63,364 nucleotides of DNA from a virus (lineage: Duplodnaviria; Caudoviricetes). A program made the translations under genes and the position numbers. The notes below the pieces were generated by a model that was not told where the DNA came from, ran no database searches, and was given only the letters and a program-made list of their open reading frames with translations. Shown here piece after piece: positions 1 through 63,364 of this stretch (position 1 is its first letter; each line of letters opens with the position of its first letter). Where the stretch lies: IMG/VR virus record IMGVR_UViG_3300034141_000032, positions 1-63,364 of that record; one strand, given 5' to 3'.

Positions 1-157
1 ATCGCTTCCGCCATGGTGGGCTCGGAACCGCTGTATTCCAGTTCGTTGAAGCTCCAGGCCCACTCGTCGCCAGTGGCGTGCGGGTCGACCAGGTTTCCGT
101 CTTTGACCAGGGCGACAACGGACACATCCGGGGCTGCCGCAAGATCGAACGAGATTG
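1..157. repeat. Terminal direct repeat, left copy (circular/permuted genome overlap)
   Basis: 1-157 equals 63208-63364 except C125 vs T63332; an ORF reads continuously across the join. Confidence 0.95.
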
Positions 158-1229
158 CCGGCTCCGGCTCGTCGGTGATTGTTTCGGCCAGCAGGCTGAT
201 GTGCTTGTCGTCGTCGGCGCCGTCGAGCGCGGCGACAACTGTTTCGACTGGCATGGCAGCAACACGGTAGGCTTCGGCCTGCGCTGCGGCGGCAGCCTTC
301 TGCTGCGCGAATTCTGCTTTCTCGGCTTCAAAGGCGGCGCGCTCGGCGGCCTGGGCTTCTTCGGCAGCCTTGCGATCGGCGGCAATCTGGGCCTGCTGGG
401 CATCGAGCTGGCGCTTCGTCTCTTTGGCCACGCGCTCGCGCTCGGCCAGTTCGGCGGCAGCGATGCGGTCGCGCTCGGTCTGCTGCTCGGCGGCGATGCG
501 TGCTGCTTCGGCCTGCTGGGCAGCGGCAATACGGGCAGCTTCGGCTTGCTGCTCGGCCAGTTCGGCGCGCTGGCGCTCTACCTCAAGGGCCGCCAAGCGG
601 TTTTCTTCAGCGATCTGTGCCTGGCGCGCTGCTTCGTCCTCGCGCGCCTTGGCGGCGTGATACAGGTCGTTTAGAGCGCGGATGGCCGACAGCACGGCGC
701 TGTTCGCCTCGTCGGTCAGTTCGGCAAAGTCCGCGCTGGTGTCGAACTGCTCGAGCGCCTGCTTTTCGGTGGCGATCGTTTCCGAATCTTCGCCGGCCAT
801 GCCTAGTGGGATATTGCGGATCGCTTCGATCTTGACGCGGATAGCGGCCACGCGGGCTGCTTCGACGCGCTCGCGCTCGGCTTTCTCAGCGGCCAGCTTC
901 GCCTCGTGCTCCTTGATCTGGGCATCAATCGGATCTTCCAGGGCGGTCAACTTGCTGGTGATGTCCTTCGCTTCCTGGTCGATGTCCTTGCAGCGCTGCA
1001 GGGCCGGTGCCTTGATCTGGACACGCATTTTCTCGAGCCCGACACGCAGGTTGCGCAACTCGGCGCGCGCGGCGATCGCGTCCTTCATGCCGGCGGTGGT
1101 GGCGACCGGGAAGATAACTTTCTCGTACTTCCCGCGTAATTCGCCCAGCGCTGCGGCCGTGGTCGAGTATTCGGCGATCTTGGTGGTGATGGCGAGCGGG
1201 TTTGCTGGTGGATCGATGTTTAATTGCAT
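1..1229 (-). CDS. Coiled-coil-rich phage protein, 5' part (continues across the join to 62889; ~515 aa in total)
   Basis: ATG at 1229 with GGAG RBS; MQLNIDPPAKPLAITTKIAEYS... open to base 1 and in frame with the 62889..63332 ORF; absent from the ORF track because it runs off the end. Confidence 0.85.
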   Translation of the reverse strand, partial: MQLNIDPPANPLAITTKIAEYSTTAAALGELRGKYEKVIFPVATTAGMKDAIAARAELRNLRVGLEKMRVQIKAPALQRCKDIDQEAKDITSKLTALEDPIDAQIKEHEAKLAAEKAERERVEAARVAAIRVKIEAIRNIPLGMAGEDSETIATEKQALEQFDTSADFAELTDEANSAVLSAIRALNDLYHAAKAREDEAARQAQIAEENRLAALEVERQRAELAEQQAEAARIAAAQQAEAARIAAEQQTERDRIAAAELAERERVAKETKRQLDAQQAQIAADRKAAEEAQAAERAAFEAEKAEFAQQKAAAAAQAEAYRVAAMPVETVVAALDGADDDKHISLLAETITDEPEPAISFDLAAAPDVSVVALVKDGNLVDPHATGDEWAWSFNELEYSGSEPTMAEA

Positions 1230-1263
1230 GGTGGTGCTCCCTTTTGTGGTTGTGTGGTGCTGG

Positions 1264-1554
1264 TTAAAAATCGTCGCGCTCGATCTCGTGCTCGATCGTC
1301 AAGCTGGCATCGTCATAGGCTGGCGCCTCGCAGCAGGTGCTGACCGTCTGGATGTCGGTATGGGTGCTGACGCTGCCCCAGAACTCGGTGCGCCCGTAAC
1401 CGAAGTCCATGCGCTTGGCCTTGCACGGCTCGCCGCATTCGCCGCAGAACGGGCCGGACTGGCTTGCGTGGCAAGCGCCGCCCGTGGCGCGGTGTGGAAA
1501 CGAATACGCCTTGCACCCGCAGACGGTGGGCTTTCGGGTTTGGACGGTCATCAC
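1264..1554 (-). CDS. Hypothetical Cys-rich (zinc-binding) protein
   Basis: 96 aa with CGC, CGEC and CC motifs; overlaps neighbour in operon fashion. Confidence 0.7.
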   Translation of the reverse strand: MMTVQTRKPTVCGCKAYSFPHRATGGACHASQSGPFCGECGEPCKAKRMDFGYGRTEFWGSVSTHTDIQTVSTCCEAPAYDDASLTIEHEIERDDF

Positions 1555-1889
1555 TCGCGCCCCACTGGTTTGGCGGTCAGGTCACGCAGCTCGTCGCGAA
1601 TAGCTCCAATGTGCTTGCGCGTCTCGGGCTCGATCTTCCATTCCGCGATCAGGGCCAGGAAGCTGGCGGCGCGCTTCATGGCGATGCGGGCGCGCTCGGG
1701 GATCTCGCCACCGGTGGCGCTGCGCGTGTCGTAAGCTCGGATGTCTTCGGTGCGATAGCGGATCGAGTTGGCGCCAAGGGACAGGAACTGCGGCCCAGCG
1801 CCGGATTTTCTCCACTTCTGCACCGTCCGAGTGGTCACGCCATAGTGCTCGGCGACTTCAGTTTCGGTCAGGAGGACATCCATGGTCAT
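1551..1889 (-). CDS. Helix-turn-helix DNA-binding protein (AlpA/excisionase-like)
   Basis: LLTETEVAEHYGVTTRTVQKWRKSGAGPQF...IRYRTEDI winged-HTH signature. Confidence 0.8.
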   Translation of the reverse strand: MTMDVLLTETEVAEHYGVTTRTVQKWRKSGAGPQFLSLGANSIRYRTEDIRAYDTRSATGGEIPERARIAMKRAASFLALIAEWKIEPETRKHIGAIRDELRDLTAKPVGRE

Positions 1890-2722
1890 TACTCCGCTGC
1901 CTGCTGGGGCGCCTGGTCCTTCGGCTTGACGATGTCCTTCAGACGCGACGATTTGTTCGCTTCCTTCGGCGGTGCCAGCAGCTTCGCCTTGCGGCCATTC
2001 ACGGCGGCGACCAGATCGCGGTAATCAAAGTCGGTGCCCTTGGCTTTGATCTCGGCCTCGCCGTCTTTCCAGACCTGCTCCAACGCTGGCAGGTCGGCAG
2101 CGCGCGCCGCAGCGCCGCACCACTTGTCGGCCAGCGCGGTGTCGAGCGCAGCGGCCTGCCCGTCATCGTCAGCCTGGTCGTGCGTGGCCAAGCCGGTGGC
2201 AGCCAACAGCGTGTAGCGCTGCAGGTAGGTGATGGCCGATGCCACCTGCTGGATCTGGTTCTTCTTGCCGCTGTCGTCCTTGGCGGCCTGCATCGTTACC
2301 AGTTCGGAGTGCCCCATGCGGTGCGTGATGACGCAATCTACTTCGACCAAAGAGCCATGATTCCGCACCGCCCATGCATGCGAGAAGCCGTGCGCCGCCA
2401 GCCCTTCGACGATGGCATTGGTGACGTTGCCCAACGTGGCGTGTTTGTAACCGGTGAAGGTACCGTCTTTATTTTCGTAGCCGACCAGCTTGTCCTTCAC
2501 GATGGTGGGCGGGTTCTTCTTGAACTCGGCCATGTCGGCGACGTACGCCTTGCGCGCTTCGTTTGCTTCCCAGCGCATTTGCAGGTCCATCAGCTTTTCG
2601 ATTTGCTCGATGTTCCCGCCCTTCTCCATGGCGTAAATGAGGATGTCGGCCGGCGTGCGGGCAGTCGTAGCCAGCGCGCGCGGCGCCGGCTCGATGGTCT
2701 GGATGTTGTTTTCGGTGTTCAT
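1889..2722 (-). CDS. erf: ERF-family single-strand annealing protein
   Basis: YKHATL and SAITYLQRYTLLAATGLA..DDDG ERF motifs; ATG 2722 with AAGGAG RBS. Confidence 0.85.
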   Translation of the reverse strand: MNTENNIQTIEPAPRALATTARTPADILIYAMEKGGNIEQIEKLMDLQMRWEANEARKAYVADMAEFKKNPPTIVKDKLVGYENKDGTFTGYKHATLGNVTNAIVEGLAAHGFSHAWAVRNHGSLVEVDCVITHRMGHSELVTMQAAKDDSGKKNQIQQVASAITYLQRYTLLAATGLATHDQADDDGQAAALDTALADKWCGAAARAADLPALEQVWKDGEAEIKAKGTDFDYRDLVAAVNGRKAKLLAPPKEANKSSRLKDIVKPKDQAPQQAAE

Positions 2723-2748
2723 AACGCGGTACTCCTTGAATGGGTTGA

Positions 2749-2976
2749 TCAGTCGACGTGCGGGATAGCGAGCAGGTCGAACTGGCAAACGTGATCGGGG
2801 GCGAAGGCGTCGCGCAGCAGGGCGACAGCTTCCTCGCCGACGGCCTTGTCCGTGTAGGTGCGGATGATGCGCTTGAGGAAAGGCTGCGGCATCACTGTGC
2901 CCGGCGCGGCTGGGTTCGGGACTGCGATGTTCTGCATCTCGACCAGCACGAAGGTTTCAAATGGGCCGGCCATCAC
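2749..2976 (-). CDS. Hypothetical protein
   Basis: 75 aa, coupled to the upstream exonuclease gene. Confidence 0.6.
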   Translation of the reverse strand: MMAGPFETFVLVEMQNIAVPNPAAPGTVMPQPFLKRIIRTYTDKAVGEEAVALLRDAFAPDHVCQFDLLAIPHVD

Positions 2977-4010
2977 GCTGCCTCTGTGATGCGGATATTG
3001 CGGAACGGCGCGACGGTCGACTCGATCTGCGCTTCCTTGATCTGGGACAGCGAGATGGTGATGCGCTCGCTGGCGCTGCGTACGTAGCAGCGGAAGCTTT
3101 CCTTGTTGGTTCCGGCGCTGATCTTGCCGTCAGCGTAGACGATCGACTTGGCCGTCTGGATGATGGTGGTGATCTCGGCCTTGGCGGCGTCCTTGATCTC
3201 GGTGGCGGCCTTAATATCGGCGGCGGCCTGCTTGTAGGTCTTGCACAGCGTCGCCAGGCGCACGTTGTCGGACAGGTCGATGCTGGAACCATCGTTGTCG
3301 CGGTAGACGCGGGCGATGGCATCACCGTCCTTGTTGAAGTCTGGTTGCGGTGGCACGCCCGCGTCCACATAGGTCCAGAACTCGGCCGCCTTGAGCCTGA
3401 TCGCGGTGCCAGTGGCTTCGTCGCGCTCGCGGAAGATGGTCTTTGGTGTGTTTCCACCAACAAGTGGTGCGATTATCGACCACTCCAGACCTGCAACTTC
3501 GAGCTGGTGGGCGACTTGCATCTCGATGTGGGCGGGCGCTTCGATGGTTTCGCCATCGTCCACCCAGCCGCGGCGGAATTGTAGGCCGTCGACGTTCTTG
3601 ATCTCCAGGATGCCGTCGCCGTGCTTGCGGAACAGGTTGCGCGCCGTCTCGTCGCCGGTGAAGTGCTCGACGATGCCGACGACCTTGAAATCGAAGGAGG
3701 AGCCCATGCGCAGCTCGGGGATCCGCATGTAGACTTTGAACGGCTGGACGATCAGGCCCAGGTCTTCGGCCACGCCGGCGGCGATTGCGGCTTCCAGGCG
3801 ATTTCCCCACTTGGTCCGGTCGTTCGCCTCAAACGGAGCGGCCGGCAGCAGGCCAGCCTTGATATGATAGAGCTCGTAGAATGTGCGGGCGTTCTCATAA
3901 GCGCCGACATTGAACAGGCCAGCAGCTTCGGTGCTGGTCAGGTCCAGACGGCGCGCGGCCAGCCAGTCGGCCTCATTGGCGTGGACCAGTGTTTCGCGGG
4001 TGATTTGCAT
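2973..4010 (-). CDS. YqaJ-like viral recombinase exonuclease
   Basis: WLAARR..LTSTEAA, WGNRLE, SSFDF, LEIKN and QVAHQL motifs; adjacent to ERF. Confidence 0.9.
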   Translation of the reverse strand: MQITRETLVHANEADWLAARRLDLTSTEAAGLFNVGAYENARTFYELYHIKAGLLPAAPFEANDRTKWGNRLEAAIAAGVAEDLGLIVQPFKVYMRIPELRMGSSFDFKVVGIVEHFTGDETARNLFRKHGDGILEIKNVDGLQFRRGWVDDGETIEAPAHIEMQVAHQLEVAGLEWSIIAPLVGGNTPKTIFRERDEATGTAIRLKAAEFWTYVDAGVPPQPDFNKDGDAIARVYRDNDGSSIDLSDNVRLATLCKTYKQAAADIKAATEIKDAAKAEITTIIQTAKSIVYADGKISAGTNKESFRCYVRSASERITISLSQIKEAQIESTVAPFRNIRITEAA

Positions 4011-4058
4011 TTCTTTTCTCCGGTTTGAATTTGACCTGCAATTTCATGCAGTGGTCAT

Positions 4059-4090
4059 ATATTAGCGTGGCCGGTTCGGAAATGCAACCA
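4059..4090 (-). promoter_or_regulatory. Leftward early promoter (PL-like) overlapped by a YGGT-N11-ACCR operator
   Basis: -35 TTGCAT (4087-4082), 17-bp spacer, -10 TAATAT (4064-4059); palindromic motif at 4072-4090. Confidence 0.7.
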
Positions 4091-4158
4091 CATTTTCGCT
4101 AGATTGTCGCGCGCTGCGCCAAAAATCCAACCAAATTGAGATTGTGTTACGATCTAGC

Positions 4159-4623
4159 ATGGACCTCACCCACACAGCACTAAGAGAAGTGATCAGCTAC
4201 GACCAGGAATCGGGGGTGTTCACTGAGATCAAGTCAGGCGCGCGCGCCGACAAGCCCTGCACATCGGGCTATATGCTTGTCTATTTGGGCGGCAGAAACT
4301 ACCGCGCTCACCGGCTTGCATGGTTCTACATGACCGGCACCTGGCCGGCAAAAATGATCGACCACGAGAACCGGTGCAAGTCTGATAATCGCTGGAGCAA
4401 CCTGCGGGAAGCAACTCCGTCCGGGAGTTCTTACAACCGAAAGGGCTGGGGCAAATCTGGCCTAAAGGGCGTCAGAAAAGAATTCAATAAATGGATCGCG
4501 CAGGGCTCGGTGAACGGTAAGACAGTCAAGATCGGCTCATACGACACACCCGATGAAGCGCACCAGGCTTACATTGCATTCACCCAAAGGAAAGCCGGAG
4601 CTTTTTTCTGTGCGGACTCTTAG
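4159..4623 (+). CDS. HNH homing endonuclease with AP2-like C-terminus
   Basis: YRAHRLAWFYMTG.WP...IDHENRCKSDNRWSNLREAT; SGLKGV...WIAQ...IGSYDTPDEAHQAY. Confidence 0.9.
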   Translation: MDLTHTALREVISYDQESGVFTEIKSGARADKPCTSGYMLVYLGGRNYRAHRLAWFYMTGTWPAKMIDHENRCKSDNRWSNLREATPSGSSYNRKGWGKSGLKGVRKEFNKWIAQGSVNGKTVKIGSYDTPDEAHQAYIAFTQRKAGAFFCADS

Positions 4624-5210
4624 TTTCTTGTGATGATGATAGGCGTGGCCCATTCCAGAACAGCGCTTTCGCGCACCAGCGGGCCGCTCAAGTTGTAAGT
4701 TCCTTCACGGTAGCCGCGCTTGACGGCGGCGATGCCGGCCGGGCCGTCCTTGATCTTGGCAAAGCACAGCCGGCCCAGGACTGCCGGGTCGACGCCATTG
4801 CGTTCACGGCAGAAGAAAACCCAACCGTCCATCCAGTCCAGGGCGCTGCCTGCCGTGCGGCACTGCACGGCAACCGTTTGTTCCGGCAGATCCTCCGGCG
4901 AGCTCGTGCGCTCGACGATGTCCGCTCCGTATTCCTCGACGGTGCCGTCGCCACGCATCGCGCCAACGACCGCGATCCGGCGCCCGCTCATGGGCCGCAC
5001 GGTCACACCCGCGTTCTCAACAATTTTATGCAACGGCTCGCCGAAGATGGTCGACAGCTTGGCCGCCTCGTCCAGTTGCAGCTTGCGCACGCCCGAAAAT
5101 GCCAGGGAAAGCTGCGAGTGCGACATGTCCATCTTCTTCGCCAGCCCTCGAAGCGATAGCCCCTGGTCGGCCATCAGGCTCTCGAAATAGCGGCGGTTGA
5201 TCTCGGTCAT
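4620..5210 (-). CDS. CI-like phage repressor (XRE HTH plus C-terminal S24-like domain)
   Basis: GLSLRGLAKKMDMSHSQLSLAFSGVRKLQLDEAAKLSTIF; divergent from a cro-like gene; start trimmed to MTEINRR. Confidence 0.8.
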   Translation of the reverse strand: MTEINRRYFESLMADQGLSLRGLAKKMDMSHSQLSLAFSGVRKLQLDEAAKLSTIFGEPLHKIVENAGVTVRPMSGRRIAVVGAMRGDGTVEEYGADIVERTSSPEDLPEQTVAVQCRTAGSALDWMDGWVFFCRERNGVDPAVLGRLCFAKIKDGPAGIAAVKRGYREGTYNLSGPLVRESAVLEWATPIIITRN

Positions 5211-5239
5211 TCGCACGGGCCTCAAGCTTATCCGGTCAG

Positions 5240-5321
5240 ACTTTAATGCTGTTGTGGTCATTCCGCAACCAAAATTCGATGCGGCTGTGGTATTGTTATC
5301 GAACCACTTTGCTGGCATGCT
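5240..5321. promoter_or_regulatory. Divergent immunity-region promoters with operator
   Basis: Minus: TTGCGG(5268-5263)-17-TAAAGT(5245-5240). Plus: TTGTTA(5293-5298)-17-CATGCT(5316-5321) with extended TG. Operator TGGT-N11-ACCA at 5288-5306. Confidence 0.65.
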
Positions 5322-5352
5322 TGTTTGCTGACCCATATCGGAGCCCCTTTTA

Positions 5353-5640
5353 ATGGAAATTAAGACTGAAAAAGACATCGACGGCGATGTCGCAAAAGCG
5401 AAACGCAAGGAGCTGGGCTTGAGCCAGCCGAAGTTCTGGGGGCCGGTCGGCGTCTCCCAGACTCACGGCAGCTTGTTCGAAACGAAGCGCTCGACGCGCC
5501 TTACCACGCCGATCCGCATCCTCTTATTCGCCCGCTATTTTGCCGGCCTCGACATCGACGCATCGACCGAAGAAGGCGCAGCAGGACTGGTTAGGTTAGC
5601 ACAACACCAGAGCGCGGCGCGCGCGCATTCTCAAGATTAA
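5353..5640 (+). CDS. Cro-like HTH regulator
   Basis: KRKELGLSQPKFWGPVGVSQTHGSLFE HTH; first gene of the rightward operon. Confidence 0.75.
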   Translation: MEIKTEKDIDGDVAKAKRKELGLSQPKFWGPVGVSQTHGSLFETKRSTRLTTPIRILLFARYFAGLDIDASTEEGAAGLVRLAQHQSAARAHSQD

Positions 5641-5675
5641 CCCCCGGAAATACTGATTAATAACAAGGAGAAATA

Positions 5676-6140
5676 ATGTTCCTCATCGGACTGGCTCGGC
5701 TCGGCAAAGATGCCGAAATTCGCTTCACCCCTGACGGCGTGGCCGTGGCCAACCTGGCCCTGGCGTTCAACTATGGAAAGAAGGGCGCCGACGGCAAGCG
5801 CGCGACGCAATGGGTTGACGCTTCCTTCTGGGGAGAGCGTGCGCAAAAGCTCGAGCAGTACCTGGTCAAGGGCCAGCTTGTCGAAGTGCACCTGGTCGAC
5901 CCGCACATCGAAACCTACACGCTGCGCGATGGCGCTAGCGGCACCAAGATGGTCGCCATGGTCAACCACCTGGAATTTGCAGGCTCGGCGCCGCAGCAGT
6001 CCGGCCAGCAAGCGCCAGCGCACGGCCAAGGACAGCAGCGCAACTCTTATGCGGACCAGAAAGGCAGCGGCAACGCTCCGCGCCCGGCACCCAAACCGGC
6101 GCCCAACTTCTCCGACATGGATGACGACATCCCGTTTTAG
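5676..6140 (+). CDS. ssb: Single-stranded DNA-binding protein
   Basis: OB-fold (RLGKDAEIRFTPDGVAVANLALA) and acidic tail DMDDDIPF. Confidence 0.95.
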   Translation: MFLIGLARLGKDAEIRFTPDGVAVANLALAFNYGKKGADGKRATQWVDASFWGERAQKLEQYLVKGQLVEVHLVDPHIETYTLRDGASGTKMVAMVNHLEFAGSAPQQSGQQAPAHGQGQQRNSYADQKGSGNAPRPAPKPAPNFSDMDDDIPF

Positions 6141-6173
6141 AACCCATAACCACCAACAACAAAGGAAATAATT

Positions 6174-7358
6174 ATGTGGTTAAAGAACCTTCAGATTTAC
6201 CGCTTGCCCGCCGGCTGGGCGATGACCGGCGATCGCCTTTCCGAGCTGCTGGCGCAGCAATCGTTCGTGCCGTGCACCAGCAATGAACTGACGCGCCAAG
6301 GCTGGATCTCGCCACGCGAGAACGACCAGCTTGTACATGTCGTCAATCGCCAGTTCCTGCTGCGCCTGCGCACCGAGAAGAAGCTGCTGCCGACCAGCGT
6401 GATCAACCAGGTGGCGAAAGCCAAAGCCGCTGAACTGGAAGAAGCGCAGGGCTTCGCGCCGGGCCGCAAAGCGATGAAGGAACTTAAAGAGCGCGTGGCC
6501 GATGAGTTGCTGCCGCGCGCGTTCGGGATCTGCCGCGATACATGGGTGTGGATCGACCCGGTCAATGGCTGGCTCGTGGTCGATGCGGCCACAGCTTCGG
6601 CTTCCGATGACGTGATCAAGCTACTGCTCAAGGCAGTTGACCGCATGCCGCTGGAGTCGGTGCGCGTGGCACGCTCGCCAGTGGCGATGATGACCGCCTG
6701 GCTGGAAACGGACGAAGCGCCGGCCGGCTTCACGGTCGACCGCGATGCCGAACTTCGCTCGACGGGCGAAAGCAAGGCGGCCGTGCGCTACGTCAAGCAC
6801 ACGCTCGAGACGGACGACGTGCGCCGCCATATCGCCGCCGGCAAGCAGTGCACGCGCCTGGCCATGACCTGGAACGACAAGATCAGCTTCGTGCTTACCG
6901 AGTCGCTGACGATCAAGGGCGTGGCCCCGCTGGACGTGATCACCGAAGGTAACGCCGGCACGCGCGACAGCGAGGAGCGCTTCGATAACGATATGGTGCT
7001 GATGACTGGCGAACTGGCGCAGATGCTGGACGCCATCATGGAAGCGCTAGGCGGCGAAGCGGCTGATCTGGCGTCGCCGGCGCGCGGGCCAGCCAAGCCG
7101 TCGATCGAGAAGGCAATCACGTTGACAGCGCAGTTGTACTCGGCGCGCGCTGCAGCGCGCCACCAGTTGGGCGACCGCTTCACCGACAAGATGTCCGAAA
7201 TCGGTGCCGACATCGAAAAGGTCATGCGCAACCAGGAACTCGGGGTGATCGAGGCTGCCATGGCAGTTTGCAAGCGCACGCCAGGATCCGCCGACAACGT
7301 TTTCGTGATGGCCGCTGCCGTTGAACTGGCAGAGCCCAGCGAAGGTGTCGCAGCATGA
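6174..7358 (+). CDS. rdgC: Recombination-associated protein RdgC with ~90-aa C-terminal extension
   Basis: [58 protein letters not shown]. Confidence 0.92.
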
Positions 7359-7816
7359 GCGACGATGAACAGACCAGCGCAGTGCTGGGCACCACCACCA
7401 CCGTCAAGACCATGGTTGATGGTACGCTGCGCATCTCGCTCGACATTGAGCCGCGTCACGCCCAGGCCGCTTTCGCGCTGTTCGGCGCACCGGGCACGCC
7501 AGTCGCTGTCGCGCGCATCATGCCCGAGATCGCCCAGCAGCAGGCCCGCCAGGAGATGATCGCCCAAGACAAGCCCAAGGGCGGCGCGCTGTGCAAGCTG
7601 GCCGGCATGTTCTGCGGCGACGGGAAGTTCCGCGACTGGTTGCGCCTGACCTATGATCCGCTGCCGCGCACCGCCGAGGACGCGGCCACCATCATCCGCA
7701 ATGTCTGTGGTGTGGGCTCGCGCGCCGATCTGGACCACAACGAGGTAGCGGCGAACATCTTCCACCAGCGATTCCGGCTGCCTTACAGCGCCTGGCTGGA
7801 TGGGAGAAAAACATGA
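7355..7816 (+). CDS. Hypothetical phage protein
   Basis: 153 aa with ATGA overlap; [10 protein letters not shown] and [12 protein letters not shown] motifs. Confidence 0.75.
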
Positions 7817-8001
7817 AGATGTGCGACCACGCGGCATTCTGCGGCAAGCGCATGGCCGAAGGCGATCGCGTCAACGGCTGTAACGATGCCGACCAGGCGC
7901 GATGCAACCCGGTCATCGGATCCTCGCCGACCGCCCCGCCAGCACCAGTGGAGCCCCACCCAATGTGGCTTCGGATCCACGACGGGGAGATACCACGGTG
8001 A
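7813..8001 (+). CDS. Hypothetical protein
   Basis: 62 aa, 4-bp overlaps on both sides, GGAG RBS. Confidence 0.55.
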   Translation: MKMCDHAAFCGKRMAEGDRVNGCNDADQARCNPVIGSSPTAPPAPVEPHPMWLRIHDGEIPR

Positions 8002-8405
8002 AGCGCACGACCGAAATGAAGCGGACGCCCATGAAGCAGGGCAAGCCGATGGCACGCGGCACCTCGCGGATGCGCGCCACGAAGCCGGCATCTGAGAAGC
8101 CGAAGCGCGCGGCCCGCGCCACGGGCGAGGACAAGCTGTGTCGCGGCCAACCCTGCTACTTGGCGGTCATCGGCACCTGCACGCGCGACATCGCCACCGT
8201 GGTGCCCTGCCACAGCAACCAGGCCCGGCACGGCAAGGGCACCAGCCTGAAGGCGCTCGACATCTACACAGTACCAGGATGCCGCGCCTGCCATGCTGAG
8301 ATTGATCAAGGCCGACGCTTCACCAAGGCCGAGAAGTTCGCCATCTGGGATGTGGCTTTCGCTAGGTGGGAAGTCGACCGTAGTAAATTGATGACAGTCG
8401 CATGA
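7998..8405 (+). CDS. DUF1364/YbcO-like putative HNH-type nuclease
   Basis: RGQPCYLAVIGTC...TVVPCHSN...HGKG..LKA.D...GCRACHAEIDQG. Confidence 0.75.
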   Translation: MKRTTEMKRTPMKQGKPMARGTSRMRATKPASEKPKRAARATGEDKLCRGQPCYLAVIGTCTRDIATVVPCHSNQARHGKGTSLKALDIYTVPGCRACHAEIDQGRRFTKAEKFAIWDVAFARWEVDRSKLMTVA

Positions 8406-8584
8406 AATAGTCGCCTTCGATCAATTGTATTGAGGTAAAATAAAGCTGTGCTTGGCCGCACGCAAATAAACAGTTGGCATCCACATGCCCCCTCTGCCGG
8501 TACTGTTACCGGTCGGCCAACCTGGAGCAGCAATGCTTCGGGAGAGGGTGGCAGGTGGATGCTTTTCCTTTTCAGGGAGGCATT

Positions 8585-8908
8585 ATGATCAAAACCTACG
8601 CCGAACGCAGGCAACTCAGCGACCGCATCGACATCAACTTCATCGACGGCCGCGAAACTGGCGACGATTCCTTCGGGCTAGCCCAGCCACTGGTCTTTGA
8701 GCGCGTCAAGAGCGGCGAGTACCACGGGCACCGCCGGCCGGCGCTGTCGCTGCGCGGGACCGATGCGCAGCAGCTCATGGATCAGCTCTGGCACTGCGGC
8801 CTGCGCCCATCCGAGGGCACCGGTAGCGCTGGCTCGCTGGCTGCCACCGAGCGCCACCTGGCCGACATGAAGAAGATCGCGTTTCACGCGCTGAAGGTGG
8901 CGCCGTGA
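8585..8908 (+). CDS. Hypothetical phage protein
   Basis: GGAGG RBS; AQQLMDQLWHCGLRPSEGTGSAG..ATERHLADM. Confidence 0.75.
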   Translation: MIKTYAERRQLSDRIDINFIDGRETGDDSFGLAQPLVFERVKSGEYHGHRRPALSLRGTDAQQLMDQLWHCGLRPSEGTGSAGSLAATERHLADMKKIAFHALKVAP

Positions 8909-9273
8909 AAGCCAGTCTCGAGACACGGGCGCTGGCCGCTTGCCGCGATCTGGTTGCAACCAAAACTGAAGTAGAAAGCCTTGGGCACCTGATTGGCGAC
9001 GCATTGGGCCGCTGCTTCACGGATTGGTATAAGGCACAGCCCGAATGGTCTAACCCGACCGGTCACGAGCCACACCTGAAGGCCGCCTACGCTCCGATCA
9101 TCTACGAATTCGAGGATGAAACCTGCTACCGGGACGAGGCGGCGATCGTCGCCATGCTCGCTGATTGCCCGCACTGCCTAGCAGCGCACAAGGCCATCCA
9201 AGAACGCAAGGTCGCACGCCGCAAGCTGGGCGCCGCGCGCCGCGCTGTGACCATTATCGGGAGGGCTGCATGA
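8905..9273 (+). CDS. Hypothetical protein
   Basis: 122 aa with CPHC; coupled to both neighbours. Confidence 0.7.
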   Translation: MKASLETRALAACRDLVATKTEVESLGHLIGDALGRCFTDWYKAQPEWSNPTGHEPHLKAAYAPIIYEFEDETCYRDEAAIVAMLADCPHCLAAHKAIQERKVARRKLGAARRAVTIIGRAA

Positions 9274-9701
9274 GCGAATTCACCAGCCAGGCGGCCCTGT
9301 TCACCTGGGCCCGGCTGCCCACCATCGTCAAAGCCTATCCGGGCATCGACCTGCTCGAAGGGTCCATGAACGGCGTGCGCCTGACCAAGGCCCAGGCCGG
9401 CAAGGCGAAGGCGGCAGGCATGCTCAAGGGCAGCCATGACGTGAAGCTGCCGATCGCGCGCGGCCCATACCGCGGCCTGTCGATCGAGATGAAGTTCGGC
9501 AAGAACACCCTGACCGACGAGCAGAAGTGGTACGGGCAGCGCCTGCGCAATGAGGGCTGGCGCGTGGAAGCGTGCTGGGATTGGGTCGCGGCTCGCAACC
9601 TGGTCATCGAATACCTGACACAGGAAGACTTGTTCGCCGGCACCGGTGGGCTTTGCCATGCGTGCGCTGGTTCGATTTCCACACCAACAAAGACAAAATG
9701 A
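9270..9701 (+). CDS. VRR-NUC family endonuclease (possible Holliday junction resolvase)
   Basis: KAAGMLKGSHDVKLP...LSIEMK.GKNTLTDEQK PD-(D/E)xK motif. Confidence 0.85.
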   Translation: MSEFTSQAALFTWARLPTIVKAYPGIDLLEGSMNGVRLTKAQAGKAKAAGMLKGSHDVKLPIARGPYRGLSIEMKFGKNTLTDEQKWYGQRLRNEGWRVEACWDWVAARNLVIEYLTQEDLFAGTGGLCHACAGSISTPTKTK

Positions 9702-11614
9702 TAACGACAAACCACCCCATCACTTTCGGTAGTGTGTGCTCGGGTATCGAGGCGGTCAGCGTCGCCGTCGAGCCGCTGGGCTGGCAGGCCGTTTGGCTCG
9801 CCGAGATAGAGCCGTCCCCGGCCATAGTGCTGCACCATCACTATCAATCCGGGCGCCCGCTGCACATGCCCGACCCTGACGAGCGCGACCTGGACGAGGA
9901 TGACCGGAAAGCGCGCCGTGCTGCCATCCGCGCCGTGGCCTGGCTGCCGCAGGTGACGACCGGCCCGCGCAACCTGGGCGACTTCACCCGGATTGCCAAC
10001 ATGGTCAGGAACGGTCTCGTCGCGGCACCCGATGTCCTGGTCGGTGGCACCCCTTGCCAAGCATTTTCAATCGCCGGCCTTCGCGCTGGACTTTCTGACG
10101 CGCGCGGCGCGCTCACCCTTGCCTTCGTGGAGCTGGCCAATGCAATTGATGCAACTCGATCTGTTTGCGGAGATGATCCCGCCGTTATCTGGTGGGAAAA
10201 CGTACCAGGCGTCCTCAGTTCCAAAGACAATGCCTTCGGCTGCTTTATTGGAGCGCTTGCCGGCGAAGATTGTGAGCTCGTCGCGCCAGGGGGTAAATGG
10301 CCAAACGCTGGTGTTGTTTATGGACCCCAAAGGGCAGTCGCGTGGCGGGTCACAGATGCCCAATATTTCGGAGTGGCCCAACGACGCCGCCGTGTGTTCG
10401 TTGTCGCAAGTGCTCGAGAAGGGTTCGATCCCGCAGAAGTACTTTTTGAGTTCGATGGCATGCGCCGGGATTCTGCGCCGAGCCGAGAAGCGGGGCAAGA
10501 AGTTGCCGGAACAATTAGCTCGCGCACTACTGGCGGTGGCGGACTCGGCACTGATTTCGAGTGTACTGGAGGACTGCAGCCGGTCGGATCAGGAAATGCT
10601 GACAGTGTAGTGTCCACCCTGGACGCTTCTTATGGGCGTCTTCAAGGCTGTAGCGGGCAGGACGCGAACCATGGGCATAGCCACCTGGTTCCAATTGCGT
10701 TTGGCGGCAACAATACAAGCGGCCCGATTGATGTAGCGCCAGGCTTGAACGCTAATCGTGGCTGCCACAATCCTGGCGACTTTGAAAGCGGGGCGCTACT
10801 GATCCAGCCAGCGCTCTCTGTGGCACTGCGAGGCCGCGATGGCGGTGCAACCGCCGAACTTGGCGGCGAAGTAGCTGGCACGCTTCGTGCAAGCGGCGGC
10901 GGCGGCGGCGATAAGGCGCATGTGCTCGCACCTGTAATTGGATTCAACGCCCAGCAAGATCCTGATTCTTGGATTGATCGCGCCGGGCCGCTGGCGGTCA
11001 ACTCTACCCAGGCACAGGCCGTTTGCTTCTCAAGCAAGGACCACGGCGCTGACGCGACCGTCGAGCTCGCGCCAACCATGCGCGCCATGGGGCACAGCGG
11101 CAGCCACCCGAACGGAGGCGGGCAACTCGCCGTGTGCATTACCGGCGATATCACCCACACCCTCAAGGCCGAAGGCTTCGACGCCAGCGAAGATGGCACC
11201 GGGCGCGGCCAGCCTATTGTTGGAGTGGATCTGGCGCACACTCTTGCGGCAGCCAGAGGCGCCGCATGTTCTCTGGACCCGTCCAGGGAGACATTCCCGA
11301 TCAATAACATGGCTGTCCGCCGCCTCACCCCGCCCGAGTGTGAGCGCCTACAGTCATTCCCAGACAATTACACCCTGGTTCCCATCGCGAAGGTCACGAA
11401 GGCGCGTGCCGAGGCAATTCTGGCAGCAGGCGACCCGGCCGTCCTGATCGGCGACCAGTGGTGGAAGCAGTCCGCCGACGGCCCGCGCTACAAGGCGCTC
11501 GGCAATTCTATGTGCGTCTTCAACATGCGCTGGATCGGGCGCCGCATCGATGCGCGTTTGCGTGCATCAACTGGTTCGATATCCACACCACTTACAACAA
11601 AGGCAACCGCATGA
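9698..11614 (+). CDS. DNA (cytosine-5) methyltransferase with a long variable region
   Basis: FGSVCSGIEA (I), GGTPCQAFS (IV), WENVPG (VI), AQRRRRVF (VIII), RRLTPPECERLQSFP (IX), YKALGNS (X). Confidence 0.93.
   Translation: MITTNHPITFGSVCSGIEAVSVAVEPLGWQAVWLAEIEPSPAIVLHHHYQSGRPLHMPDPDERDLDEDDRKARRAAIRAVAWLPQVTTGPRNLGDFTRIANMVRNGLVAAPDVLVGGTPCQAFSIAGLRAGLSDARGALTLAFVELANAIDATRSVCGDDPAVIWWENVPGVLSSKDNAFGCFIGALAGEDCELVAPGGKWPNAGVVYGPQRAVAWRVTDAQYFGVAQRRRRVFVVASAREGFDPAEVLFEFDGMRRDSAPSREAGQEVAGTISSRTTGGGGLGTDFECTGGLQPVGSGNADSVVSTLDASYGRLQGCSGQDANHGHSHLVPIAFGGNNTSGPIDVAPGLNANRGCHNPGDFESGALLIQPALSVALRGRDGGATAELGGEVAGTLRASGGGGGDKAHVLAPVIGFNAQQDPDSWIDRAGPLAVNSTQAQAVCFSSKDHGADATVELAPTMRAMGHSGSHPNGGGQLAVCITGDITHTLKAEGFDASEDGTGRGQPIVGVDLAHTLAAARGAACSLDPSRETFPINNMAVRRLTPPECERLQSFPDNYTLVPIAKVTKARAEAILAAGDPAVLIGDQWWKQSADGPRYKALGNSMCVFNMRWIGRRIDARLRASTGSISTPLTTKATA
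10140..10610 (+). CDS. Overprinted +1-frame protein, similar to the M.EcoHK31I beta polypeptide
   Basis: GGAG RBS then ATG; SEWPNDAAVCSLSQVLE..KYFLSSMACAGILRRAEKRGKKLPEQL; host frame has A/T-rich third positions here. Confidence 0.75.
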   Translation: MQLMQLDLFAEMIPPLSGGKTYQASSVPKTMPSAALLERLPAKIVSSSRQGVNGQTLVLFMDPKGQSRGGSQMPNISEWPNDAAVCSLSQVLEKGSIPQKYFLSSMACAGILRRAEKRGKKLPEQLARALLAVADSALISSVLEDCSRSDQEMLTV

Positions 11615-12732
11615 GCATCATTCACGTCGTATCCGTATCGGGCGGAAAGGACAGCGCCGCCACCCTGCTGCTGGCGATCGAGCGCTTCGGTGCCGACCGG
11701 GTGCGGGGGATCTTCTGCGATACCGGCAACGAGCACGAGGCCGTCTACGCGTACCTGGATTATCTGGAGCGGGCGACTGGCGTCACCATCACACGGCTCA
11801 CTGCCAGCTTTGCCGACGAGATCGCCCGCAAACGCATGTTCATCGCGCGCGACCAGCGCACACGCCGCATTTACAAGCGTGGCCCTAAATTTGACCTGGC
11901 CGGCAACCCAATATGGATCAAAAACAAGGACGGAACAGTCCGGCAATTCCCCGTGTACGAGATTGATGCGCAAGGTTTTCCTACTGCATGGATAACTCAC
12001 TACGAGCCAAGACAGGTTGTGGGATCGGACGGCGGAACAAAGGCTCGCTGGACGAACAAGGCCAAACGCCGCGCCCTGGCCGTCCTGCACCCAACCGGCA
12101 ATCCTTACCTGGACCTGTGCCTGTGGAAGGGTAGGTTCCCGTCGCGTAAGGCACAGTTTTGCACCGAGCACCTGAAGCGCAATATGGCCGTCGACTTCCA
12201 GCTCGGCTTAATCGACGAAGGTAACACCGTCGTGAGCTGGCAGGGCGTGCGCCGCGATGAATCGATGAACCGGCGCAATGCGAAGAAGTATGAGGCGGTC
12301 GGCGGCCGCCTGCACATCTTCCGTCCGCTGGTCGAATGGTCCGCCATGGATGTGTTCGATTATTGCCGCTCCAAAGGCATCGACCCAAACCCGCTGTACA
12401 AGCAGGGCATGGGCCGCGTCGGCTGTATGCCGTGCATTAATGCGAATAAGGGCGAACTCAAGGAAATTGCCGCGCGCTTTCCCGAACACATTTCCAGAAT
12501 TTCGGAATGGGAAGCCTTGGTCGGACAGGCCAGTAAACGAAGCGCCGCAACCTTTATCCCAGCCCCCTGGCGCGGCACCGAGGCCAACAACAAGCAGGAG
12601 CACGCCAGGGAAAATGACATCTACGCAGTCATTGAATGGGCGCAGACCAGCCACGGCGGCAAGCAGTTTTCCCTTTTAACCGCGCTGGACGAGCCGACGG
12701 CCTGCGCATCTGCTTACGGGCTTTGCGAATGA
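11611..12732 (+). CDS. PAPS-reductase-family (PP-loop) protein
   Basis: VSVSGGKDS, DTGNEH, FCTEHLK, QGVRRDES..R, PLVEWS, NPLY..GMGRVGCMPC. Confidence 0.9.
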   Translation: MSIIHVVSVSGGKDSAATLLLAIERFGADRVRGIFCDTGNEHEAVYAYLDYLERATGVTITRLTASFADEIARKRMFIARDQRTRRIYKRGPKFDLAGNPIWIKNKDGTVRQFPVYEIDAQGFPTAWITHYEPRQVVGSDGGTKARWTNKAKRRALAVLHPTGNPYLDLCLWKGRFPSRKAQFCTEHLKRNMAVDFQLGLIDEGNTVVSWQGVRRDESMNRRNAKKYEAVGGRLHIFRPLVEWSAMDVFDYCRSKGIDPNPLYKQGMGRVGCMPCINANKGELKEIAARFPEHISRISEWEALVGQASKRSAATFIPAPWRGTEANNKQEHARENDIYAVIEWAQTSHGGKQFSLLTALDEPTACASAYGLCE

Positions 12733-12977
12733 ACACCTATACCTACAGTTTCACGCGGCACTGCCCGAACAACGAACTGGTGATCAGCTACTCGCTGACT
12801 ATCGAGGCGCATCACACCATCATGGTCGAGAAGATCGTGCGCACGGTGAAGCGCCTGCCGTACCGCGCCTATCACGAGGAGATCGCCGACACACTGGCCG
12901 TCCTGCTGCCGGGTGTACAGACCTTACGCGCGCATCACCATGGCGTGGATGTCATGACCGTCCGGGGTGGCGCATGA
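12729..12977 (+). CDS. Small QueF-like (T-fold) protein, 82 aa
   Basis: FTRHCP (catalytic-Cys-like), MVEKI, YHEEIAD, HHGV pattern resembling the QueF F.S.CP / VE.K / FHE / RGG motifs. Confidence 0.55.
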   Translation: MNTYTYSFTRHCPNNELVISYSLTIEAHHTIMVEKIVRTVKRLPYRAYHEEIADTLAVLLPGVQTLRAHHHGVDVMTVRGGA

Positions 12978-13732
12978 TCCACTACCACGGCCTGCCGATC
13001 TGGCCGAACACGGCCGCCGCGCGCGCCATCGGGGGAGGGCATGCGTTCGTTTCCTTCCACCGACCCGAACAGCTCGGTCTGGTCCTGGAGACGGCGTCCA
13101 CGTTCGCGGTCGACAACGGCGCCTTCTCGGCCTGGAAAAGCGGCGAGCCGATCACGGACTGGCAACTGTTCTACGACTGGATCCAGGAGCTGCACCGTTA
13201 CCCGTCTTTCGACTTCGCGGTGATCCCCGACGTGATCGATGGAGACGAGGCGGCAAACGATGCCCTTCTGGACGCCTGGCCATGGCGCGTAGCGGCGCCG
13301 CACGTCGGTGCGCCCGTGTGGCACCTGCATGAGTCCTTGGAGCGCTTGGAGCGGCTGGCGCTGGCCTGGCCGCGCATCTGCCTGGGTAGCTCCGGCGACT
13401 ATGCCAGCATCGGCACGCCGGACTGGTGGAACCGCATGGCCGAGGCGATGGACGTGGTCTGCGACCGCGAGGGCCGGCCAGTGTGCAAGCTGCACGGCCT
13501 GCGCATGCTCAACCCGGATGTATTCACCCGCTTCCCGTTCGCATCGGCCGACAGCACCAACATCGCCCAGAACGTCGGTATCGATCAGAAATGGAAGGGC
13601 ACCTACCTGCCCGTGAACAAGGACGCGCGCGCCATGGTGCTGCGCGAGCGGATCGAGGCGCAGCAATCAATCACCTTCTGGAGCCGGGCAGCGAACCCGA
13701 TCCAGGAATCACTTTTCGGGGCAGTGGCATGA
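12974..13732 (+). CDS. TGT/DpdA-like guanine transglycosylase-fold protein
   Basis: VDNGAFS, IPDVI, PVWH, ICLGS, LHGLR and SADST in the order of the TGT-barrel motifs. Confidence 0.6.
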   Translation: MIHYHGLPIWPNTAAARAIGGGHAFVSFHRPEQLGLVLETASTFAVDNGAFSAWKSGEPITDWQLFYDWIQELHRYPSFDFAVIPDVIDGDEAANDALLDAWPWRVAAPHVGAPVWHLHESLERLERLALAWPRICLGSSGDYASIGTPDWWNRMAEAMDVVCDREGRPVCKLHGLRMLNPDVFTRFPFASADSTNIAQNVGIDQKWKGTYLPVNKDARAMVLRERIEAQQSITFWSRAANPIQESLFGAVA

Positions 13733-14595
13733 ATTATTATTCCCACCATATTGGCGACTTCGACCGCGCGACACGCCATTTGACCAGGCTCGAGCGCAGC
13801 ATCTATCGCGACCTGCTGGACGTCTATTATGACACCGAGGAGCCGTTGACCCTGGATCTGGCAGCGCTTTGCCGGAAGATCATCGCGCGTGGCAACGAGG
13901 AAGTAACGGCCGTTGAGCAGACGTTGAACGAGTTCTTCACGAAAACTCCAACGGGCTGGTATCACGAGCGCTGCGAGGAGGAGTTGGAAGCCTACAGGTC
14001 GTCTACCAGTCAGAAATCGGTCGCTGGCAAGGCTTCTGCTGCCAAAAGAGCATTAAAACGACAACAGGCGATGAACGGAATTCCAACGACCGTTGCAACG
14101 TCCGTTGAACAGCCGAGCAACGGCACTCCAACTAACCAAGAACCAATAACCAATAACCATAAACCAGAAGACAAAGACAAGGGCGCTGCCGCGCCCGATG
14201 GTTCGGCAGGGCAGGGGGATGCTGCCGGGGAGAAGCCCGCAAAAGCTGCCGCAATTGGCTTGCCCGACTGGATGCCGCTCGACGCCTGGGCCGGATACCT
14301 GGAGATGCGCAAGAAGCAGAAGAAGCCGCCGACCGCGCGCGCCGTGGAGCTGTTGATCGGCGTGCTGGGCAAGATGCGTGATGCTGGGCACGATGTAGCC
14401 TTGAGCCTGGATACGTCGACGAAGAACTGCTGGACCGACGTGTACGTGCCGCGGGGAGAGGATCGGCGCGGCTCGACGTCCGTAACCAGCGGCATGATGC
14501 GCCCGAACGGGACGGACCACACCAGCAGCGACGAAGCGATGAAGCAGAGCATGGCAAAGCACAACGTCAAAGTTGACGGCAACTTGGATTTTTGA
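13729..14595 (+). CDS. Replication initiator (YdaU/DUF1376 family)
   Basis: MNYYSHHIGDF..ATRHLT.LE..IYRDLLDVYYDTE; C-terminal LPDWMPLDAW..YLEMRK domain; upstream of the loader ATPase. Confidence 0.85.
   Translation: MNYYSHHIGDFDRATRHLTRLERSIYRDLLDVYYDTEEPLTLDLAALCRKIIARGNEEVTAVEQTLNEFFTKTPTGWYHERCEEELEAYRSSTSQKSVAGKASAAKRALKRQQAMNGIPTTVATSVEQPSNGTPTNQEPITNNHKPEDKDKGAAAPDGSAGQGDAAGEKPAKAAAIGLPDWMPLDAWAGYLEMRKKQKKPPTARAVELLIGVLGKMRDAGHDVALSLDTSTKNCWTDVYVPRGEDRRGSTSVTSGMMRPNGTDHTSSDEAMKQSMAKHNVKVDGNLDF
14084..14166. repeat. Putative replication origin (iterons plus AACCA-rich tract) within the initiator gene
   Basis: Tandem near-palindromes CAACGACCGTTG and CAACGTCCGTTG (14084-14107), then five AACCA units (14134-14166). 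Confidence 0.6.
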
Positions 14596-14604
14596 GGGGG
14601 TGGG

Positions 14605-15348
14605 ATGGAACAGATCGGCGAAATTCTGAAGGACTTCCGCGAGCGCGGCTTCAACGAGGTTGAGGGCACCTGCGAGAAGCACGGCGCCAGCAAGGCGCTG
14701 ATGATGGGCGGCGAGCCCTGGCGCTGCGGCAAGTGCCTGGAAGCCGCTATGGCGGCCGATACGCGCGAGCAATGGCTTGCCGAGCGCAACAAGACCCTGG
14801 TGCAGATCGCGCACCTGCCGGCGAAGTTCATGGGCAAGACCTGGCCGGCCGGCACCGACGAGCAAAAGGCGGCGCGCGCCATGGTTCGCACGTTCTGGAA
14901 TTTCTTCGTCAGCGGCAAGGCATGGGGCGCGCTGATATTTATCGGCAAGACTGGCACCGGCAAGACATGGCTGGCTACCGAGTTCGCAGAGTCGCTGATC
15001 CGCAAACTGTCGAAGTCGGTGCGCTACGTGACGGCTCAGGGCATCGTCAGCGAGATCCAGGCGTCCTACGGCAAGGACGGCAAGAGCGAGGAGTCGGAAA
15101 TCGATCGCTTCGTGCAGTACGACCTGCTGATCATCGACGAGATCGACGTTAAACGGAACACCGACAATGCGAACCTGCTACTGACCGAGGTCATCAACCG
15201 GCGCTACAGCAACGAGAAGCCGGTGCTGGTCATCACCAACCAGGCGCTGGACAACCTGGAGCAGTTCGTCGGTGATCGCGTGTTCAGCAGGCTTCACGAG
15301 AACGCCTTCGTTTGCTCGTTCGGGTGGCCTGACTTCCGGCGCGGGTAG
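14605..15348 (+). CDS. DnaC/IstB-like helicase-loader ATPase
   Basis: Walker A GKTGTGKT, Walker B LLIIDE, INRRY..KP.LVITN, RVFSRL. Confidence 0.92.
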   Translation: MEQIGEILKDFRERGFNEVEGTCEKHGASKALMMGGEPWRCGKCLEAAMAADTREQWLAERNKTLVQIAHLPAKFMGKTWPAGTDEQKAARAMVRTFWNFFVSGKAWGALIFIGKTGTGKTWLATEFAESLIRKLSKSVRYVTAQGIVSEIQASYGKDGKSEESEIDRFVQYDLLIIDEIDVKRNTDNANLLLTEVINRRYSNEKPVLVITNQALDNLEQFVGDRVFSRLHENAFVCSFGWPDFRRG

Positions 15349-15472
15349 CGATGCTATTGTCATCTAACATTCGATAGCGACAATCAATCCACGCATCGGT
15401 GCTTATCGGTAATAATGACAACAGCATTAAACGAATAGCCAGTCGTCGGCTGGCAACTAACCAGGGAGCATC

Positions 15473-16168
15473 ATGGAACAACTTAAACAAGCCGTAGCAG
15501 CAGCATTTGACAACGTGGTCGCCAGCGGCGCGATCGAGGCAGCCATCGAGAAGCAGCTGGCCAGCACCATCGAATCCCTCGTCAGGGACCAGTTCACCCG
15601 CTACGGCGACTTCGGTAAGGCCCTTGAGGCGAAGGTGTCCGAGCTCGTGCAGATCGACCTGGTTGCAATCGACATGCCATCCTACAGCGACCTGGTCGGC
15701 AAGATCATCAAGCGCCAGGTCGAGGCCAGCATGCAGGGCCCGTTCGCGGTCAAGCTGGAGAAGAACATCGCCAGCCTGCTCGAAGTGGCGCCGGCAGAGA
15801 TCACGCTGGAGAAGCTGCTCGACAGCTTCGTCGAGCACAACAAGGACTATTGCGGCGACGGCCGCATGTGGGGCAAGCCATTCACGCTGCACATCGAAGA
15901 TCGCGACCGCGACTTCGTCGACATCTACCTGGACAAGGAAGAGCGCACGCCGAAGCAGGACTGCGAGATCAAGTTCAGCTTGTACGCTGGCAAGGTCTAT
16001 AACGTGAAATTCGGCCACAAGGACATGGAGAAGACCTTGTTCACCGGCGGCATCTACAATTTCGAGCGCGAGCTGTTCCAACTGTTCACGGCGCAGAGCC
16101 GGCTGATCGTCCCAGTCGACGCTCACCCGGACGACTTCGAGACCACGTTCCCGGATCCATCGGAATAA
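15473..16168 (+). CDS. Hypothetical phage protein
   Basis: 231 aa, GGGAG RBS, high GC3. Confidence 0.8.
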   Translation: MEQLKQAVAAAFDNVVASGAIEAAIEKQLASTIESLVRDQFTRYGDFGKALEAKVSELVQIDLVAIDMPSYSDLVGKIIKRQVEASMQGPFAVKLEKNIASLLEVAPAEITLEKLLDSFVEHNKDYCGDGRMWGKPFTLHIEDRDRDFVDIYLDKEERTPKQDCEIKFSLYAGKVYNVKFGHKDMEKTLFTGGIYNFERELFQLFTAQSRLIVPVDAHPDDFETTFPDPSE

Positions 16169-16233
16169 ACACCACCGCCCCGGCCCAGCTGGGGCGCCAC
16201 CGCGCTGGCCTGGCCGGCGCACGAAAGGAATGT

Positions 16234-16476
16234 ATGTACCTCACTGCCGATGGAAAAAATGAATGCCGACTGCTCGACGAGAATGGCCTGACAGTATGCA
16301 CAGCCGGCAACGTAGCGGACGCAGCAGAGATAGTTACCGCCTGCAACGCGCACGACAAGCTGGTCGCGGCCCTGCAAATGGGCCTGGCGGATGCCGAAAA
16401 ATTCCCGCTACATCTCCGTAACACGAAGGTTTGCGAAGCGATGCGCCTCGCCTTGAGCGCAGCAGGTGCCGCATGA
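16234..16476 (+). CDS. Hypothetical protein
   Basis: AAGGA RBS; IVTACNAHDKLVAAL motif. Confidence 0.7.
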   Translation: MYLTADGKNECRLLDENGLTVCTAGNVADAAEIVTACNAHDKLVAALQMGLADAEKFPLHLRNTKVCEAMRLALSAAGAA

Positions 16477-16667
16477 TCGCGCTGCTTTGCATGCTGATCA
16501 AGGTTCTGCTGGCGCCCTTCACCGCGCTGGGCCTGGCCTTCGATGTCGCCTTCGGCAGCACGACCGGCACCGAAGCATGGGAATGGCTTGGCGATAACGA
16601 GTGGTTCGGCCTGGCAATGGTCGTGCACATGTTCCTGATCGCTGGCGCCATAGAGGTGCTGCTGTGA
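16473..16667 (+). CDS. Small membrane protein
   Basis: Two hydrophobic segments; ATGA overlap. Confidence 0.6.
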   Translation: MIALLCMLIKVLLAPFTALGLAFDVAFGSTTGTEAWEWLGDNEWFGLAMVVHMFLIAGAIEVLL

Positions 16668-16879
16668 TCCGCTGGTTCAAGCGCATGCGGCTCGAGGCCG
16701 AGATAGCCGGCTGGGAAGCTGATCTGTCCACCATCGCCGAGCAGCGCAAAAACGACGATGCGGCCGAAGAAGTGATCACGCACCAGCTCGCGCGCGCCCG
16801 GCGCCGCCTGCAGGGCCAGATCCAAGACGACGTGAACCGCGCGACGGCCGCCAACGTGCGCCGCATGAAATTCAAATAA
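16664..16879 (+). CDS. Hypothetical protein
   Basis: GTG start overlapping the upstream stop; coiled-coil-like. Confidence 0.6.
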   Translation: MIRWFKRMRLEAEIAGWEADLSTIAEQRKNDDAAEEVITHQLARARRRLQGQIQDDVNRATAANVRRMKFK

Positions 16880-16889
16880 CGGGAGATGT

Positions 16890-17492
16890 ATGGACAACAA
16901 TCAAAAAAGCGACAGCGCAGTGGACGCGGCAACGCAGAACCTAGAACTGGTCATTGCCCGGCTGGAGCAGATCATTGACACAGAGGGGCAGTACGCTGAC
17001 AATTTGGTGGATCTGGCAAAAGATGCACTGCCGTGCGCGCTGTCCATTCGCGCCGCTCGCCAAGTGCCTGCCGCCGACAGCCCGCCCATAGACATGATCC
17101 TGCATTGCCCAGCCTGCCACTTGCAGCACATCGACGCGCCCGACGAGCGCACACCCGACTGGAAGAACGCGCCGCACCGCTCGCACTTGTGCCACGGCTG
17201 CGGCCACATCTGGCGGCCTGCTGATGTGCCGACCAACGGCGTGCAAGCGATTGCCACCAAAGGCAAAGCCGACAGTCCTGCCGCTGTGCCGCAATCGATA
17301 GCGGCGCCGGAAGGCGCGGCGAAAGATGCGGCGCGGTATCGCTGGCTGCGCGACAAGAGCGAGCCTGGCATCTGCGCGTTTTACCTGTCGGTGGGCCAAG
17401 CATTTCATCAGGTCAAGTTCAAGCCCGAGACGGTGGATGACGCTATCGACGCTCAAATCGCTGCCACCCCAGCCAAAGGAGAAACACAATGA
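16890..17492 (+). CDS. Hypothetical zinc-binding protein
   Basis: PIDMILHCPACHLQHIDAP...HRSHLCHGCGHIWRP; KDAARYRWLRD motif. Confidence 0.75.
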   Translation: MDNNQKSDSAVDAATQNLELVIARLEQIIDTEGQYADNLVDLAKDALPCALSIRAARQVPAADSPPIDMILHCPACHLQHIDAPDERTPDWKNAPHRSHLCHGCGHIWRPADVPTNGVQAIATKGKADSPAAVPQSIAAPEGAAKDAARYRWLRDKSEPGICAFYLSVGQAFHQVKFKPETVDDAIDAQIAATPAKGETQ

Positions 17493-17797
17493 ACTGCGAT
17501 TGCATCAAAGACATTGAGAGCAAGATAGCCGTCTTCATGCGTCCCAAGGCCGGCGACGATGCCGAGGCACGCATCTTGAATACGGCGCTGATGGTGACGG
17601 AAACGTCGCTGGTATCGGTGCTGCAAATCCCTTTCCGCATTAAGGGCAGCAAGAAGGGCTACACCAGCGAGAAGGGCAAGGAAATGGGCTGCAACGCCTC
17701 CCACTGCCCGTTCTGTGGCCGCACGACCGGGCGCTACACGGTGGGCGCTGACGCCGGCCTGGATGCTGTTTTCCCCACCCAAGGAGAGACAGCGTGA
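17489..17797 (+). CDS. Hypothetical zinc-ribbon protein
   Basis: MNCDC...HCPFCG; AAGGAG RBS. Confidence 0.75.
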   Translation: MNCDCIKDIESKIAVFMRPKAGDDAEARILNTALMVTETSLVSVLQIPFRIKGSKKGYTSEKGKEMGCNASHCPFCGRTTGRYTVGADAGLDAVFPTQGETA

Positions 17798-18195
17798 GCG
17801 CCGAGGACTATGACGACGTTCCCGGCTTTGGTTCAGGTTTTGGTGGAGGATTTAGTCATGCTCAACCGAAGCAATACACCTGCAATTTTTGCAGGCAGCC
17901 GATTAACTTTAAAAACCGCAAGGCGCACAACAAGGATGGCTCGCTGCATCGCTGCAAAAGCGCCGCGCCTAGTGGCGTGCCAAAGCTGCCAGAGCACGAC
18001 AAACATCAGGCCACGTTATTTGCCATGGCTGCGATAAATGCAATTATCAATGCATCCATACAGTCCGCAGGCGTGGACTACATTCACTCGATGAATTTTT
18101 ACGATGTTGCTGACGCGGCATGGCGCGTGTCTGCCGCCATGGTTAGCAAGGAAAAAGCGTTCGCTGACGAGTACGGAAGGGCGGGCGATCTATGA
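17794..18195 (+). CDS. Hypothetical protein
   Basis: GTG start with AGGAG RBS; CNFC...HRC. Confidence 0.65.
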   Translation: MSAEDYDDVPGFGSGFGGGFSHAQPKQYTCNFCRQPINFKNRKAHNKDGSLHRCKSAAPSGVPKLPEHDKHQATLFAMAAINAIINASIQSAGVDYIHSMNFYDVADAAWRVSAAMVSKEKAFADEYGRAGDL

Positions 18196-18404
18196 ATCGG
18201 CGCATCGATCCGGAAGCGCCTGGCGTGGTGCACTGGCCGCAAATCTGGCGCAGCCTGCGCACCAGCCGCAAGTGCAAAGCCGTGCCAGGCGAAGACTGGC
18301 TGTGTTCCGGCATCGAATGGGACGTGGATACAGGCTACTGCCTGGACCGCTTCAGCACGAACGCCGAGCTGGCCGAACAACGCAAGAGACCTGCTGCCGG
18401 ATAG
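18192..18404 (+). CDS. Hypothetical protein
   Basis: 70 aa, ATGA overlap. Confidence 0.5.
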   Translation: MNRRIDPEAPGVVHWPQIWRSLRTSRKCKAVPGEDWLCSGIEWDVDTGYCLDRFSTNAELAEQRKRPAAG

Positions 18405-18426
18405 GCAGTGCATCGAAAGCATCAAT

Positions 18427-18517
18427 GGAAGTGTGGCCGAGTGGTAAGGCAGCCGGTTTGAACCCGGTAGGCGGCTTCACAAACCGCCCGCGGGTTCGAT
18501 TCCCGCCGCTTCCGCCA
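18427..18517 (+). tRNA. tRNA-Ser (anticodon TGA)
   Basis: Acceptor GGAAGTG/CGCTTCC, D-loop GAGTGGTAA, anticodon arm GCCGG-TTTGAAC-CCGGT, long variable arm, T-arm GCGGG-TTCGATT-CCCGC, discriminator G plus encoded CCA. Confidence 0.92.
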
Positions 18518-18862
18518 TCAAGAACGCAGCCAGGACACGATCTCCACCGTGTTATCGTCGAGCATTCGCACGCAAGCTTCGCAAACAGTGCTGCAGGCCA
18601 TCGACGGCGCTATGCCAAGCAACACCAGGGCGGCACCACCCATCTCAAAGAAGCGTTCAGGGTAGGGGAAGCACATCGGTTCGCGGCCATCGAGCGCCGC
18701 TTCGATCCTGGCTTCGGCCAGCGTGATCACTGAAGCGTGCAGGAGCCGGTCAACACCGTTCCCCATGTTTCGCACGATCAACTTCAGTGCATGGGTCAGG
18801 CAAAGCGCATCATGTAGCGGCTCTAACGAGCCGATAGCCTTTGTAGCCCCGGTAACGAACAT
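18518..18862 (-). CDS. Hypothetical protein, opposite orientation (moron-like)
   Basis: 114 aa, GAGG RBS, AT-rich upstream region, fills an otherwise empty gap. Confidence 0.45.
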   Translation of the reverse strand: MFVTGATKAIGSLEPLHDALCLTHALKLIVRNMGNGVDRLLHASVITLAEARIEAALDGREPMCFPYPERFFEMGGAALVLLGIAPSMACSTVCEACVRMLDDNTVEIVSWLRS

Positions 18863-19099
18863 CGGATCCTCATGTTGAAATTGTTATTTGGATACGCGGC
18901 AATTCCATTCTTGCTGGCTGATCCAGTCTTCTCTTTCGCTCTGGCACGGCTGTGATACCATTGGTTCGCATTCGAGACCAGTTCCGCTATGTAACAAGAT
19001 TCCTGGAAATAGCCTGCTGAGTCAACATCGTTTGATGGTCAACGCGAATAAATCTGGATGAACAGAAAGTCATGCTGATGGCATGAGAGGAATAGAAAA

Positions 19100-19774
19100 G
19101 TGGGTACTGATAAAGGTTCAGTCAAAAGCAAGTCAAAAGGGGCAAACACCCAGACTTCTCCTATGAGGCGCACCGATTGGGAGGCCATCGAGCGCGCCTA
19201 TCGCGCTGGCAAACTATCCATCCGTGAGATCGCAAAGAACCATGATGTATCGGACACCGCGATCCGCAAGAAGGCCACGGCCGGTGGATGGGAGCGCGAC
19301 CTAAGCGCCAGGGTAGACGAGAAGGTCAGGGTCGCACTGGTTCGCAACGAACTTCGCACTGCGAACCCGCAAACCGAGGAAGAACTGGTCGACCAGGCAG
19401 CCGAGCAGGTTGTCATTGTCGTGCGCAGCCATCGCAAGCGCATCAACCTGCAGACCGTTCTCGTAGACGTGCTGACGCAGCAGTTGATCGACGTGGCCGG
19501 GCGCCGGCATGACTTCGAGGAGGCGATCGAGGAAGAAACGGCCGACGACGAGAACGGCAAACGCCGCTCGGCGATGCTCAAGGCCGTGGCGCTGCCCACG
19601 CACGCCAGCACCGCGGTCAACCTGGCGAACGCCATGAAGACCCTGGTCGGGCTGGAGCGCCAGGCGTTCAACATCAAAGACGAGAGCGACACCACGCCGA
19701 ACGCTCTGGCTGACCTGATCAAGCAGGTGAGCGGCAACGGCCTGCCCGTGGTCCAGGACGAACCGGCCGAATGA
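19100..19774 (+). CDS. Terminase small subunit
   Basis: DWEAIERAYRAG.LSIREIAK.HDVSDTAIRKKA...GWERDL N-terminal HTH; directly upstream of TerL. Confidence 0.85.
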   Translation: MGTDKGSVKSKSKGANTQTSPMRRTDWEAIERAYRAGKLSIREIAKNHDVSDTAIRKKATAGGWERDLSARVDEKVRVALVRNELRTANPQTEEELVDQAAEQVVIVVRSHRKRINLQTVLVDVLTQQLIDVAGRRHDFEEAIEEETADDENGKRRSAMLKAVALPTHASTAVNLANAMKTLVGLERQAFNIKDESDTTPNALADLIKQVSGNGLPVVQDEPAE

Positions 19775-21333
19775 AATTCCCAGGACAGGCCGAGCAGGAA
19801 GCCGCAGCCGAGTTAGCCAAGAACCTGGCCGACCCGATGTGGCGCCTGTGCAACCTGTACAAGATCACGGTCAAGACCAAGGTGAAGGACGGCGAGGGCA
19901 AGGCCGACACCCTGGTCATCCAGTTCAAGCCGAACCGGGCGCAGCGCCGCTTCCTGGCCCGACTGTGGCATCGCAACATCATCTTGAAGGCCCGCCAGCT
20001 CGGCTTCACGACCCTGATCTGTATCGCATGGCTGGATCACGCCCTGTTCAACGACAACCAGCGCTGCGGCATCATCGCCCAGGACCGCGAGGCGGCCGAA
20101 GTGCTGTTCCGCGACAAGGTGAAGTTCGCCTACGACAACCTGCCGCCGGCGCTTCGTGCGGCCATGCCGCTGGCGCGCGACAGTGCGGCCGAACTGCTGT
20201 TCGCGCACAACAACAGTTCGGTGCGGGTCGGCACGTCGATGCGATCGGGCACGATCCACCGGCTGCACATCTCCGAATTCGGCAAGATCTGCGCCAAGTT
20301 CCCCCAGAAGGCAGCCGAAGTGATGACGGGCTCGATCCCGGCCGTGCCGCTTGATGGTGGCATCTTGGTCATCGAGAGCACCGCCGAGGGCAGGGAAGGC
20401 GACTTCTTCGATCTGACGCAGACCGCGCTGGGCCAGCAGCAGGCCGGCAAGACGCTCAACCAGCGAGACTACCGGATCCACTTCTATGCCTGGTGGGACG
20501 CGCCCGAGTACCGCATGGACCCGGCGAACGTCATCATCACCGACAAGGACCACGAGTATTTCAACGCGCTCGAGGTCAAGATCGGCCAGCCCATCGAGCA
20601 GGAGCAGCGCGCATGGTACGTGGCCACCCGCGACGCCGACTTCCGTGGCAAGCCAGAACGAATGTGGCAGGAGTACCCGTCCACGCCGGACGAGGCATTC
20701 CAGAAGTCGACCGAGGGCACCTACTACGTCCAGGAGCTGGCCCTGGCCCGCAAGCAGCGCCGCATCACCACCGTTCCATGGGAGAAGGCCATCCCGGTCA
20801 ACACGTTCTGGGACATCGGCCTGAATGACGAGATGGCGATCTGGTTCCACCAGCGCATCGGCGTGCAGAACCGCTTCATCCGGTACTACGAGGAGAGCGG
20901 TGAGAGCTTCAGCCACTTCGTCACCTACATGCAGGCGCTCGGCTATGTATGGGGCAAGCACTACCTGCCGCATGACGGCGACACCAAGCGCCTGGGCACG
21001 GTCCAGAACTGGACGCCCAAGCAGATGCTGGAAGACCTGGGCCTGCGCAACATCGAGATCGTCGAGCGCATCGACCGCGTGCAGACCGGCATTCAGATGA
21101 CGCGCGACGTGTTCGGTTCCTGCTGGTTCGACGAGACGGACTGCAAGCAGGGCATCATCCACCTGGAGAACTACCGCAAGGAGTGGGATCCACGCCTGGG
21201 CGTCTGGAAGGACGAGCCGCGCCACGACAAGGCCAGCAACGGCGCCGACGCATTCCGAGGCTTCGCGCAGGGCTACGAGGCCAACACGGGCGGCACATGG
21301 AAGCGCAGGAAATCGAACTGGAGGACGGCGTGA
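19771..21333 (+). CDS. Terminase large subunit
   Basis: ILKARQLGFTT Walker A, LHISEFG Walker B, VIESTAEG, WDIG and HDKASNGADAFR nuclease motifs. Confidence 0.95.
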   Translation: MKFPGQAEQEAAAELAKNLADPMWRLCNLYKITVKTKVKDGEGKADTLVIQFKPNRAQRRFLARLWHRNIILKARQLGFTTLICIAWLDHALFNDNQRCGIIAQDREAAEVLFRDKVKFAYDNLPPALRAAMPLARDSAAELLFAHNNSSVRVGTSMRSGTIHRLHISEFGKICAKFPQKAAEVMTGSIPAVPLDGGILVIESTAEGREGDFFDLTQTALGQQQAGKTLNQRDYRIHFYAWWDAPEYRMDPANVIITDKDHEYFNALEVKIGQPIEQEQRAWYVATRDADFRGKPERMWQEYPSTPDEAFQKSTEGTYYVQELALARKQRRITTVPWEKAIPVNTFWDIGLNDEMAIWFHQRIGVQNRFIRYYEESGESFSHFVTYMQALGYVWGKHYLPHDGDTKRLGTVQNWTPKQMLEDLGLRNIEIVERIDRVQTGIQMTRDVFGSCWFDETDCKQGIIHLENYRKEWDPRLGVWKDEPRHDKASNGADAFRGFAQGYEANTGGTWKRRKSNWRTA

Positions 21334-21590
21334 TCGCGCTGCCCGAAGGCACGACCCAGGTGCAGATCACCTGCGGGAAGCTGCGCATGGAAGCGTGGAA
21401 GCGCGGCGTAGCGCCCGACGATCCACAGCCGTGGACTGCCTTGTGGATGACGACGAGCCTAAAGGACGCGCTGCCTGCGCACCTGCAGGCGATCTGTCGG
21501 GGCGCGACGGCGCAGTCGGTCATCGAGCAGGCGCTGGCCGAACAAACGAACACGAATGCAGTACCAGAACCAGCAGCGGGCTGGGGCTAA
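21330..21590 (+). CDS. Hypothetical protein
   Basis: GTGA overlap with the TerL stop, GGAGG RBS. Confidence 0.55.
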   Translation: MIALPEGTTQVQITCGKLRMEAWKRGVAPDDPQPWTALWMTTSLKDALPAHLQAICRGATAQSVIEQALAEQTNTNAVPEPAAGWG

Positions 21591-21605
21591 CAACAGGGAG
21601 AAACC

Positions 21606-21896
21606 ATGGAATTCCACGAGAAACGGCCCGTCTTCATGGCCGCGCAGTTCACCGGCAAAACCGAGAGCGTCGATCGCATCGAGGAGATCATCAACATCAG
21701 CAGCTACACGATCACCAACGAGAAAGGGCAGGCCACCTTGGATATGGTCCAGTCCATTCCAAGCGGGGGCAATGAACCCACATTGAAATCGCTCAAGCTG
21801 CAACGCCATGACTGGTTGGTGCTGACCCCGGCTGGCGAAGTGCTGATCGTCGAGTCGCATCATTTTCGCCAGCGCTTTGAAGGAGCAACAGCATGA
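21606..21896 (+). CDS. Hypothetical protein
   Basis: GGGAG RBS; AAQFTG...DWLV...GE...F...FE pattern. Confidence 0.7.
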   Translation: MEFHEKRPVFMAAQFTGKTESVDRIEEIINISSYTITNEKGQATLDMVQSIPSGGNEPTLKSLKLQRHDWLVLTPAGEVLIVESHHFRQRFEGATA

Positions 21897-22342
21897 TCGG
21901 AGCATCGCAACGCCACGCCATCGACCTGACCCGTCATCATTTCATGCGGGAATGGAAGGATCTCGTCCTGTTCGGCACCTGGCTATACAACAACGATCAG
22001 GAGGCCGAGGAGCCGGCGCTGGTCGTCATGCCACGCCATCGGCGCGTCGACCCGGGCAAGGGAATTTTTCCTGTAGTCATCGCTTTATCAGTAGCGTTCC
22101 GATACAATGACCCGCGATATCTAGCGCAAGTTTCGCGTGCTTTCGCCAAAAGTCTCGGCTTTTCGGATGAAATCGCCAACGCGCACAAGATCGCCGAAGC
22201 AATCCACAGCCATCTTGGCGACCTGCTGAAAATGCCGGTCAGCCCGACGCAGCAGATCATCGTGGCCGATGCCACGGTCGATATCGGCGGCCGAAAGCGC
22301 AGCATCGAGGTCGTGGATTACCAGCCGCTGGCCCAGCTTTAA
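21893..22342 (+). CDS. Hypothetical protein
   Basis: 149 aa between TerL and portal; AGGAG RBS. Confidence 0.75.
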   Translation: MIGASQRHAIDLTRHHFMREWKDLVLFGTWLYNNDQEAEEPALVVMPRHRRVDPGKGIFPVVIALSVAFRYNDPRYLAQVSRAFAKSLGFSDEIANAHKIAEAIHSHLGDLLKMPVSPTQQIIVADATVDIGGRKRSIEVVDYQPLAQL

Positions 22343-22348
22343 CGGAAG

Positions 22349-24619
22349 GTGCCCGAAGTGTTCGATCTCGAAGACAAACTGACCACCAAGGTCACAAAAG
22401 GCGACACTCCGGTCGACCGCCTGCCGACAACCGAAGGCATGGAGCCGGACGAGGAAGTGGGAAACCCGCTCGACAGCGCCCAGACGCTCGAAACGCACTC
22501 CAAGATGCTGTCCTACTACCGCCAGGAGCTTGAGCGCCAGAGCGAGAACCGCCAGCAGCAGGCCACCGACGAGGACTACTACGACCATATTCAGTGGTCC
22601 GAGGAAGACGCCCAGGAGCTCAAGGCTCGCGGCCAGGCACCCATCTCCTACAACGTCATCGCCCAGACCCTGAACTGGATCATCGGTTCCGAAAAGCGCG
22701 GGCGCACCGACTTCAAGATCCTGCCGCGCGGGAAGGAAGACGCAAAGCCGGCCGAGTCCAAGACGAAATTTATGAAGTACCTGTCGGACGTGAACCGCAC
22801 GGTGTTCCACCGCTCGCGCGCGTTCGAGGACACCGCGAAGGTCGGCATCGGCTGGCTGGAAGACGGTGCCCAGGACGAGGACGACGGCGAGCAGCTTTAC
22901 ACGCGCTACGAGAACTGGCGCAACATGCTGTGGGACAGCGCCAGCACCGAGATCGATGGATCGGACATGCGTTACCTGTTCCGTTCGAAGTGGGTGGACG
23001 TGGACATTGCGATCGCCCTGTTCCCCGAGCGCCGCGCCGAGATCGAGCGCTCTGTTACCGATTCGGTCAGCTTCGGCTCTGCCGGCCTGATGGATGGCGA
23101 CGATGCGATGGACAGCGCCGAGGCCGAGCGTGAGAACAGCACAGGCGTGCACGGGGCCGTCACGATGCACCGCCGCCGGCGCGTGCGCCTGATCGAAGGC
23201 TGGTACCGCATGCCGATGCAGGTCAAGCGCATCCGTGGCGGCGCATTCAGCGGCCAGGCGTTCGAGGAGAGCGACCCGCGCCACGTCGATGACGTTGAAA
23301 CCGGCCGCGCCGTGTTGGTCGACAAGGTGATGATGCGGACCCGCGTTTGCATTATGACCCCGACCGCCATGCTGTACGACGACGTTTCGCCATACCGGCA
23401 CAACCGTTTCCCGTTCACCCCGATCTGGGCCTATCGCCGTGGGCGCGATGGCCTGCCGTATGGCGTGATCCGTGGCCTGCGCGACATCCAGGACGACATC
23501 AACAAGCGCGCATCGAAGGCGCTGCACATCCTGTCGACGAACAAGACAAACATGGAAGAAGGCGTTCTTCCAGACGGTATGACGGTCGAAGACTTTGCAG
23601 ATGAAAACGCTCGGCCTGATGCCATCAACGTCTTCCAAAAAGGCGCGCTGTCGAGCGGCAGGGTGCAGTTTGGTGTCGACCGCGAGCTGGCGCCGGCGCA
23701 CCTGGACCTGATGAGCCGCAACATCAACATGATCCAGCAGGTGGGCGGCGTCACCGATGAACTGCTGGGCCGCACTACCAATGCAGTATCGGGCATCGCA
23801 GTCGAGAAGCGCCAGGAGCAGGGCAGCATCTCGACCAACAAGCTATTCGACAACTTGCGCCTGGGCGTGCAGATGCAGGGCGAACTGCAGCTTGCCAATA
23901 TGGAGCAGTTCGTCACCGAGGAAAAGCAGTTCCGCATCACGAACCAGCGCGGCACGCCCGAGTTCCTGACGGTCAATGACGGTCTGCCAGAGAACGATAT
24001 CACCCGCACCAAGGCCGACTTCGTGATCAGCGAGGCCGACTGGCGCGCGACCATGCGTCAGGCCGCGACGGCGCAACTGACCGAGATGATGACCAAGATG
24101 CCGCCGCAAGTGGCGCTGGTCATGCTCGACCTGGTTGTCGAGAGCATGGACATCGAGAACCGCGACGAGATCGTCAAGCGGATCCGCCAGGTCAACGCCA
24201 TGCGCGACCCGGATGCGACCGAATTGACCGAGGAAGAAATCGCCGGGCAGCAGGCGCAGGCCAAGCAGCAGCAGTTGCAAGACGAGATGATGACGCTCGA
24301 GATACGCGAGCGCGCCGCCAAGGCAGCACTGTCCGAGATCCAGGCCAAGCGCGTGGAAGCCCAGATCGTCGGCGATGGCGTGACAGCCGCAAAGACCGCC
24401 ATGGAAGCGGCCACCGCCATCATCACCCAGCCGACGATCGCCACCGTGGCCGACAACCTGCTGATGGAAGCCGGCTGGAACGGCCAGGGCGGTGGCGCCC
24501 CGATCGCTGCACAAGGATTGCCGCCCGCCGCGGCTCAACAGCCACCAGCACCGCCACCACCGCCGCAGAGCGAGATGGCGCCGCCGATGGAACCACAACC
24601 ACAAGGAGCCCCACAATGA
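22349..24619 (+). CDS. Portal protein
   Basis: DYYDHIQWS..RGQAPISYNVI, YGVIRGLRDIQDDINKR, SGIAVEKRQEQG P22-like portal motifs; position. Confidence 0.9.
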   Translation: MPEVFDLEDKLTTKVTKGDTPVDRLPTTEGMEPDEEVGNPLDSAQTLETHSKMLSYYRQELERQSENRQQQATDEDYYDHIQWSEEDAQELKARGQAPISYNVIAQTLNWIIGSEKRGRTDFKILPRGKEDAKPAESKTKFMKYLSDVNRTVFHRSRAFEDTAKVGIGWLEDGAQDEDDGEQLYTRYENWRNMLWDSASTEIDGSDMRYLFRSKWVDVDIAIALFPERRAEIERSVTDSVSFGSAGLMDGDDAMDSAEAERENSTGVHGAVTMHRRRRVRLIEGWYRMPMQVKRIRGGAFSGQAFEESDPRHVDDVETGRAVLVDKVMMRTRVCIMTPTAMLYDDVSPYRHNRFPFTPIWAYRRGRDGLPYGVIRGLRDIQDDINKRASKALHILSTNKTNMEEGVLPDGMTVEDFADENARPDAINVFQKGALSSGRVQFGVDRELAPAHLDLMSRNINMIQQVGGVTDELLGRTTNAVSGIAVEKRQEQGSISTNKLFDNLRLGVQMQGELQLANMEQFVTEEKQFRITNQRGTPEFLTVNDGLPENDITRTKADFVISEADWRATMRQAATAQLTEMMTKMPPQVALVMLDLVVESMDIENRDEIVKRIRQVNAMRDPDATELTEEEIAGQQAQAKQQQLQDEMMTLEIRERAAKAALSEIQAKRVEAQIVGDGVTAAKTAMEAATAIITQPTIATVADNLLMEAGWNGQGGGAPIAAQGLPPAAAQQPPAPPPPPQSEMAPPMEPQPQGAPQ

Positions 24620-25527
24620 GCACCGTAGACCAGAACCAGGAAGAAGACGACGGCCTGACCCCAGAGGAACGCGCCGCGATGCAGATTACCGACGAGGAGA
24701 TTGGCAATGAAGCGACAACTACTGCAGCAGGCAGCGATGATGGCGCTGACACTGGCGCCGCTGACGATCCCAATGCAGTCGATCCAGCCGGTCCTGCCGC
24801 AGCCGCGCCAGCCAATGACGGCGCCGCAGCGCCAGCAGCCGCAGCCGCAGAACAGGAAGCAGCGCCGCAGCCTCAAGTACAGCAAAGCGCTCCGGTTCTA
24901 GTCGTCCCGGTCCCTGAAGACGTCGAGGCCCGCCTGGGCGCCGTCGCCGCACAGAAGGAGAAACTGGCCGAGGACTTCGACAACGGCGACATCACGGCCA
25001 AGGAATACCAGCAGCAGCTCGACGTGGCGAACAAGGCCGAGCGCGCCATCGAGCGCGAAGTCGATGAAGCACAACTGGCGGCCAAGATGGAGAACCAGCG
25101 CCAGCAGAACGAATGGGGCGCCACCGTCGGGGCATTCATCGCCGAGAACAAGGTCTATGACCCTGCCGCCAACCCGCGCATGCACCGCGCGCTGGACCAG
25201 GAAGTGCGCGACGTGGCCACCTTGCCCGAATTCCAGGGCCGCACCGATGCAGCAGCCGGGCGCGAGATCCTGGCGCGCGCGCACAAGAACCTGACGGAAG
25301 CGTTCGGACTCAAGGCACCAGAAGCGGCAGCACCACCCAAGCCCGGCCAGCCAGTCGTACCAAAGCCGGCCCTGCCGCCGACCATTGGCAAGCTGCCGGC
25401 GGCCGAGATCAGCGATACGGGCGGCAAGTTCGCCCACCTGGACCGCCTGCAGTCGAACCCGGACGCCTACGAGGCCGCCCTTGCTAAGTTGAGCGAAGCC
25501 GAACTCAACGCCTACCTGGCAGCGTAA
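24616..25527 (+). CDS. Scaffolding protein
   Basis: Acidic, Ala-rich, coiled-coil protein between portal and capsid. Confidence 0.75.
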   Translation: MSTVDQNQEEDDGLTPEERAAMQITDEEIGNEATTTAAGSDDGADTGAADDPNAVDPAGPAAAAPANDGAAAPAAAAAEQEAAPQPQVQQSAPVLVVPVPEDVEARLGAVAAQKEKLAEDFDNGDITAKEYQQQLDVANKAERAIEREVDEAQLAAKMENQRQQNEWGATVGAFIAENKVYDPAANPRMHRALDQEVRDVATLPEFQGRTDAAAGREILARAHKNLTEAFGLKAPEAAAPPKPGQPVVPKPALPPTIGKLPAAEISDTGGKFAHLDRLQSNPDAYEAALAKLSEAELNAYLAA

Positions 25528-25536
25528 GGGGAGCGA

Positions 25537-25728
25537 ATGCTACGGATAAACCTCAAGGTCGGTGAAAGCGTGCGGATCGGTGATTTTGCCGTGATCACGC
25601 TTGAGGAGAAGTCAGGCAAGGTGGCGCGGCTAGCAATCAATGCCGATCGCGCCGTCCCTGTTACCCGGGTACAGCCCAATACAGCAGCGCAAATCGCTGC
25701 CACGGGAGGCATCACCGGGCGACCGTAG
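25537..25728 (+). CDS. csrA: CsrA/RsmA-like RNA-binding protein
   Basis: MLRINLKVGESVRIGDFAVITLEEKSGKVARLAINADRAVPVTR aligns by eye with CsrA MLILTRRVGETLMIGD...VRIGVNAPKEVSVHR. Confidence 0.75.
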   Translation: MLRINLKVGESVRIGDFAVITLEEKSGKVARLAINADRAVPVTRVQPNTAAQIAATGGITGRP

Positions 25729-25747
25729 TATTTCCATTTGTCTATTC

Positions 25748-25846
25748 TGGTTGCATTTCCGAACCGGATAGGTGAAAATCGCACCATCCACCGGCGCAGG
25801 AGTGTAAGTGGCCTCGAAATTCAACCTTTTATGAGGCTTCACTCCC
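25748..25846 (+). promoter_or_regulatory. Capsid promoter/operator and structured leader
   Basis: TTGCAT(25751)-17-GAAAAT(25774); motif 25748-25766 is the exact reverse complement of 4072-4090; AGGA-loop hairpin 25788-25811. Confidence 0.6.
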
Positions 25847-26947
25847 ATGAGCTCTACTCAATTCGGCACCACCAATGCCATGACCCAGAAGAAGTGGAGC
25901 GGCACGCTTGCTCAAGATACGGTCAAGAAATCGTATTTTGAAGGCCGCTTCATCGGCACTTCCGACAACCACATCATCCAGCGCAAGACCGAGCTCGACT
26001 CGGATTCGGGCGATCGCATCAGCTTCGACCTGTGCGTCCAGCTCCGCAACAAGCCGACCTACGGTGACAACCGCGTGGAAGGCAAGGAAGAAGCGCTGAA
26101 GTTCTTCACCGACGAAGTGGTCATCGACCAGGTCCGTCACGCTGTCTCGCTGGGCGGCAAGATGTCCCGCAAGCGCGTCGCACACGACATGCGCACCATC
26201 GGCAAGGGCCGCATGGGCGACTACTTCTCGCGTCTGGTCGACGAGTTCTTCTTCATGTACCTCTCCGGCGCCCGCGGCATCAACGAGGACTTCATCGAGT
26301 CGACCGACTTCACCGGTTTCGCTGGCAATGCGTTCAACGCACCTGACACCGACCACTTGCTGTACGGCGGCGCGGCCACCTCGAAGGCGACCATTGCGGC
26401 CACCGACAAGATGACCCGCACCATCATCGAGCGCGCGCTGAACAAGGCCGCCATGATGCAGGCTCGCAACCCGGAAACGGCCAACATGGTGCCGGTATCG
26501 AACGGCTCGGACGATCAGTACGTCTGCCTGATGTCGGAAGACCAGGCGTATGACCTGCGCGTGTCGGACACCACCGGCTGGCTGGACTTCCAGAAGGCTG
26601 CCGCTGCTTCCGAAGGTCGTAACAACCCGATCTTCAAGGGCGGCCTGGGCCTGCTGGGCAACGCTGTGCTGCACAAGCACCGCTCGGTCATCCGCTTCAG
26701 CGACTACGGCGCCGGCGCCAACGTGAACGCGGCCCGCGCGCTGCTGATGGGTCGTCAGGCTGGTGTTGTGGCCTACGGCACCACCGGCGGCATGCGCTAC
26801 TCGTGGGAAGAAATCACGAAGGACTACAAGAACGAGCCTGCGATCGCCTCCGGTTTCATCGGCGGCATGAAGAAGGCCCGCTTCAACAACAAGGACTTCG
26901 GCGTGATCTCGATCGACACCGCAGCGAAAGATCCGAACGCAGCCTAA
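25847..26947 (+). CDS. Major capsid protein (N4-gp56/DUF4043 family)
   Basis: GDRISFDL..QLR...EGKEEAL.F..D.V.IDQVRH, NPIFKG.LG, DFGVISIDT; strong codon bias. Confidence 0.92.
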   Translation: MSSTQFGTTNAMTQKKWSGTLAQDTVKKSYFEGRFIGTSDNHIIQRKTELDSDSGDRISFDLCVQLRNKPTYGDNRVEGKEEALKFFTDEVVIDQVRHAVSLGGKMSRKRVAHDMRTIGKGRMGDYFSRLVDEFFFMYLSGARGINEDFIESTDFTGFAGNAFNAPDTDHLLYGGAATSKATIAATDKMTRTIIERALNKAAMMQARNPETANMVPVSNGSDDQYVCLMSEDQAYDLRVSDTTGWLDFQKAAAASEGRNNPIFKGGLGLLGNAVLHKHRSVIRFSDYGAGANVNAARALLMGRQAGVVAYGTTGGMRYSWEEITKDYKNEPAIASGFIGGMKKARFNNKDFGVISIDTAAKDPNAA

Positions 26948-26954
26948 TCCGGGC

Positions 26955-26979
26955 GGCCCGGGGTAACAGCCGGGCCTTT
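26955..26979 (+). terminator. Hairpin after capsid gene (weak terminator or mRNA stabiliser)
   Basis: GGCCCGG-N8-CCGGGCC followed by TTT. Confidence 0.45.
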
Positions 26980-27022
26980 CGACTAGCTGATCGGCCTTTT
27001 CTCACACATTTAGGAGTTTTAC

Positions 27023-27502
27023 ATGTCCACCCTTCTGTCCCGCTTTGCCAAGCGCATGCTGTCGACGATCACCAGCGCCAGCGCTGGCCAGGTCATCGCC
27101 AACGATTATTTCTTCGACATCACTGCCGCGCAGATCAACGCCGGCGAGATCATCGACCTGGGCGTCCTGCCTGCCGGCCACACCGTTTCCGACGCGATCC
27201 TGATTGCTGACGACCTGGACACCGGCGCTGCTGCTATCACCCTCGACGTCGGCATCATGTCCGGTACCCCGGGCGACGATGTCAGTGTCCGCACCTGCGG
27301 CGCCGAGATCTTCTCCGGCTCGGTCGGCGGTCAAGCCGGCGTGGTTGGCCGTCCGACCCTGGCTTCGGCCTTCAAGATCCTGCCAACCGATGCCGACCGC
27401 TCGATCGGCGTCAAGATTGTGGTCGACGCTGCCACGGCAGCCGCCGGCCGCATTCGCCTGCGCGTGTTCATGCACGCCAGCGACCCGAACGTCGCGTTCT
27501 AA
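27023..27502 (+). CDS. Virion structural protein (capsid decoration-like)
   Basis: 159 aa beta-rich protein directly after MCP; DDLDTG..LDVG motif. Confidence 0.75.
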   Translation: MSTLLSRFAKRMLSTITSASAGQVIANDYFFDITAAQINAGEIIDLGVLPAGHTVSDAILIADDLDTGAAAITLDVGIMSGTPGDDVSVRTCGAEIFSGSVGGQAGVVGRPTLASAFKILPTDADRSIGVKIVVDAATAAAGRIRLRVFMHASDPNVAF

Positions 27503-27516
27503 GCTGACGTCGTGAC

Positions 27517-27541
27517 AACAGGGGTTTCGGCCCCTGTTTTT
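27517..27541 (+). terminator. Rho-independent terminator
   Basis: AACAGGGG-TTTCGG-CCCCTGTT followed by a T-run. Confidence 0.8.
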
Positions 27542-27564
27542 CTATAATTCTTTGGGAGAAGAAC

Positions 27565-28176
27565 GTGAAAATCGAAAGCAAGATCAAGCGCGAGGGCGGC
27601 ACACACGTCCCGATGGGCGCCACTACCTACCACTTTGCCCCGCTCGCCGATGGCGCGCACGTTGCCACCGTCGAGAACGAGCAGCACCAAGATCGTTTCC
27701 TGTCGATCAGCGAGGGATTCCGCGTCTACCGCGGCGACCTGAAGCCAGCGCCTGTCGCGGCGACTGCGTCCGAGCTGGGCGTGAACCTCGAGCCGAAATT
27801 CGATCAAGAGCCTGACGCCGGCGCGCCCGTGCATGACGCGCTCTACGGCAGCAACGTTCACCCGGCCAGCTTTGACATCCACGGCAAGATCTACAGCCTG
27901 GGATACGTCGTAGCAGCAGCGCACACCGCGTCCGGCCTCTCCGTCGAAGAATGGAACCTCCTGGCCGACGAAAGCCGCGCCGACCTGATCGACGAAGCAC
28001 TGGAAACGATCAACGCTGCCGGCCCGGTCATCAATCCTGCCGATACGAACGGCGATGGCTTGGTCGATAACGCCGAGGAGCGCGCCGCGCTGGCCGTTCA
28101 GTACGAAGCAAAGTTCGGCAAGAAGCCGCACTACAACCTGGGCGTGGTCAAGCTGCGCGAGAAGCTGGCTGGCTAA
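27565..28176 (+). CDS. Virion-associated hypothetical protein
   Basis: 203 aa, GTG start with GGGAG RBS. Confidence 0.75.
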   Translation: MKIESKIKREGGTHVPMGATTYHFAPLADGAHVATVENEQHQDRFLSISEGFRVYRGDLKPAPVAATASELGVNLEPKFDQEPDAGAPVHDALYGSNVHPASFDIHGKIYSLGYVVAAAHTASGLSVEEWNLLADESRADLIDEALETINAAGPVINPADTNGDGLVDNAEERAALAVQYEAKFGKKPHYNLGVVKLREKLAG

Positions 28177-28179
28177 TCC

Positions 28180-28833
28180 ATGGGCATCCTGGTCAGCGAC
28201 ATCAATCTGCGCCTTGACGACTTGCTCAAGGACGAAAGCAGCAAGCGCTGGACTGATGCCGAGCGCCTGCGCTGGATCAATGACGCGCCAGGTGCCATCC
28301 TTTCCCGTAAGCCGTCCGCCCTGTCGCGCCGCACGATCCTGACACTCGTTGCCGGAACCTATCAGGCGCTGCCAACAGATAGCGTTCTTTTGCTCGACGT
28401 GGTGCGCAATATGGGCGCGTCCGGCACCACGGCCGGCAAGATCATCAGGCGCACGGATCGCCAGCAGCTCGACGATATCGACGATGGCTGGCACACGGCC
28501 ACGGCAAGCGAGATCATTGCGCAGTTCACTTTTGACGACCGGCTGCCAAAGGCCTTCTACTGCTACCCGCCCGCTGTCGCTGGCACCAAGGTCGAGATCC
28601 TGGATAGCTACCTGCCGGCCAAGGTCACGAGCATGAGCGACACGCTGGACGTTTCGCCCGAATACATGGACCCGATCGTCAACTACGTGGTGTACCGCGC
28701 CAACAGCAAGGATGACGAGTACTCCAACGCCGCGATTGCCGGCGCTTACCTGCAGGCGTTTGACGCGATGATCGGCACCAAAACGCAGGCGGACGCCCAG
28801 CATTCACCGAACCAACCAGGCAACAGCGTGTAA
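28180..28833 (+). CDS. Head-tail adaptor-like structural protein
   Basis: RWTDAERLRWINDA, FYCYPP, IVNYVVYRANSKD pattern; position. Confidence 0.7.
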   Translation: MGILVSDINLRLDDLLKDESSKRWTDAERLRWINDAPGAILSRKPSALSRRTILTLVAGTYQALPTDSVLLLDVVRNMGASGTTAGKIIRRTDRQQLDDIDDGWHTATASEIIAQFTFDDRLPKAFYCYPPAVAGTKVEILDSYLPAKVTSMSDTLDVSPEYMDPIVNYVVYRANSKDDEYSNAAIAGAYLQAFDAMIGTKTQADAQHSPNQPGNSV

Positions 28834-28851
28834 CCCTTAGAGAGCGACGGA

Positions 28852-30876
28852 ATGCAAAAGTTCGAAGACGTAGTACAAGATCGCAAGGGCAACGTCGTTC
28901 CGGGCGCCAGCGTGCTGATTACCGACCTGGATGACGGCGCGGTAATGATCTTCGACGTCAACAGCACTGCAACGCCGGTATCGAGCACTCTCATATCCGA
29001 CAGCAAGGGCCGTTGGTCGTTCTACGGTGAAAACGGTCACTACAAGGCTGTCGCCTCTATTGCAGGAGAGATCGTCGACCAACTTGACGATATTCTGCTG
29101 TATGACTCGGAAGATGATACCGACAAGGCGTCTAAAGCAGCCCTTGCTGCGAGTGGTGGCGCGGCGCTCGTTGGCTCCAATGACGGGGCTAGCGGCGCGC
29201 TGTGGACGACCATGGCGGGCTTTGTCACGCGGATCATGTCGTCGGCTGGTGCATCCGTTATGGGATACCTTGCACCCTGGACGGGAGCTATCGCTTCCAC
29301 CGTGGAGGACGAGCTAAACCAGCAATTTCATGCTCGGAGCTTTATGAGCTTGGCGCAGCGCCTGAACGTATATCTCCGTCTTGGCACTGTCGATGTATCC
29401 GGCGCAATTCAAACCGCTATTGACGCCGCTGCCGTCGTGTTCTCGGAAGGCACGTCCAACAACGACATTGTGACCGCCAAGGTCATTCTCCCCGCGGGCC
29501 GGATGTTGCTGTCGTCCCCGTTGACCTTGAAAAACTGCGTTCATATCCAAGGCCAAGGCTCGGGCGCAACCGAGCTTATCGTAACTGCCGCAATCAATGG
29601 ACTCCAGACGACGACAGGCCAGTTCTCCAACGTGCGTCTGATCGGCTTCACTCTTAGCAATAATGGTTCTGGCCTGAACGGCATTGATGTAGTGGGGCTC
29701 ATCCGCAATTGCGTCTTTGACGACGTGGTTGTCCGGCGCTTCCAGAATTGGGTCCGAATCAGAGATTCGTGGACCCTGGCATTGAATAACTGCTGCGGGT
29801 ATAACGCAGCGAATTACGGAATTTACATGGACACCGGCTGCGGCGAAATCTTCGTCAACGGCGGTCGGTACGATGTGGCTGGCAACCATCTGGTCTACGC
29901 AAATTGCACGGCTGGTGAACTAACTATGCGTGGAGCGGCTGTGCAATTTGGCAGCAAGTCAAGTATCTATACTGACAGCATACGAACCGTGCTGTTAAAG
30001 GACTGCTTCTTTGAGGGCTCCTGTATTGGTAGTTTGACGGATTATTATGTGCGCATCCAAGGCGAAGGCGGTACGCTGAGTTCGGTAGTAATCGAGGACT
30101 GTGTTTTTAACGATTTGAACGACTCTAACCGCAGTGGCCTGGGCATCATTTATGTGGCTGGTGTTGAATCGTTTACTTACCGTGAACGCTGGTCGAGGAA
30201 CGGCACTACCAACATTCCAGTTATAGGTGCTGGGGTTGCATCAGTAGATGTATCTCTTGGTACTTCGGCCAACCCTGCCACATTGCTAACTCAGATTGCA
30301 GCAGCTTCTGATAATTATGCGCGCATCAAGCAACTGAACCGCCCGCACCAGTTCTACGGTATGGACATGAACGGGGCGGGTTCAGTTGATGTAACTACTA
30401 AGAGTGCTTGGTTCGGCGGCCTGCCGTCGCTTGGTGTTGCAATTGGAACTTATAATTCCATCGCGGCAATACAAGCTAAGGGCGCATCAGATAAGTTATG
30501 GCTTAATCCACATAATGGTGAAACAGCATTTGGCCAAAAAGGGGCTAAAGTTTCAACCAATACTAATGAGTTTTTTGGTAAATGGCGTTTTTCTACCCAG
30601 CTTACTTCCAGTAGTACAACTCCTGCTGATACTACCGGAAACGTGCGAGTAGATTGTTCGGGCGCTAATCGTTCTGTGACCATGACCAATGTTGCGAATA
30701 ACGCAGGCGCAATCTTCATAGTAGGCAAGCGAGATACTACTGCCAATTCCTTAACTGTTACTCCTGCTAGTGGACTTATCGGTGGCGCAGCTACATTGGT
30801 TATTACTGCTTCTAAGGGGGTTGTAACACTGATCGGTGATGGCACTGATTGGGAAATTCTGTTCAAAAACTACTAA
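28852..30876 (+). CDS. Tailspike / receptor-binding protein with pectate-lyase-like beta-helix
   Basis: DVSGAIQTAIDAA...VILPAGR..LSSPL...IQGQG helix cap followed by Asn/Cys-rich beta rungs; GC falls in the 3' half. Confidence 0.8.
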   Translation: MQKFEDVVQDRKGNVVPGASVLITDLDDGAVMIFDVNSTATPVSSTLISDSKGRWSFYGENGHYKAVASIAGEIVDQLDDILLYDSEDDTDKASKAALAASGGAALVGSNDGASGALWTTMAGFVTRIMSSAGASVMGYLAPWTGAIASTVEDELNQQFHARSFMSLAQRLNVYLRLGTVDVSGAIQTAIDAAAVVFSEGTSNNDIVTAKVILPAGRMLLSSPLTLKNCVHIQGQGSGATELIVTAAINGLQTTTGQFSNVRLIGFTLSNNGSGLNGIDVVGLIRNCVFDDVVVRRFQNWVRIRDSWTLALNNCCGYNAANYGIYMDTGCGEIFVNGGRYDVAGNHLVYANCTAGELTMRGAAVQFGSKSSIYTDSIRTVLLKDCFFEGSCIGSLTDYYVRIQGEGGTLSSVVIEDCVFNDLNDSNRSGLGIIYVAGVESFTYRERWSRNGTTNIPVIGAGVASVDVSLGTSANPATLLTQIAAASDNYARIKQLNRPHQFYGMDMNGAGSVDVTTKSAWFGGLPSLGVAIGTYNSIAAIQAKGASDKLWLNPHNGETAFGQKGAKVSTNTNEFFGKWRFSTQLTSSSTTPADTTGNVRVDCSGANRSVTMTNVANNAGAIFIVGKRDTTANSLTVTPASGLIGGAATLVITASKGVVTLIGDGTDWEILFKNY

Positions 30877-30953
30877 CTTGGAGGGCATTATGATCCTCGA
30901 TTCCTTTGGCCTGATGCCTGACGATTGCGTGTGACTACTACGCGGAAAGCCCT

Positions 30954-31610
30954 ATGACTATCATCGCCGACATCAGTAACCCGATTTCGACAACGCCGCT
31001 GTCGGACTATTTCAACCTGATCCGCCCGTATGCGCCAGGCTGCGCCGACGTGACGGCAAAATTCGGCTTGCGCCAGGCTGCGACCGACTTCCTTGAGCGC
31101 ACGCGCTTGTGGCGCTACTCGGCAGCGTATTCGGCGCTTGAGAACGAGCCGGTGGCGATTACCACGCCGGCCGGCTCGGTGCTGATCGACATCGAGAAGG
31201 CAATCTTCGACGACGTGCCGCTCGAGCCGAAGACCACCGCTTGGCTGGACGAGAACATGCACGGCTGGCGCGCAGGCGAGTTCACGGGCACGCCGCGTTA
31301 CATCACGCAGACCGAGGAAAACACCGTCATCCTGGTCCCAAGCGCCACCGGAACGCTCAGTCTGTACGTGTGGCTGAAACCCTCGCCGACTGCCGACGAG
31401 CTGCCCGAGTTCATGTCCGAGCAGCACCGGACCACGCTGGCGCACGGCGCGCTGGGCTACATCCTGGCGATCCCGAACCAGTCGTTCACCAATATGGACA
31501 TGGGCGCGTCGTTTGCAGCTTCGTTCGGCGCCCGGCTCGACAAGCTTTTTGCCAAGAGTTCCACCGGTCAACAGCGCGCGCGCGTACGATCCAAGACATC
31601 GATGTTTTAA
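30954..31610 (+). CDS. Tail/head-joining structural protein
   Basis: PGCAD...LRQAATDFLERTRLWR...LKPS; position in tail module. Confidence 0.7.
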   Translation: MTIIADISNPISTTPLSDYFNLIRPYAPGCADVTAKFGLRQAATDFLERTRLWRYSAAYSALENEPVAITTPAGSVLIDIEKAIFDDVPLEPKTTAWLDENMHGWRAGEFTGTPRYITQTEENTVILVPSATGTLSLYVWLKPSPTADELPEFMSEQHRTTLAHGALGYILAIPNQSFTNMDMGASFAASFGARLDKLFAKSSTGQQRARVRSKTSMF

Positions 31611-31622
31611 GGGGATACCCGC

Positions 31623-32270
31623 ATGGCGCTCAAACTTACGAACAACGCATCATCCACCCTTGCCGGGTCCATTTCAGCCCTGTCCACCACCATCCTTGTG
31701 CAGACCGGCGACGGGGTGGACTTTCCGACGCTGGGCGCCGACGACTACTTCCCGGCAACCCTGACCAAGATTGTGGGCGGCCTGCCGGTGCGCGAGATCG
31801 TCAAAGTCACTGCGACCGGGATTGACAGCTTCACCGTGGTGCGCGGCCAGGAGGGAACCACCGCCGTGACCTTCAGCGCCGGCGACGCGATTGAACTGCG
31901 TATGACGGCTGGCACGTTCGAGACGCTGATTGCCGATGGTGGCACCGACAAGATCAGCACCGACGCTGCGGCAACCGGCGCAGTGGTGCTCGACTGCGCC
32001 GATACGTTCGTCCATGACCTGACGCTGGCGGGCAACACCACCGTCTCGCTGGACAACCTGCCGGCCCTGTCGACCACCCAGACCACGATCGTCATCCGCG
32101 TCAAAAACGGCGCTTCGGCCTATTCGCTTACGTGGTCCATCGGCACGATCGTCTGGTTGACGCCGACCGGGGCGCCGCCGTCCGCGCCCGCCATCGACAA
32201 GACCATCGAGTATGTCTTCACCACCAAGGACAACGCGAACTTCCTGGGCCGCAAAGGGGCGTCGAATTGA
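31623..32270 (+). CDS. Tail fibre anchor-domain protein
   Basis: MALKLTNNA...FPTL...EIVKVT...RGQEGT...GDAIELR.TAG, paralogous to the N-terminus of 34891. Confidence 0.75.
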   Translation: MALKLTNNASSTLAGSISALSTTILVQTGDGVDFPTLGADDYFPATLTKIVGGLPVREIVKVTATGIDSFTVVRGQEGTTAVTFSAGDAIELRMTAGTFETLIADGGTDKISTDAAATGAVVLDCADTFVHDLTLAGNTTVSLDNLPALSTTQTTIVIRVKNGASAYSLTWSIGTIVWLTPTGAPPSAPAIDKTIEYVFTTKDNANFLGRKGASN

Positions 32271-34168
32271 AAACCCTGAAGTCCCGGCGCGCGATCTTGA
32301 ACTGCAGCGCCCCGCAGGATTACGAGGGCGTCTATACCGACGAAGTGTTCGCCACGAACACATGGCTTGGCACGGGCGCGGCGCTCAATATCGCCAACGG
32401 GATCGATCTTGCACAGCACGGCGGGTTGGTCATCTGTCGGGCCCGGAACAGCCTAAAGCCCAGCCAGATGACGGACACGGTGCGCGGTGCTAGGAAGGCA
32501 TTCGACGTCATTTCGACAGCGGCGCCGGTAGACACCAGCGGCATCACGTCATTCAACGCCAGCGGCTTCACGCTCGGCGACAACGCCAGTTTCAACGCGG
32601 CCGGGGTTGATATGGTGTCCTGGACGTTCCGCAGGAAGGCGGGTTTTTTCGACGTCGTGGAATACACCGGCAACGGCGCCATCGCCCAGGCCATCGCCCA
32701 CAGTCTCGGGGGCGCACCTGGCGCCATGTTCGTCAAGGCGCAGTCCGGGGCATCGAACATCGGAGTCTACCACCGCGGCTTTGCCGTGCCCGCAACCACC
32801 GGTGCTAAGCTCAACAGCGATGCGGCCGAGACAACGGGCGTGGACTGGTGGGGCAGCACCAACCCGACATCGAACCATTTTACGGTCGGCCCTACCTACA
32901 ATTCCATGGGCGTGAAATACATCGCCTACCTGTTCGGGCACGACACATCCCCAGATGGCGTCATCCAGTGCGGCAGGGTGCCGGCGGTGACCGCTTCTAT
33001 CGAATTAGGCTGGGAGCCACAATTTCTCCTGAACCGCATCATCGGTGCGCAGTTCTCCTGGCAAACCCTGGACGATGTGCGCGGTTTCTTCGCTTCTCCC
33101 AGCGCGGGCAGTTTGAGCCTGGAAATGCAAAATCAGGCAGGGGAGACGGCAAGTTCGTTCGCCTGTCGCACTGCCACCGGGTACACGCAGGCAGCCAATG
33201 CCAACCCATATATTTACATCGCTATCCGCCGCTCGAACAAGCCGCCAACGTCCGGTTATCAGGTATTCTGTCCCGCCCTGCGCACCGGTACGGGCGGCAC
33301 GGCCACCGTGCGCAATGAGCCATTTCCCCTCAACCCGGACTTGGCGATCATTGCCAACCGAGCCGGAGGCGGGGCTTCGTACTTTGACCGGCTGCGCGGC
33401 TCCATCGATACTCGGCTTCAGTCAAGCAATACGAACGCCGAGGCGGCTTTCGCAGCATTCACGGCCTGGCGCCAGCGCGGATACGACATCGACGGCGCTC
33501 CTGCCGGTGTGAACGATCTCGGCGCAGCCTACCTAGATCTGGGCTTCAAGCGCGCCGTTCAGGTTTTTGACCAGGTTTGCTATACGGGCACCGGCGTAGC
33601 CAAGACCGAAGCGCACAGCCTGTTGATCGTCCCTGAATTGATGATCGTCAAGCGCCGCTACGGGGTGGACGACTGGCTGGTCTATCATGCGGCAGCCGGC
33701 AGCACGAAGTTCATGAAGTTTAACGACACGCAGTCCGAGGACATCAACCCGAACTACTGGAGCGGCACAACCCCAACGGACGCCGTGTTCTCGGTCGGCA
33801 CGGCCGCAGCCGTCAACGCCAACGGCGCGATCTATGTGGCGTACCTGTTTGCCACCCTGGCAGGCGTCAGCAAGGTCGGCACGTACACCGGCAACGGGGC
33901 GTCGCTCGACATCGATTGCGGCTTCGGCGCCGGTGCGCGCTTCGTGCTGGTCAAGAACCGCAGCGCCGCGGGAGACTGGTTCATCTGGGACAGTATTCGC
34001 GGCATCGTTGTCGGCAGCGATCCGCACCTGTCGCTCAACACGACGGCCGCCGAAGTTGGCGCCGACGACAGCTTGAGCCCGCTCGCGGCCGGCTTCACGG
34101 TCAACCAGTTGGTTGCCACTAACGTCAACGTGACCGGCCAGAACTATCTGTTCCTGGCGATCGCATAA
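32267..34168 (+). CDS. Tail fibre / receptor-binding protein with repeated YTGNG beta-domains
   Basis: Repeated FDVVEYTGNG / FDQVCYTGTG / VGTYTGNG and Y(I/V)AYLF units; TTG start overlaps the upstream stop. Confidence 0.7.
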   Translation: MKTLKSRRAILNCSAPQDYEGVYTDEVFATNTWLGTGAALNIANGIDLAQHGGLVICRARNSLKPSQMTDTVRGARKAFDVISTAAPVDTSGITSFNASGFTLGDNASFNAAGVDMVSWTFRRKAGFFDVVEYTGNGAIAQAIAHSLGGAPGAMFVKAQSGASNIGVYHRGFAVPATTGAKLNSDAAETTGVDWWGSTNPTSNHFTVGPTYNSMGVKYIAYLFGHDTSPDGVIQCGRVPAVTASIELGWEPQFLLNRIIGAQFSWQTLDDVRGFFASPSAGSLSLEMQNQAGETASSFACRTATGYTQAANANPYIYIAIRRSNKPPTSGYQVFCPALRTGTGGTATVRNEPFPLNPDLAIIANRAGGGASYFDRLRGSIDTRLQSSNTNAEAAFAAFTAWRQRGYDIDGAPAGVNDLGAAYLDLGFKRAVQVFDQVCYTGTGVAKTEAHSLLIVPELMIVKRRYGVDDWLVYHAAAGSTKFMKFNDTQSEDINPNYWSGTTPTDAVFSVGTAAAVNANGAIYVAYLFATLAGVSKVGTYTGNGASLDIDCGFGAGARFVLVKNRSAAGDWFIWDSIRGIVVGSDPHLSLNTTAAEVGADDSLSPLAAGFTVNQLVATNVNVTGQNYLFLAIA

Positions 34169-34179
34169 AGAGGAGCAGC

Positions 34180-34800
34180 ATGGACATTCGCATTCGCGAC
34201 GACGGCAGCATCATCAGCGAGCAGGCATTCCTGTCGATGCACCCGAACACCAGCTTTCCGGCCACACTGACGCCGGCAGTGCTTGCCAGCTTCGGCGCCG
34301 ATCCGGTGCTCGAATCGCCCCTGCCAAACGCCGCGCCCGGCCAGCGCATCGCCCAAGACGGCGCCATCCAGGACGAGAGAGGGAACTGGCTGCGCAAGTG
34401 GAAGGTGGAGGCCATCCCAAGCGGGCAGGCGGCAGCGGCCAAGAAAGCGGCCAAGGAGCGCCAGTGGGTCGCCATTCAAGCCGAACGAACGCGGCGCGAA
34501 TTGGGCGGCATCAAGGTCGGCGCGCACTGGTTCCACACCGATTCGGATTCGCGGGCGAAGATCCGGGACGCGGTTTTGATGGGGCAGGCGCTCACGCCAA
34601 ACCTGCAATGGACGGTCATGGGAGGCGGTTCCGTCACCATGACGCCCGCGCTGGCGCAGCAGGTCTTCGCAGCGACAACCGCGCGCGACCATGCGCTGCA
34701 CACCAGGTCCAAGCAGCACAAGGCGGGCATGGAAGCAGCACCCGATCCGGCTGCCTACAGTTTCGTTGCTGGCTGGCCTGCCATCTACGAGCCGGCGTGA
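34180..34800 (+). CDS. Tail fibre assembly-like protein (DUF4376-type)
   Basis: IQAERTRRELGGI.VG..WFHTD.DSR...QW; ends in GWP. Confidence 0.7.
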   Translation: MDIRIRDDGSIISEQAFLSMHPNTSFPATLTPAVLASFGADPVLESPLPNAAPGQRIAQDGAIQDERGNWLRKWKVEAIPSGQAAAAKKAAKERQWVAIQAERTRRELGGIKVGAHWFHTDSDSRAKIRDAVLMGQALTPNLQWTVMGGGSVTMTPALAQQVFAATTARDHALHTRSKQHKAGMEAAPDPAAYSFVAGWPAIYEPA

Positions 34801-34890
34801 TCGCATGAAGTTCTACCTGGTCAGTCTTGTTCACATGTCATCACGGGCGAAGCCCCGCCGTGACCCCGTGAACAATGAACAGGAGGATTT

Positions 34891-36459
34891 ATGCCGATCA
34901 AACTGGCAAACAACGTCAGCGCGCGCCTCACCGCGCCGCTTCAATTCAACGACGACTCGATCGTGATCTCGCTTGCGGACACGGAGCGCTTTCCCACGCT
35001 GGGCGTAGGTGACTGGCACCCGCTAACGCTGGTGGACGCCAACGGCGACTTCGAGATCGTGACCGCTACCTCTCGCGACGAGAACATCATCTATATCGAC
35101 CGGGCCCAGGAAGGCACTTTGAAGAAGGTGTTCGGGGTCGGCGATCGGGTCGAACTGCGCATCACCGCCGGCGCGCTGGAAGCATTGCAGCTCGAGCAGG
35201 AAGCCTATGCCGAGGCCACGGCCGATGCCGCCGTGAATGCGGCGATTGCGGGCGCCATTCAAGCCAACATCGACACTGCCAAGGAAGATGCGATTGCCGA
35301 GGCGGCCACCACGCTGGCCACGGCGATCAGTGGCGTGATCCAGACGAACATCAACACAGCCAGCGCCGCCGGCGCCGCTGCCCTGTCCAGTGCCGTTGCC
35401 GATCTGGATGCTGACGTCAGCACTACCCTGGCAGCCGGGCAAGCAGCAGCGGACGCGGCACAGGCAGCGGCTCAAAGCGCAGCCAGTTCCGCCTTGGCCA
35501 GCGCTTTGGTGGATGTGGACGCGGCGAACGATGCCACGCTCGCGGCTGCCCTGGCAGCGGTAGCCGCAGCCGAGGCGGCAGCCAGCGGTGCCCTGACAGC
35601 CGCCATCGCCGGGCCGATCCAGAGCAGCATTGATGCCGCCGAGGCTGGCGCCATCGCAGCCGCCGCTACCGATGCGACCACGAAGGTTTCGACAGAAAAC
35701 GCGGCCATGCAGGCAGCGATCAACGCCCTGCGAATCGAACTGAACGGCAATCTTTCGGCAGCACTGCCACCAGGATTCGGCCCGGTGCCTTGGTCGCTCG
35801 CCACCGAGCCGGCCGGCTGGATCTTCGCCGATGGCCGCACCCTCACCGGCGCCACGCCCTACACCGCCCTGCGTGCAGCCTATATCGCGGCCAGCTTCCC
35901 ATTCGGCCAGGACGGCTCTGGCAACCCGAAGGTGCCGGACATGCGGGGCAGGACGGCGGCCGGCCTTGATAATATGGGTGGGGGCGCAGCAGGCAGATTG
36001 ACGGGCGCAACCCTGGGCGCGGGGCTGGGCGCGCAAACACATGCGCTGACCACTGCCGAGCTGGCATCGCACAGCCATGGCGTAACAGACCCGGGCCACT
36101 TCCACACGGCCAGCGACTCCGGGCACGTCCACGCGGCATCGCAAGATGACCATACACACTCGTACAGCCCCGGCGCGCTGCTGGGCAATGCGGGCGGGTA
36201 TGGCGCCTACAAAGGAACGACAGCAGCAGGTGGCTCCATTGGCTATACCGACCGCGTTCTGGTGGCTTCGTCCAGTTCGAGCCCGGCCGCCAGTACGACA
36301 AGCGGCGTATCTGCCAATGCGGTCTATATCGGCACCGGGTATGCGGCAATCACTGTGGCATCGAAGGTGACGGGCGTCACAACCCAGAACGCCGGGTCTG
36401 GCACTGCCCACAACAACGTGCAGCCGACCCTCGTGACCAATTACATTATCAAAGTATGA
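34891..36459 (+). CDS. Tail fibre protein with tail-collar domain
   Basis: N-terminal anchor, Ala-rich coiled coil, PAGWIFADGR...VPDMRGR collar, HxH repeats, AHNNVQPT..NYIIK end. Confidence 0.88.
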   Translation: MPIKLANNVSARLTAPLQFNDDSIVISLADTERFPTLGVGDWHPLTLVDANGDFEIVTATSRDENIIYIDRAQEGTLKKVFGVGDRVELRITAGALEALQLEQEAYAEATADAAVNAAIAGAIQANIDTAKEDAIAEAATTLATAISGVIQTNINTASAAGAAALSSAVADLDADVSTTLAAGQAAADAAQAAAQSAASSALASALVDVDAANDATLAAALAAVAAAEAAASGALTAAIAGPIQSSIDAAEAGAIAAAATDATTKVSTENAAMQAAINALRIELNGNLSAALPPGFGPVPWSLATEPAGWIFADGRTLTGATPYTALRAAYIAASFPFGQDGSGNPKVPDMRGRTAAGLDNMGGGAAGRLTGATLGAGLGAQTHALTTAELASHSHGVTDPGHFHTASDSGHVHAASQDDHTHSYSPGALLGNAGGYGAYKGTTAAGGSIGYTDRVLVASSSSSPAASTTSGVSANAVYIGTGYAAITVASKVTGVTTQNAGSGTAHNNVQPTLVTNYIIKV

Positions 36460-36523
36460 AACCATGCTTTGCGGAACCATCGTGCGGTAAAATGCGGCAG
36501 GCAGCACCAACGGGAAGGCGATC

Positions 36524-38269
36524 ATGGCGGTAATCAAACTGACGGGATTTATGGGCGAGGCGCCGCGCGTGACGCCCCGACTGCTGCCCGACCGCTCGGC
36601 GCAGTCCGCTGTCGCCGTGCGCCTGGAAGACGGCGAACTGTCGCCCTTCCGCAAGCCCTTCCTGGTGGAAGACCTGTCCGGTCTGCTGGCCACGTCCATC
36701 GAGACGATCTATCTGCACCAGGGCGACTGGCTCTATTGGGATACGGTCGTCAATGCCGCCCCGGGCCCGGTGGCGCAGGATCGCCTGTACTTTACCGGCG
36801 ACGGCGTGCCCAAGATGACGGTTGCGGGCGTGACCTACGACCTGAAAGTCACCGCGCCCACCGTCGAACTGACCGCAACACCAGTTGGCGCTGTCGGCTC
36901 GCTCTACGACACCCGCATCTACGTCTATACCTTCGTGACCGACTTCGGCGAGGAATCGGAGCCTTCGCCCTTGAGTATCGGGGTGGACGTGTCGCCGGGC
37001 CAGACCGTCACCCTGTCCGGCTTTTCTGCAGCACCTGGCGGGCGCAACATTACCAAGCAGCGCATCTACCGCTCGCAGACCGGCGGCTCGCAGACCACGC
37101 GCCTGTACTTCGTGGGCGAGCGCGCGGCATCGGTGCTGGACTATTCCGATACGGTGAACGTCACCGATTTTGCCGAGCCGCTACCATCGGCCGACTTCAA
37201 CCCGCCACCGGACGAGCTCACCGGGCTGACCACCATGCCAAACGGGATCATGGTCGGCTTCGTCGGGCGCGATCTGTACTTTTGCGAGCCGTTCATCCCG
37301 CACGCCTGGCCGCAGAAGTATGTCTTGACCGCTGACTACGAGATCGTGGCGCTGGCCGCGCAGGGCACGTCCCTGATCGTCGGCACCACCGGGCACCCGT
37401 ATGTGGTCAACGGCACAGCGCCTGAGACGATGGTCATGGACAAGATGGAATTGAACCTGCCGTGCCTGTCTGCGCGCGGCATGGTCGATCTGGGCTACGC
37501 TTCGGCCTATCCGTCGCATGATGGCCTGGTCGTGGTGCAGGGCGGGGTTCCCCGGATCATCACCGCCGAACTTTTCACGCGCGACCAGTGGCGCATGATG
37601 AACCCGGACACCATGGTCGCGGCGCAGTTCTACGGGCGCTACTTCTGTTCCTACGAGTACACCGACGCCGATGGCATCACGATTGCCGGCACGGTGCTGA
37701 TCGACCTGTCGGGCGCCTCGCCCTTTGTGATCCGCAGCCAGTACAAGGCCGATTGCATGTTCTACGAACTGGCCACCGGCTCGCTGTTCATGGGTATCGG
37801 GGAATCGATCTACGAATGGGATTCGCCGCAATCGGTCAACGACGTTTTTACCTGGAAATCGAAGGTGTTCGTCATGCCCGCGCCCACCAGCTTCGGGGCG
37901 ATTCTGTTCGAGGCCGACCAGCCGAACGATGACGGCGCCAGCGCGGAAGCACTCGCCGCGGCGAACGCTGCTATCCAGGCCGCCAATCAGGCAATCATCG
38001 CCGCCGGCACGCTATTCGGATCGCTGGGCTCGCACATGATCAACGAATATCCCGCCAACGGCGACTCGCTCGTGGGCGTGCAGCAGTCGGCCGTCTCGGT
38101 CAACGTTTATGCCGACCGCGAGTTTGTCGCCACCGTAACCACCCCGGGCGTGATGCAGCGCCTACCGGGTGGGAAGATGGCGCGCGAGTGGGAGATTGAA
38201 GTTACCGGCACCGTCAACGTGCAGGAAGTCACCATGGCCGGCACCGGCCGCGAACTAAGGGGCGCGTAA
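36524..38269 (+). CDS. Tail tube / head-closure (stabilisation) protein
   Basis: F.GEAPR..PRLL, YVYTFVT.FGEES.PS, LYFCEP..PHAWP; position. Confidence 0.75.
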   Translation: MAVIKLTGFMGEAPRVTPRLLPDRSAQSAVAVRLEDGELSPFRKPFLVEDLSGLLATSIETIYLHQGDWLYWDTVVNAAPGPVAQDRLYFTGDGVPKMTVAGVTYDLKVTAPTVELTATPVGAVGSLYDTRIYVYTFVTDFGEESEPSPLSIGVDVSPGQTVTLSGFSAAPGGRNITKQRIYRSQTGGSQTTRLYFVGERAASVLDYSDTVNVTDFAEPLPSADFNPPPDELTGLTTMPNGIMVGFVGRDLYFCEPFIPHAWPQKYVLTADYEIVALAAQGTSLIVGTTGHPYVVNGTAPETMVMDKMELNLPCLSARGMVDLGYASAYPSHDGLVVVQGGVPRIITAELFTRDQWRMMNPDTMVAAQFYGRYFCSYEYTDADGITIAGTVLIDLSGASPFVIRSQYKADCMFYELATGSLFMGIGESIYEWDSPQSVNDVFTWKSKVFVMPAPTSFGAILFEADQPNDDGASAEALAAANAAIQAANQAIIAAGTLFGSLGSHMINEYPANGDSLVGVQQSAVSVNVYADREFVATVTTPGVMQRLPGGKMAREWEIEVTGTVNVQEVTMAGTGRELRGA

Positions 38270-38589
38270 TGTTCGGGCAGAAGGCAGCGCCGAAGGAAGA
38301 CATTGCCGCCATGGTGCGGGCCGAGGTCGCCAAGCAGATCGCCACCATGCACAAGGACATGCGTAACAGCATGGAGCGCCTGCAGACCCTGGCCGGCGAG
38401 CGCGGACCACGCGACGGTGCCCAGCGCGCGGTCATGCGCGGTGAACTGGCAGACATTGGTGACGTCACCATGACAGCCAGCACGCTGGCAGCGGACCCCA
38501 CCATGGACGATTACAACAAACTGCTGACCGACGTGCAGGCCGTTGTCGCGCTGCTGGAGCGCCTGCGGGACACCTTCACCGTCAGATAG
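38269..38589 (+). CDS. Hypothetical structural protein
   Basis: 106 aa coiled-coil; TAATG overlap. Confidence 0.7.
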   Translation: MFGQKAAPKEDIAAMVRAEVAKQIATMHKDMRNSMERLQTLAGERGPRDGAQRAVMRGELADIGDVTMTASTLAADPTMDDYNKLLTDVQAVVALLERLRDTFTVR

Positions 38590-38670
38590 GGTCGCCACTT
38601 GTAGCGCCGTGGTGCGCTTTTCCGTACAATGTGGTAAGAAATACGAACCAATGGTTTGATCGGGGTCGAC

Positions 38671-39105
38671 GTGCTTGAAATGATCTACGGACAGGAAGAC
38701 CGGCTCCTACCTTGGGCCAGCGAGCGTACCGGCGACATCTACCGGCGCGATGCCTACACGATCGGCGTGGCGCGCGACGGCAAGATCATGGGCGTGGCCG
38801 TGTTCGACAATTTCTCCGAGGCCGACTGCAACATGCACATCGCCAGCGATGGCTCGGCCAGGTGGATGACCAAGGAAGCGCTGGCAGCCGCATTTGCCTA
38901 TCCGTTCATTCAGTTGGGACTGCGCCGCGTCACGGGCGTGGTGCCGGCCAAGAACATCCGGGCGCTCGCATTCGACGAGCACATCGGTTTCGTGCGCGAG
39001 GGCTACCACCCGAACGCACGGGCCGATGACGACCTGATCACGCTGGGCCTGCTGCGAGAGAATTGCCGGTTCCTGCCGCACCGTTTTGACAAGATGAAAG
39101 GCTGA
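38671..39105 (+). CDS. GNAT-family acetyltransferase
   Basis: FAYPFIQLGLRRVTG.V...N.RAL.FDEHIGFVREG; start codon uncertain (38656, 38671 or 38680). Confidence 0.85.
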   Translation: MLEMIYGQEDRLLPWASERTGDIYRRDAYTIGVARDGKIMGVAVFDNFSEADCNMHIASDGSARWMTKEALAAAFAYPFIQLGLRRVTGVVPAKNIRALAFDEHIGFVREGYHPNARADDDLITLGLLRENCRFLPHRFDKMKG

Positions 39106-39107
39106 CC

Positions 39108-41144
39108 ATGGGCAGCAAGACCGTACAACCACCAGCACCCGATCCCCGCATCGGCGAAGCTGCTGTCGCCAGCCAGGCGCTTGGTAAGGAATGGCTAGAT
39201 TTCAGCAAGGAGCAGTTCGAGGCCGGAGAGATCCGTCAGGATGCCTTCGACGATCTGACCGGGCGCGTGGCAGAAAGCGCACTGGCGACCGAGAAGCAGG
39301 CGAACGCATGGGCAGCCGAAGACCGGCAGACTCAGGCCGACTACCGCGAGAAGTACGACGGCTGGGCCGACGAGGACCGCACGCTGGGCCGCACGACCAA
39401 GGCCGAAGCGGACAAGTTGGGTGCCGAAGCGCTCGCCAATGGAAAGACCTACGAGCAGAAGATGGGCACGATTGCCGATCGCGCTGCTGCCAACGGCATC
39501 AATTACGGCAACCAGATGGACGGCCAGGCGGCCAAGTTCGGCGCCAACGGGGAAATGTACGAGCAGACCTTCGGCGACCTGTACCGCCGCGCCGGGGCCA
39601 ATGGCGCCGCTACGGGCGACAAGATCGAGGCCAAGGCGGCAAACTTCGGCGCCAACGGGGAAATGTACGAGCAGACCTTCGGCGGCATCGCGCAAAACGC
39701 GGCGCGCAACGGGGTCAAGTACGGCGACCAGTTGGACGGGACGGCCCAAAACTTCAAAGCCAGTGGTGAGATGTACGAGCAGCGCTTTGGCGAGCTTCAT
39801 CGCCGTGCCGCTGCCGATGGCGACAAATACGGGGCAAAATTCGACGCCGCATCCGATGCCATTGCGGCCGATGGCGCGAAATACGAGAAGCAATTCGGCG
39901 CCGTGGCCGATGCGCAGGGCCAGCTTGGCACGGAGGAGATCGACCGCTACCGCGAGCAGTTCCGTCCCGTCCAGGACAAGATCGTCAGCGAGGCGATGGG
40001 CTGGGATTCCGAAGCGCGCATGGATGGCGAAGCGGCCAAAGCCAGCGCCGACGTGATGAACAGCGCCGCGCGCGCCAAGGGAAGCAATCAGCGCTCGATG
40101 GCCGCCATGGGCATCAGCCCCAATTCCGGCCGCTTCGCAGCGGTCGACAAAGGTATCGACATGGAAACCGGGCTGGCAGCAGCCGGGGCGAAGAATTCGG
40201 CGCGCGACACGATCCGCCAGCAGGCAGTCGGCATGCGGGCGCAGGCGGCGCAGTTGGGCCAGCAGGTCTATGCCAATGGCGAAGGCGCGACCCAAATGGG
40301 CTTGTCCGCCCGTGGCGCTGCGCAAGGTGCCAAGAGCAGCGCGGAAGCGATGGCGATGCAGGCCACCGGAGCGGCGCAGGACGCACGCAACACCGGCAAC
40401 AGCCTTGCCGGGCAGCTTGCCGACACGGGCAGGCAGGCGCGGCAGTCGGGCGATCTTGCAGCCGTTAGCACGCTCAATGCAGCGCAGGGGGCGCGCAACA
40501 CCGCCGATGCGCTGACCGGGCAGATGGCCGAGGCCGGTCGCACGGCACGCCAGTCGGGCGATGCCATGGCGCTCGACGCTGTGACATCGGCAAATACCAT
40601 CCGGCAGCAGGGCGATGCGCAGGCGGGCCAGATGGCGGACGCAGGTCGAACCGCACGCTTGGCAGGAGATACGGCCGCAACAGGTGCCATCGGCGCCGCG
40701 CAGGGCGCACGCAGCTCTGGCGACAGCATGGCGATGCAGGGCGCCGCCGCAGGTCAGACCGCGCGCCAGGCCGGCGAGTCGATGGCGATGCAGGCAAAGA
40801 ACATGGGGCTGGCCGCCGCTGGCATCGGCAACACCACCGCTTCGCTGGGAACTGGACAGCAAGGCGCTGGCTATGCCGGGCTAGGTCTGGGGCTGCAAGC
40901 AGGTGGCGCAGCAACCGGTGCGGCAGGTGCTGGCCAGAGCAACTTCTTCCAGACAAACGGCATCATGGGCCAGGGCTTCAACGGCGCGATGCAGGGCACG
41001 GCCAACATGGGCAACATGCTGAACACGCAGTACGGCAACCAGTTGCAGGGCTGGTCGGCGGCACAGCAGGCCAGCGCCAGCAAGTCCAACGGCATCGGGT
41101 CGATGATCGGCACGATTGCCGGCGCCGGCGTCACCCTGTTCTGA
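39108..41144 (+). CDS. Internal virion (ejection) protein with 18-aa repeats
   Basis: MGSK..PPAPDPRIG start, MGISPNSGRF core, Gly/Ala-rich hydrophobic C-terminus. Confidence 0.75.
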   Translation: MGSKTVQPPAPDPRIGEAAVASQALGKEWLDFSKEQFEAGEIRQDAFDDLTGRVAESALATEKQANAWAAEDRQTQADYREKYDGWADEDRTLGRTTKAEADKLGAEALANGKTYEQKMGTIADRAAANGINYGNQMDGQAAKFGANGEMYEQTFGDLYRRAGANGAATGDKIEAKAANFGANGEMYEQTFGGIAQNAARNGVKYGDQLDGTAQNFKASGEMYEQRFGELHRRAAADGDKYGAKFDAASDAIAADGAKYEKQFGAVADAQGQLGTEEIDRYREQFRPVQDKIVSEAMGWDSEARMDGEAAKASADVMNSAARAKGSNQRSMAAMGISPNSGRFAAVDKGIDMETGLAAAGAKNSARDTIRQQAVGMRAQAAQLGQQVYANGEGATQMGLSARGAAQGAKSSAEAMAMQATGAAQDARNTGNSLAGQLADTGRQARQSGDLAAVSTLNAAQGARNTADALTGQMAEAGRTARQSGDAMALDAVTSANTIRQQGDAQAGQMADAGRTARLAGDTAATGAIGAAQGARSSGDSMAMQGAAAGQTARQAGESMAMQAKNMGLAAAGIGNTTASLGTGQQGAGYAGLGLGLQAGGAATGAAGAGQSNFFQTNGIMGQGFNGAMQGTANMGNMLNTQYGNQLQGWSAAQQASASKSNGIGSMIGTIAGAGVTLF

Positions 41145-41869
41145 TGATGGACGCTCTCAACCGCCATGATCGCATCGCCCTGCAGGTGTCCGGCGGGCGC
41201 GACTCGCTGGCATGCCTTCACCTGATGCGGCCGTATTGGGGGCGCCTGACCGTCTACTGGTGCAACACCGGCGCCGCATTCCCGGAGACCGTGGCGATCA
41301 TGGAGCAGGTGCGCGCCCTGGTGCCCCACTTCGTCGAGGTCAACGGCAACCAGCCTGACGTGATCGCATCCTTCGGACTGCCGTCCGACATCGTGCCGGC
41401 ATCGAACACGCCGATCGGTATCATGGGCGGCGACAGCGCCGGGCCCGTGATCCAGGACCGCTATTCGTGCTGCGCGCAGGTGTTCATGCTGCCGCTGCAC
41501 GCGCGCATGGTCGCAGACGGAATAACCCTGATCGTGCGCGGCCAGAAGAACGCCGACAAGCTGAAAGCGCCGATCCGCTCCGGCATGGTCGACCTTGGCA
41601 TCGAATACCTGTTTCCGATCGAGGATTGGTCGAACCGCCAGGTCATGGACTTCCTGGCTGCCGAGGGTGCACCGATCCCGCGCTTCTACGAAATGATGAG
41701 CGGGGCGCCGGACTGTATGACGTGCTCGGCCTATTGGGAAACGGGCACCGCAGCGTACTTGAAGCGTTACCACCACCCGCAATACCTGGAAGTGCAGCGC
41801 CGGCTGGACATAATCAACGCCGCTATCGGCCCGAGCATCGCAAACTTTAATCAAGAGGTGAACACATGA
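41144..41869 (+). CDS. Second PAPS-reductase-family protein
   Basis: LQVSGGRDSLACL, NTGAAFPET, SCC, RGQK..D, FPIEDWS, DCMTC. Confidence 0.85.
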   Translation: MMDALNRHDRIALQVSGGRDSLACLHLMRPYWGRLTVYWCNTGAAFPETVAIMEQVRALVPHFVEVNGNQPDVIASFGLPSDIVPASNTPIGIMGGDSAGPVIQDRYSCCAQVFMLPLHARMVADGITLIVRGQKNADKLKAPIRSGMVDLGIEYLFPIEDWSNRQVMDFLAAEGAPIPRFYEMMSGAPDCMTCSAYWETGTAAYLKRYHHPQYLEVQRRLDIINAAIGPSIANFNQEVNT

Positions 41870-43308
41870 ATTGGGGCGGCTTCGGTAGCGGTTTCTCGCA
41901 AGGCTTCAACAACGGGGCATCGATCGGTAAAACGATCGGCGATGCCATGAAACAGAAGAAGATGGACGACGTGCGTGCGCAGGGCGTGGCCGAAGCGCAG
42001 GCATCGCGCGCTTCCGACGTTGCCGGCAAGGTGCAGGAGGTCGGGCTGGGCCAGCCGGCCACGTCGGCAGGAGCCGCGCCAGCGGGACCAACCATGTCGA
42101 AGGCGCCGGACGCGCAGGTGCAGACCACGCCGATCGAGTCGCCGACCAGCCAGACCATTGCGCCACCGGCACCGGCCCAGCCGATTCCGCAACCAGCGGC
42201 CGAGCAGGCACCGCCAGCGGAAGCCAAGCCAACGGCGCCGGTCAAGCCCTTCCAGGTCGGCAAGAAAAGCTTCGACACGCGCGAGGAGGCGATGAAGCAC
42301 GCCGACACGCTGGTGCCACCGATGACCGACTACTTGACCAAGAAGATCCTACCCAAGCAGCAGCAGGCGCTGATCGAGGCCGGCGACTACGAAGGCGCCG
42401 AGAAGTTGGGCACCTACATGGAAAGCAAGAAGGGCAAGGACGCCACCGTCGCCTTCGGCAAGGCCATGACCAAGTTACTGTATTCGAATGACCTGGACGG
42501 CGGCGTGCAGGCGCTGGGCGAGTATTACAACAAGCATATCGACGACGGTGTCGACTTCGTCGGCGGCAAGCCGGACGGCAAGGGCAACCTGATCCTGACC
42601 ACGCGCGACAAGGAGACGGGCAAGGAAAGCCAGCGCTCGATGTCCAAGTCCGAACTGATCCAGATGGGCTTTGCTAATGATCCGGTCGCGGTGTTCAAGC
42701 ATCAGGCCGAGCTGGTGAAGGCCGAGCAGGCGCAGGCGGCCGAGATCGCCAAGGAAAACCGGGGCGTCACGCGCGAGATCGACAAGGAAAAACGCGGCGA
42801 AACCCGGGACATTGCCAAGGAGAAGCGCGCAGCCGAGACGGATGCGGCCAAGAGCGCGCGCGAGCAGGAAGAAGCGCTCGAGATGGTATCGATCAAGGCC
42901 GGGCTGGATGAGGCCGGCGCCACCGCGAAGACCCGGGCCGAAGTCACGAACAAGGCCAAGATGATGAAGGACGCCGGGTATTCCGAAGAATCGATCCGGT
43001 CCATGCTGCCCGAGATGCTGGGCATCGGCAGCCACAAGAAGACCACGGACCCGACCGAGCGCCGCGCCCTGGTTGTCGATGGCCTGATGAAGAACGACCC
43101 ACGCTTCGCCAGTGAAAAGGATCCGAAGGTGCAGGATGCCAAGGTCGACCGGATGATGTCGATCATCTACCGCGACGAGAAAGCACCTGCCGCCGCCGGC
43201 GGGCTACCCAAGCCAGCATCGCAAGCAACAGCCAAGCCGACGCCAGCCGGTAAGGGCAAGGGCGTGCCGGTCTGGGACACCAAGACCAACAGCATGATCT
43301 ACCGCTAA
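41866..43308 (+). CDS. Internal virion (ejection) protein
   Basis: Gly-rich amphipathic start MNWGGFGSGFSQGF, helical body; position before the giant gene. Confidence 0.7.
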   Translation: MNWGGFGSGFSQGFNNGASIGKTIGDAMKQKKMDDVRAQGVAEAQASRASDVAGKVQEVGLGQPATSAGAAPAGPTMSKAPDAQVQTTPIESPTSQTIAPPAPAQPIPQPAAEQAPPAEAKPTAPVKPFQVGKKSFDTREEAMKHADTLVPPMTDYLTKKILPKQQQALIEAGDYEGAEKLGTYMESKKGKDATVAFGKAMTKLLYSNDLDGGVQALGEYYNKHIDDGVDFVGGKPDGKGNLILTTRDKETGKESQRSMSKSELIQMGFANDPVAVFKHQAELVKAEQAQAAEIAKENRGVTREIDKEKRGETRDIAKEKRAAETDAAKSAREQEEALEMVSIKAGLDEAGATAKTRAEVTNKAKMMKDAGYSEESIRSMLPEMLGIGSHKKTTDPTERRALVVDGLMKNDPRFASEKDPKVQDAKVDRMMSIIYRDEKAPAAAGGLPKPASQATAKPTPAGKGKGVPVWDTKTNSMIYR

Positions 43309-43409
43309 GGCACCCGGGACGGCGCCGATTCACCATGGCGCTGTTTTCGTGGTTCTGATTTCAGACCGTTTGGGTTAGAATCAGACCACTTCCCCGAACC
43401 GAGGCGCCC

Positions 43410-46400
43410 GTGGCAACCACCCCAAAACTGTTCCAGTCCCCCTTCGACGTGATGACCAGCGAGGAGGAGGATAAAGGGTTGCTTCCGGGGCAACAGGCTA
43501 CCAAGCCGGTTGAAAGCCCCGAGATCAAGGCCAACACGGCGCCTTCCGAAGCGGCGCCGGCACCGGCACCGGAGCCCGTGCGCGCCAGTCGCCGCCCGGC
43601 CAAGACCGAGCGCTATCTGCCACCGTCCGACCTGCGCCCGATGTTCGACACGGCCGCGCAGAAGTACGACGTGCCCGTCAACGTCATCATGGCGCTGGCG
43701 CATCAGGAATCCCGCTACAACTCGAAAGCCATCGGACAAGAAACCGAGTGGGGTCGTGCCAAGGGAATGATGCAGAACCTGGACGCTACGGCGAAGGGTC
43801 TTGGCATCAATCCGTTCGATCCAGAGCAGGCCATCGACGCTGCTTCCAAGCAGATCCGCGAGCGTCTGGACAAGGGCTACAGCATGATCGATGCGGTGCG
43901 CGAGCACTTCGCCGGGCCCGACCGCAAGAAGTGGGGCAAGAAGACCGAAGCCTACGGCAATGAGGTCATGGAGAAGGTCGGCAAGATCGGGGCGATGCTG
44001 TTCGGCGCTGACGATCCTGATGGACAGGCGCGAGCGCCAGCCGCAGCAGCACCGGATCTGCAGCAGGAGCTCGACGCCGAGGAGCCGGGCCGCTACCGCG
44101 TGATGAGCGAAGACGATGTCGCCAAGTATGAGCAGTCCCAGGTTGTCCTGCCCGGCTTGGGTGCCCCGCCTGCCGCTTCCGGCATCAATCCCAAGGAGCG
44201 CACATGGGGCGAGGCGCTGGGCGACACCGGGGTGCAGTTGGCCGAGGGTGTCAATACCATCCTGGGCGCCGTACCGAGCCTGGTTGCGCCAGAAAGCAAG
44301 GCCGCCGCCTTCTTCGATGACAACGCGAAAGCGTGGCGCGACAAGCAATCAACCGACCTGAAGGCCCGCTCTGCCAAAGCAAGCGCCGCTATCGACAAGG
44401 CAGGCGAAGACGGCGTCATGGCGCAGATCAGCGAGGCCGCATCGCAATACTTCTCCGATCCCGGACTGGCTGCGCGCTTCGTGGTAACGAACCTGCCCAG
44501 CATGATCCCAGGTATCGGCGCGGCCAAACTGGCGCAGGCGGCGGCACTGGCGCGCGGCGCGGCGGCGGCCAAGGCTGCAGCAGTGGCGACGACGGCGGCC
44601 GGCGGTGTGAATGCGGTGCTCAATGGTGGCGGCGCGCGCGGAGAAGCGTTCAACGACATTAAGCGCACCCTGATTGCGCAAGGCAAGAGCGAGGCAGAGG
44701 CCGAGGAAGCGGCGATCAAGGATTCGCGCGTGGTCGCCGCAGTCGGCGCCGTTACAGGTTTCGTGAGCGGCAAGACCGGCCTGGAAGGGGCGCTCGCCGG
44801 CAGCGCCGCGCGCAACGTGGGCAAAGCCGCCGCAGTACGGGCGGGCGCGGCGGGCGCCCTGACCGAGCTGGCCGGCGAGCAGTTGGAAGAAGTCGCCCCG
44901 AAACTGACCGCCAATTACCAGGCATCTGAATACGACGGGCGTAGCCTTGGCAAGGACGTTGGCCGCACCGTCGTAGAAACTGGCATTGCCAGTGGCCCAG
45001 GCGCTGCCATTGCCGGTGGCGCTGCCGGCATCAACGCCGCTGCACGCCTGACGCCAGAGCAGGAAGTCGCTGCTGAGATCAATCGACAGGTCGATGAGGT
45101 CAACTTCGTCGGTCAGGACGCGGCCGTGCGCGCCGCGATGGACCCGAACAACGAATCGGTCGATCCGGCCAGCACGCGCAAGCCGGCGCCCGAGGCACCA
45201 CCGTCCGCACCAGCGCCAGCCCCATCGCAGGCAGCCGGGCCACTGTCGCGCGCCGCCGAGAACACCGCAGCGCAGGCCGATCAGCCCACCCGCGTCACCA
45301 TCACCACGCCCGACGGCGAAGTGGCTGGCGCCGGCGCGCTGCAGGCATTCCAGGAGAACGAAGTGGGCGGCTTCAATGCCCAGATCGTGGGCGACGACGG
45401 CCAAGTCTACAATCTGAGCGACCAGGATGGCGTGCAGATCACGCCCGAGGCAAAGGCCGATGCCGGCCCGCTGTCCCGCTCTGTCACCGTCGCCGCCGAC
45501 CAGCATGCCGCCGCGCCGGCCATGCCGAACCAGAATGCGCTTGCCGAAATCGAGGCGACGAAGCCTAAGCCACCACCAGCACCGCCAGGCCCGCCGAACT
45601 ACAGCGACATGGACCTGCCGGCGCTGCGCGAGCGCCTGAAATACATCGCCCAACAGGCCAAAGCATCGGGCGGCATGAACAAGATGTTCCTGGACCACCG
45701 CAAGGCGGTCGAAAAGGCCATCAACGCCAAGGTATCGGAGGCCAAGGAGGCATCGAAGCTGTCCGAGGAGCCGCTGACCAGCGGGCCGTTCGATGACCGC
45801 GCCGCCGCGAACAAGATGGCGCTGCGCACCGCTGAAAAGACCGGCGTGCCGCAGGAAGTCGTCGAGGCCAAAGGCAAGTTCAACCTCAAACCAATGCAGG
45901 AGGCCGGCGATGCAGTACCACCAACTGCCGAAGGGCGCGATTTACCAGCCCCTGCAATGCCGAATGATCAACAGCCAGTCGCCGCTATCCCCGCTGATGA
46001 ACCCGGTGCTGGGAGCGCTGTACCTGTTCTGGATGCCGGTGCCAAACCGAACGCACTGAAGAAGCCACGCAAGCAGAAGGACAAAACCAATGACGGGACG
46101 GCTACCCCTGTTTCTGGAATGGGAAATGAGCGCTCGGACGGCGCTGCGCCGGCTGCGCAAGATGGGCAGGATCAGCAAGGAGGACGCGCAGGCGATCGAG
46201 ATCCTGTCGCTGGCGCGCAAGCCGATACCGGATCGGCTGATCCCGCTGCTGGACCTGGTGTTCCTGATGCAGGTGCGACCAATGACGGAAAGCCTGCACT
46301 AAAGGTCAAGGACGCGCACGCCGGGAAGTGGTTCAGCACCGAGGAAAAGGCGCGCGCCTACCTCACCAAGAGCAAGGCCGGCACCACGCATCGGGTCGAG

Positions 46401-49400
46401 CAGACCGGGCGCGTGCGCTTTGAGGTCAAGCCAAAGGACGGCAAGACCGGCGCCGACAAGATGGCCGAAGCCAAGGTCCGCATCGAGCGCCAGGAGTCCG
46501 AAGTCGCCAAGGCGCAGGCCAACATCGATGCGCGCAAAGCAGCTAAAGCGGCACCGGCTTCCGAGATTGACGCCGCAGCCAACGAGGCGGCCACCAGCCC
46601 GACCAACGACCTGCCCGAGCCGACCCAGGCGCAGGCCGAGGCTGGCAACTACAAGAAGGGCAAAATCAGCGTGCATGGGCTCGACATCAGTGTCGAGAAC
46701 CCGCGCGGTAGCACGCGCAGTGGCACCGACCCGGATGGCAAGGCGTGGTCGCACACGATGTCCGACCACTACGGCTATATCAAACGCACCACCGGGGCCG
46801 ACAACGAGCAGGTTGACGTCTATGTCGGGCCCAAGCCGGAATCGGACAAGGTTTATGTGGTCGACCAGATCGATCAGCCGACTGGCAAGTTCGATGAACA
46901 CAAAATTATGATGGGCTACGCCAGCCGGCAGGCCGCCGTCTCGGCCTACAAGTCGAACTTCGACAAGGGCTGGAAGGTAGGCCCGGTCAAAGGCATGAGT
47001 GTCGACGAGTTCAAGGCATGGCTCAAGGAAGGCGATACCACCAAGCCCGCTGCCGAGACCGCGCCGGCTAATGAAAAAGTGCCAGATGTGGCACCAATCG
47101 AACAACAGGCATCTGCTGGGGGCGACCCGGTGGCCACGGCTGGGGGTTCCCGGCCGGCGCCTGTTGCCAAGCCTAAAAAGTTGACCGGCAAGGCCTCTGC
47201 CGCCGAACGCGCGCGCCAGCTCGCTGACTACTTCGCGCCCGGCAATATCGTGAAGGGCTACGGCGGGCACGACCGCATCATCTCGTTCGCCCAGGACGAT
47301 CAGGGCGGCATCACCGTCGAGGCGCAGCACGTCATCAAGAAGGATGGAGAGTGGATTGTCGCACCCGGCACCGATGGCCGCGTGCGCAAGCACGCCACCA
47401 TGCCGGGTCCAGGCGAGTTCAAGGCTGGGCCGGTGATGCGCGCGCAGAAGGAAGCGCCAGCCGAGCAGGTGGCCGCGCCGATCGCCGACTTCGGCCAGAA
47501 GCTGGAAGGCGCACGCAAAGACCTGTGGGCTGGATTCAAGATCTCGATGCGCGAGGCGCTGCCGGAGAACGTGAAGGACATCACGCTGGCCAAACACTTT
47601 CCAGAGCCGAACTACGAGGCGCTGCTGGCCGAGGGCGTCGACGTCAAGATCCTGGCTGCAATGAAGGCCATGCGTGACGAGATCCCGGCCAAGCCGCGTG
47701 TGCCGTACAAAGCCAAGCGCTGGGGCGAGCAGGTATCGGCGCTGCGCGACTTCGCCAACGACCTGCTGGACGGGAAACTGACGGCCGACGCCCTGCTGGC
47801 CAAGATGCGCCAGTTCAACCAGGGATCGCTGCGCAAGTTCGCCGACCGCATCGAGATGTATGCCGATCTGGGCTACCCGCTGTTCACCAAGGCCAAGGGC
47901 TACAGCATCGAGAAGAACCACTACAACATGTTCAGGGGCGAGACGCCGCCTGGCGGCATCACCAAGTTCGAACTGAGTGCCGACGGCCGCAGCAGCTATT
48001 TCGACAACCGCGATGACGCTGTGGCCGCCCTGCGCGAGAAGCTGGGCGCGGCTACCGCAACTGGTCCGAAGACCGTCAAACTGGACCTGTACCGCACGAC
48101 CGGCAGCCGCGACATCATCATCGGAAAGAAGGTCGGGGCCGGCAAATATATCGACCTGAAGGGCGGCTTCACCGATGTGCGCAGCGCGCGCACCTACCTG
48201 GCCGAGAATCAGGTAGAACTTGAGAAGCTGCTGGAGCAGAAGAAGGACGTGCGCCCGGAGCGCCGCAGCGTCAACGACCCGCGTGTGGGCGTCGATAGAA
48301 GGAAGGGCGAGGACGTAACGCCTGAGAAGTTCGGCACCACGTTCGGATTCCGGGGTGTCCAGTTCGGCAATTACGTCGAGCAGAAGCGCCGCGCGGTTGA
48401 CCTGAACAACGCCTATGATGCGCTGCTGGACCTGGCCGACCTGCTGGGCCTGCCGCCGCAGGCGCTGTCCCTGAACGGCACGCTGGGCCTGGCCTTCGGC
48501 GCGCGCGGCGCCGGTGGCAAGAACGCGGCTGCTGCGCACTTCGAGCCGGACAACATCGTCATCAACCTAACAAAGACCAACGGCGCGGGCTCCCTGGCGC
48601 ACGAGTGGTTCCACGGCTTCGACAATTACTTCGAGCGCATGCGCGGCGCAAAGGGCGCTGGCCACGTCACCGACCGCCCAGAAGTGCGCAAGATCGCCGA
48701 CGCTGACCGAAAACTGGTCGATGACGACAGCGTGCGCCCGGAAGTGCTGGCCGCAGTAAAGGGCGTCATGGATGCAATCCGCGCCTCCGGCATGCCGAAA
48801 CGCTCGCGCGACCTGGATGCGCGTCGCTCGAAAGATTACTGGTCGACGACGCACGAGCTGGCCGCGCGAGCGTTCGAAAGCTACATCATCGACAAGGCCG
48901 CCGAGCAGGGGCTGGCCAACGATTACATGGCAAACATCGTCAGCGAGGAAGCACACAACGTCCTGGACGAGATGGCAGGCAGCGCCGAGCCATTCCCGTA
49001 CCCGACGCGCGCCGAGGCACCCGCAATCAACGCTGCCTTCGACAAGCTGTTCGAAGTCGTCGAGACGCGCGACGAGGGCGGCAGGCCGGTCATGTATTCG
49101 GTTTCTGGCGCAAGCGACCTGTCTGGCCCTGCCGAGCGCCGGCTCGTAAAGGCGCTGGAAGAAGCTGAATTCTGGCTCAAAGTGAACGGGAAAACCGCCG
49201 ACCTGAGCCAGTTTGAACCAAATGTAGCGGTGTCGATGCTCGATGAAATGATGGGCTTTGGCACTGAAAACTTCAGCGATAAAGCCAAGGAGCAGGGCCG
49301 CGCCATTTGGGATCGCGTCAGCGCCGCACAAAAGCAGATGTACCGTGTCGGGCGCATGGCAAACGGCATTGGCGCCGAGCTGCTGCCCGCACCTATTACT

Positions 49401-52400
49401 CCAGTTGAGCCGGCACCCCTAGCGACTTTGAGCGCAGTGCGCGAAGCGTGGGACAGCGCTGGCATCAAGAACAGCATCAGCGAGCGCAATGGCATCATCA
49501 GCCTGTCCCTGATCGTGGTGCCGATGGATGCCCGCAATCAAGGCATCGGCAAGAACGCCATGCGGCAACTGATCGAGCATGCTGACAAGTACCGCAAGAA
49601 AATTGTTCTGACACCATCGGACGACTTTGGTGGCAACAAGTCGCGCCTTATCAAATTCTATAAAGGTTTCGGATTTACCGAAAACAAAGGGAAAAACAAG
49701 GATTACGAAGTCAGCGAAAGCATGTACCGCATGCCCAACGTTGGCAAGAAGATGATGTTTTCTGTGACGGACGACAGCGCGACCACCGCGATTGCTGGCC
49801 TGATGTCCGCCAAGGAAGGCGAAGCCGTCATAAACCGCCCTGACGTGGGAGACATCACCGTCATGTACGGCGAAGACGGCAAGTCCGGCCTGTCGCACAT
49901 CGCCAAGCGACGCGGTACCGAGTTCATTGACCGGCTGCCGGCCCTGCTGCGCGACGGCAAGGTGTACGAGAAGGAAGGGCAAAAGGGTCGCATCTTCATC
50001 GGCAACGACCGCGACGAGGCCGTGATCCGCCTGGACCGCGACGGCAAAACCCAGAACTGGCTGCTGTCGGCCTACGAGAAGTACCCTGACCTGCAGGACG
50101 CCGTGCCGCGCCAGTCGCAGGCCGCCGCGCGCGCCGCTTCGCCGCTGAACAAGGCATCGCTGCGCAAAGCTGTCACGAGCAAGGGCGTGCTGGGCCATGT
50201 CATCGCGTCGATGATCGATTCCAACGTGGTCGTGCTGCACGACGGCCCGGGCAGTCTGCCCAAGGGCGCCGGCAAGAACATCAAGGGCGTGCAGGCGCTG
50301 ACCATGCCCGACGGCAGCATCCACCTGATCGCCAGCAATCTGACCGACCAGAACGCGCAGGCGGTGATGCTGCACGAGGCATTCCACCAGGGCGCCGAGA
50401 AGCTGATCGGCACGGCCGAGTGGGGCAAGCTGATGGGCCGCATGGGCTCGCTGTACCGTCAGGGCGAGCAGTCCACCGGCAAGGCCCGGGAGTTCTTCGA
50501 CAAGGCGCGTGCGCGCGTGGCTGCGGCCAAGGGCAAGGGCGCGATCGCCACCAGGATGGAAGTGGAGGAGTTCGCCGCCTACGCGATCGAGGAGTACGAA
50601 AGCGCGCCGCTGACCGTGCGCAAGTGGGTCGACGACCTGATCGGTCTGGTCAAGGCATGGCTGGTGGCGCGCTTCGGCAAGCAACTCGGCCCGGTAACGC
50701 CAGCGCAACTGTCTGCGTTCGCCAAGGTCGCCATCATGGATGCGGCATACCGCAGGCGAGGGGATATCTTCGGGCCAATTGGCGAGGTGTTCAGCGTAGG
50801 AGAGGAGCGCACCATCGAGGTCGACGGCGTGCGCCGGCCGATCACGAACAGCAAGGGGCAGCAGATCGCGCCTGAGTTCGCCCAGCAGCAAGCATTTTGG
50901 AACTGGTTCGGCGGCAGCGCCGTGACCGATGCCGACGGCAAGCCGCTGGTGGTTTATCACGGCACAGGCGCTGACATCGACACTTTCAAGGTGTCGGATA
51001 CTGGCACCTATGGTGGTGGCATCTATCTGACGCCCGACCTGAACGGGGCAAACGATTACGCCATGTATCGCGGCGCTCCTAGCTCCACGGTCTACCCTCT
51101 GTATGTCAGCATCAAGAACCCGGCCACCGGCTCCGAGGCAGCGCAGGTAGCTTCCTGGAAGGGGGAGGAAAACGCGCGCGCCGAGTTGATCAAGCGCGGC
51201 TACGATGGCGTGGTTGACATGCTCAGCGGGGAGATAGTCGCCTTCAATCCAGAGCAGATCAAGAGCGCCACCGGTAATGAAGGTACTTTCAATCCTGACA
51301 GCGCCGACATCCGCTACTCGGTCGCTGCCGATGTCGGCGCCACCGTCGACACCCCTGCCGAACCGGCCGGCCTGACGCCGCCCGAGCAGGGGCTGTTGCG
51401 CCGCGTGCAGTCGCAGATCCAGGACAACATGAACCGGCTCAAGCAGGTGCAAGAGCGGATCTTGGAACTGACCGGGCTCGAATCGCTGGGCAAGTCTGAC
51501 TATTACGGCGCCGAGACGAACCGGCCGGGCCGGATTGCCGCGCGCATGGAGGATGGGCAAAACTACCTGTTCGGCCCGCTAATGGAGCGCTTGGCGAAAG
51601 CCGGTCACACCATGGACCAGTTGGGCGAACTGCTGCACGCCCAGCACGCCAAGGAGCGCAACGAGCGCGTGGCCAGCATCAACCCGGCTATGCCTGACGG
51701 CGGCTCGGGCATGACGACCGCCCAGGCTGGCGAGATCCTGAAGAAATACGAGGGCGACGGCTTCAAGTCACTGCACCGGCTGGCCGAAGCGGCGCGCAAC
51801 ATCGCGCGCGCCACGCTGGACCTGAAGCTGGCCTATGGCCTGATCAAGTCCGAGGACCACGAAGCCCTGACCGAGATGTACGAAGCCTATGTCCCGCTCA
51901 AGGGTGACGGCGAGTACGGGCCCAAAATCAAGCGCGCCATGGGCCACGAAGAACGCGACGAGATGATCCTGGACAACATCTCGCGCGACTACAACCAGGC
52001 TGTTACGGTGGGCGAGAAGAACCTGGCCCGCCAGTCGCTGCTGCGCATGGTGCTGCAGTTCCCGCACAGCAAGCTGTGGACCGTGGGCGTGCCGCCGAAA
52101 GGGCGCTACGTGGCCGGCAAGGTCTACAACATCGTGCACCGCGGCGCGACCGTGGGCTCGTTCACATCGCGCTCGCAGGTCGATGCGTTCCTGGAAGCGA
52201 AGGGCGCGCAGGCCGGCCAGTACGAAGTGCTCGACTCGAACGGCGACCGCGTGGCCGAGTTCGTCAAGCCGCTGCAGGACAACGAGGTCATGGTCTACCT
52301 GAAGGGCGACCCGATCCGCATCCAGATCTTTGACGAGAAGCTGGCCGCCCAGCTCCGGCCGCTCAAGGGCGACCAGTTGCACCCGATCCTGGGCTTCATG

Positions 52401-54080
52401 CGCTCGGTCAACCAGTACCTTTCGAAGATCTACACCGGCTACAACCCGGCCTTCATCCTGCGCAACGCCGCGCGCGACCTGATGACCGGCAGCATTAACA
52501 TGATGGGCAACCAGGGCACGCTCACGGCCGCCAAGGCTTGGGGCAACTACCCGAAAGCCTGGGCGACCATGCTGAAGTGGGCCGCCACCAAGAAGATCCC
52601 GGACGGGCAGGCGGGCAACTACCTGAACGAATACCGCCAGCACGGCGGCAAGGTGGGCGCCTCGTGGTTGAGCGACATCGAGCAGCAGGGCAAGACGCTC
52701 GAGCGCATGTATGACGATGCCTATGGCGTTCGTGGCTACGTGAAGGACGGCCGTGTCGGCAAGGCGACCTGGATTGCCTCGCGCAAGATGGTCGGCGGCA
52801 TGGCGCATGTCGTCGAAGTGCTGAACCAGGCATTCGAGAACGCGCTGCGCCTGTCGCTGTTCATGGCACTGCGCCAGGACGGGCAATCGCCGGCGCTCGC
52901 TGCGCAGGCGGCCAAGGGCGTGACCGTGGACTTCGACCGCAAGGGCACCAGCACACCGGCGCTGGGCGCGATCTACCTGTTCTTCAACCCGGCAGTGCAG
53001 GGCACGGCCAACGGCATCAAGACGATCGTCAAGGGCAAGCACAAGGAGCAAGCTTGGGCAGCGCTGGGCGGGCTGGCGGCGCTGGGCTACCTGGCTGCGG
53101 CCATGGGCATGGACGATGACGAAGACCGCTGGCTTGGCGAAAGCTGGGAGGTCCGCGCCAAAAACTTTATGCTGACCGTGGGCGGGCACCAGATCCGCGT
53201 GCCGCTGTCGCAGGAATTCGCCCCGATCTACGCTTTCGGCGCATCCATGGCGGAAGCCTCGCGCGGGCAGAGCAAGCCGCTCGCCGCGGCGCATGTGGTC
53301 TCGTCCTTCATCGATGCCTACTTCCCGCTGCACGGCGCCGTGCGCGTGGAGAGCGACAATCACGCGCTGGACCTGGGCATGGCTACCGTGCCGACCGCGA
53401 TCAAGCCGTTCATGGAGAGCGCGGTCAACCGCAACACCTTCGGCAGCCAGATCGTGCCCGAGAGCGTCAACACCAAGGACCGGCCGGACAATCTGAAGAT
53501 GACGCGCGCGGTGAAGAATGGCGCCTATGACCGGGCAGCGCAGGGCATCGCGTCTGCTGGCGAGATGATGGGTGCAGGCACCTACGAGAACGACATCACG
53601 AAGGTGAGCCCGGAGACCCTGAAACACTACTGGCGCACCTACACCGGCGGCCTGGGTCAGTTCGTCGGCGACGTGGCCGGGCTGGGCATCATGCTGGCCG
53701 ACGACCCGACTCAGGCCAATTCCAGTGACGTGCCATTCGTGAAAGATTTCTACAAGACCAACGACGTCAAGCCGATCCGGGGCCGGTTCTACGACCTGTC
53801 GCGCGATGCCAAGGCGGCCATCACCGAGTTCGAGCAGGCCAAGAAGGCCGGCAACAACGACGCAATGGATGCGATCTTGAACGATGAGGCAAAGTCAGAC
53901 CTGGTGAGCCTGGGCCGCATGGTGCGCAACACCACGAAGGCGGCAACGGCCGTGCGCGACGAGGAAGTCGACATCAATGGTCGGAAAGACCTGTCGCCGG
54001 CCGAGAAGCGTGCCGCATTGAAGGCGCTCGAGCAGGACGAGGAAGCGTTGTACCGCTCGGGGATCGAGGCGTTCAAGTAA
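43410..54080 (+). CDS. Giant polyvalent virion protein (3556 aa): SLT, iPPase-like, LPD5/LPD1-like, GNAT, BECR-like, zincin, ART-PolyVal-like, LPD38-like
   Basis: HQES..AKGMMQ (SLT); GNYKKG..HYGY..GAD.EQVDVY..DEHK (iPPase-like); IADFGQKLEGARKD; FRGVQFGN..LAHEWFH; RNQGIGK..FYKGFGF; GLSHI; MLHEAFH..EE; PLVVYHGT..GIYLT..GYDGV..EIVAF.PEQIKSA. Confidence 0.9.
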   Translation: MATTPKLFQSPFDVMTSEEEDKGLLPGQQATKPVESPEIKANTAPSEAAPAPAPEPVRASRRPAKTERYLPPSDLRPMFDTAAQKYDVPVNVIMALAHQESRYNSKAIGQETEWGRAKGMMQNLDATAKGLGINPFDPEQAIDAASKQIRERLDKGYSMIDAVREHFAGPDRKKWGKKTEAYGNEVMEKVGKIGAMLFGADDPDGQARAPAAAAPDLQQELDAEEPGRYRVMSEDDVAKYEQSQVVLPGLGAPPAASGINPKERTWGEALGDTGVQLAEGVNTILGAVPSLVAPESKAAAFFDDNAKAWRDKQSTDLKARSAKASAAIDKAGEDGVMAQISEAASQYFSDPGLAARFVVTNLPSMIPGIGAAKLAQAAALARGAAAAKAAAVATTAAGGVNAVLNGGGARGEAFNDIKRTLIAQGKSEAEAEEAAIKDSRVVAAVGAVTGFVSGKTGLEGALAGSAARNVGKAAAVRAGAAGALTELAGEQLEEVAPKLTANYQASEYDGRSLGKDVGRTVVETGIASGPGAAIAGGAAGINAAARLTPEQEVAAEINRQVDEVNFVGQDAAVRAAMDPNNESVDPASTRKPAPEAPPSAPAPAPSQAAGPLSRAAENTAAQADQPTRVTITTPDGEVAGAGALQAFQENEVGGFNAQIVGDDGQVYNLSDQDGVQITPEAKADAGPLSRSVTVAADQHAAAPAMPNQNALAEIEATKPKPPPAPPGPPNYSDMDLPALRERLKYIAQQAKASGGMNKMFLDHRKAVEKAINAKVSEAKEASKLSEEPLTSGPFDDRAAANKMALRTAEKTGVPQEVVEAKGKFNLKPMQEAGDAVPPTAEGRDLPAPAMPNDQQPVAAIPADEPGAGSAVPVLDAGAKPNALKKPRKQKDKTNDGTATPVSGMGNERSDGAAPAAQDGQDQQGGRAGDRDPVAGAQADTGSADPAAGPGVPDAGATNDGKPALKVKDAHAGKWFSTEEKARAYLTKSKAGTTHRVEQTGRVRFEVKPKDGKTGADKMAEAKVRIERQESEVAKAQANIDARKAAKAAPASEIDAAANEAATSPTNDLPEPTQAQAEAGNYKKGKISVHGLDISVENPRGSTRSGTDPDGKAWSHTMSDHYGYIKRTTGADNEQVDVYVGPKPESDKVYVVDQIDQPTGKFDEHKIMMGYASRQAAVSAYKSNFDKGWKVGPVKGMSVDEFKAWLKEGDTTKPAAETAPANEKVPDVAPIEQQASAGGDPVATAGGSRPAPVAKPKKLTGKASAAERARQLADYFAPGNIVKGYGGHDRIISFAQDDQGGITVEAQHVIKKDGEWIVAPGTDGRVRKHATMPGPGEFKAGPVMRAQKEAPAEQVAAPIADFGQKLEGARKDLWAGFKISMREALPENVKDITLAKHFPEPNYEALLAEGVDVKILAAMKAMRDEIPAKPRVPYKAKRWGEQVSALRDFANDLLDGKLTADALLAKMRQFNQGSLRKFADRIEMYADLGYPLFTKAKGYSIEKNHYNMFRGETPPGGITKFELSADGRSSYFDNRDDAVAALREKLGAATATGPKTVKLDLYRTTGSRDIIIGKKVGAGKYIDLKGGFTDVRSARTYLAENQVELEKLLEQKKDVRPERRSVNDPRVGVDRRKGEDVTPEKFGTTFGFRGVQFGNYVEQKRRAVDLNNAYDALLDLADLLGLPPQALSLNGTLGLAFGARGAGGKNAAAAHFEPDNIVINLTKTNGAGSLAHEWFHGFDNYFERMRGAKGAGHVTDRPEVRKIADADRKLVDDDSVRPEVLAAVKGVMDAIRASGMPKRSRDLDARRSKDYWSTTHELAARAFESYIIDKAAEQGLANDYMANIVSEEAHNVLDEMAGSAEPFPYPTRAEAPAINAAFDKLFEVVETRDEGGRPVMYSVSGASDLSGPAERRLVKALEEAEFWLKVNGKTADLSQFEPNVAVSMLDEMMGFGTENFSDKAKEQGRAIWDRVSAAQKQMYRVGRMANGIGAELLPAPITPVEPAPLATLSAVREAWDSAGIKNSISERNGIISLSLIVVPMDARNQGIGKNAMRQLIEHADKYRKKIVLTPSDDFGGNKSRLIKFYKGFGFTENKGKNKDYEVSESMYRMPNVGKKMMFSVTDDSATTAIAGLMSAKEGEAVINRPDVGDITVMYGEDGKSGLSHIAKRRGTEFIDRLPALLRDGKVYEKEGQKGRIFIGNDRDEAVIRLDRDGKTQNWLLSAYEKYPDLQDAVPRQSQAAARAASPLNKASLRKAVTSKGVLGHVIASMIDSNVVVLHDGPGSLPKGAGKNIKGVQALTMPDGSIHLIASNLTDQNAQAVMLHEAFHQGAEKLIGTAEWGKLMGRMGSLYRQGEQSTGKAREFFDKARARVAAAKGKGAIATRMEVEEFAAYAIEEYESAPLTVRKWVDDLIGLVKAWLVARFGKQLGPVTPAQLSAFAKVAIMDAAYRRRGDIFGPIGEVFSVGEERTIEVDGVRRPITNSKGQQIAPEFAQQQAFWNWFGGSAVTDADGKPLVVYHGTGADIDTFKVSDTGTYGGGIYLTPDLNGANDYAMYRGAPSSTVYPLYVSIKNPATGSEAAQVASWKGEENARAELIKRGYDGVVDMLSGEIVAFNPEQIKSATGNEGTFNPDSADIRYSVAADVGATVDTPAEPAGLTPPEQGLLRRVQSQIQDNMNRLKQVQERILELTGLESLGKSDYYGAETNRPGRIAARMEDGQNYLFGPLMERLAKAGHTMDQLGELLHAQHAKERNERVASINPAMPDGGSGMTTAQAGEILKKYEGDGFKSLHRLAEAARNIARATLDLKLAYGLIKSEDHEALTEMYEAYVPLKGDGEYGPKIKRAMGHEERDEMILDNISRDYNQAVTVGEKNLARQSLLRMVLQFPHSKLWTVGVPPKGRYVAGKVYNIVHRGATVGSFTSRSQVDAFLEAKGAQAGQYEVLDSNGDRVAEFVKPLQDNEVMVYLKGDPIRIQIFDEKLAAQLRPLKGDQLHPILGFMRSVNQYLSKIYTGYNPAFILRNAARDLMTGSINMMGNQGTLTAAKAWGNYPKAWATMLKWAATKKIPDGQAGNYLNEYRQHGGKVGASWLSDIEQQGKTLERMYDDAYGVRGYVKDGRVGKATWIASRKMVGGMAHVVEVLNQAFENALRLSLFMALRQDGQSPALAAQAAKGVTVDFDRKGTSTPALGAIYLFFNPAVQGTANGIKTIVKGKHKEQAWAALGGLAALGYLAAAMGMDDDEDRWLGESWEVRAKNFMLTVGGHQIRVPLSQEFAPIYAFGASMAEASRGQSKPLAAAHVVSSFIDAYFPLHGAVRVESDNHALDLGMATVPTAIKPFMESAVNRNTFGSQIVPESVNTKDRPDNLKMTRAVKNGAYDRAAQGIASAGEMMGAGTYENDITKVSPETLKHYWRTYTGGLGQFVGDVAGLGIMLADDPTQANSSDVPFVKDFYKTNDVKPIRGRFYDLSRDAKAAITEFEQAKKAGNNDAMDAILNDEAKSDLVSLGRMVRNTTKAATAVRDEEVDINGRKDLSPAEKRAALKALEQDEEALYRSGIEAFK
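45910..46059 (+). CDS. Putative overprinted small protein (49 aa) nested in the giant gene
   Basis: AGGAGG 6 nt before ATG; host frame has T/A-rich third positions; C-terminus resembles that of the 46090 ORF. Confidence 0.5.
   Translation: MQYHQLPKGAIYQPLQCRMINSQSPLSPLMNPVLGALYLFWMPVPNRTH
46090..46302 (+). CDS. Putative overprinted small protein (70 aa) nested in the giant gene
   Basis: AAGGA upstream; protein-like helical sequence using CTG/ATC/CGC codons while host-frame GC3 collapses. Confidence 0.6.
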   Translation: MTGRLPLFLEWEMSARTALRRLRKMGRISKEDAQAIEILSLARKPIPDRLIPLLDLVFLMQVRPMTESLH

Positions 54081-54193
54081 CGGAACATCGGTGGAAAATG
54101 CGGGTAGGAAAATTCCTAACAGCAAAATACTGGTATGATTTCCGAACCGGAACAGATAAAATCGGTCCATCAAAAACAATGATGGGCCGCTGG

Positions 54194-54547
54194 ATGAACG
54201 AGGAGATCAAACAGGTAACAGACTTGGCCCAAAACCCCGGCTCAGTCTCATGGTTCGCCTATTCGTGGATAGTAATTTTAGCCATTTTGGGAGGTGTCGT
54301 GAGAGTAGTTCGAGAAGTGGAACTAGGGGGTAAGTCGTGGCGGCAGATCTGCTTCATCTTTTTTGCGGAGCTGCTGACGTCGTTATTTGTTGGTCTGATC
54401 ACATTCTTCATCTGCCGTTCGGCGGACTTCAACGACATCAAGACGGCCGCCATGGTCAGCATCGCAAGCTACATGGGCAGCCGGGCGCTGACGGTAGCGG
54501 AAGCTGCCTACAAGGCGATCATCAAGTCACTGGCGAAGGGCGGGTAA
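54194..54547 (+). CDS. Holin
   Basis: 2-3 TM segments, ILAILGGVV...SYMGSRAL, basic C-terminus; directly before the endolysin. Confidence 0.8.
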   Translation: MNEEIKQVTDLAQNPGSVSWFAYSWIVILAILGGVVRVVREVELGGKSWRQICFIFFAELLTSLFVGLITFFICRSADFNDIKTAAMVSIASYMGSRALTVAEAAYKAIIKSLAKGG

Positions 54548-54550
54548 GCG

Positions 54551-55171
54551 ATGAACCTGGATCAGATCAAGCGCATTATGCCAAACACCACGCGCGGCGC
54601 GGTATTCCTCAACCCGCTGCTGCGCGCGATGGAAGAATTCGGCATTGTCGGCACCGAGCAGCAAGCGCGGTTCCTGGGCAACATCGGCGCCGAGACGGGC
54701 AACCTGTCGGTGTTCGACGAAAACCTGAACTACAGCGCCGAGCGCTTGACGCAGGTTTGGCCCAAGCGTTTCCCGACGATCGCATCCACACAAGGCTATG
54801 CCCGCAACCCGGTGGCGCTGGCCTGCAAGGTCTACGCGAACCGAATGGGCAACGGTGACGAGAAAAGCGGCGACGGCTGGCGCTACCGCGGCGCCGGCAT
54901 GCTCCAACTGACCGGCAAAGAAAATCACGCGGCCTGCGCCAAGCACTTCGGCCTTCCGATCGAGCAGGTGGGCGACTGGCTGCGCACGCCGGAAGGCGCC
55001 GCCCGCTCGGCCGCCTGGTTCTATACCTCGCGCGGGCTGCATAAGGTCGACACGTTCGACCACGTTTGCGACCGCATCAACATCGGCCGCGAGACGGATC
55101 GGATTGGCGACGCGCACGGCTTCGCGCACCGCAAGGCCATCTACGATGTCGCCCGCAAGGAACTGGCGTGA
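54551..55171 (+). CDS. Endolysin, glycoside hydrolase family 19
   Basis: ARFLGNIGAETG...ENLNYSA...YANRMGNG..GDGWRYRGAGMLQLTGK.N. Confidence 0.92.
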   Translation: MNLDQIKRIMPNTTRGAVFLNPLLRAMEEFGIVGTEQQARFLGNIGAETGNLSVFDENLNYSAERLTQVWPKRFPTIASTQGYARNPVALACKVYANRMGNGDEKSGDGWRYRGAGMLQLTGKENHAACAKHFGLPIEQVGDWLRTPEGAARSAAWFYTSRGLHKVDTFDHVCDRINIGRETDRIGDAHGFAHRKAIYDVARKELA

Positions 55172-55515
55172 ACGTCCAGACGATGCACCTGATCCTGGCC
55201 GCCGGCGCGGTGGCCATCCTGGTCACGTTCTGGATCGCGCACCGCGCGCGCAACACGTTCAACCTGCTGGACCTGCTGATGAAGGACGGCCGCGTTTGCC
55301 GGGTCGCCGTGGCGTTCATGCTGGTGCTGGCTGTCTCCACCTGGGTCATCATCGACCTGCAGATCAACGGCAAGCTGACCGAAGGCTATTTCACCATCTA
55401 CACCGGCGCCTGGATCATTCCGCTGGTCGCCCGGCTGGTGTCGAACAAGGACGCCAGCACGTCGCTGACGATGACGACCGTCACGCAAGAAACTACTGAA
55501 AAGGCCACGCCATGA
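55168..55515 (+). CDS. Membrane protein in lysis cassette (holin/antiholin-like)
   Basis: Three hydrophobic segments; GTGA overlap. Confidence 0.65.
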   Translation: MNVQTMHLILAAGAVAILVTFWIAHRARNTFNLLDLLMKDGRVCRVAVAFMLVLAVSTWVIIDLQINGKLTEGYFTIYTGAWIIPLVARLVSNKDASTSLTMTTVTQETTEKATP

Positions 55516-56033
55516 TCGCCGGACTGTTGAAAGCATTCTGGAAGCCACTCGTCGGCATCCTTATCGTGGTGGCGCTGTACTTCGCATGGCAATCGCACGA
55601 GGCCACCGTCTACCAGCGCGGCTATGACGCGGCAGTCTCTGAGCGCAAGCAACAGGACGACGAGCGCCTGGCGCTCAAGACCGCCCAGGCTTTCGCCGAA
55701 ACCAACGCCCTGCGCGAGCGTATGGACGCCGATTCGACCGCACGACTTATTGAGAGGAAGACGTATGAAACTACTATTGATGGTCTTCGGGCTGATGCTC
55801 GCCGCGGCAACAGCGGGATGCGCGCACCAGGCACCTGCGTACCTCGAAACACCACGCCCGCAGATTCCACCACTGCCAGCGGACCTGTCGATCAAGAAGG
55901 ATTCGAGCTCCTGCCGGAAACTGCTGAAAGCGTTCTCGACGCCGCCAGCGAACTCCGAAACAGTGTGCAAGATCGCAACAAGCTGATCGACCTGTACAAC
56001 CAGATGCGCGCCACCTGCAACGCATCGCCGTAA
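55512..56033 (+). CDS. i-spanin (Rz-like)
   Basis: N-terminal TM followed by a periplasmic coiled coil. Confidence 0.85.
   Translation: MIAGLLKAFWKPLVGILIVVALYFAWQSHEATVYQRGYDAAVSERKQQDDERLALKTAQAFAETNALRERMDADSTARLIERKTYETTIDGLRADARRGNSGMRAPGTCVPRNTTPADSTTASGPVDQEGFELLPETAESVLDAASELRNSVQDRNKLIDLYNQMRATCNASP
55765..55986 (+). CDS. o-spanin (Rz1-like lipoprotein) embedded in the i-spanin
   Basis: GAGG RBS; signal MKLLLMVFGLMLAAATAG-C lipobox; Pro-rich mature part; +1 frame. Confidence 0.85.
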   Translation: MKLLLMVFGLMLAAATAGCAHQAPAYLETPRPQIPPLPADLSIKKDSSSCRKLLKAFSTPPANSETVCKIATS

Positions 56034-56066
56034 CCGTGTCTCCCCGGCCGCGTCACCGCGGCCTTT

Positions 56067-56096
56067 GCCCCTGCCTTTACTGGTAGGGGCTTTTTT
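56067..56096 (+). terminator. Rho-independent terminator of the late operon
   Basis: GCCCCTGCC-N6-GGTAGGGGC-TTTTTT. Confidence 0.85.
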
Positions 56097-56316
56097 GCAG
56101 TACCGAATAGTTCGGGGTAAGACCGCACGCTGGTGACTCGGATAAGCCCAGCAGGCGCGCACGAATTGGAAGCTGGGGGCTTTTACCTGTCTTCGGACAG
56201 GGTTTTCCCCGGCGCGGGGCGCGTCAGTACCGATTGATCGTTAAGCGCGTTTCCCGACAGATAGTCGCCGGAACTTGGGCTATGCTACAGCCATTATCCA
56301 ACGAGTGAGGCGCACC

Positions 56317-56490
56317 ATGCACACTGAACTGCAACTTCCTGATAAGCGACCAACCTGGCGCGGCTTCCTGGTGCTGGGCATTGCCGGATCCGTCACCTAT
56401 GCCGCCGTTGCGCTGGTCGGTGAGATCGCCATCGGCGCGGCCGCTGGCCTGACCGCTGGATACTTGTTCGCCCGAGTGACGAAATGGTAA
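56317..56490 (+). CDS. Small membrane protein (57 aa)
   Basis: GAGG RBS, TATGCT -10-like box at 56281, two hydrophobic segments. Confidence 0.6.
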   Translation: MHTELQLPDKRPTWRGFLVLGIAGSVTYAAVALVGEIAIGAAAGLTAGYLFARVTKW

Positions 56491-56547
56491 TCTGCTAGAA
56501 TCCGATAGCAAAAATCAATCACGTCAGCGCATGACAGGCGCATAATA

Positions 56548-57080
56548 GCTTCTCCCAATGCAATAAGGGGCCGCGTCGCTGCGGCGGGAGAAGCGTCAAC
56601 GATCGGATCGGGTTCAACGCCGTGACGGTACAAGCTGGGGTAGGGCCAGCCGGGCTCGCTGCCGTATAGCGACGGATTCGACTGGTTCGAGAGCGCGCAT
56701 GGCGTGCCAGTCACCACAGAGCAAGGGTATCCAAACGGGTAAGGGATGCGACCCCGGGCGCTTAAACCGGGATCAATCGCAGCAATAAGTTGGTTCGAGT
56801 CCAGCCCCTTGCTCTGTGGTGAATGCGCAGGCTGATGCGCAATGCTGTGCCTCCACCTGGTCAGACGGGCAGCGGCAGCGGAGAATGCGAGTTAGCTCTG
56901 ATGCGACCTCGCCGAACCTGCCAAGGAGAATGTCGGAGATCAGCACCGGCCACCACAAAGAGCATGACTGCTGGGGACTGAGCCGCTGGTTTGTCGGGTT
57001 AGCTTAATAAGCGCTCGCGCAAGCGAGGACACCATGCTCCGAAGGGTTGATCCAGCAGGAAAACTCGACCGCAATGCTGG
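56548..57080 (+). ncRNA. Putative array of structured non-coding RNAs
   Basis: Consecutive closed multi-stem folds separated by 0-5 nt in the core, a GCAA tetraloop and a T-loop, no credible ORF, CATAAT box at 56541. Confidence 0.65.
56718..56815 (+). ncRNA. tRNA-like element with expanded anticodon arm
   Basis: AGAGCAAGGG/CCCTTGCTCT stem, TA linker, D-arm with GGTAA, T-arm GTTGG-TTCGAGT-CCAGC; 25 nt in place of the 7-nt anticodon loop; no CCA. Confidence 0.65.
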
Positions 57081-57095
57081 GCGTACGCCAGCTAC

Positions 57096-58157
57096 CTATT
57101 CAGGCGCGCTAACCACGGCGAGCCACTTCCAGCCGGCCCACTTGTCGCCCGCCTGCCGCATGTGGGTGTAGCGCTTCAAGCTGCCCCAGCTCCGGTGCCC
57201 GCTGACCGCTGCGACATGCGGGATATTCCAGCCCATCTCGAACAACCGGCTGCAGCCTTCGTGCCGCAGGTCGTGCAGATGCAGGTTGTCGATCCCGAGG
57301 AACTGCCCCGCTCGCGTGAAGGCGGCGCCGATCGCATCCGTGGAATACGGGAAGATGCACTCGCTGGCGCGCGGCATTGAACGGGCGATCGCTTCGGCTT
57401 CCGGTGGCAGGTCGCACCACACATGGTTGCCGATCTTCTCGCCCGGGTTCTTCATGTCGCGCACCAGCACGCGGCCCGGCTCCAGGTCGGCCCACGCGAT
57501 GCGCGTGATCTCCTCAAGCCGGCGCGTCGAGAACATGGCGAAGGCGGCGATCTTCTGCATGGGGATGCTGTCGCGGCGCTTGTGACGGATCTGGCCGAAG
57601 TGCTCCATCAGAAGGTCCATCTCGGCGATCGTCGGGCGGCGCTCGCGCGGCTGGCTCTTGCCGGTAACGCCCAGCTTCTTGCCGACGACGAATGTGTCCT
57701 TGATGGCCTGCTGGTCCAGCGGATAGCCCCAGGCCGGGCGCGCGATGGCGAACACTGCGCCCAGGTGGGATAGGTAATTCTGGACGGTCTGGGGCTTGCC
57801 GCCCAGGCGCCGAGCGAACGCCAGCAGGGCAGGGCTGTCGACCTTCGAGCACAGCATGGATCCGATGTCGTCCGCTTTGATCGTGCGCAGAACCTGAGCC
57901 TTGGTGCGCCCGATGTCGTGCTTCGACTCAACGATGTAGCGCTCGATGGCCACGGCCAAGGTCGGATCCTCGCGCCGGTCCAGGGCGCCCGGCTCGGCCA
58001 GCTCCGTCTCGCGCCGCTTCATCCAGGCTGCTGCCGCCTGCTTCCGGTCGAAGGTTTGCGTCTCCCGGTGGACAATCCTACCTTCACGCTTCAAGACGAT
58101 CTGCGCGCTGTAGCCGACGGTGCCGTCGCTGCGAGGTTTCGAGACGATGCTGCCCAT
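57096..58157 (-). CDS. int: Tyrosine integrase (dusA-associated type)
   Basis: STRRLEEI (R), DMKNP (K), HDLRHEG (HxxR), SGHRSW (H), LKRYTH (Y); adjacent dusA fragment. Confidence 0.93.
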   Translation of the reverse strand: MGSIVSKPRSDGTVGYSAQIVLKREGRIVHRETQTFDRKQAAAAWMKRRETELAEPGALDRREDPTLAVAIERYIVESKHDIGRTKAQVLRTIKADDIGSMLCSKVDSPALLAFARRLGGKPQTVQNYLSHLGAVFAIARPAWGYPLDQQAIKDTFVVGKKLGVTGKSQPRERRPTIAEMDLLMEHFGQIRHKRRDSIPMQKIAAFAMFSTRRLEEITRIAWADLEPGRVLVRDMKNPGEKIGNHVWCDLPPEAEAIARSMPRASECIFPYSTDAIGAAFTRAGQFLGIDNLHLHDLRHEGCSRLFEMGWNIPHVAAVSGHRSWGSLKRYTHMRQAGDKWAGWKWLAVVSAPE

Positions 58158-58171
58158 TGTTGCCCCATCCA

Positions 58172-58208
58172 GTACGTCGCGGCTTGTTTCGGTACGTCGC
58201 CGACGTAC
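58172..58208. repeat. Putative integrase arm-type sites
   Basis: GTACGTCGC at 58172 and 58192 plus inverted CGACGTAC at 58201. Confidence 0.5.
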
Positions 58209-58305
58209 CTGTGGTAATGGAACGGGACCGCAAAGGCAAGAATGGTTTCGCTATGGCACCAACGGTCTTAGGGTAGAACCCGGCACGTTTCTGAAAGGGT
58301 GAGCA

Positions 58306-58368
58306 GTGGCAGATACTTACAGCCAGTGGCGTTTTTCCGTGGCGCCCATGATGGACTGGACAGACTGA
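58306..58368 (+). other. attP region carrying a replacement 5' end of host dusA
   Basis: GTG-started 20-codon ORF MADTYSQWRFSVAPMMDWTD*; FSVAPM(L/M)DWTD is the conserved DusA N-terminal motif. Confidence 0.85.
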
Positions 58369-58438
58369 GGTAGATAGTGCAGCAACTGCAACGGCTTGGC
58401 AGGGCGCCTGTTTCGCAGGTCGGACGGGTGGCGTACTC

Positions 58439-58463
58439 AAAAAAATGGACCCCGAAGGGTCCA
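58439..58463 (-). terminator. Rho-independent terminator ending the leftward operon before attP
   Basis: Minus strand TGGACCC-TTCG-GGGTCCA-TTTTTTT. Confidence 0.85.
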
Positions 58464-58517
58464 AGGTGGGCGCCGGCCGTTGACTTCGTATCCGGCGCCA
58501 GGGAGGGGAGGGGGCCG

Positions 58518-58748
58518 TCAGATCAGCATGAGCGATCCGACGACGATCAGCATGGACACAGCTAGAGTGTAGGTGACAGTGGCGCCGTGGATCTCGCGGC
58601 GGTCCAGGCCGGGGATCAGCACCAGCAGCAGGGCCACGCCCGAGACGATGAAGGGGGCGGCGGCGACCGCGTATATGGATGGTGCGGCGATCAGGATGAC
58701 GACCCATGCCACGAAGCCAAGCAGGGAAGCCGGTAGGATGTGCATCAA
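58518..58748 (-). CDS. Small membrane protein
   Basis: 76 aa, about three hydrophobic segments, GGAGG RBS. Confidence 0.65.
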   Translation of the reverse strand: MMHILPASLLGFVAWVVILIAAPSIYAVAAAPFIVSGVALLLVLIPGLDRREIHGATVTYTLAVSMLIVVGSLMLI

Positions 58749-59011
58749 GCGCCTCCGTTCATGGTCTGGAATTCCTTCACCGCGGCGGCGCGCTGGCGAT
58801 CGATGTAGTCGGCCAGGTCGTGCAGGTGGACGCCCTTGGCGGCCTTCTGGCTCGCTTCGATTCGGATAACCGGGATCGGGATCTCGCCGGCGGCCACCTT
58901 GCGGGCGAACTTGTCGGCGGTCAGGTGGGTGAAGAAATCCCGGCAGACGTCGTCGATCGGGATGACCGCCTTTCCCCCGTATTGGGCAAGCAGGAGAAAG
59001 GCGGTGTTCAT
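58745..59011 (-). CDS. PrtN-family (pyocin activator-like) protein, probable excisionase/RDF
   Basis: MNTAFLLLAQY..AVIP.DDVCRDFF.HLT...SQKAAKGVHL.DLADYID; near integrase. Confidence 0.85.
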   Translation of the reverse strand: MNTAFLLLAQYGGKAVIPIDDVCRDFFTHLTADKFARKVAAGEIPIPVIRIEASQKAAKGVHLHDLADYIDRQRAAAVKEFQTMNGGA

Positions 59012-59083
59012 CTGGTGCTTACTCCTGTTGCGACAGGACGATATAAGCACCAATGGTTCGATTATGCAACCATTAAATCCGTG

Positions 59084-59629
59084 CTAGAGCACCTGCCAGT
59101 CGACCGCCAGCATATCCGACTGGCTCGCCAACCAGCCCATCAGGATCTCGTCGCCGGCTGTCTTCATGATGATGTAGGGTAGAACCGGCGCACTGCCGCC
59201 GCTCTCCAGGGCAAAGGCGCGCGTGTGCTCGCCCCAAAACTGGTCGGCTGGCAGATCCGGGTTGCCTTGGCCAAGGCACAGCCACATGTTTTTGCCATTC
59301 CAACCAGCACGCGCGATGCGGGCGCCGGCCTTGAGGTGTTCCAACGCTTGGCCAAAGCCCAGGTTGACGATCATCGGCACGACCGGGCGCGGTGCCGGGC
59401 TGTACTTGCGCTCGAACACGTCCTTCGGGTTCAGGTACTCATAGCCGTCTTCCTGGCGCACCAGGTAGTCGCCCGACTCAGGCGTGTACCGGGCTGTCAT
59501 TTCTGGCGTCGGGTGGAATGCCGAGCCATCGGCAAAATGAAGCTTGAATGGGGCGTTACTACCGCCCGATGTGGAAATAATTTGACGCGCCACCACGCGC
59601 ACCGGGTTTGCAATGTGGGTATGTTCCAT
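59084..59629 (-). CDS. DUF2829 (Tad2-like) protein with extra N-terminal domain
   Basis: FGQALEHLKAG.RIARAGWNGKNMW...PYI.MKTA...GWLASQSDMLA.DW. Confidence 0.8.
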   Translation of the reverse strand: MEHTHIANPVRVVARQIISTSGGSNAPFKLHFADGSAFHPTPEMTARYTPESGDYLVRQEDGYEYLNPKDVFERKYSPAPRPVVPMIVNLGFGQALEHLKAGARIARAGWNGKNMWLCLGQGNPDLPADQFWGEHTRAFALESGGSAPVLPYIIMKTAGDEILMGWLASQSDMLAVDWQVL

Positions 59630-59674
59630 TCTTCTCTCTCAGTGTGCCGCCCGATGCGCGGGGCGGCTTCGCGT

Positions 59675-60265
59675 TTAGGCTGCCTTGCGATCAGCTACCG
59701 ACTTCGGCACTTCGTCCTTTTCCAGCGTCTTCTTGAAACCGACGCCGGCGGCGATGTGGTACAGGACTATGCCTTCGGGCTTCATGAAGCCGGGCGCAGC
59801 CAGGCTGCCGTTGTCGCGCAGCTCGCCCAGCGCGCTTTCCGCAGCATCGCCGGTGAAGTCGCCGCGGTACAGGGTCGGTACGACCAAGCAGCAGGCCGGG
59901 CGCACTGCATCGTCTTCCCAGCGGCTGACATTGAACAGCGAGAAGCGCTTGTCTTCTATGCCGTACCTGCGCTGGATGCCGCAGCCCCACCATTCGCCGA
60001 AGTGGCGACCGGGCCCGAGTTTCAGGAGTTCTTCGCCGTTCTCTTGCGCCCACTTGGCGAAACCATAGTTATCGTCTTCTGGCGTGATCCAGCGCGTGCG
60101 GCTGCCAGCGTACAGCGCCAGGCCACCACTCTGGTAGATCGCGCCCGGGGCTTCGTGCCCCTCCAGTTCGACGATGGCGACCTGCGCATTGGTGCCGTCG
60201 ATTTTCTCGGTGATGATGATCTCGCGCGTGAGCCGCGCCATTTTTGGGAAGTCCTGAAATTCCAT
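59675..60265 (-). CDS. RNA ligase (Rnl2-like adenylation domain)
   Basis: TEKIDGTN (KxDG), GSR, FGEW.G.GIQ, FSLFN, VVPTLY.G, PEGIV, FKK. Confidence 0.85.
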   Translation of the reverse strand: MEFQDFPKMARLTREIIITEKIDGTNAQVAIVELEGHEAPGAIYQSGGLALYAGSRTRWITPEDDNYGFAKWAQENGEELLKLGPGRHFGEWWGCGIQRRYGIEDKRFSLFNVSRWEDDAVRPACCLVVPTLYRGDFTGDAAESALGELRDNGSLAAPGFMKPEGIVLYHIAAGVGFKKTLEKDEVPKSVADRKAA

Positions 60266-60312
60266 AGCATCTCCATGTTGCGCCGCCCGGATCGGTGGGC
60301 GGCTGCCCGTTA

Positions 60313-60816
60313 CTATTTGTGCCGGAATGGCACCGGCTGGAGCTCGTAGGGCAGCATCAGCGGATGTCCCGGCGAACCGTTGCCCGTGATCCGCAGGCAG
60401 TGCGTCTCTATGCCCTTGTCGCGCAGCCAAGCGATCACCTGCAGGTCGCGGCGCAGGTGGCCACCGTTCAGGCCCCAAGCGCAGATCGTCAGGCCGCCCG
60501 CGCCGGCCACGTCGGCAATGTGCTGATCGTTGTCCGGCCCGACCGGGTCGACCGCCTTGCGCATGACCTTCGGGTCGCGCGCCCGGAAGGCGAACAGGTT
60601 GACCACGGTCAGGGCATTGAAGCCCAGCCGGTTCGTGAAACCGATGCACTTCCTGATGGTGGCATCGTTTTCGATGTGGTCGGCGGTCGACGGGTTCAGC
60701 ATGATCCATACCAGCGCCTTACCGTCGCCCCAGCGGCGCCCGAGCTGGTAGCGGTACTGCTGGCAATCGGAGAGGACAGCGGTACGATCCATGAACAGGT
60801 CGCTGGCGGCGCTCAC
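60313..60816 (-). CDS. DUF1643 family protein
   Basis: YRYQLGRRW, IMLNPSTAD...DATI, VVNLFA.RA.DP, ICAWG, PGHPL. Confidence 0.85.
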   Translation of the reverse strand: MSAASDLFMDRTAVLSDCQQYRYQLGRRWGDGKALVWIMLNPSTADHIENDATIRKCIGFTNRLGFNALTVVNLFAFRARDPKVMRKAVDPVGPDNDQHIADVAGAGGLTICAWGLNGGHLRRDLQVIAWLRDKGIETHCLRITGNGSPGHPLMLPYELQPVPFRHK

Positions 60817-61268
60817 GGCTTCACCTTGGCGATGATGGCGGCAAGGTCGACCTCGTCACGCATGCGCAAGTGGACCTTAATTGCTGCGCCGGAAGCCGCG
60901 TCGCTAGTCCAGGAGCCATCAGTCTTCTCAAGGCACGCGCGTTTTACCGCTTCAGCGATAGCCATGTCGCGGGCGGCGCGCTTATCTTCCGCGAAGCGAC
61001 GGCCTTCGGCATACGCCTTGTTCAGTTGAGGCTGGAGCGTATCCACGACGAGATTCGGCCTGGAAAGCAGCCGGGGAGTGTACCACTTCGCTTTTTCAAG
61101 ATCATGGTTGCCGCCCTTATGCTTTTCCCGCCACATATAGCGCATGACGGTGCCCTTGATGAAGCCGCGGTATTCTTCTTGCGTCAATGCCGCCTCGATG
61201 GCGTCGATGCACTCGATATGCCCGGCGTTATACCGGTGCGGGTGATTCACTTCTTCTTTTGTGCTCAT
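60813..61268 (-). CDS. DUF3310 family protein
   Basis: VNHPHRY..G.IECIDAI...GFIKG.VMRY.WR..HKGG..DLEKAKWY. Confidence 0.85.
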   Translation of the reverse strand: MSTKEEVNHPHRYNAGHIECIDAIEAALTQEEYRGFIKGTVMRYMWREKHKGGNHDLEKAKWYTPRLLSRPNLVVDTLQPQLNKAYAEGRRFAEDKRAARDMAIAEAVKRACLEKTDGSWTSDAASGAAIKVHLRMRDEVDLAAIIAKVKP

Positions 61269-61287
61269 AGTCTCGCGCCAGAAGGCG

Positions 61288-61380
61288 TCAGTTAGGTTTG
61301 AAAATCAGGGGCCATGGGCACCTGGAAAGGGAATGCGCGCCGCCACAGCGCGTACATTGGTCGGCGCGCGTGTAGGTCAT
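61288..61380 (-). CDS. 30-aa zinc-knuckle micro-protein
   Basis: MTYTRADQCTRCGGAHSLSRCPW (C-X2-C-X3-H-X4-C); ATGA overlap with the upstream gene. Confidence 0.5.
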   Translation of the reverse strand: MTYTRADQCTRCGGAHSLSRCPWPLIFKPN

Positions 61381-61763
61381 GGCCGGGGCACCATCAGCGC
61401 GCCGAACCATGGATTCGGCTTGGCCTTCGCCTTTTTGATGTTGCGCCGGGCGCCGTCTCGCGCGCGCCGAATATCCCACTGTTCGTCGGTCAGCTTCGCA
61501 GCGTGGCGCTTCCAGCGGACCTTGTTCGACAGCGGCTTGAACTGGCACCGCGCGTCCTTGCCCGGGCCAAGCCCGTGGATCGCGTGGTGCGGCCCCTTGT
61601 CCGGCGTGCGCTTCCAGCCGGTGATATGGCTTTCTTTCGCTTCGCGCATGATGGCGATCCACTTCTGCACCGTGCGCCTGGACAGCTTCGACTTGACCAT
61701 GATCTCGCGGACGGTGCCAGGCATGGCGTCGATGACACGCTGGCCGCATGGTGGAGGGGCCAT
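61377..61763 (-). CDS. Basic HTH-like hypothetical protein
   Basis: TVREIMVKSKLSRRTVQKWI; coupled to neighbours. Confidence 0.65.
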   Translation of the reverse strand: MAPPPCGQRVIDAMPGTVREIMVKSKLSRRTVQKWIAIMREAKESHITGWKRTPDKGPHHAIHGLGPGKDARCQFKPLSNKVRWKRHAAKLTDEQWDIRRARDGARRNIKKAKAKPNPWFGALMVPRP

Positions 61764-62347
61764 TATTTCGCCCGCTTGAACTCGACCACCCACACCCATG
61801 GATTGACGTCCCAACTGCCGGCGCCGTTGATGTCCTCCCACAGGTGCTGATATTCCACGCGCGGGTCATTCATAGTGCGGTGGGTGATGCCCTCTGCGAG
61901 CGCGTCCTCGACGCTAATGGCCTGCAGCCGCTCGACGCGCACCGACACGATCTCAAGCTGGATCCCGCTGTGCTCGCGGAACATGTGGATTGACGGCTTC
62001 CACTTGCCGTAAGGCGCGCCACCATCAGCCTGATAGAGCACGGCTGAACAACCTGCAGGCTCGTCGTGGTCCGGGACGATGCTGTGCGTCTCGCGCACCC
62101 ACAGCTGGTCTCCATGGTCGCCGTATGGACAGCAGTCGCCAGCCAACCCGGTCCACTGCTGCATTTGCTCCTCGATGTGAACCATCGACTGGACCGCGTT
62201 TGACGGCCACCAGTGCCCGCTGGTCCCCGGGTAATCAGCAGGAGTTGGCTTCGGCTGCGGGTTCATTATCCGCCTGGTCTGCGTCTTGCTGCCGTCCAGG
62301 ATGGCGCGCACCATGGCGCCCTTGAACAGGATTGGCCGCTCTTTCAT
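61763..62347 (-). CDS. Conserved phage protein (ASCH/PUA-like)
   Basis: MKERPILF...MVRAILDG.KTQTRR, CPYG..GDQLWVRET, WKPSIHM, VRVERLQ.IS, NPWVWVVEF. Confidence 0.85.
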   Translation of the reverse strand: MKERPILFKGAMVRAILDGSKTQTRRIMNPQPKPTPADYPGTSGHWWPSNAVQSMVHIEEQMQQWTGLAGDCCPYGDHGDQLWVRETHSIVPDHDEPAGCSAVLYQADGGAPYGKWKPSIHMFREHSGIQLEIVSVRVERLQAISVEDALAEGITHRTMNDPRVEYQHLWEDINGAGSWDVNPWVWVVEFKRAK

Positions 62348-62892
62348 GCTGCATCCTCCAGGCCAAGATAGCGGCGCCATTGCACCTTCACGCCATCGAC
62401 CAAAAAGCCCCATGTTCCCTGGTAGCGCCCGGTCACGAACAGGGTCCAGACGCCATCGCGCGAAACCGTGACGATGCGGTGGTACTCGCCATAGCGCAGT
62501 TGCATCGTCTCGCCGGCCGAACGGGCGTGGAAGTCGAATGTCGGCGCCGGCAAGCCGGGCATAGGCAGCGGGCCAGCATACGGACGGATCTCGTGGTAGT
62601 AGCCGCGCAGGATGAAAGTGCGGGCGTTCCACGGATGATCGTGCAGGTGGCGGTCATCGTCCTCGCGCATGATCCGGTGCAGGCGGATCGAGATCGGGAA
62701 CTGCCACCAGGGGCGATTGCCGGACGAATTGGCCGGATACGGGTTAAACAGCCAGTACCGCTCCATATACATCGTCCCGTCGGGCCCGGTGATGTGCGTG
62801 TAGGGCGTGCGCTGGGCGCGGCGGATTAGCCACTCAACGATGGCAGGCCGGGCCAGGAACCGGGCGACGGCACTCCAGAAGGCGGCCTTCAT
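62344..62892 (-). CDS. Cupin-fold protein
   Basis: LHRI...DDDRHLHDHPW...ILRG.Y.E ... YHRI ... WTLFVTG ... WGF. Confidence 0.75.
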   Translation of the reverse strand: MKAAFWSAVARFLARPAIVEWLIRRAQRTPYTHITGPDGTMYMERYWLFNPYPANSSGNRPWWQFPISIRLHRIMREDDDRHLHDHPWNARTFILRGYYHEIRPYAGPLPMPGLPAPTFDFHARSAGETMQLRYGEYHRIVTVSRDGVWTLFVTGRYQGTWGFLVDGVKVQWRRYLGLEDAA

Positions 62893-63207
62893 GCTGCCGC
62901 CTTGTTGAAGCCCAGCAGCGCGCGCGCTTTTTCCAGCGTGAAGACGCTCGATTGCGGCACCGTGTAGAAGTTGCTGCGATCGACGCGCTTGGCCCAGGCG
63001 GTGATGAAGGCTTCGAGCTCGTCCTTTTCTGCCTGGGTGACGTCTTCCAGGTAGGTTTCGCCGAACTCGCCGCAGTCGTCGTAGCAGCGTTCCTGCAGGC
63101 GCTCGATGACGCTGTCGGCATCGCCCTCGCCGGCGAAGCGCACGCACTTGCCGATCCAGAACTGTTCGATACCTTCTTCATTCGCAGCTTCGCCCAGCGC
63201 GTGCGCG
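62889..63207 (-). CDS. 3' part of the join-spanning gene that starts at 1229
   Basis: In frame with the 1-1229 ORF across the terminal repeat. Confidence 0.8.
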
Positions 63208-63364
63208 ATCGCTTCCGCCATGGTGGGCTCGGAACCGCTGTATTCCAGTTCGTTGAAGCTCCAGGCCCACTCGTCGCCAGTGGCGTGCGGGTCGACCAGG
63301 TTTCCGTCTTTGACCAGGGCGACAACGGACATATCCGGGGCTGCCGCAAGATCGAACGAGATTG
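63208..63364. repeat. Terminal direct repeat, right copy
   Basis: Matches 1-157 with one substitution. Confidence 0.95.

What the first reader, a model, noticed from the sequence alone, without database searches (positions are those of the whole stretch)
56718..56815. tRNA mimic with intact elbow but rebuilt anticodon arm
Seen: perfect 10-bp acceptor-like stem, U8-A9, D-arm TCC-AAACGGGTAA-GGGA and a canonical T-arm (TTCGAGT loop). The anticodon stem TGCGA/TCGCA encloses a second helix CCCGG/CCGGG with loop GCGCTTAAA instead of a 7-nt loop, and no CCA is encoded. The stem can extend to 17 bp through TCACCAC/GTGGTGA, which competes with the closing stems of elements C and E. Inference: not a decoding tRNA but an elbow-preserving mimic or processing signal, perhaps with a folding-order switch.
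Basis: partly seen in the sequence, partly recalled or inferred. Interest (0 to 1): 0.7.

Follow-up and report, generated by a model that had tools for sequence, protein, structure and literature searches.

The report
tRNA-shaped module of a phage RNA
The tRNA look-alike is real, is not a working tRNA, and is the variable insert of a conserved structured RNA found in many phages that no annotation names.

Summary
ARAGORN does not call it a tRNA, and the best Rfam match is tRNA-Sec at 17.3 bits (threshold 47).

It does not stand alone. Its long stem is the "A stem" of a two-part RNA element:
- Module A: a long hairpin around a variable insert.
- Module B: a tRNA-shaped four-way junction at 56811-56962. 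Its D-like and T-like loops are complementary to each other.

A 23-base pattern from module B hit at least 120 viral contigs. A copy from locus L075 matched 189 phage records and 1070 of 5426 complete E. coli genomes, with no feature annotated under any of the 12 hits listed. It lies in lambdoid late-operon leaders, after the P1-type tRNA genes, and inside phage tRNA arrays.

Both modules show compensatory base changes: 14 of 17 pairs in B and 15 of 18 in A, with at most 1 of 500 shuffles reaching any measure. Conserved G-U pairs place the RNA on the + strand.

The rebuilt anticodon arm was found in no relative. A T arm at the same position recurs in 8 of 125 loci.

Function is inferred: a tRNA-derived processing or stability module.

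The parts
56680..56712 (+). Hairpin H0 just 5' of the element: GACTGG (56680-85) pairs with CCAGTC (56707-12). Its 3' strand overlaps the TCACCAC block by 2 nt.
   Evidence: Sequence. A hairpin of the same stem directly precedes the same block in L003 (GACTGG-CGTAA-CCAGTC) and L073 (GGCTGG-CGTAA-CCAGCC). Read by eye, not scored.
56711..56717 (+). Upstream block X-up (TCACCAC), complementary to GTGGTGA at 56816-22.
   Evidence: It is paired in the MFE folds. Equivalent upstream blocks covary with the central block in L009, L069, L073, L082, L084 and L111.
56718..56815 (+). The reported tRNA-like unit, which is the inner A stem plus variable insert V1 of module A. It has a 10-bp stem, U8/A9, a D arm (56730-45), a two-storey 'anticodon' arm (56747-81), a 7-nt variable stretch, and a T arm (56789-56805, loop TTCGAGT).
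   Evidence: Not called by ARAGORN or Rfam. The model of module A (R2) hits 56728-56822 at 53.6 bits, but the window is one of R2's own 10 seed rows, so this hit is by construction; its 5' strand was also misaligned in the seed.
56806..56822 (+). Central shared strand X' (CCCTTGCTCTGTGGTGA). Its left part closes the tRNA-like unit. Its right part (56815-21) is the 5' strand of the module B closing stem.
56811..56962 (+). Module B, a conserved tRNA-shaped four-way junction:
- Closing stem 56815-21 with 56951-57.
- H2: GCGCA-GGCTGA-TGCGC (56825-40), in the D-arm position.
- Variable arm V2, about 56841-56931.
- H3: GTCGG-AGATCAGCA-CCGGC (56932-50), in the T-arm position, abutting the closing stem with 0 nt between them.
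   Evidence: Model R1 hits 56811-56962 at 92.6 bits, but the window is one of R1's own 17 seed rows, so this hit is by construction. RNAalifold on 17 sequences finds the three helices. On 69 distinct sequences 98.6% of cells pair and 14 of 17 pairs compensate, with 0 of 500 shuffles as high. The MFE of the module alone gives the same helices, but z is only -0.79.
56831..56836 (+). H2 loop GCTGAT, perfectly complementary to ATCAGC in the H3 loop (56939-44). This is a proposed kissing contact in place of the tRNA D-loop/T-loop elbow.
   Evidence: Complementarity read. Variants keep it only through conserved letters or G-U (TCAGT), so there is no true covariation. HK75 replaces both loops together with canonical D and T loops. 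Inferred.
56951..56963 (+). Downstream block X-down (CACCACAAAGAGC), a near direct repeat of 56712-56723. It can pair with 56811-56821 (12 pairs with one bulged A).
   Evidence: The outer pairs of this stem covary in 17-18 of 69 sequences.
57050..57095 (+). Probable 3' end region of the RNA: a GCTGGGCG-TA-CGCCAGC hairpin just before the stop codon of the convergent integrase gene.
   Evidence: Sequence. L003 and L009 carry clear G+C hairpin plus T-run terminators on this strand at the same place. In the window the T run is weak and the terminator scan did not call it. Tentative.

Best explanation
The stretch 56718-56815 is not a tRNA gene. It is the variable insert (V1), with its closing stem, of the first module of a two-module structured RNA on the + strand. 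That RNA runs from about 56680 to at least 56963.

- Module A is a long, covarying hairpin (the 'A stem') that holds a variable insert in every relative. In this phage the insert is an almost complete tRNA body: D arm, T arm and a doubled-length anticodon arm.
- Module B follows immediately. It is a conserved junction with tRNA topology, in which the D-like and T-like loops are complementary to each other.
- The two modules share one strand (56806-56822). It can pair upstream, lengthening the tRNA-like stem to 17 bp or more, or downstream, closing module B. The fold is therefore bistable or ordered in time.

The element belongs to a large, unannotated family of phage RNAs. Members are co-transcribed with phage tRNAs or late or lysis genes.

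Inferred mechanism: the modules derive from tRNA. The cell's tRNA-handling machinery, RNase P above all, treats them like tRNAs. They then serve as punctuation or stabilising structures for the transcript that carries them, and the variable arms are free to diverge.

Shown here: the structure, the family, the strand and the tRNA-array context. Inferred: transcription in this phage, recognition by RNase P, and any switching.
For: Anatomy and stability:
-.

Not a tRNA:
-.

The family:
- Only L003 and L009, 2 of 63 integrase-linked viral loci, share DNA similarity here. They keep the closing stem and two conserved blocks while the insert differs.
- A copy from locus L075 matched 189 phage records and 1070 of 5426 complete E. 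coli genomes; no feature is annotated under any of the 12 hits listed.

Context:
- HK75: between the tR' terminator and the holin gene.
- CUS-3: between Q and S.
- P1-like JL22: directly after tRNA-Asn and tRNA-Thr.

Module B:
- Model R1 gave 72 matches in 79 sources and 67 in 64.
- 98.6% of cells pair against 90.8% when shuffled. 14 of 17 pairs compensate, with 0 of 500 shuffles as high. G-U pairs are conserved at two positions.

Module A:
- Model R2 gave 90 matches in 100 sources.
- 86.8% of cells pair against 75.6% when shuffled. 15 of 18 pairs compensate. Covariation score is 0.366 against 0.165, with 0 of 500 shuffles as high. One U-G pair is conserved in 51 of 82 sequences.

tRNA likeness recurs in the family:
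- GTTCRANYC lies 8-38 nt 5' of the central block in 8 of 125 motif-bearing loci. About 0.5 are expected, my arithmetic from the rate.
- In seven of these sequences a hairpin with a 7-nt loop sits next to the 3' strand of the long stem: the MFE folds of the window, L090, L103, L110, L080 and L187, and the centroid fold of L180.
- Module B of HK75 has canonical D and T arms.

tRNA arrays:
- In 14 of 120 pattern loci, tRNA genes lie within about 320 nt, always on the motif strand (14 of 14).
- In 7 loci a tRNA starts 0-15 nt after module B.

Origin:
- The T arm plus 3' acceptor 20-mer is identical to real tRNA-Tyr and tRNA-Met genes.
Against: - No relative with this particular insert was found: 0 viral hits for a 24-mer and a 17-mer, and the 3 metagenome hits are ordinary tRNAs. 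The rebuilt anticodon arm has no comparative support and could be neutral.
- Transcription is not shown. No sigma-70-like promoter was found in 55900-57300.
- RNA-run assemblies hold the L075 copy, but the tool states this does not show transcription. The one raw-read run laid 0 reads.
- Most family members (7 of 8 or more) carry no T arm in V1, so tRNA likeness of V1 is not a defining feature.
- No CCA is consistently encoded after either module.
- The loci were collected with a pattern lying in H2, so the invariance of H2 is ascertainment. The alignments used for pair counts were fitted to the models.
- The kissing contact shows no true covariation.
- The MFE z-score of module B alone is not significant.
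- In thermodynamic prediction of the 291-nt context, the upstream pairing wins and module B is disrupted.
Confidence: 0.6

Rival explanations
1. A decaying pseudo-tRNA. A phage or host tRNA gene landed in the variable slot of the element, lost its anticodon loop to an insertion, and is drifting without any function of its own.
For: The T arm and 3' acceptor strand are letter-identical over 20 nt to real tRNA-Tyr and tRNA-Met genes. No relative keeps this insert. V1 is the most variable part of the family.
Against: Nothing looks decayed. All 10 (or 17) stem pairs are perfect, and both storeys of the enlarged arm are perfect 5-bp helices. U8, the A14-like A, the GG of the D loop and the T loop are all intact. 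The fold z-score is -6.1. The stem is the family's covarying A stem, not a free-standing acceptor stem. HK75 shows the same intact-elbow, enlarged-arm design in another module.
Confidence: 0.15
2. A regulatory switch in cis. The alternative pairings of the shared strand (upstream or downstream partner) decide termination, processing or stability of the transcript. Read on the opposite strand, the long perfect hairpin could be an RNase III-type retroregulation site in the 3' UTR of the convergent integrase mRNA. The lambda sib analogy is recalled, not tested.
For: Three-way complementarity is present in the window. It recurs with concerted changes in L003, L009, L069, L073, L082, L084 and L111. 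In the window the upstream complement even extends over H2. In the window, L003 and L009 the element is convergent with int.
Against: In most enteric copies the upstream strand overlaps only about 6 nt of the module B closing strand, so both helices can largely coexist. The element is not linked to integrase in general: 0 of 80 genomic integrase loci and 2 of 63 viral ones carry it. G-U pairs fix the functional strand as +, which argues against the antisense reading.
Confidence: 0.12
3. A remnant of an attachment site. As in P22 and L, a tRNA-like gene beside int would carry attP and rebuild a host tRNA on integration.
For: The element lies 281 nt beyond the stop codon of a tyrosine integrase gene. 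Phage L has a 'tRNA-like gene' with attP just downstream of int (passage read in PMC8022706).
Against: ARAGORN found no tRNA gene within 2.5 kb of the integrase relatives in 30 of 30 bacterial genome loci examined, out of 80 fetched. The conserved element occurs far from any integrase, in late leaders and tRNA arrays. Both strands of the acceptor stem and a 5' half are present, not just a 3' tRNA fragment. Covariation points to an RNA structure.
Confidence: 0.04
4. A bacterial Y-RNA-like molecule: a long basal stem that binds a Ro/Rsr protein, plus a tRNA-like domain that tethers an exonuclease.
For: The architecture resembles YrlA-type RNAs as I recall them: a long terminal stem, canonical D and T arms, and an altered anticodon arm.
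Against: No TROVE/Rsr gene is in the record; the control genomes did ring. No Y-RNA family matched at E <= 10. The basal stem is a perfect duplex without the bulged helix that I recall as the Ro site.
Confidence: 0.03

Closest known systems
Canonical tRNA (Rfam RF00005) and phage tRNA genes
   Same: Acceptor-like stem stacked on a 5-bp T stem with a TTCGAGT loop. U8/A9. A D loop with GG. Junction lengths as in tRNA. The T arm and 3' acceptor strand are identical over 20 nt to real tRNA-Tyr and tRNA-Met genes. Family members sit in tRNA arrays at tRNA-like spacing.
   Different: No 7-nt anticodon loop. The arm is doubled in length. The stem has 10-17 bp instead of 7. There is no discriminator plus CCA. 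Scores fall below both detectors' thresholds.
Non-tRNA substrates and mimics with a tRNA elbow (bacterial Y RNA YrlA, tmRNA tRNA-like domain, mascRNA, plant-virus TLS); recalled, none tested beyond Rfam
   Same: They keep the acceptor/T-arm stack and elbow while replacing the anticodon arm. They are used as handles for tRNA-processing or tRNA-binding proteins.
   Different: No Rfam family of this kind matched. No Rsr gene is present. ARAGORN calls no tmRNA. Here the unit is embedded in a longer modular RNA and shares a strand with the next module.
P1/P7 c4 antisense RNA (Rfam C4, RF01695) and P4 CI RNA; their biology recalled
   Same: Phage RNAs as I recall them, cut out by RNase P, in which a central sequence is complementary to sites both upstream and downstream on the same transcript.
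   Different: C4 did not match the window at E <= 10. In L067 and L074 genuine C4 and isrK hits lie about 2.4 kb from the element, so they are separate genes. Here the complementary blocks are helix strands of structured modules, not target sites at a ribosome-binding site.
'Boundary sequences' bsq3/bsq4 annotated in phage CUS-3
   Same: Same place. The L075 copy matches 1501-1861 of the CUS-3 locus, between Q and S, and touches the features labelled bsq4 (1452-1515) and bsq3 (1807-2047) at its two ends.
   Different: They were annotated as DNA features marking mosaic joints (label only; I did not see the source paper), not as an RNA structure. They cover only the edges of the element.
Large phage-associated RNAs next to tRNAs (GOLLD, ROOL); association with tRNAs recalled
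   Same: Phage-borne, non-coding, modular with variable domains, often beside or around tRNA genes.
   Different: No Rfam match. Much smaller units of about 100-150 nt. Proteobacterial temperate phages. The fold is tRNA-shaped.

Membership tests
tRNA (RF00005 / ARAGORN) | Recognised by tRNA detectors above threshold | tested here: not met
   ARAGORN finds only tRNA-Ser at 18427-18517. Rfam at gathering thresholds finds nothing here. The best clan match is tRNA-Sec at 17.3 bits against a gathering score of 47, E = 3.7.
tRNA (RF00005 / ARAGORN) | T arm with a TTCRANY loop, and a D loop with GG after U8 | tested here: met
   GTTGG-TTCGAGT-CCAGC at 56789-56805. TA at 56728-29. D loop AAACGGGTAA.
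tRNA (RF00005 / ARAGORN) | 5-bp anticodon stem closing a 7-nt loop with U33; 7-bp acceptor stem, discriminator and CCA (encoded or added) | tested here: not met
   The outer 5-bp stem encloses a second 5-bp helix with a 9-nt loop. The stem continues to 10-17 bp. GTGGTGA follows instead of NCCA. Post-transcriptional CCA addition cannot be tested here.
Bacterial Y RNA (YrlA type) | Match to a Y-RNA model; encoded with an Rsr (TROVE) gene | tested here: not met
   No such family among the 6 matches at E <= 10. PF05731 gives 0 matches in the record, while 2 control genomes rang. The host genome is unknown.
C4 / isrK antisense RNAs | Match to RF01695 or RF01394 | tested here: not met
   No match in 55800-57600 at E <= 10. 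Matches in L067 and L074 lie elsewhere in those loci.
attP-bearing tRNA-like gene (P22/L type) | The integrase family targets a tRNA gene whose 3' part is copied in the phage | tested here: not met
   0 tRNA genes within 2.5 kb in 30 of 30 integrase loci scanned, out of 80 fetched. The true attB of this phage was not determined.
New family proposed here (A-stem hairpin plus tRNA-shaped module B) | Module B: closing stem, H2 and H3 helices with conserved loops | tested here: met
   The three helices are read directly in the window sequence and appear in its MFE fold. R1 scores 92.6 bits at 56811-56962, but the window is a seed row of R1, so that hit is by construction. Covariation rests on the other sequences.
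New family proposed here (A-stem hairpin plus tRNA-shaped module B) | Module A: a long covarying stem directly 5' of module B that shares its 3' strand with it and encloses a variable insert | tested here: met
   The 17-bp stem 56711-27 with 56806-22. L003 keeps the same stem with two mismatches and another insert. Family-wide covariation. The R2 hit in the window (53.6 bits) is by construction, because the window is a seed row, and it is shifted on the 5' side.
New family proposed here (A-stem hairpin plus tRNA-shaped module B) | Transcribed and functional as RNA | tested here: inconclusive
   Strand-specific G-U pairs and co-orientation with tRNAs in 14 of 14 loci argue for RNA. Read data did not show transcription.

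The most novel reading that the evidence does not exclude
This would be a previously undescribed and very widespread class of modular phage RNAs built from chains of tRNA-shaped units. In some units the tRNA elbow is replaced by a Watson-Crick loop-loop contact. Neighbouring units share a strand that can migrate between two helices. The units act as tRNA mimics that engage RNase P or other tRNA-binding host factors, possibly including tRNA-targeting defence nucleases. Their exchangeable arms (V1, V2), such as the doubled anticodon arm here, are presented as specificity or cargo domains.
Probability: 0.25. Interest if true: 0.85.

Novelty: new variant of a known kind. Interest (0 to 1): 0.62.

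Why it matters
If this reading holds, a structured RNA carried by about a fifth of complete E. coli genomes has gone unnamed. It is also found in lambdoid phages, in P1-type phage-plasmids, and in phages as distant as this 63-kb one.

The element sits exactly where late transcription and lysis are controlled in lambdoid phages. That makes it directly testable in standard laboratory phages such as HK75-type lambdoids and P1.

It would also be a natural example of tRNA architecture reused as a building block. Some copies have a canonical elbow, others a base-paired substitute, and the arms are freely exchangeable.

For this window specifically, it turns an odd "broken tRNA" into one interpretable module of a defined element.

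Tried and rejected
- **Known RNA families.** Rfam gathering and permissive scans of the window and a gathering scan of 16 related loci found no family covering the element.
- **Near-identical phage DNA.** blastn of the 551-nt gap against annotated phages gave only a 38-nt match in 4 Klebsiella phages.
- **Close relatives of this phage.** The 71-aa neighbour ORF had no relatives. The spanin had one (L271), carrying only a 20-bit R1 hit. So I found no close relative that could test conservation of the insert.
- **Exact-word scans for the insert.** 0 viral hits. 3 metagenome hits, all ordinary tRNAs.
- **Ro/Rsr.** None found.
- **Host range of the motif.** 1 of 401 genomes sampled from the class of one integrase-bearing genome matched the pattern. 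The control pattern also matched once, so this is chance level. R1 found nothing in 3 integrase-bearing genomes.
- **Expression.** RNA-library contigs X1, X4 and X5 contain the L075 copy, but the tool says this does not show transcription. Raw-read run X23 laid 0 reads. There is therefore no evidence on ends or processing.
- **Literature.** Seven searches found no description of this element.
  - From PMC8022706, the bioRxiv preprint 10.64898/2026.05.13.724894 (outline, sections 12 and 17, passages), PMC8550237 and PMC10690425 I read passages only.
  - The Pas sRNAs lie next to the same holin genes, and PasA is said to be cut from a longer transcript. I could not test whether they overlap the element, because no coordinates appear in the text and supplements are closed.
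  - The 10,006 candidate viral RNAs of PMC10690425 may include it. Their list is in supplements that I could not see.
  - The P1 genome paper (PMC523184) is not held.
- **Seed alignment for module A.** MAFFT misplaced the window's 5' strand. Model R2 therefore aligns the window from 56728 only.
Full report
**The observation.** The sequence at 56718-56815 is as described.
- A perfect 10-bp stem: AGAGCAAGGG with CCCTTGCTCT.
- TA at the U8/A9 positions.
- A D arm: TCC / AAACGGGTAA / GGG.
- An outer 5-bp stem (TGCGA with TCGCA) enclosing a second perfect 5-bp helix (CCCGG with CCGGG) with a 9-nt loop.
- A 7-nt variable stretch.
- A T arm, GTTGG-TTCGAGT-CCAGC, stacked directly on the 3' strand of the long stem.
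- No CCA follows.
- TCACCAC (56711-17) and GTGGTGA (56816-22) extend the stem to 17 bp.

The fold is far more stable than shuffled sequence: -57.4 against -34.3 +/- 3.8 kcal/mol, z = -6.1, 0 of 200 shuffles as good (one search is similar).

**Not a tRNA by the usual tests.** ARAGORN calls one tRNA in the window, tRNA-Ser(UGA) at 18427-18517, and nothing here. Rfam at gathering thresholds agrees. A permissive scan of 55800-57600 lists six weak matches. The only one on this stretch is tRNA-Sec at 17.3 bits, against a threshold of 47, with E = 3.7.

**Setting.** The window is a 63,364-bp virus record that CheckV rates complete. The element lies in a 600-nt gap.
- Upstream on the same strand: holin (54098-54547), endolysin (54551-55171), spanin (55512-56033), a strong terminator hairpin (56067-56090), and a 71-aa ORF (56275-56490).
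- Downstream, convergent: a tyrosine integrase gene (57096-58157, minus strand).

**Relatives.**
- Of 63 viral loci with a related integrase, only L003 and L009 share DNA similarity with the gap.
- Reading them showed two conserved blocks, GGTGAATGCGCAGGCTGATGCGC and GGAGATCAGCACCGGCCACCA.
- They keep the closing stem. L003 has the same stem with two mismatches. L009 has CCATCATG with CATGATGG instead.
- The interior is completely different in each.
- The copy in L075 matched 189 annotated phage records: Escherichia 71, Klebsiella 40, Salmonella 39 and others.
- It also matched 1070 of 5426 complete E. coli genomes, with 239 places on plasmids. All 12 hits listed show no annotated feature under the match.
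- In HK75 it lies between the tR' terminator and the holin gene.
- In CUS-3 it lies between Q and S, touching features labelled 'boundary sequence'.
- In the P1-like phage JL22 it follows tRNA-Asn and tRNA-Thr directly.
- Rfam has no family for it.

**Module B.** From GTGGTG to CACCAC the family shares a four-way junction.
- A closing stem.
- Two or three unpaired bases.
- Hairpin H2: GCGCA-GGCTGA-TGCGC.
- A variable arm, V2, of about 25-200 nt.
- A few unpaired bases.
- Hairpin H3: GCCGG-AGATCAGCA-CCGGC.
- The closing strand follows H3 with no base between them.

These junction lengths are those of tRNA; that comparison rests on textbook knowledge.

A covariance model, R1, found 72 matches in 79 sources and 67 in 64. 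In the window it matches only 56811-56962, at 92.6 bits; the window is one of R1's seed rows, so that match is by construction. On 69 distinct sequences 98.6% of cells pair, against 90.8% in shuffles. 14 of 17 pairs show changes on both sides, and 0 of 500 shuffles reach any measure. Slid controls fall to 29-54%. G-U pairs are frequent at two positions (10 and 8 sequences), which fixes the RNA strand.

Two caveats apply. The loci were collected with a word inside H2. The alignment was fitted to the model.

The H2 loop GCTGAT is exactly complementary to ATCAGC in the H3 loop. Variants keep this only by conservation or G-U, so the contact is inferred. In HK75 both loops are replaced together by a canonical D arm (GCTC-AATGGC-GAGC) and a canonical T arm (GCCGG-TTCGATT-CCGGC), with about 75 nt in the anticodon position.

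**Module A, and where the finding belongs.** Directly 5' of module B every relative has a long irregular hairpin. Its 3' strand runs into GTGGTG.
- Enteric type: CAACAGGTAAGAGCATTG ... CAGTGCTCTTTCCGTTG.
- A second type: CAACACGCATGGGGATTG ... CAGTCCCCAGCCGTGTTG.
- The window and L003 have a third type.

Model R2 found 90 matches in 100 sources, often several per locus. The P1-like locus has four A hairpins and three B modules in alternation. On 82 distinct sequences 86.8% of cells pair, against 75.6% in shuffles. 15 of 18 pairs compensate. 155 cells changed on both sides, against 44.6 expected. The covariation score is 0.366 against 0.165. One U-G pair is kept in 51 sequences. At most 1 of 500 shuffles reaches any measure.

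V1 differs almost everywhere, but tRNA parts recur.
- A T-loop word (GTTCRANYC) lies 8-38 nt 5' of the central block in 8 of 125 motif-bearing loci: the window, L068, L080, L090, L103, L110, L111 and L180.
- I expect about 0.5 from its frequency in the window, 15 matches on both strands of 63,364 bases (my arithmetic).
- Folds place a 7-nt-loop hairpin next to the 3' strand of the long stem in the MFE of the window, L090, L103, L110, L080 and L187, and in the centroid of L180.
- L003 keeps the stem of that hairpin (GCTGG with CCAGC) but has an 8-nt loop that is not a T loop.

**tRNA arrays.**
- ARAGORN on the 120 pattern loci found tRNA genes in 15.
- In 14 of them the tRNAs are within about 320 nt of the element, and all 14 are on its strand.
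- The element can sit inside an array (L070, L112).
- In 7 loci a tRNA begins 0-15 nt after the end of the R1 match: L122 at 0; L070 and L170 at 1; L094 second copy and L176 at 3; L155 at 6; L066 at 15.
- That is the spacing seen between neighbouring tRNAs in these arrays.

**The competing pairings.**
- The central strand pairs with a downstream block in all copies.
- It pairs with the upstream strand of the A stem as well.
- In the enteric type the overlap is about 6 nt (GTTGTG).
- In the window, L003, L009, L069, L073, L082, L084, L090 and L111 the upstream strand complements the whole block. It changes in step with the block: CACCAC, CACTAC, CCATCA, CACCAAC.
- In the window the downstream block CACCACAAAGAGC is nearly a direct repeat of the upstream strand.
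- The predicted fold of 56676-56966 prefers the upstream partner and even pairs the upstream flank with H2.
- Module B alone folds into the family structure.
- So the element can adopt two arrangements. Whether it switches between them is not shown.

**Rivals.**
- *Attachment-site remnant.* Unlikely. 30 integrase loci scanned, out of 80 fetched from bacterial genomes (mostly Alphaproteobacteria by record title), have no tRNA within 2.5 kb. None of the 80 carries the motif.
- *Decaying tRNA.* This fits the origin, because the 20-mer of T arm plus acceptor is identical to real tRNA-Tyr and tRNA-Met genes. It also fits the lack of any relative with this insert. But nothing in the unit is degraded.
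- *Y-RNA-like.* This fails on the Rfam and TROVE tests.

**Mechanism (inference).** The units have tRNA topology. Some have canonical elbows. They lie on the tRNA strand at tRNA spacing, or in long leaders before lysis genes. The simplest reading is that they derive from tRNA and are handled like tRNAs, as cleavage points or as stable structured ends for the transcripts that carry them. RNase P recognises the acceptor/T-arm stack and elbow; this is established knowledge, recalled.

The doubled anticodon arm of this copy would then be a tolerated or cargo feature, not a decoding part.

I put 0.6 on this whole reading. I put much more, about 0.85, on the structural and family part alone.

**Novelty and limits.**
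- I found no description in Rfam 15 or in seven literature searches.
- The element may be hidden in supplementary catalogues that I could not open.
- It may also be related to the Pas sRNAs beside the same holin genes.
- The script machine was lost, so alignments and counts rely on the built-in tools and on reading.

Noticed in passing
window 59675-61268 (-): An RNA ligase (PF09414; phrog_548) sits next to a nucleotide-kinase-like gene (phrog_236 and others). This looks like an RNA-repair pair of the kind phages use against tRNA-cleaving defences; that use is recalled. It lies 3-4 kb from the tRNA-like element.
   Followed up: partly
window 43410-54080 (+): A 3556-aa ORF. Its last 1356 residues carry ART-PolyVal and LPD38 domains, marking a giant 'polyvalent' phage protein.
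   Followed up: no
window 56037-56097 (+): A strong terminator hairpin after the spanin gene gives sub-threshold Rfam hits: Betaproteobacteria toxic sRNA at 31.3 bits against a threshold of 50, and anti-hemB. These probably reflect only the terminator shape.
   Followed up: no
L187 (P1-like phage JL22) 2432-3332: Three module B copies (2514-2653, 2943-3049, 3204-3332) alternate with four A-type hairpins over about 900 nt after tRNA-Asn and tRNA-Thr. The annotated plp and gp76 ORFs lie on the opposite strand across this array.
   Followed up: partly
L185 (phage HK75) 2581-2715: A module B variant with canonical tRNA D and T arms and about 75 nt in the anticodon position. R1 scores it at only 20.5 bits, and the record annotates nothing across it; I did not run ARAGORN on it.
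   Followed up: partly
L122 2728-2917; L170 151-389; L070 3373-3600; L176 3432-3645: tRNA-Met or tRNA-Ser genes begin 0-3 nt after the end of module B, as if the module were one more gene of the tRNA array.
   Followed up: partly
L065, L068, L087, L089, L118 just 5' of module A: A small conserved hairpin (CTCCAC-GAAA-CGGAG or GCCACAC-GAAA-CGTGGC) directly precedes the A stem in enteric copies. The window, L003 and L073 have a different hairpin (GnCTGG ... CCAGnC) at that place.
   Followed up: no
E. coli genome collection: 1070 of 5426 complete E. coli genomes hold the element, up to 4 places per genome and 239 places on plasmids. All 12 hits listed show no annotated feature.
   Followed up: partly
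L075 1660-1734: After module B the lambdoid copies carry a hairpin followed by a T run, just upstream of the holin gene. Its place and size recall the PasA/PasC sRNAs described in EPEC. Identity was not tested.
   Followed up: no
L067 2538-2726; L074 2965-3153: Genuine C4 antisense RNA and isrK matches lie about 2.4 kb from the element in two enteric prophage loci.
   Followed up: no
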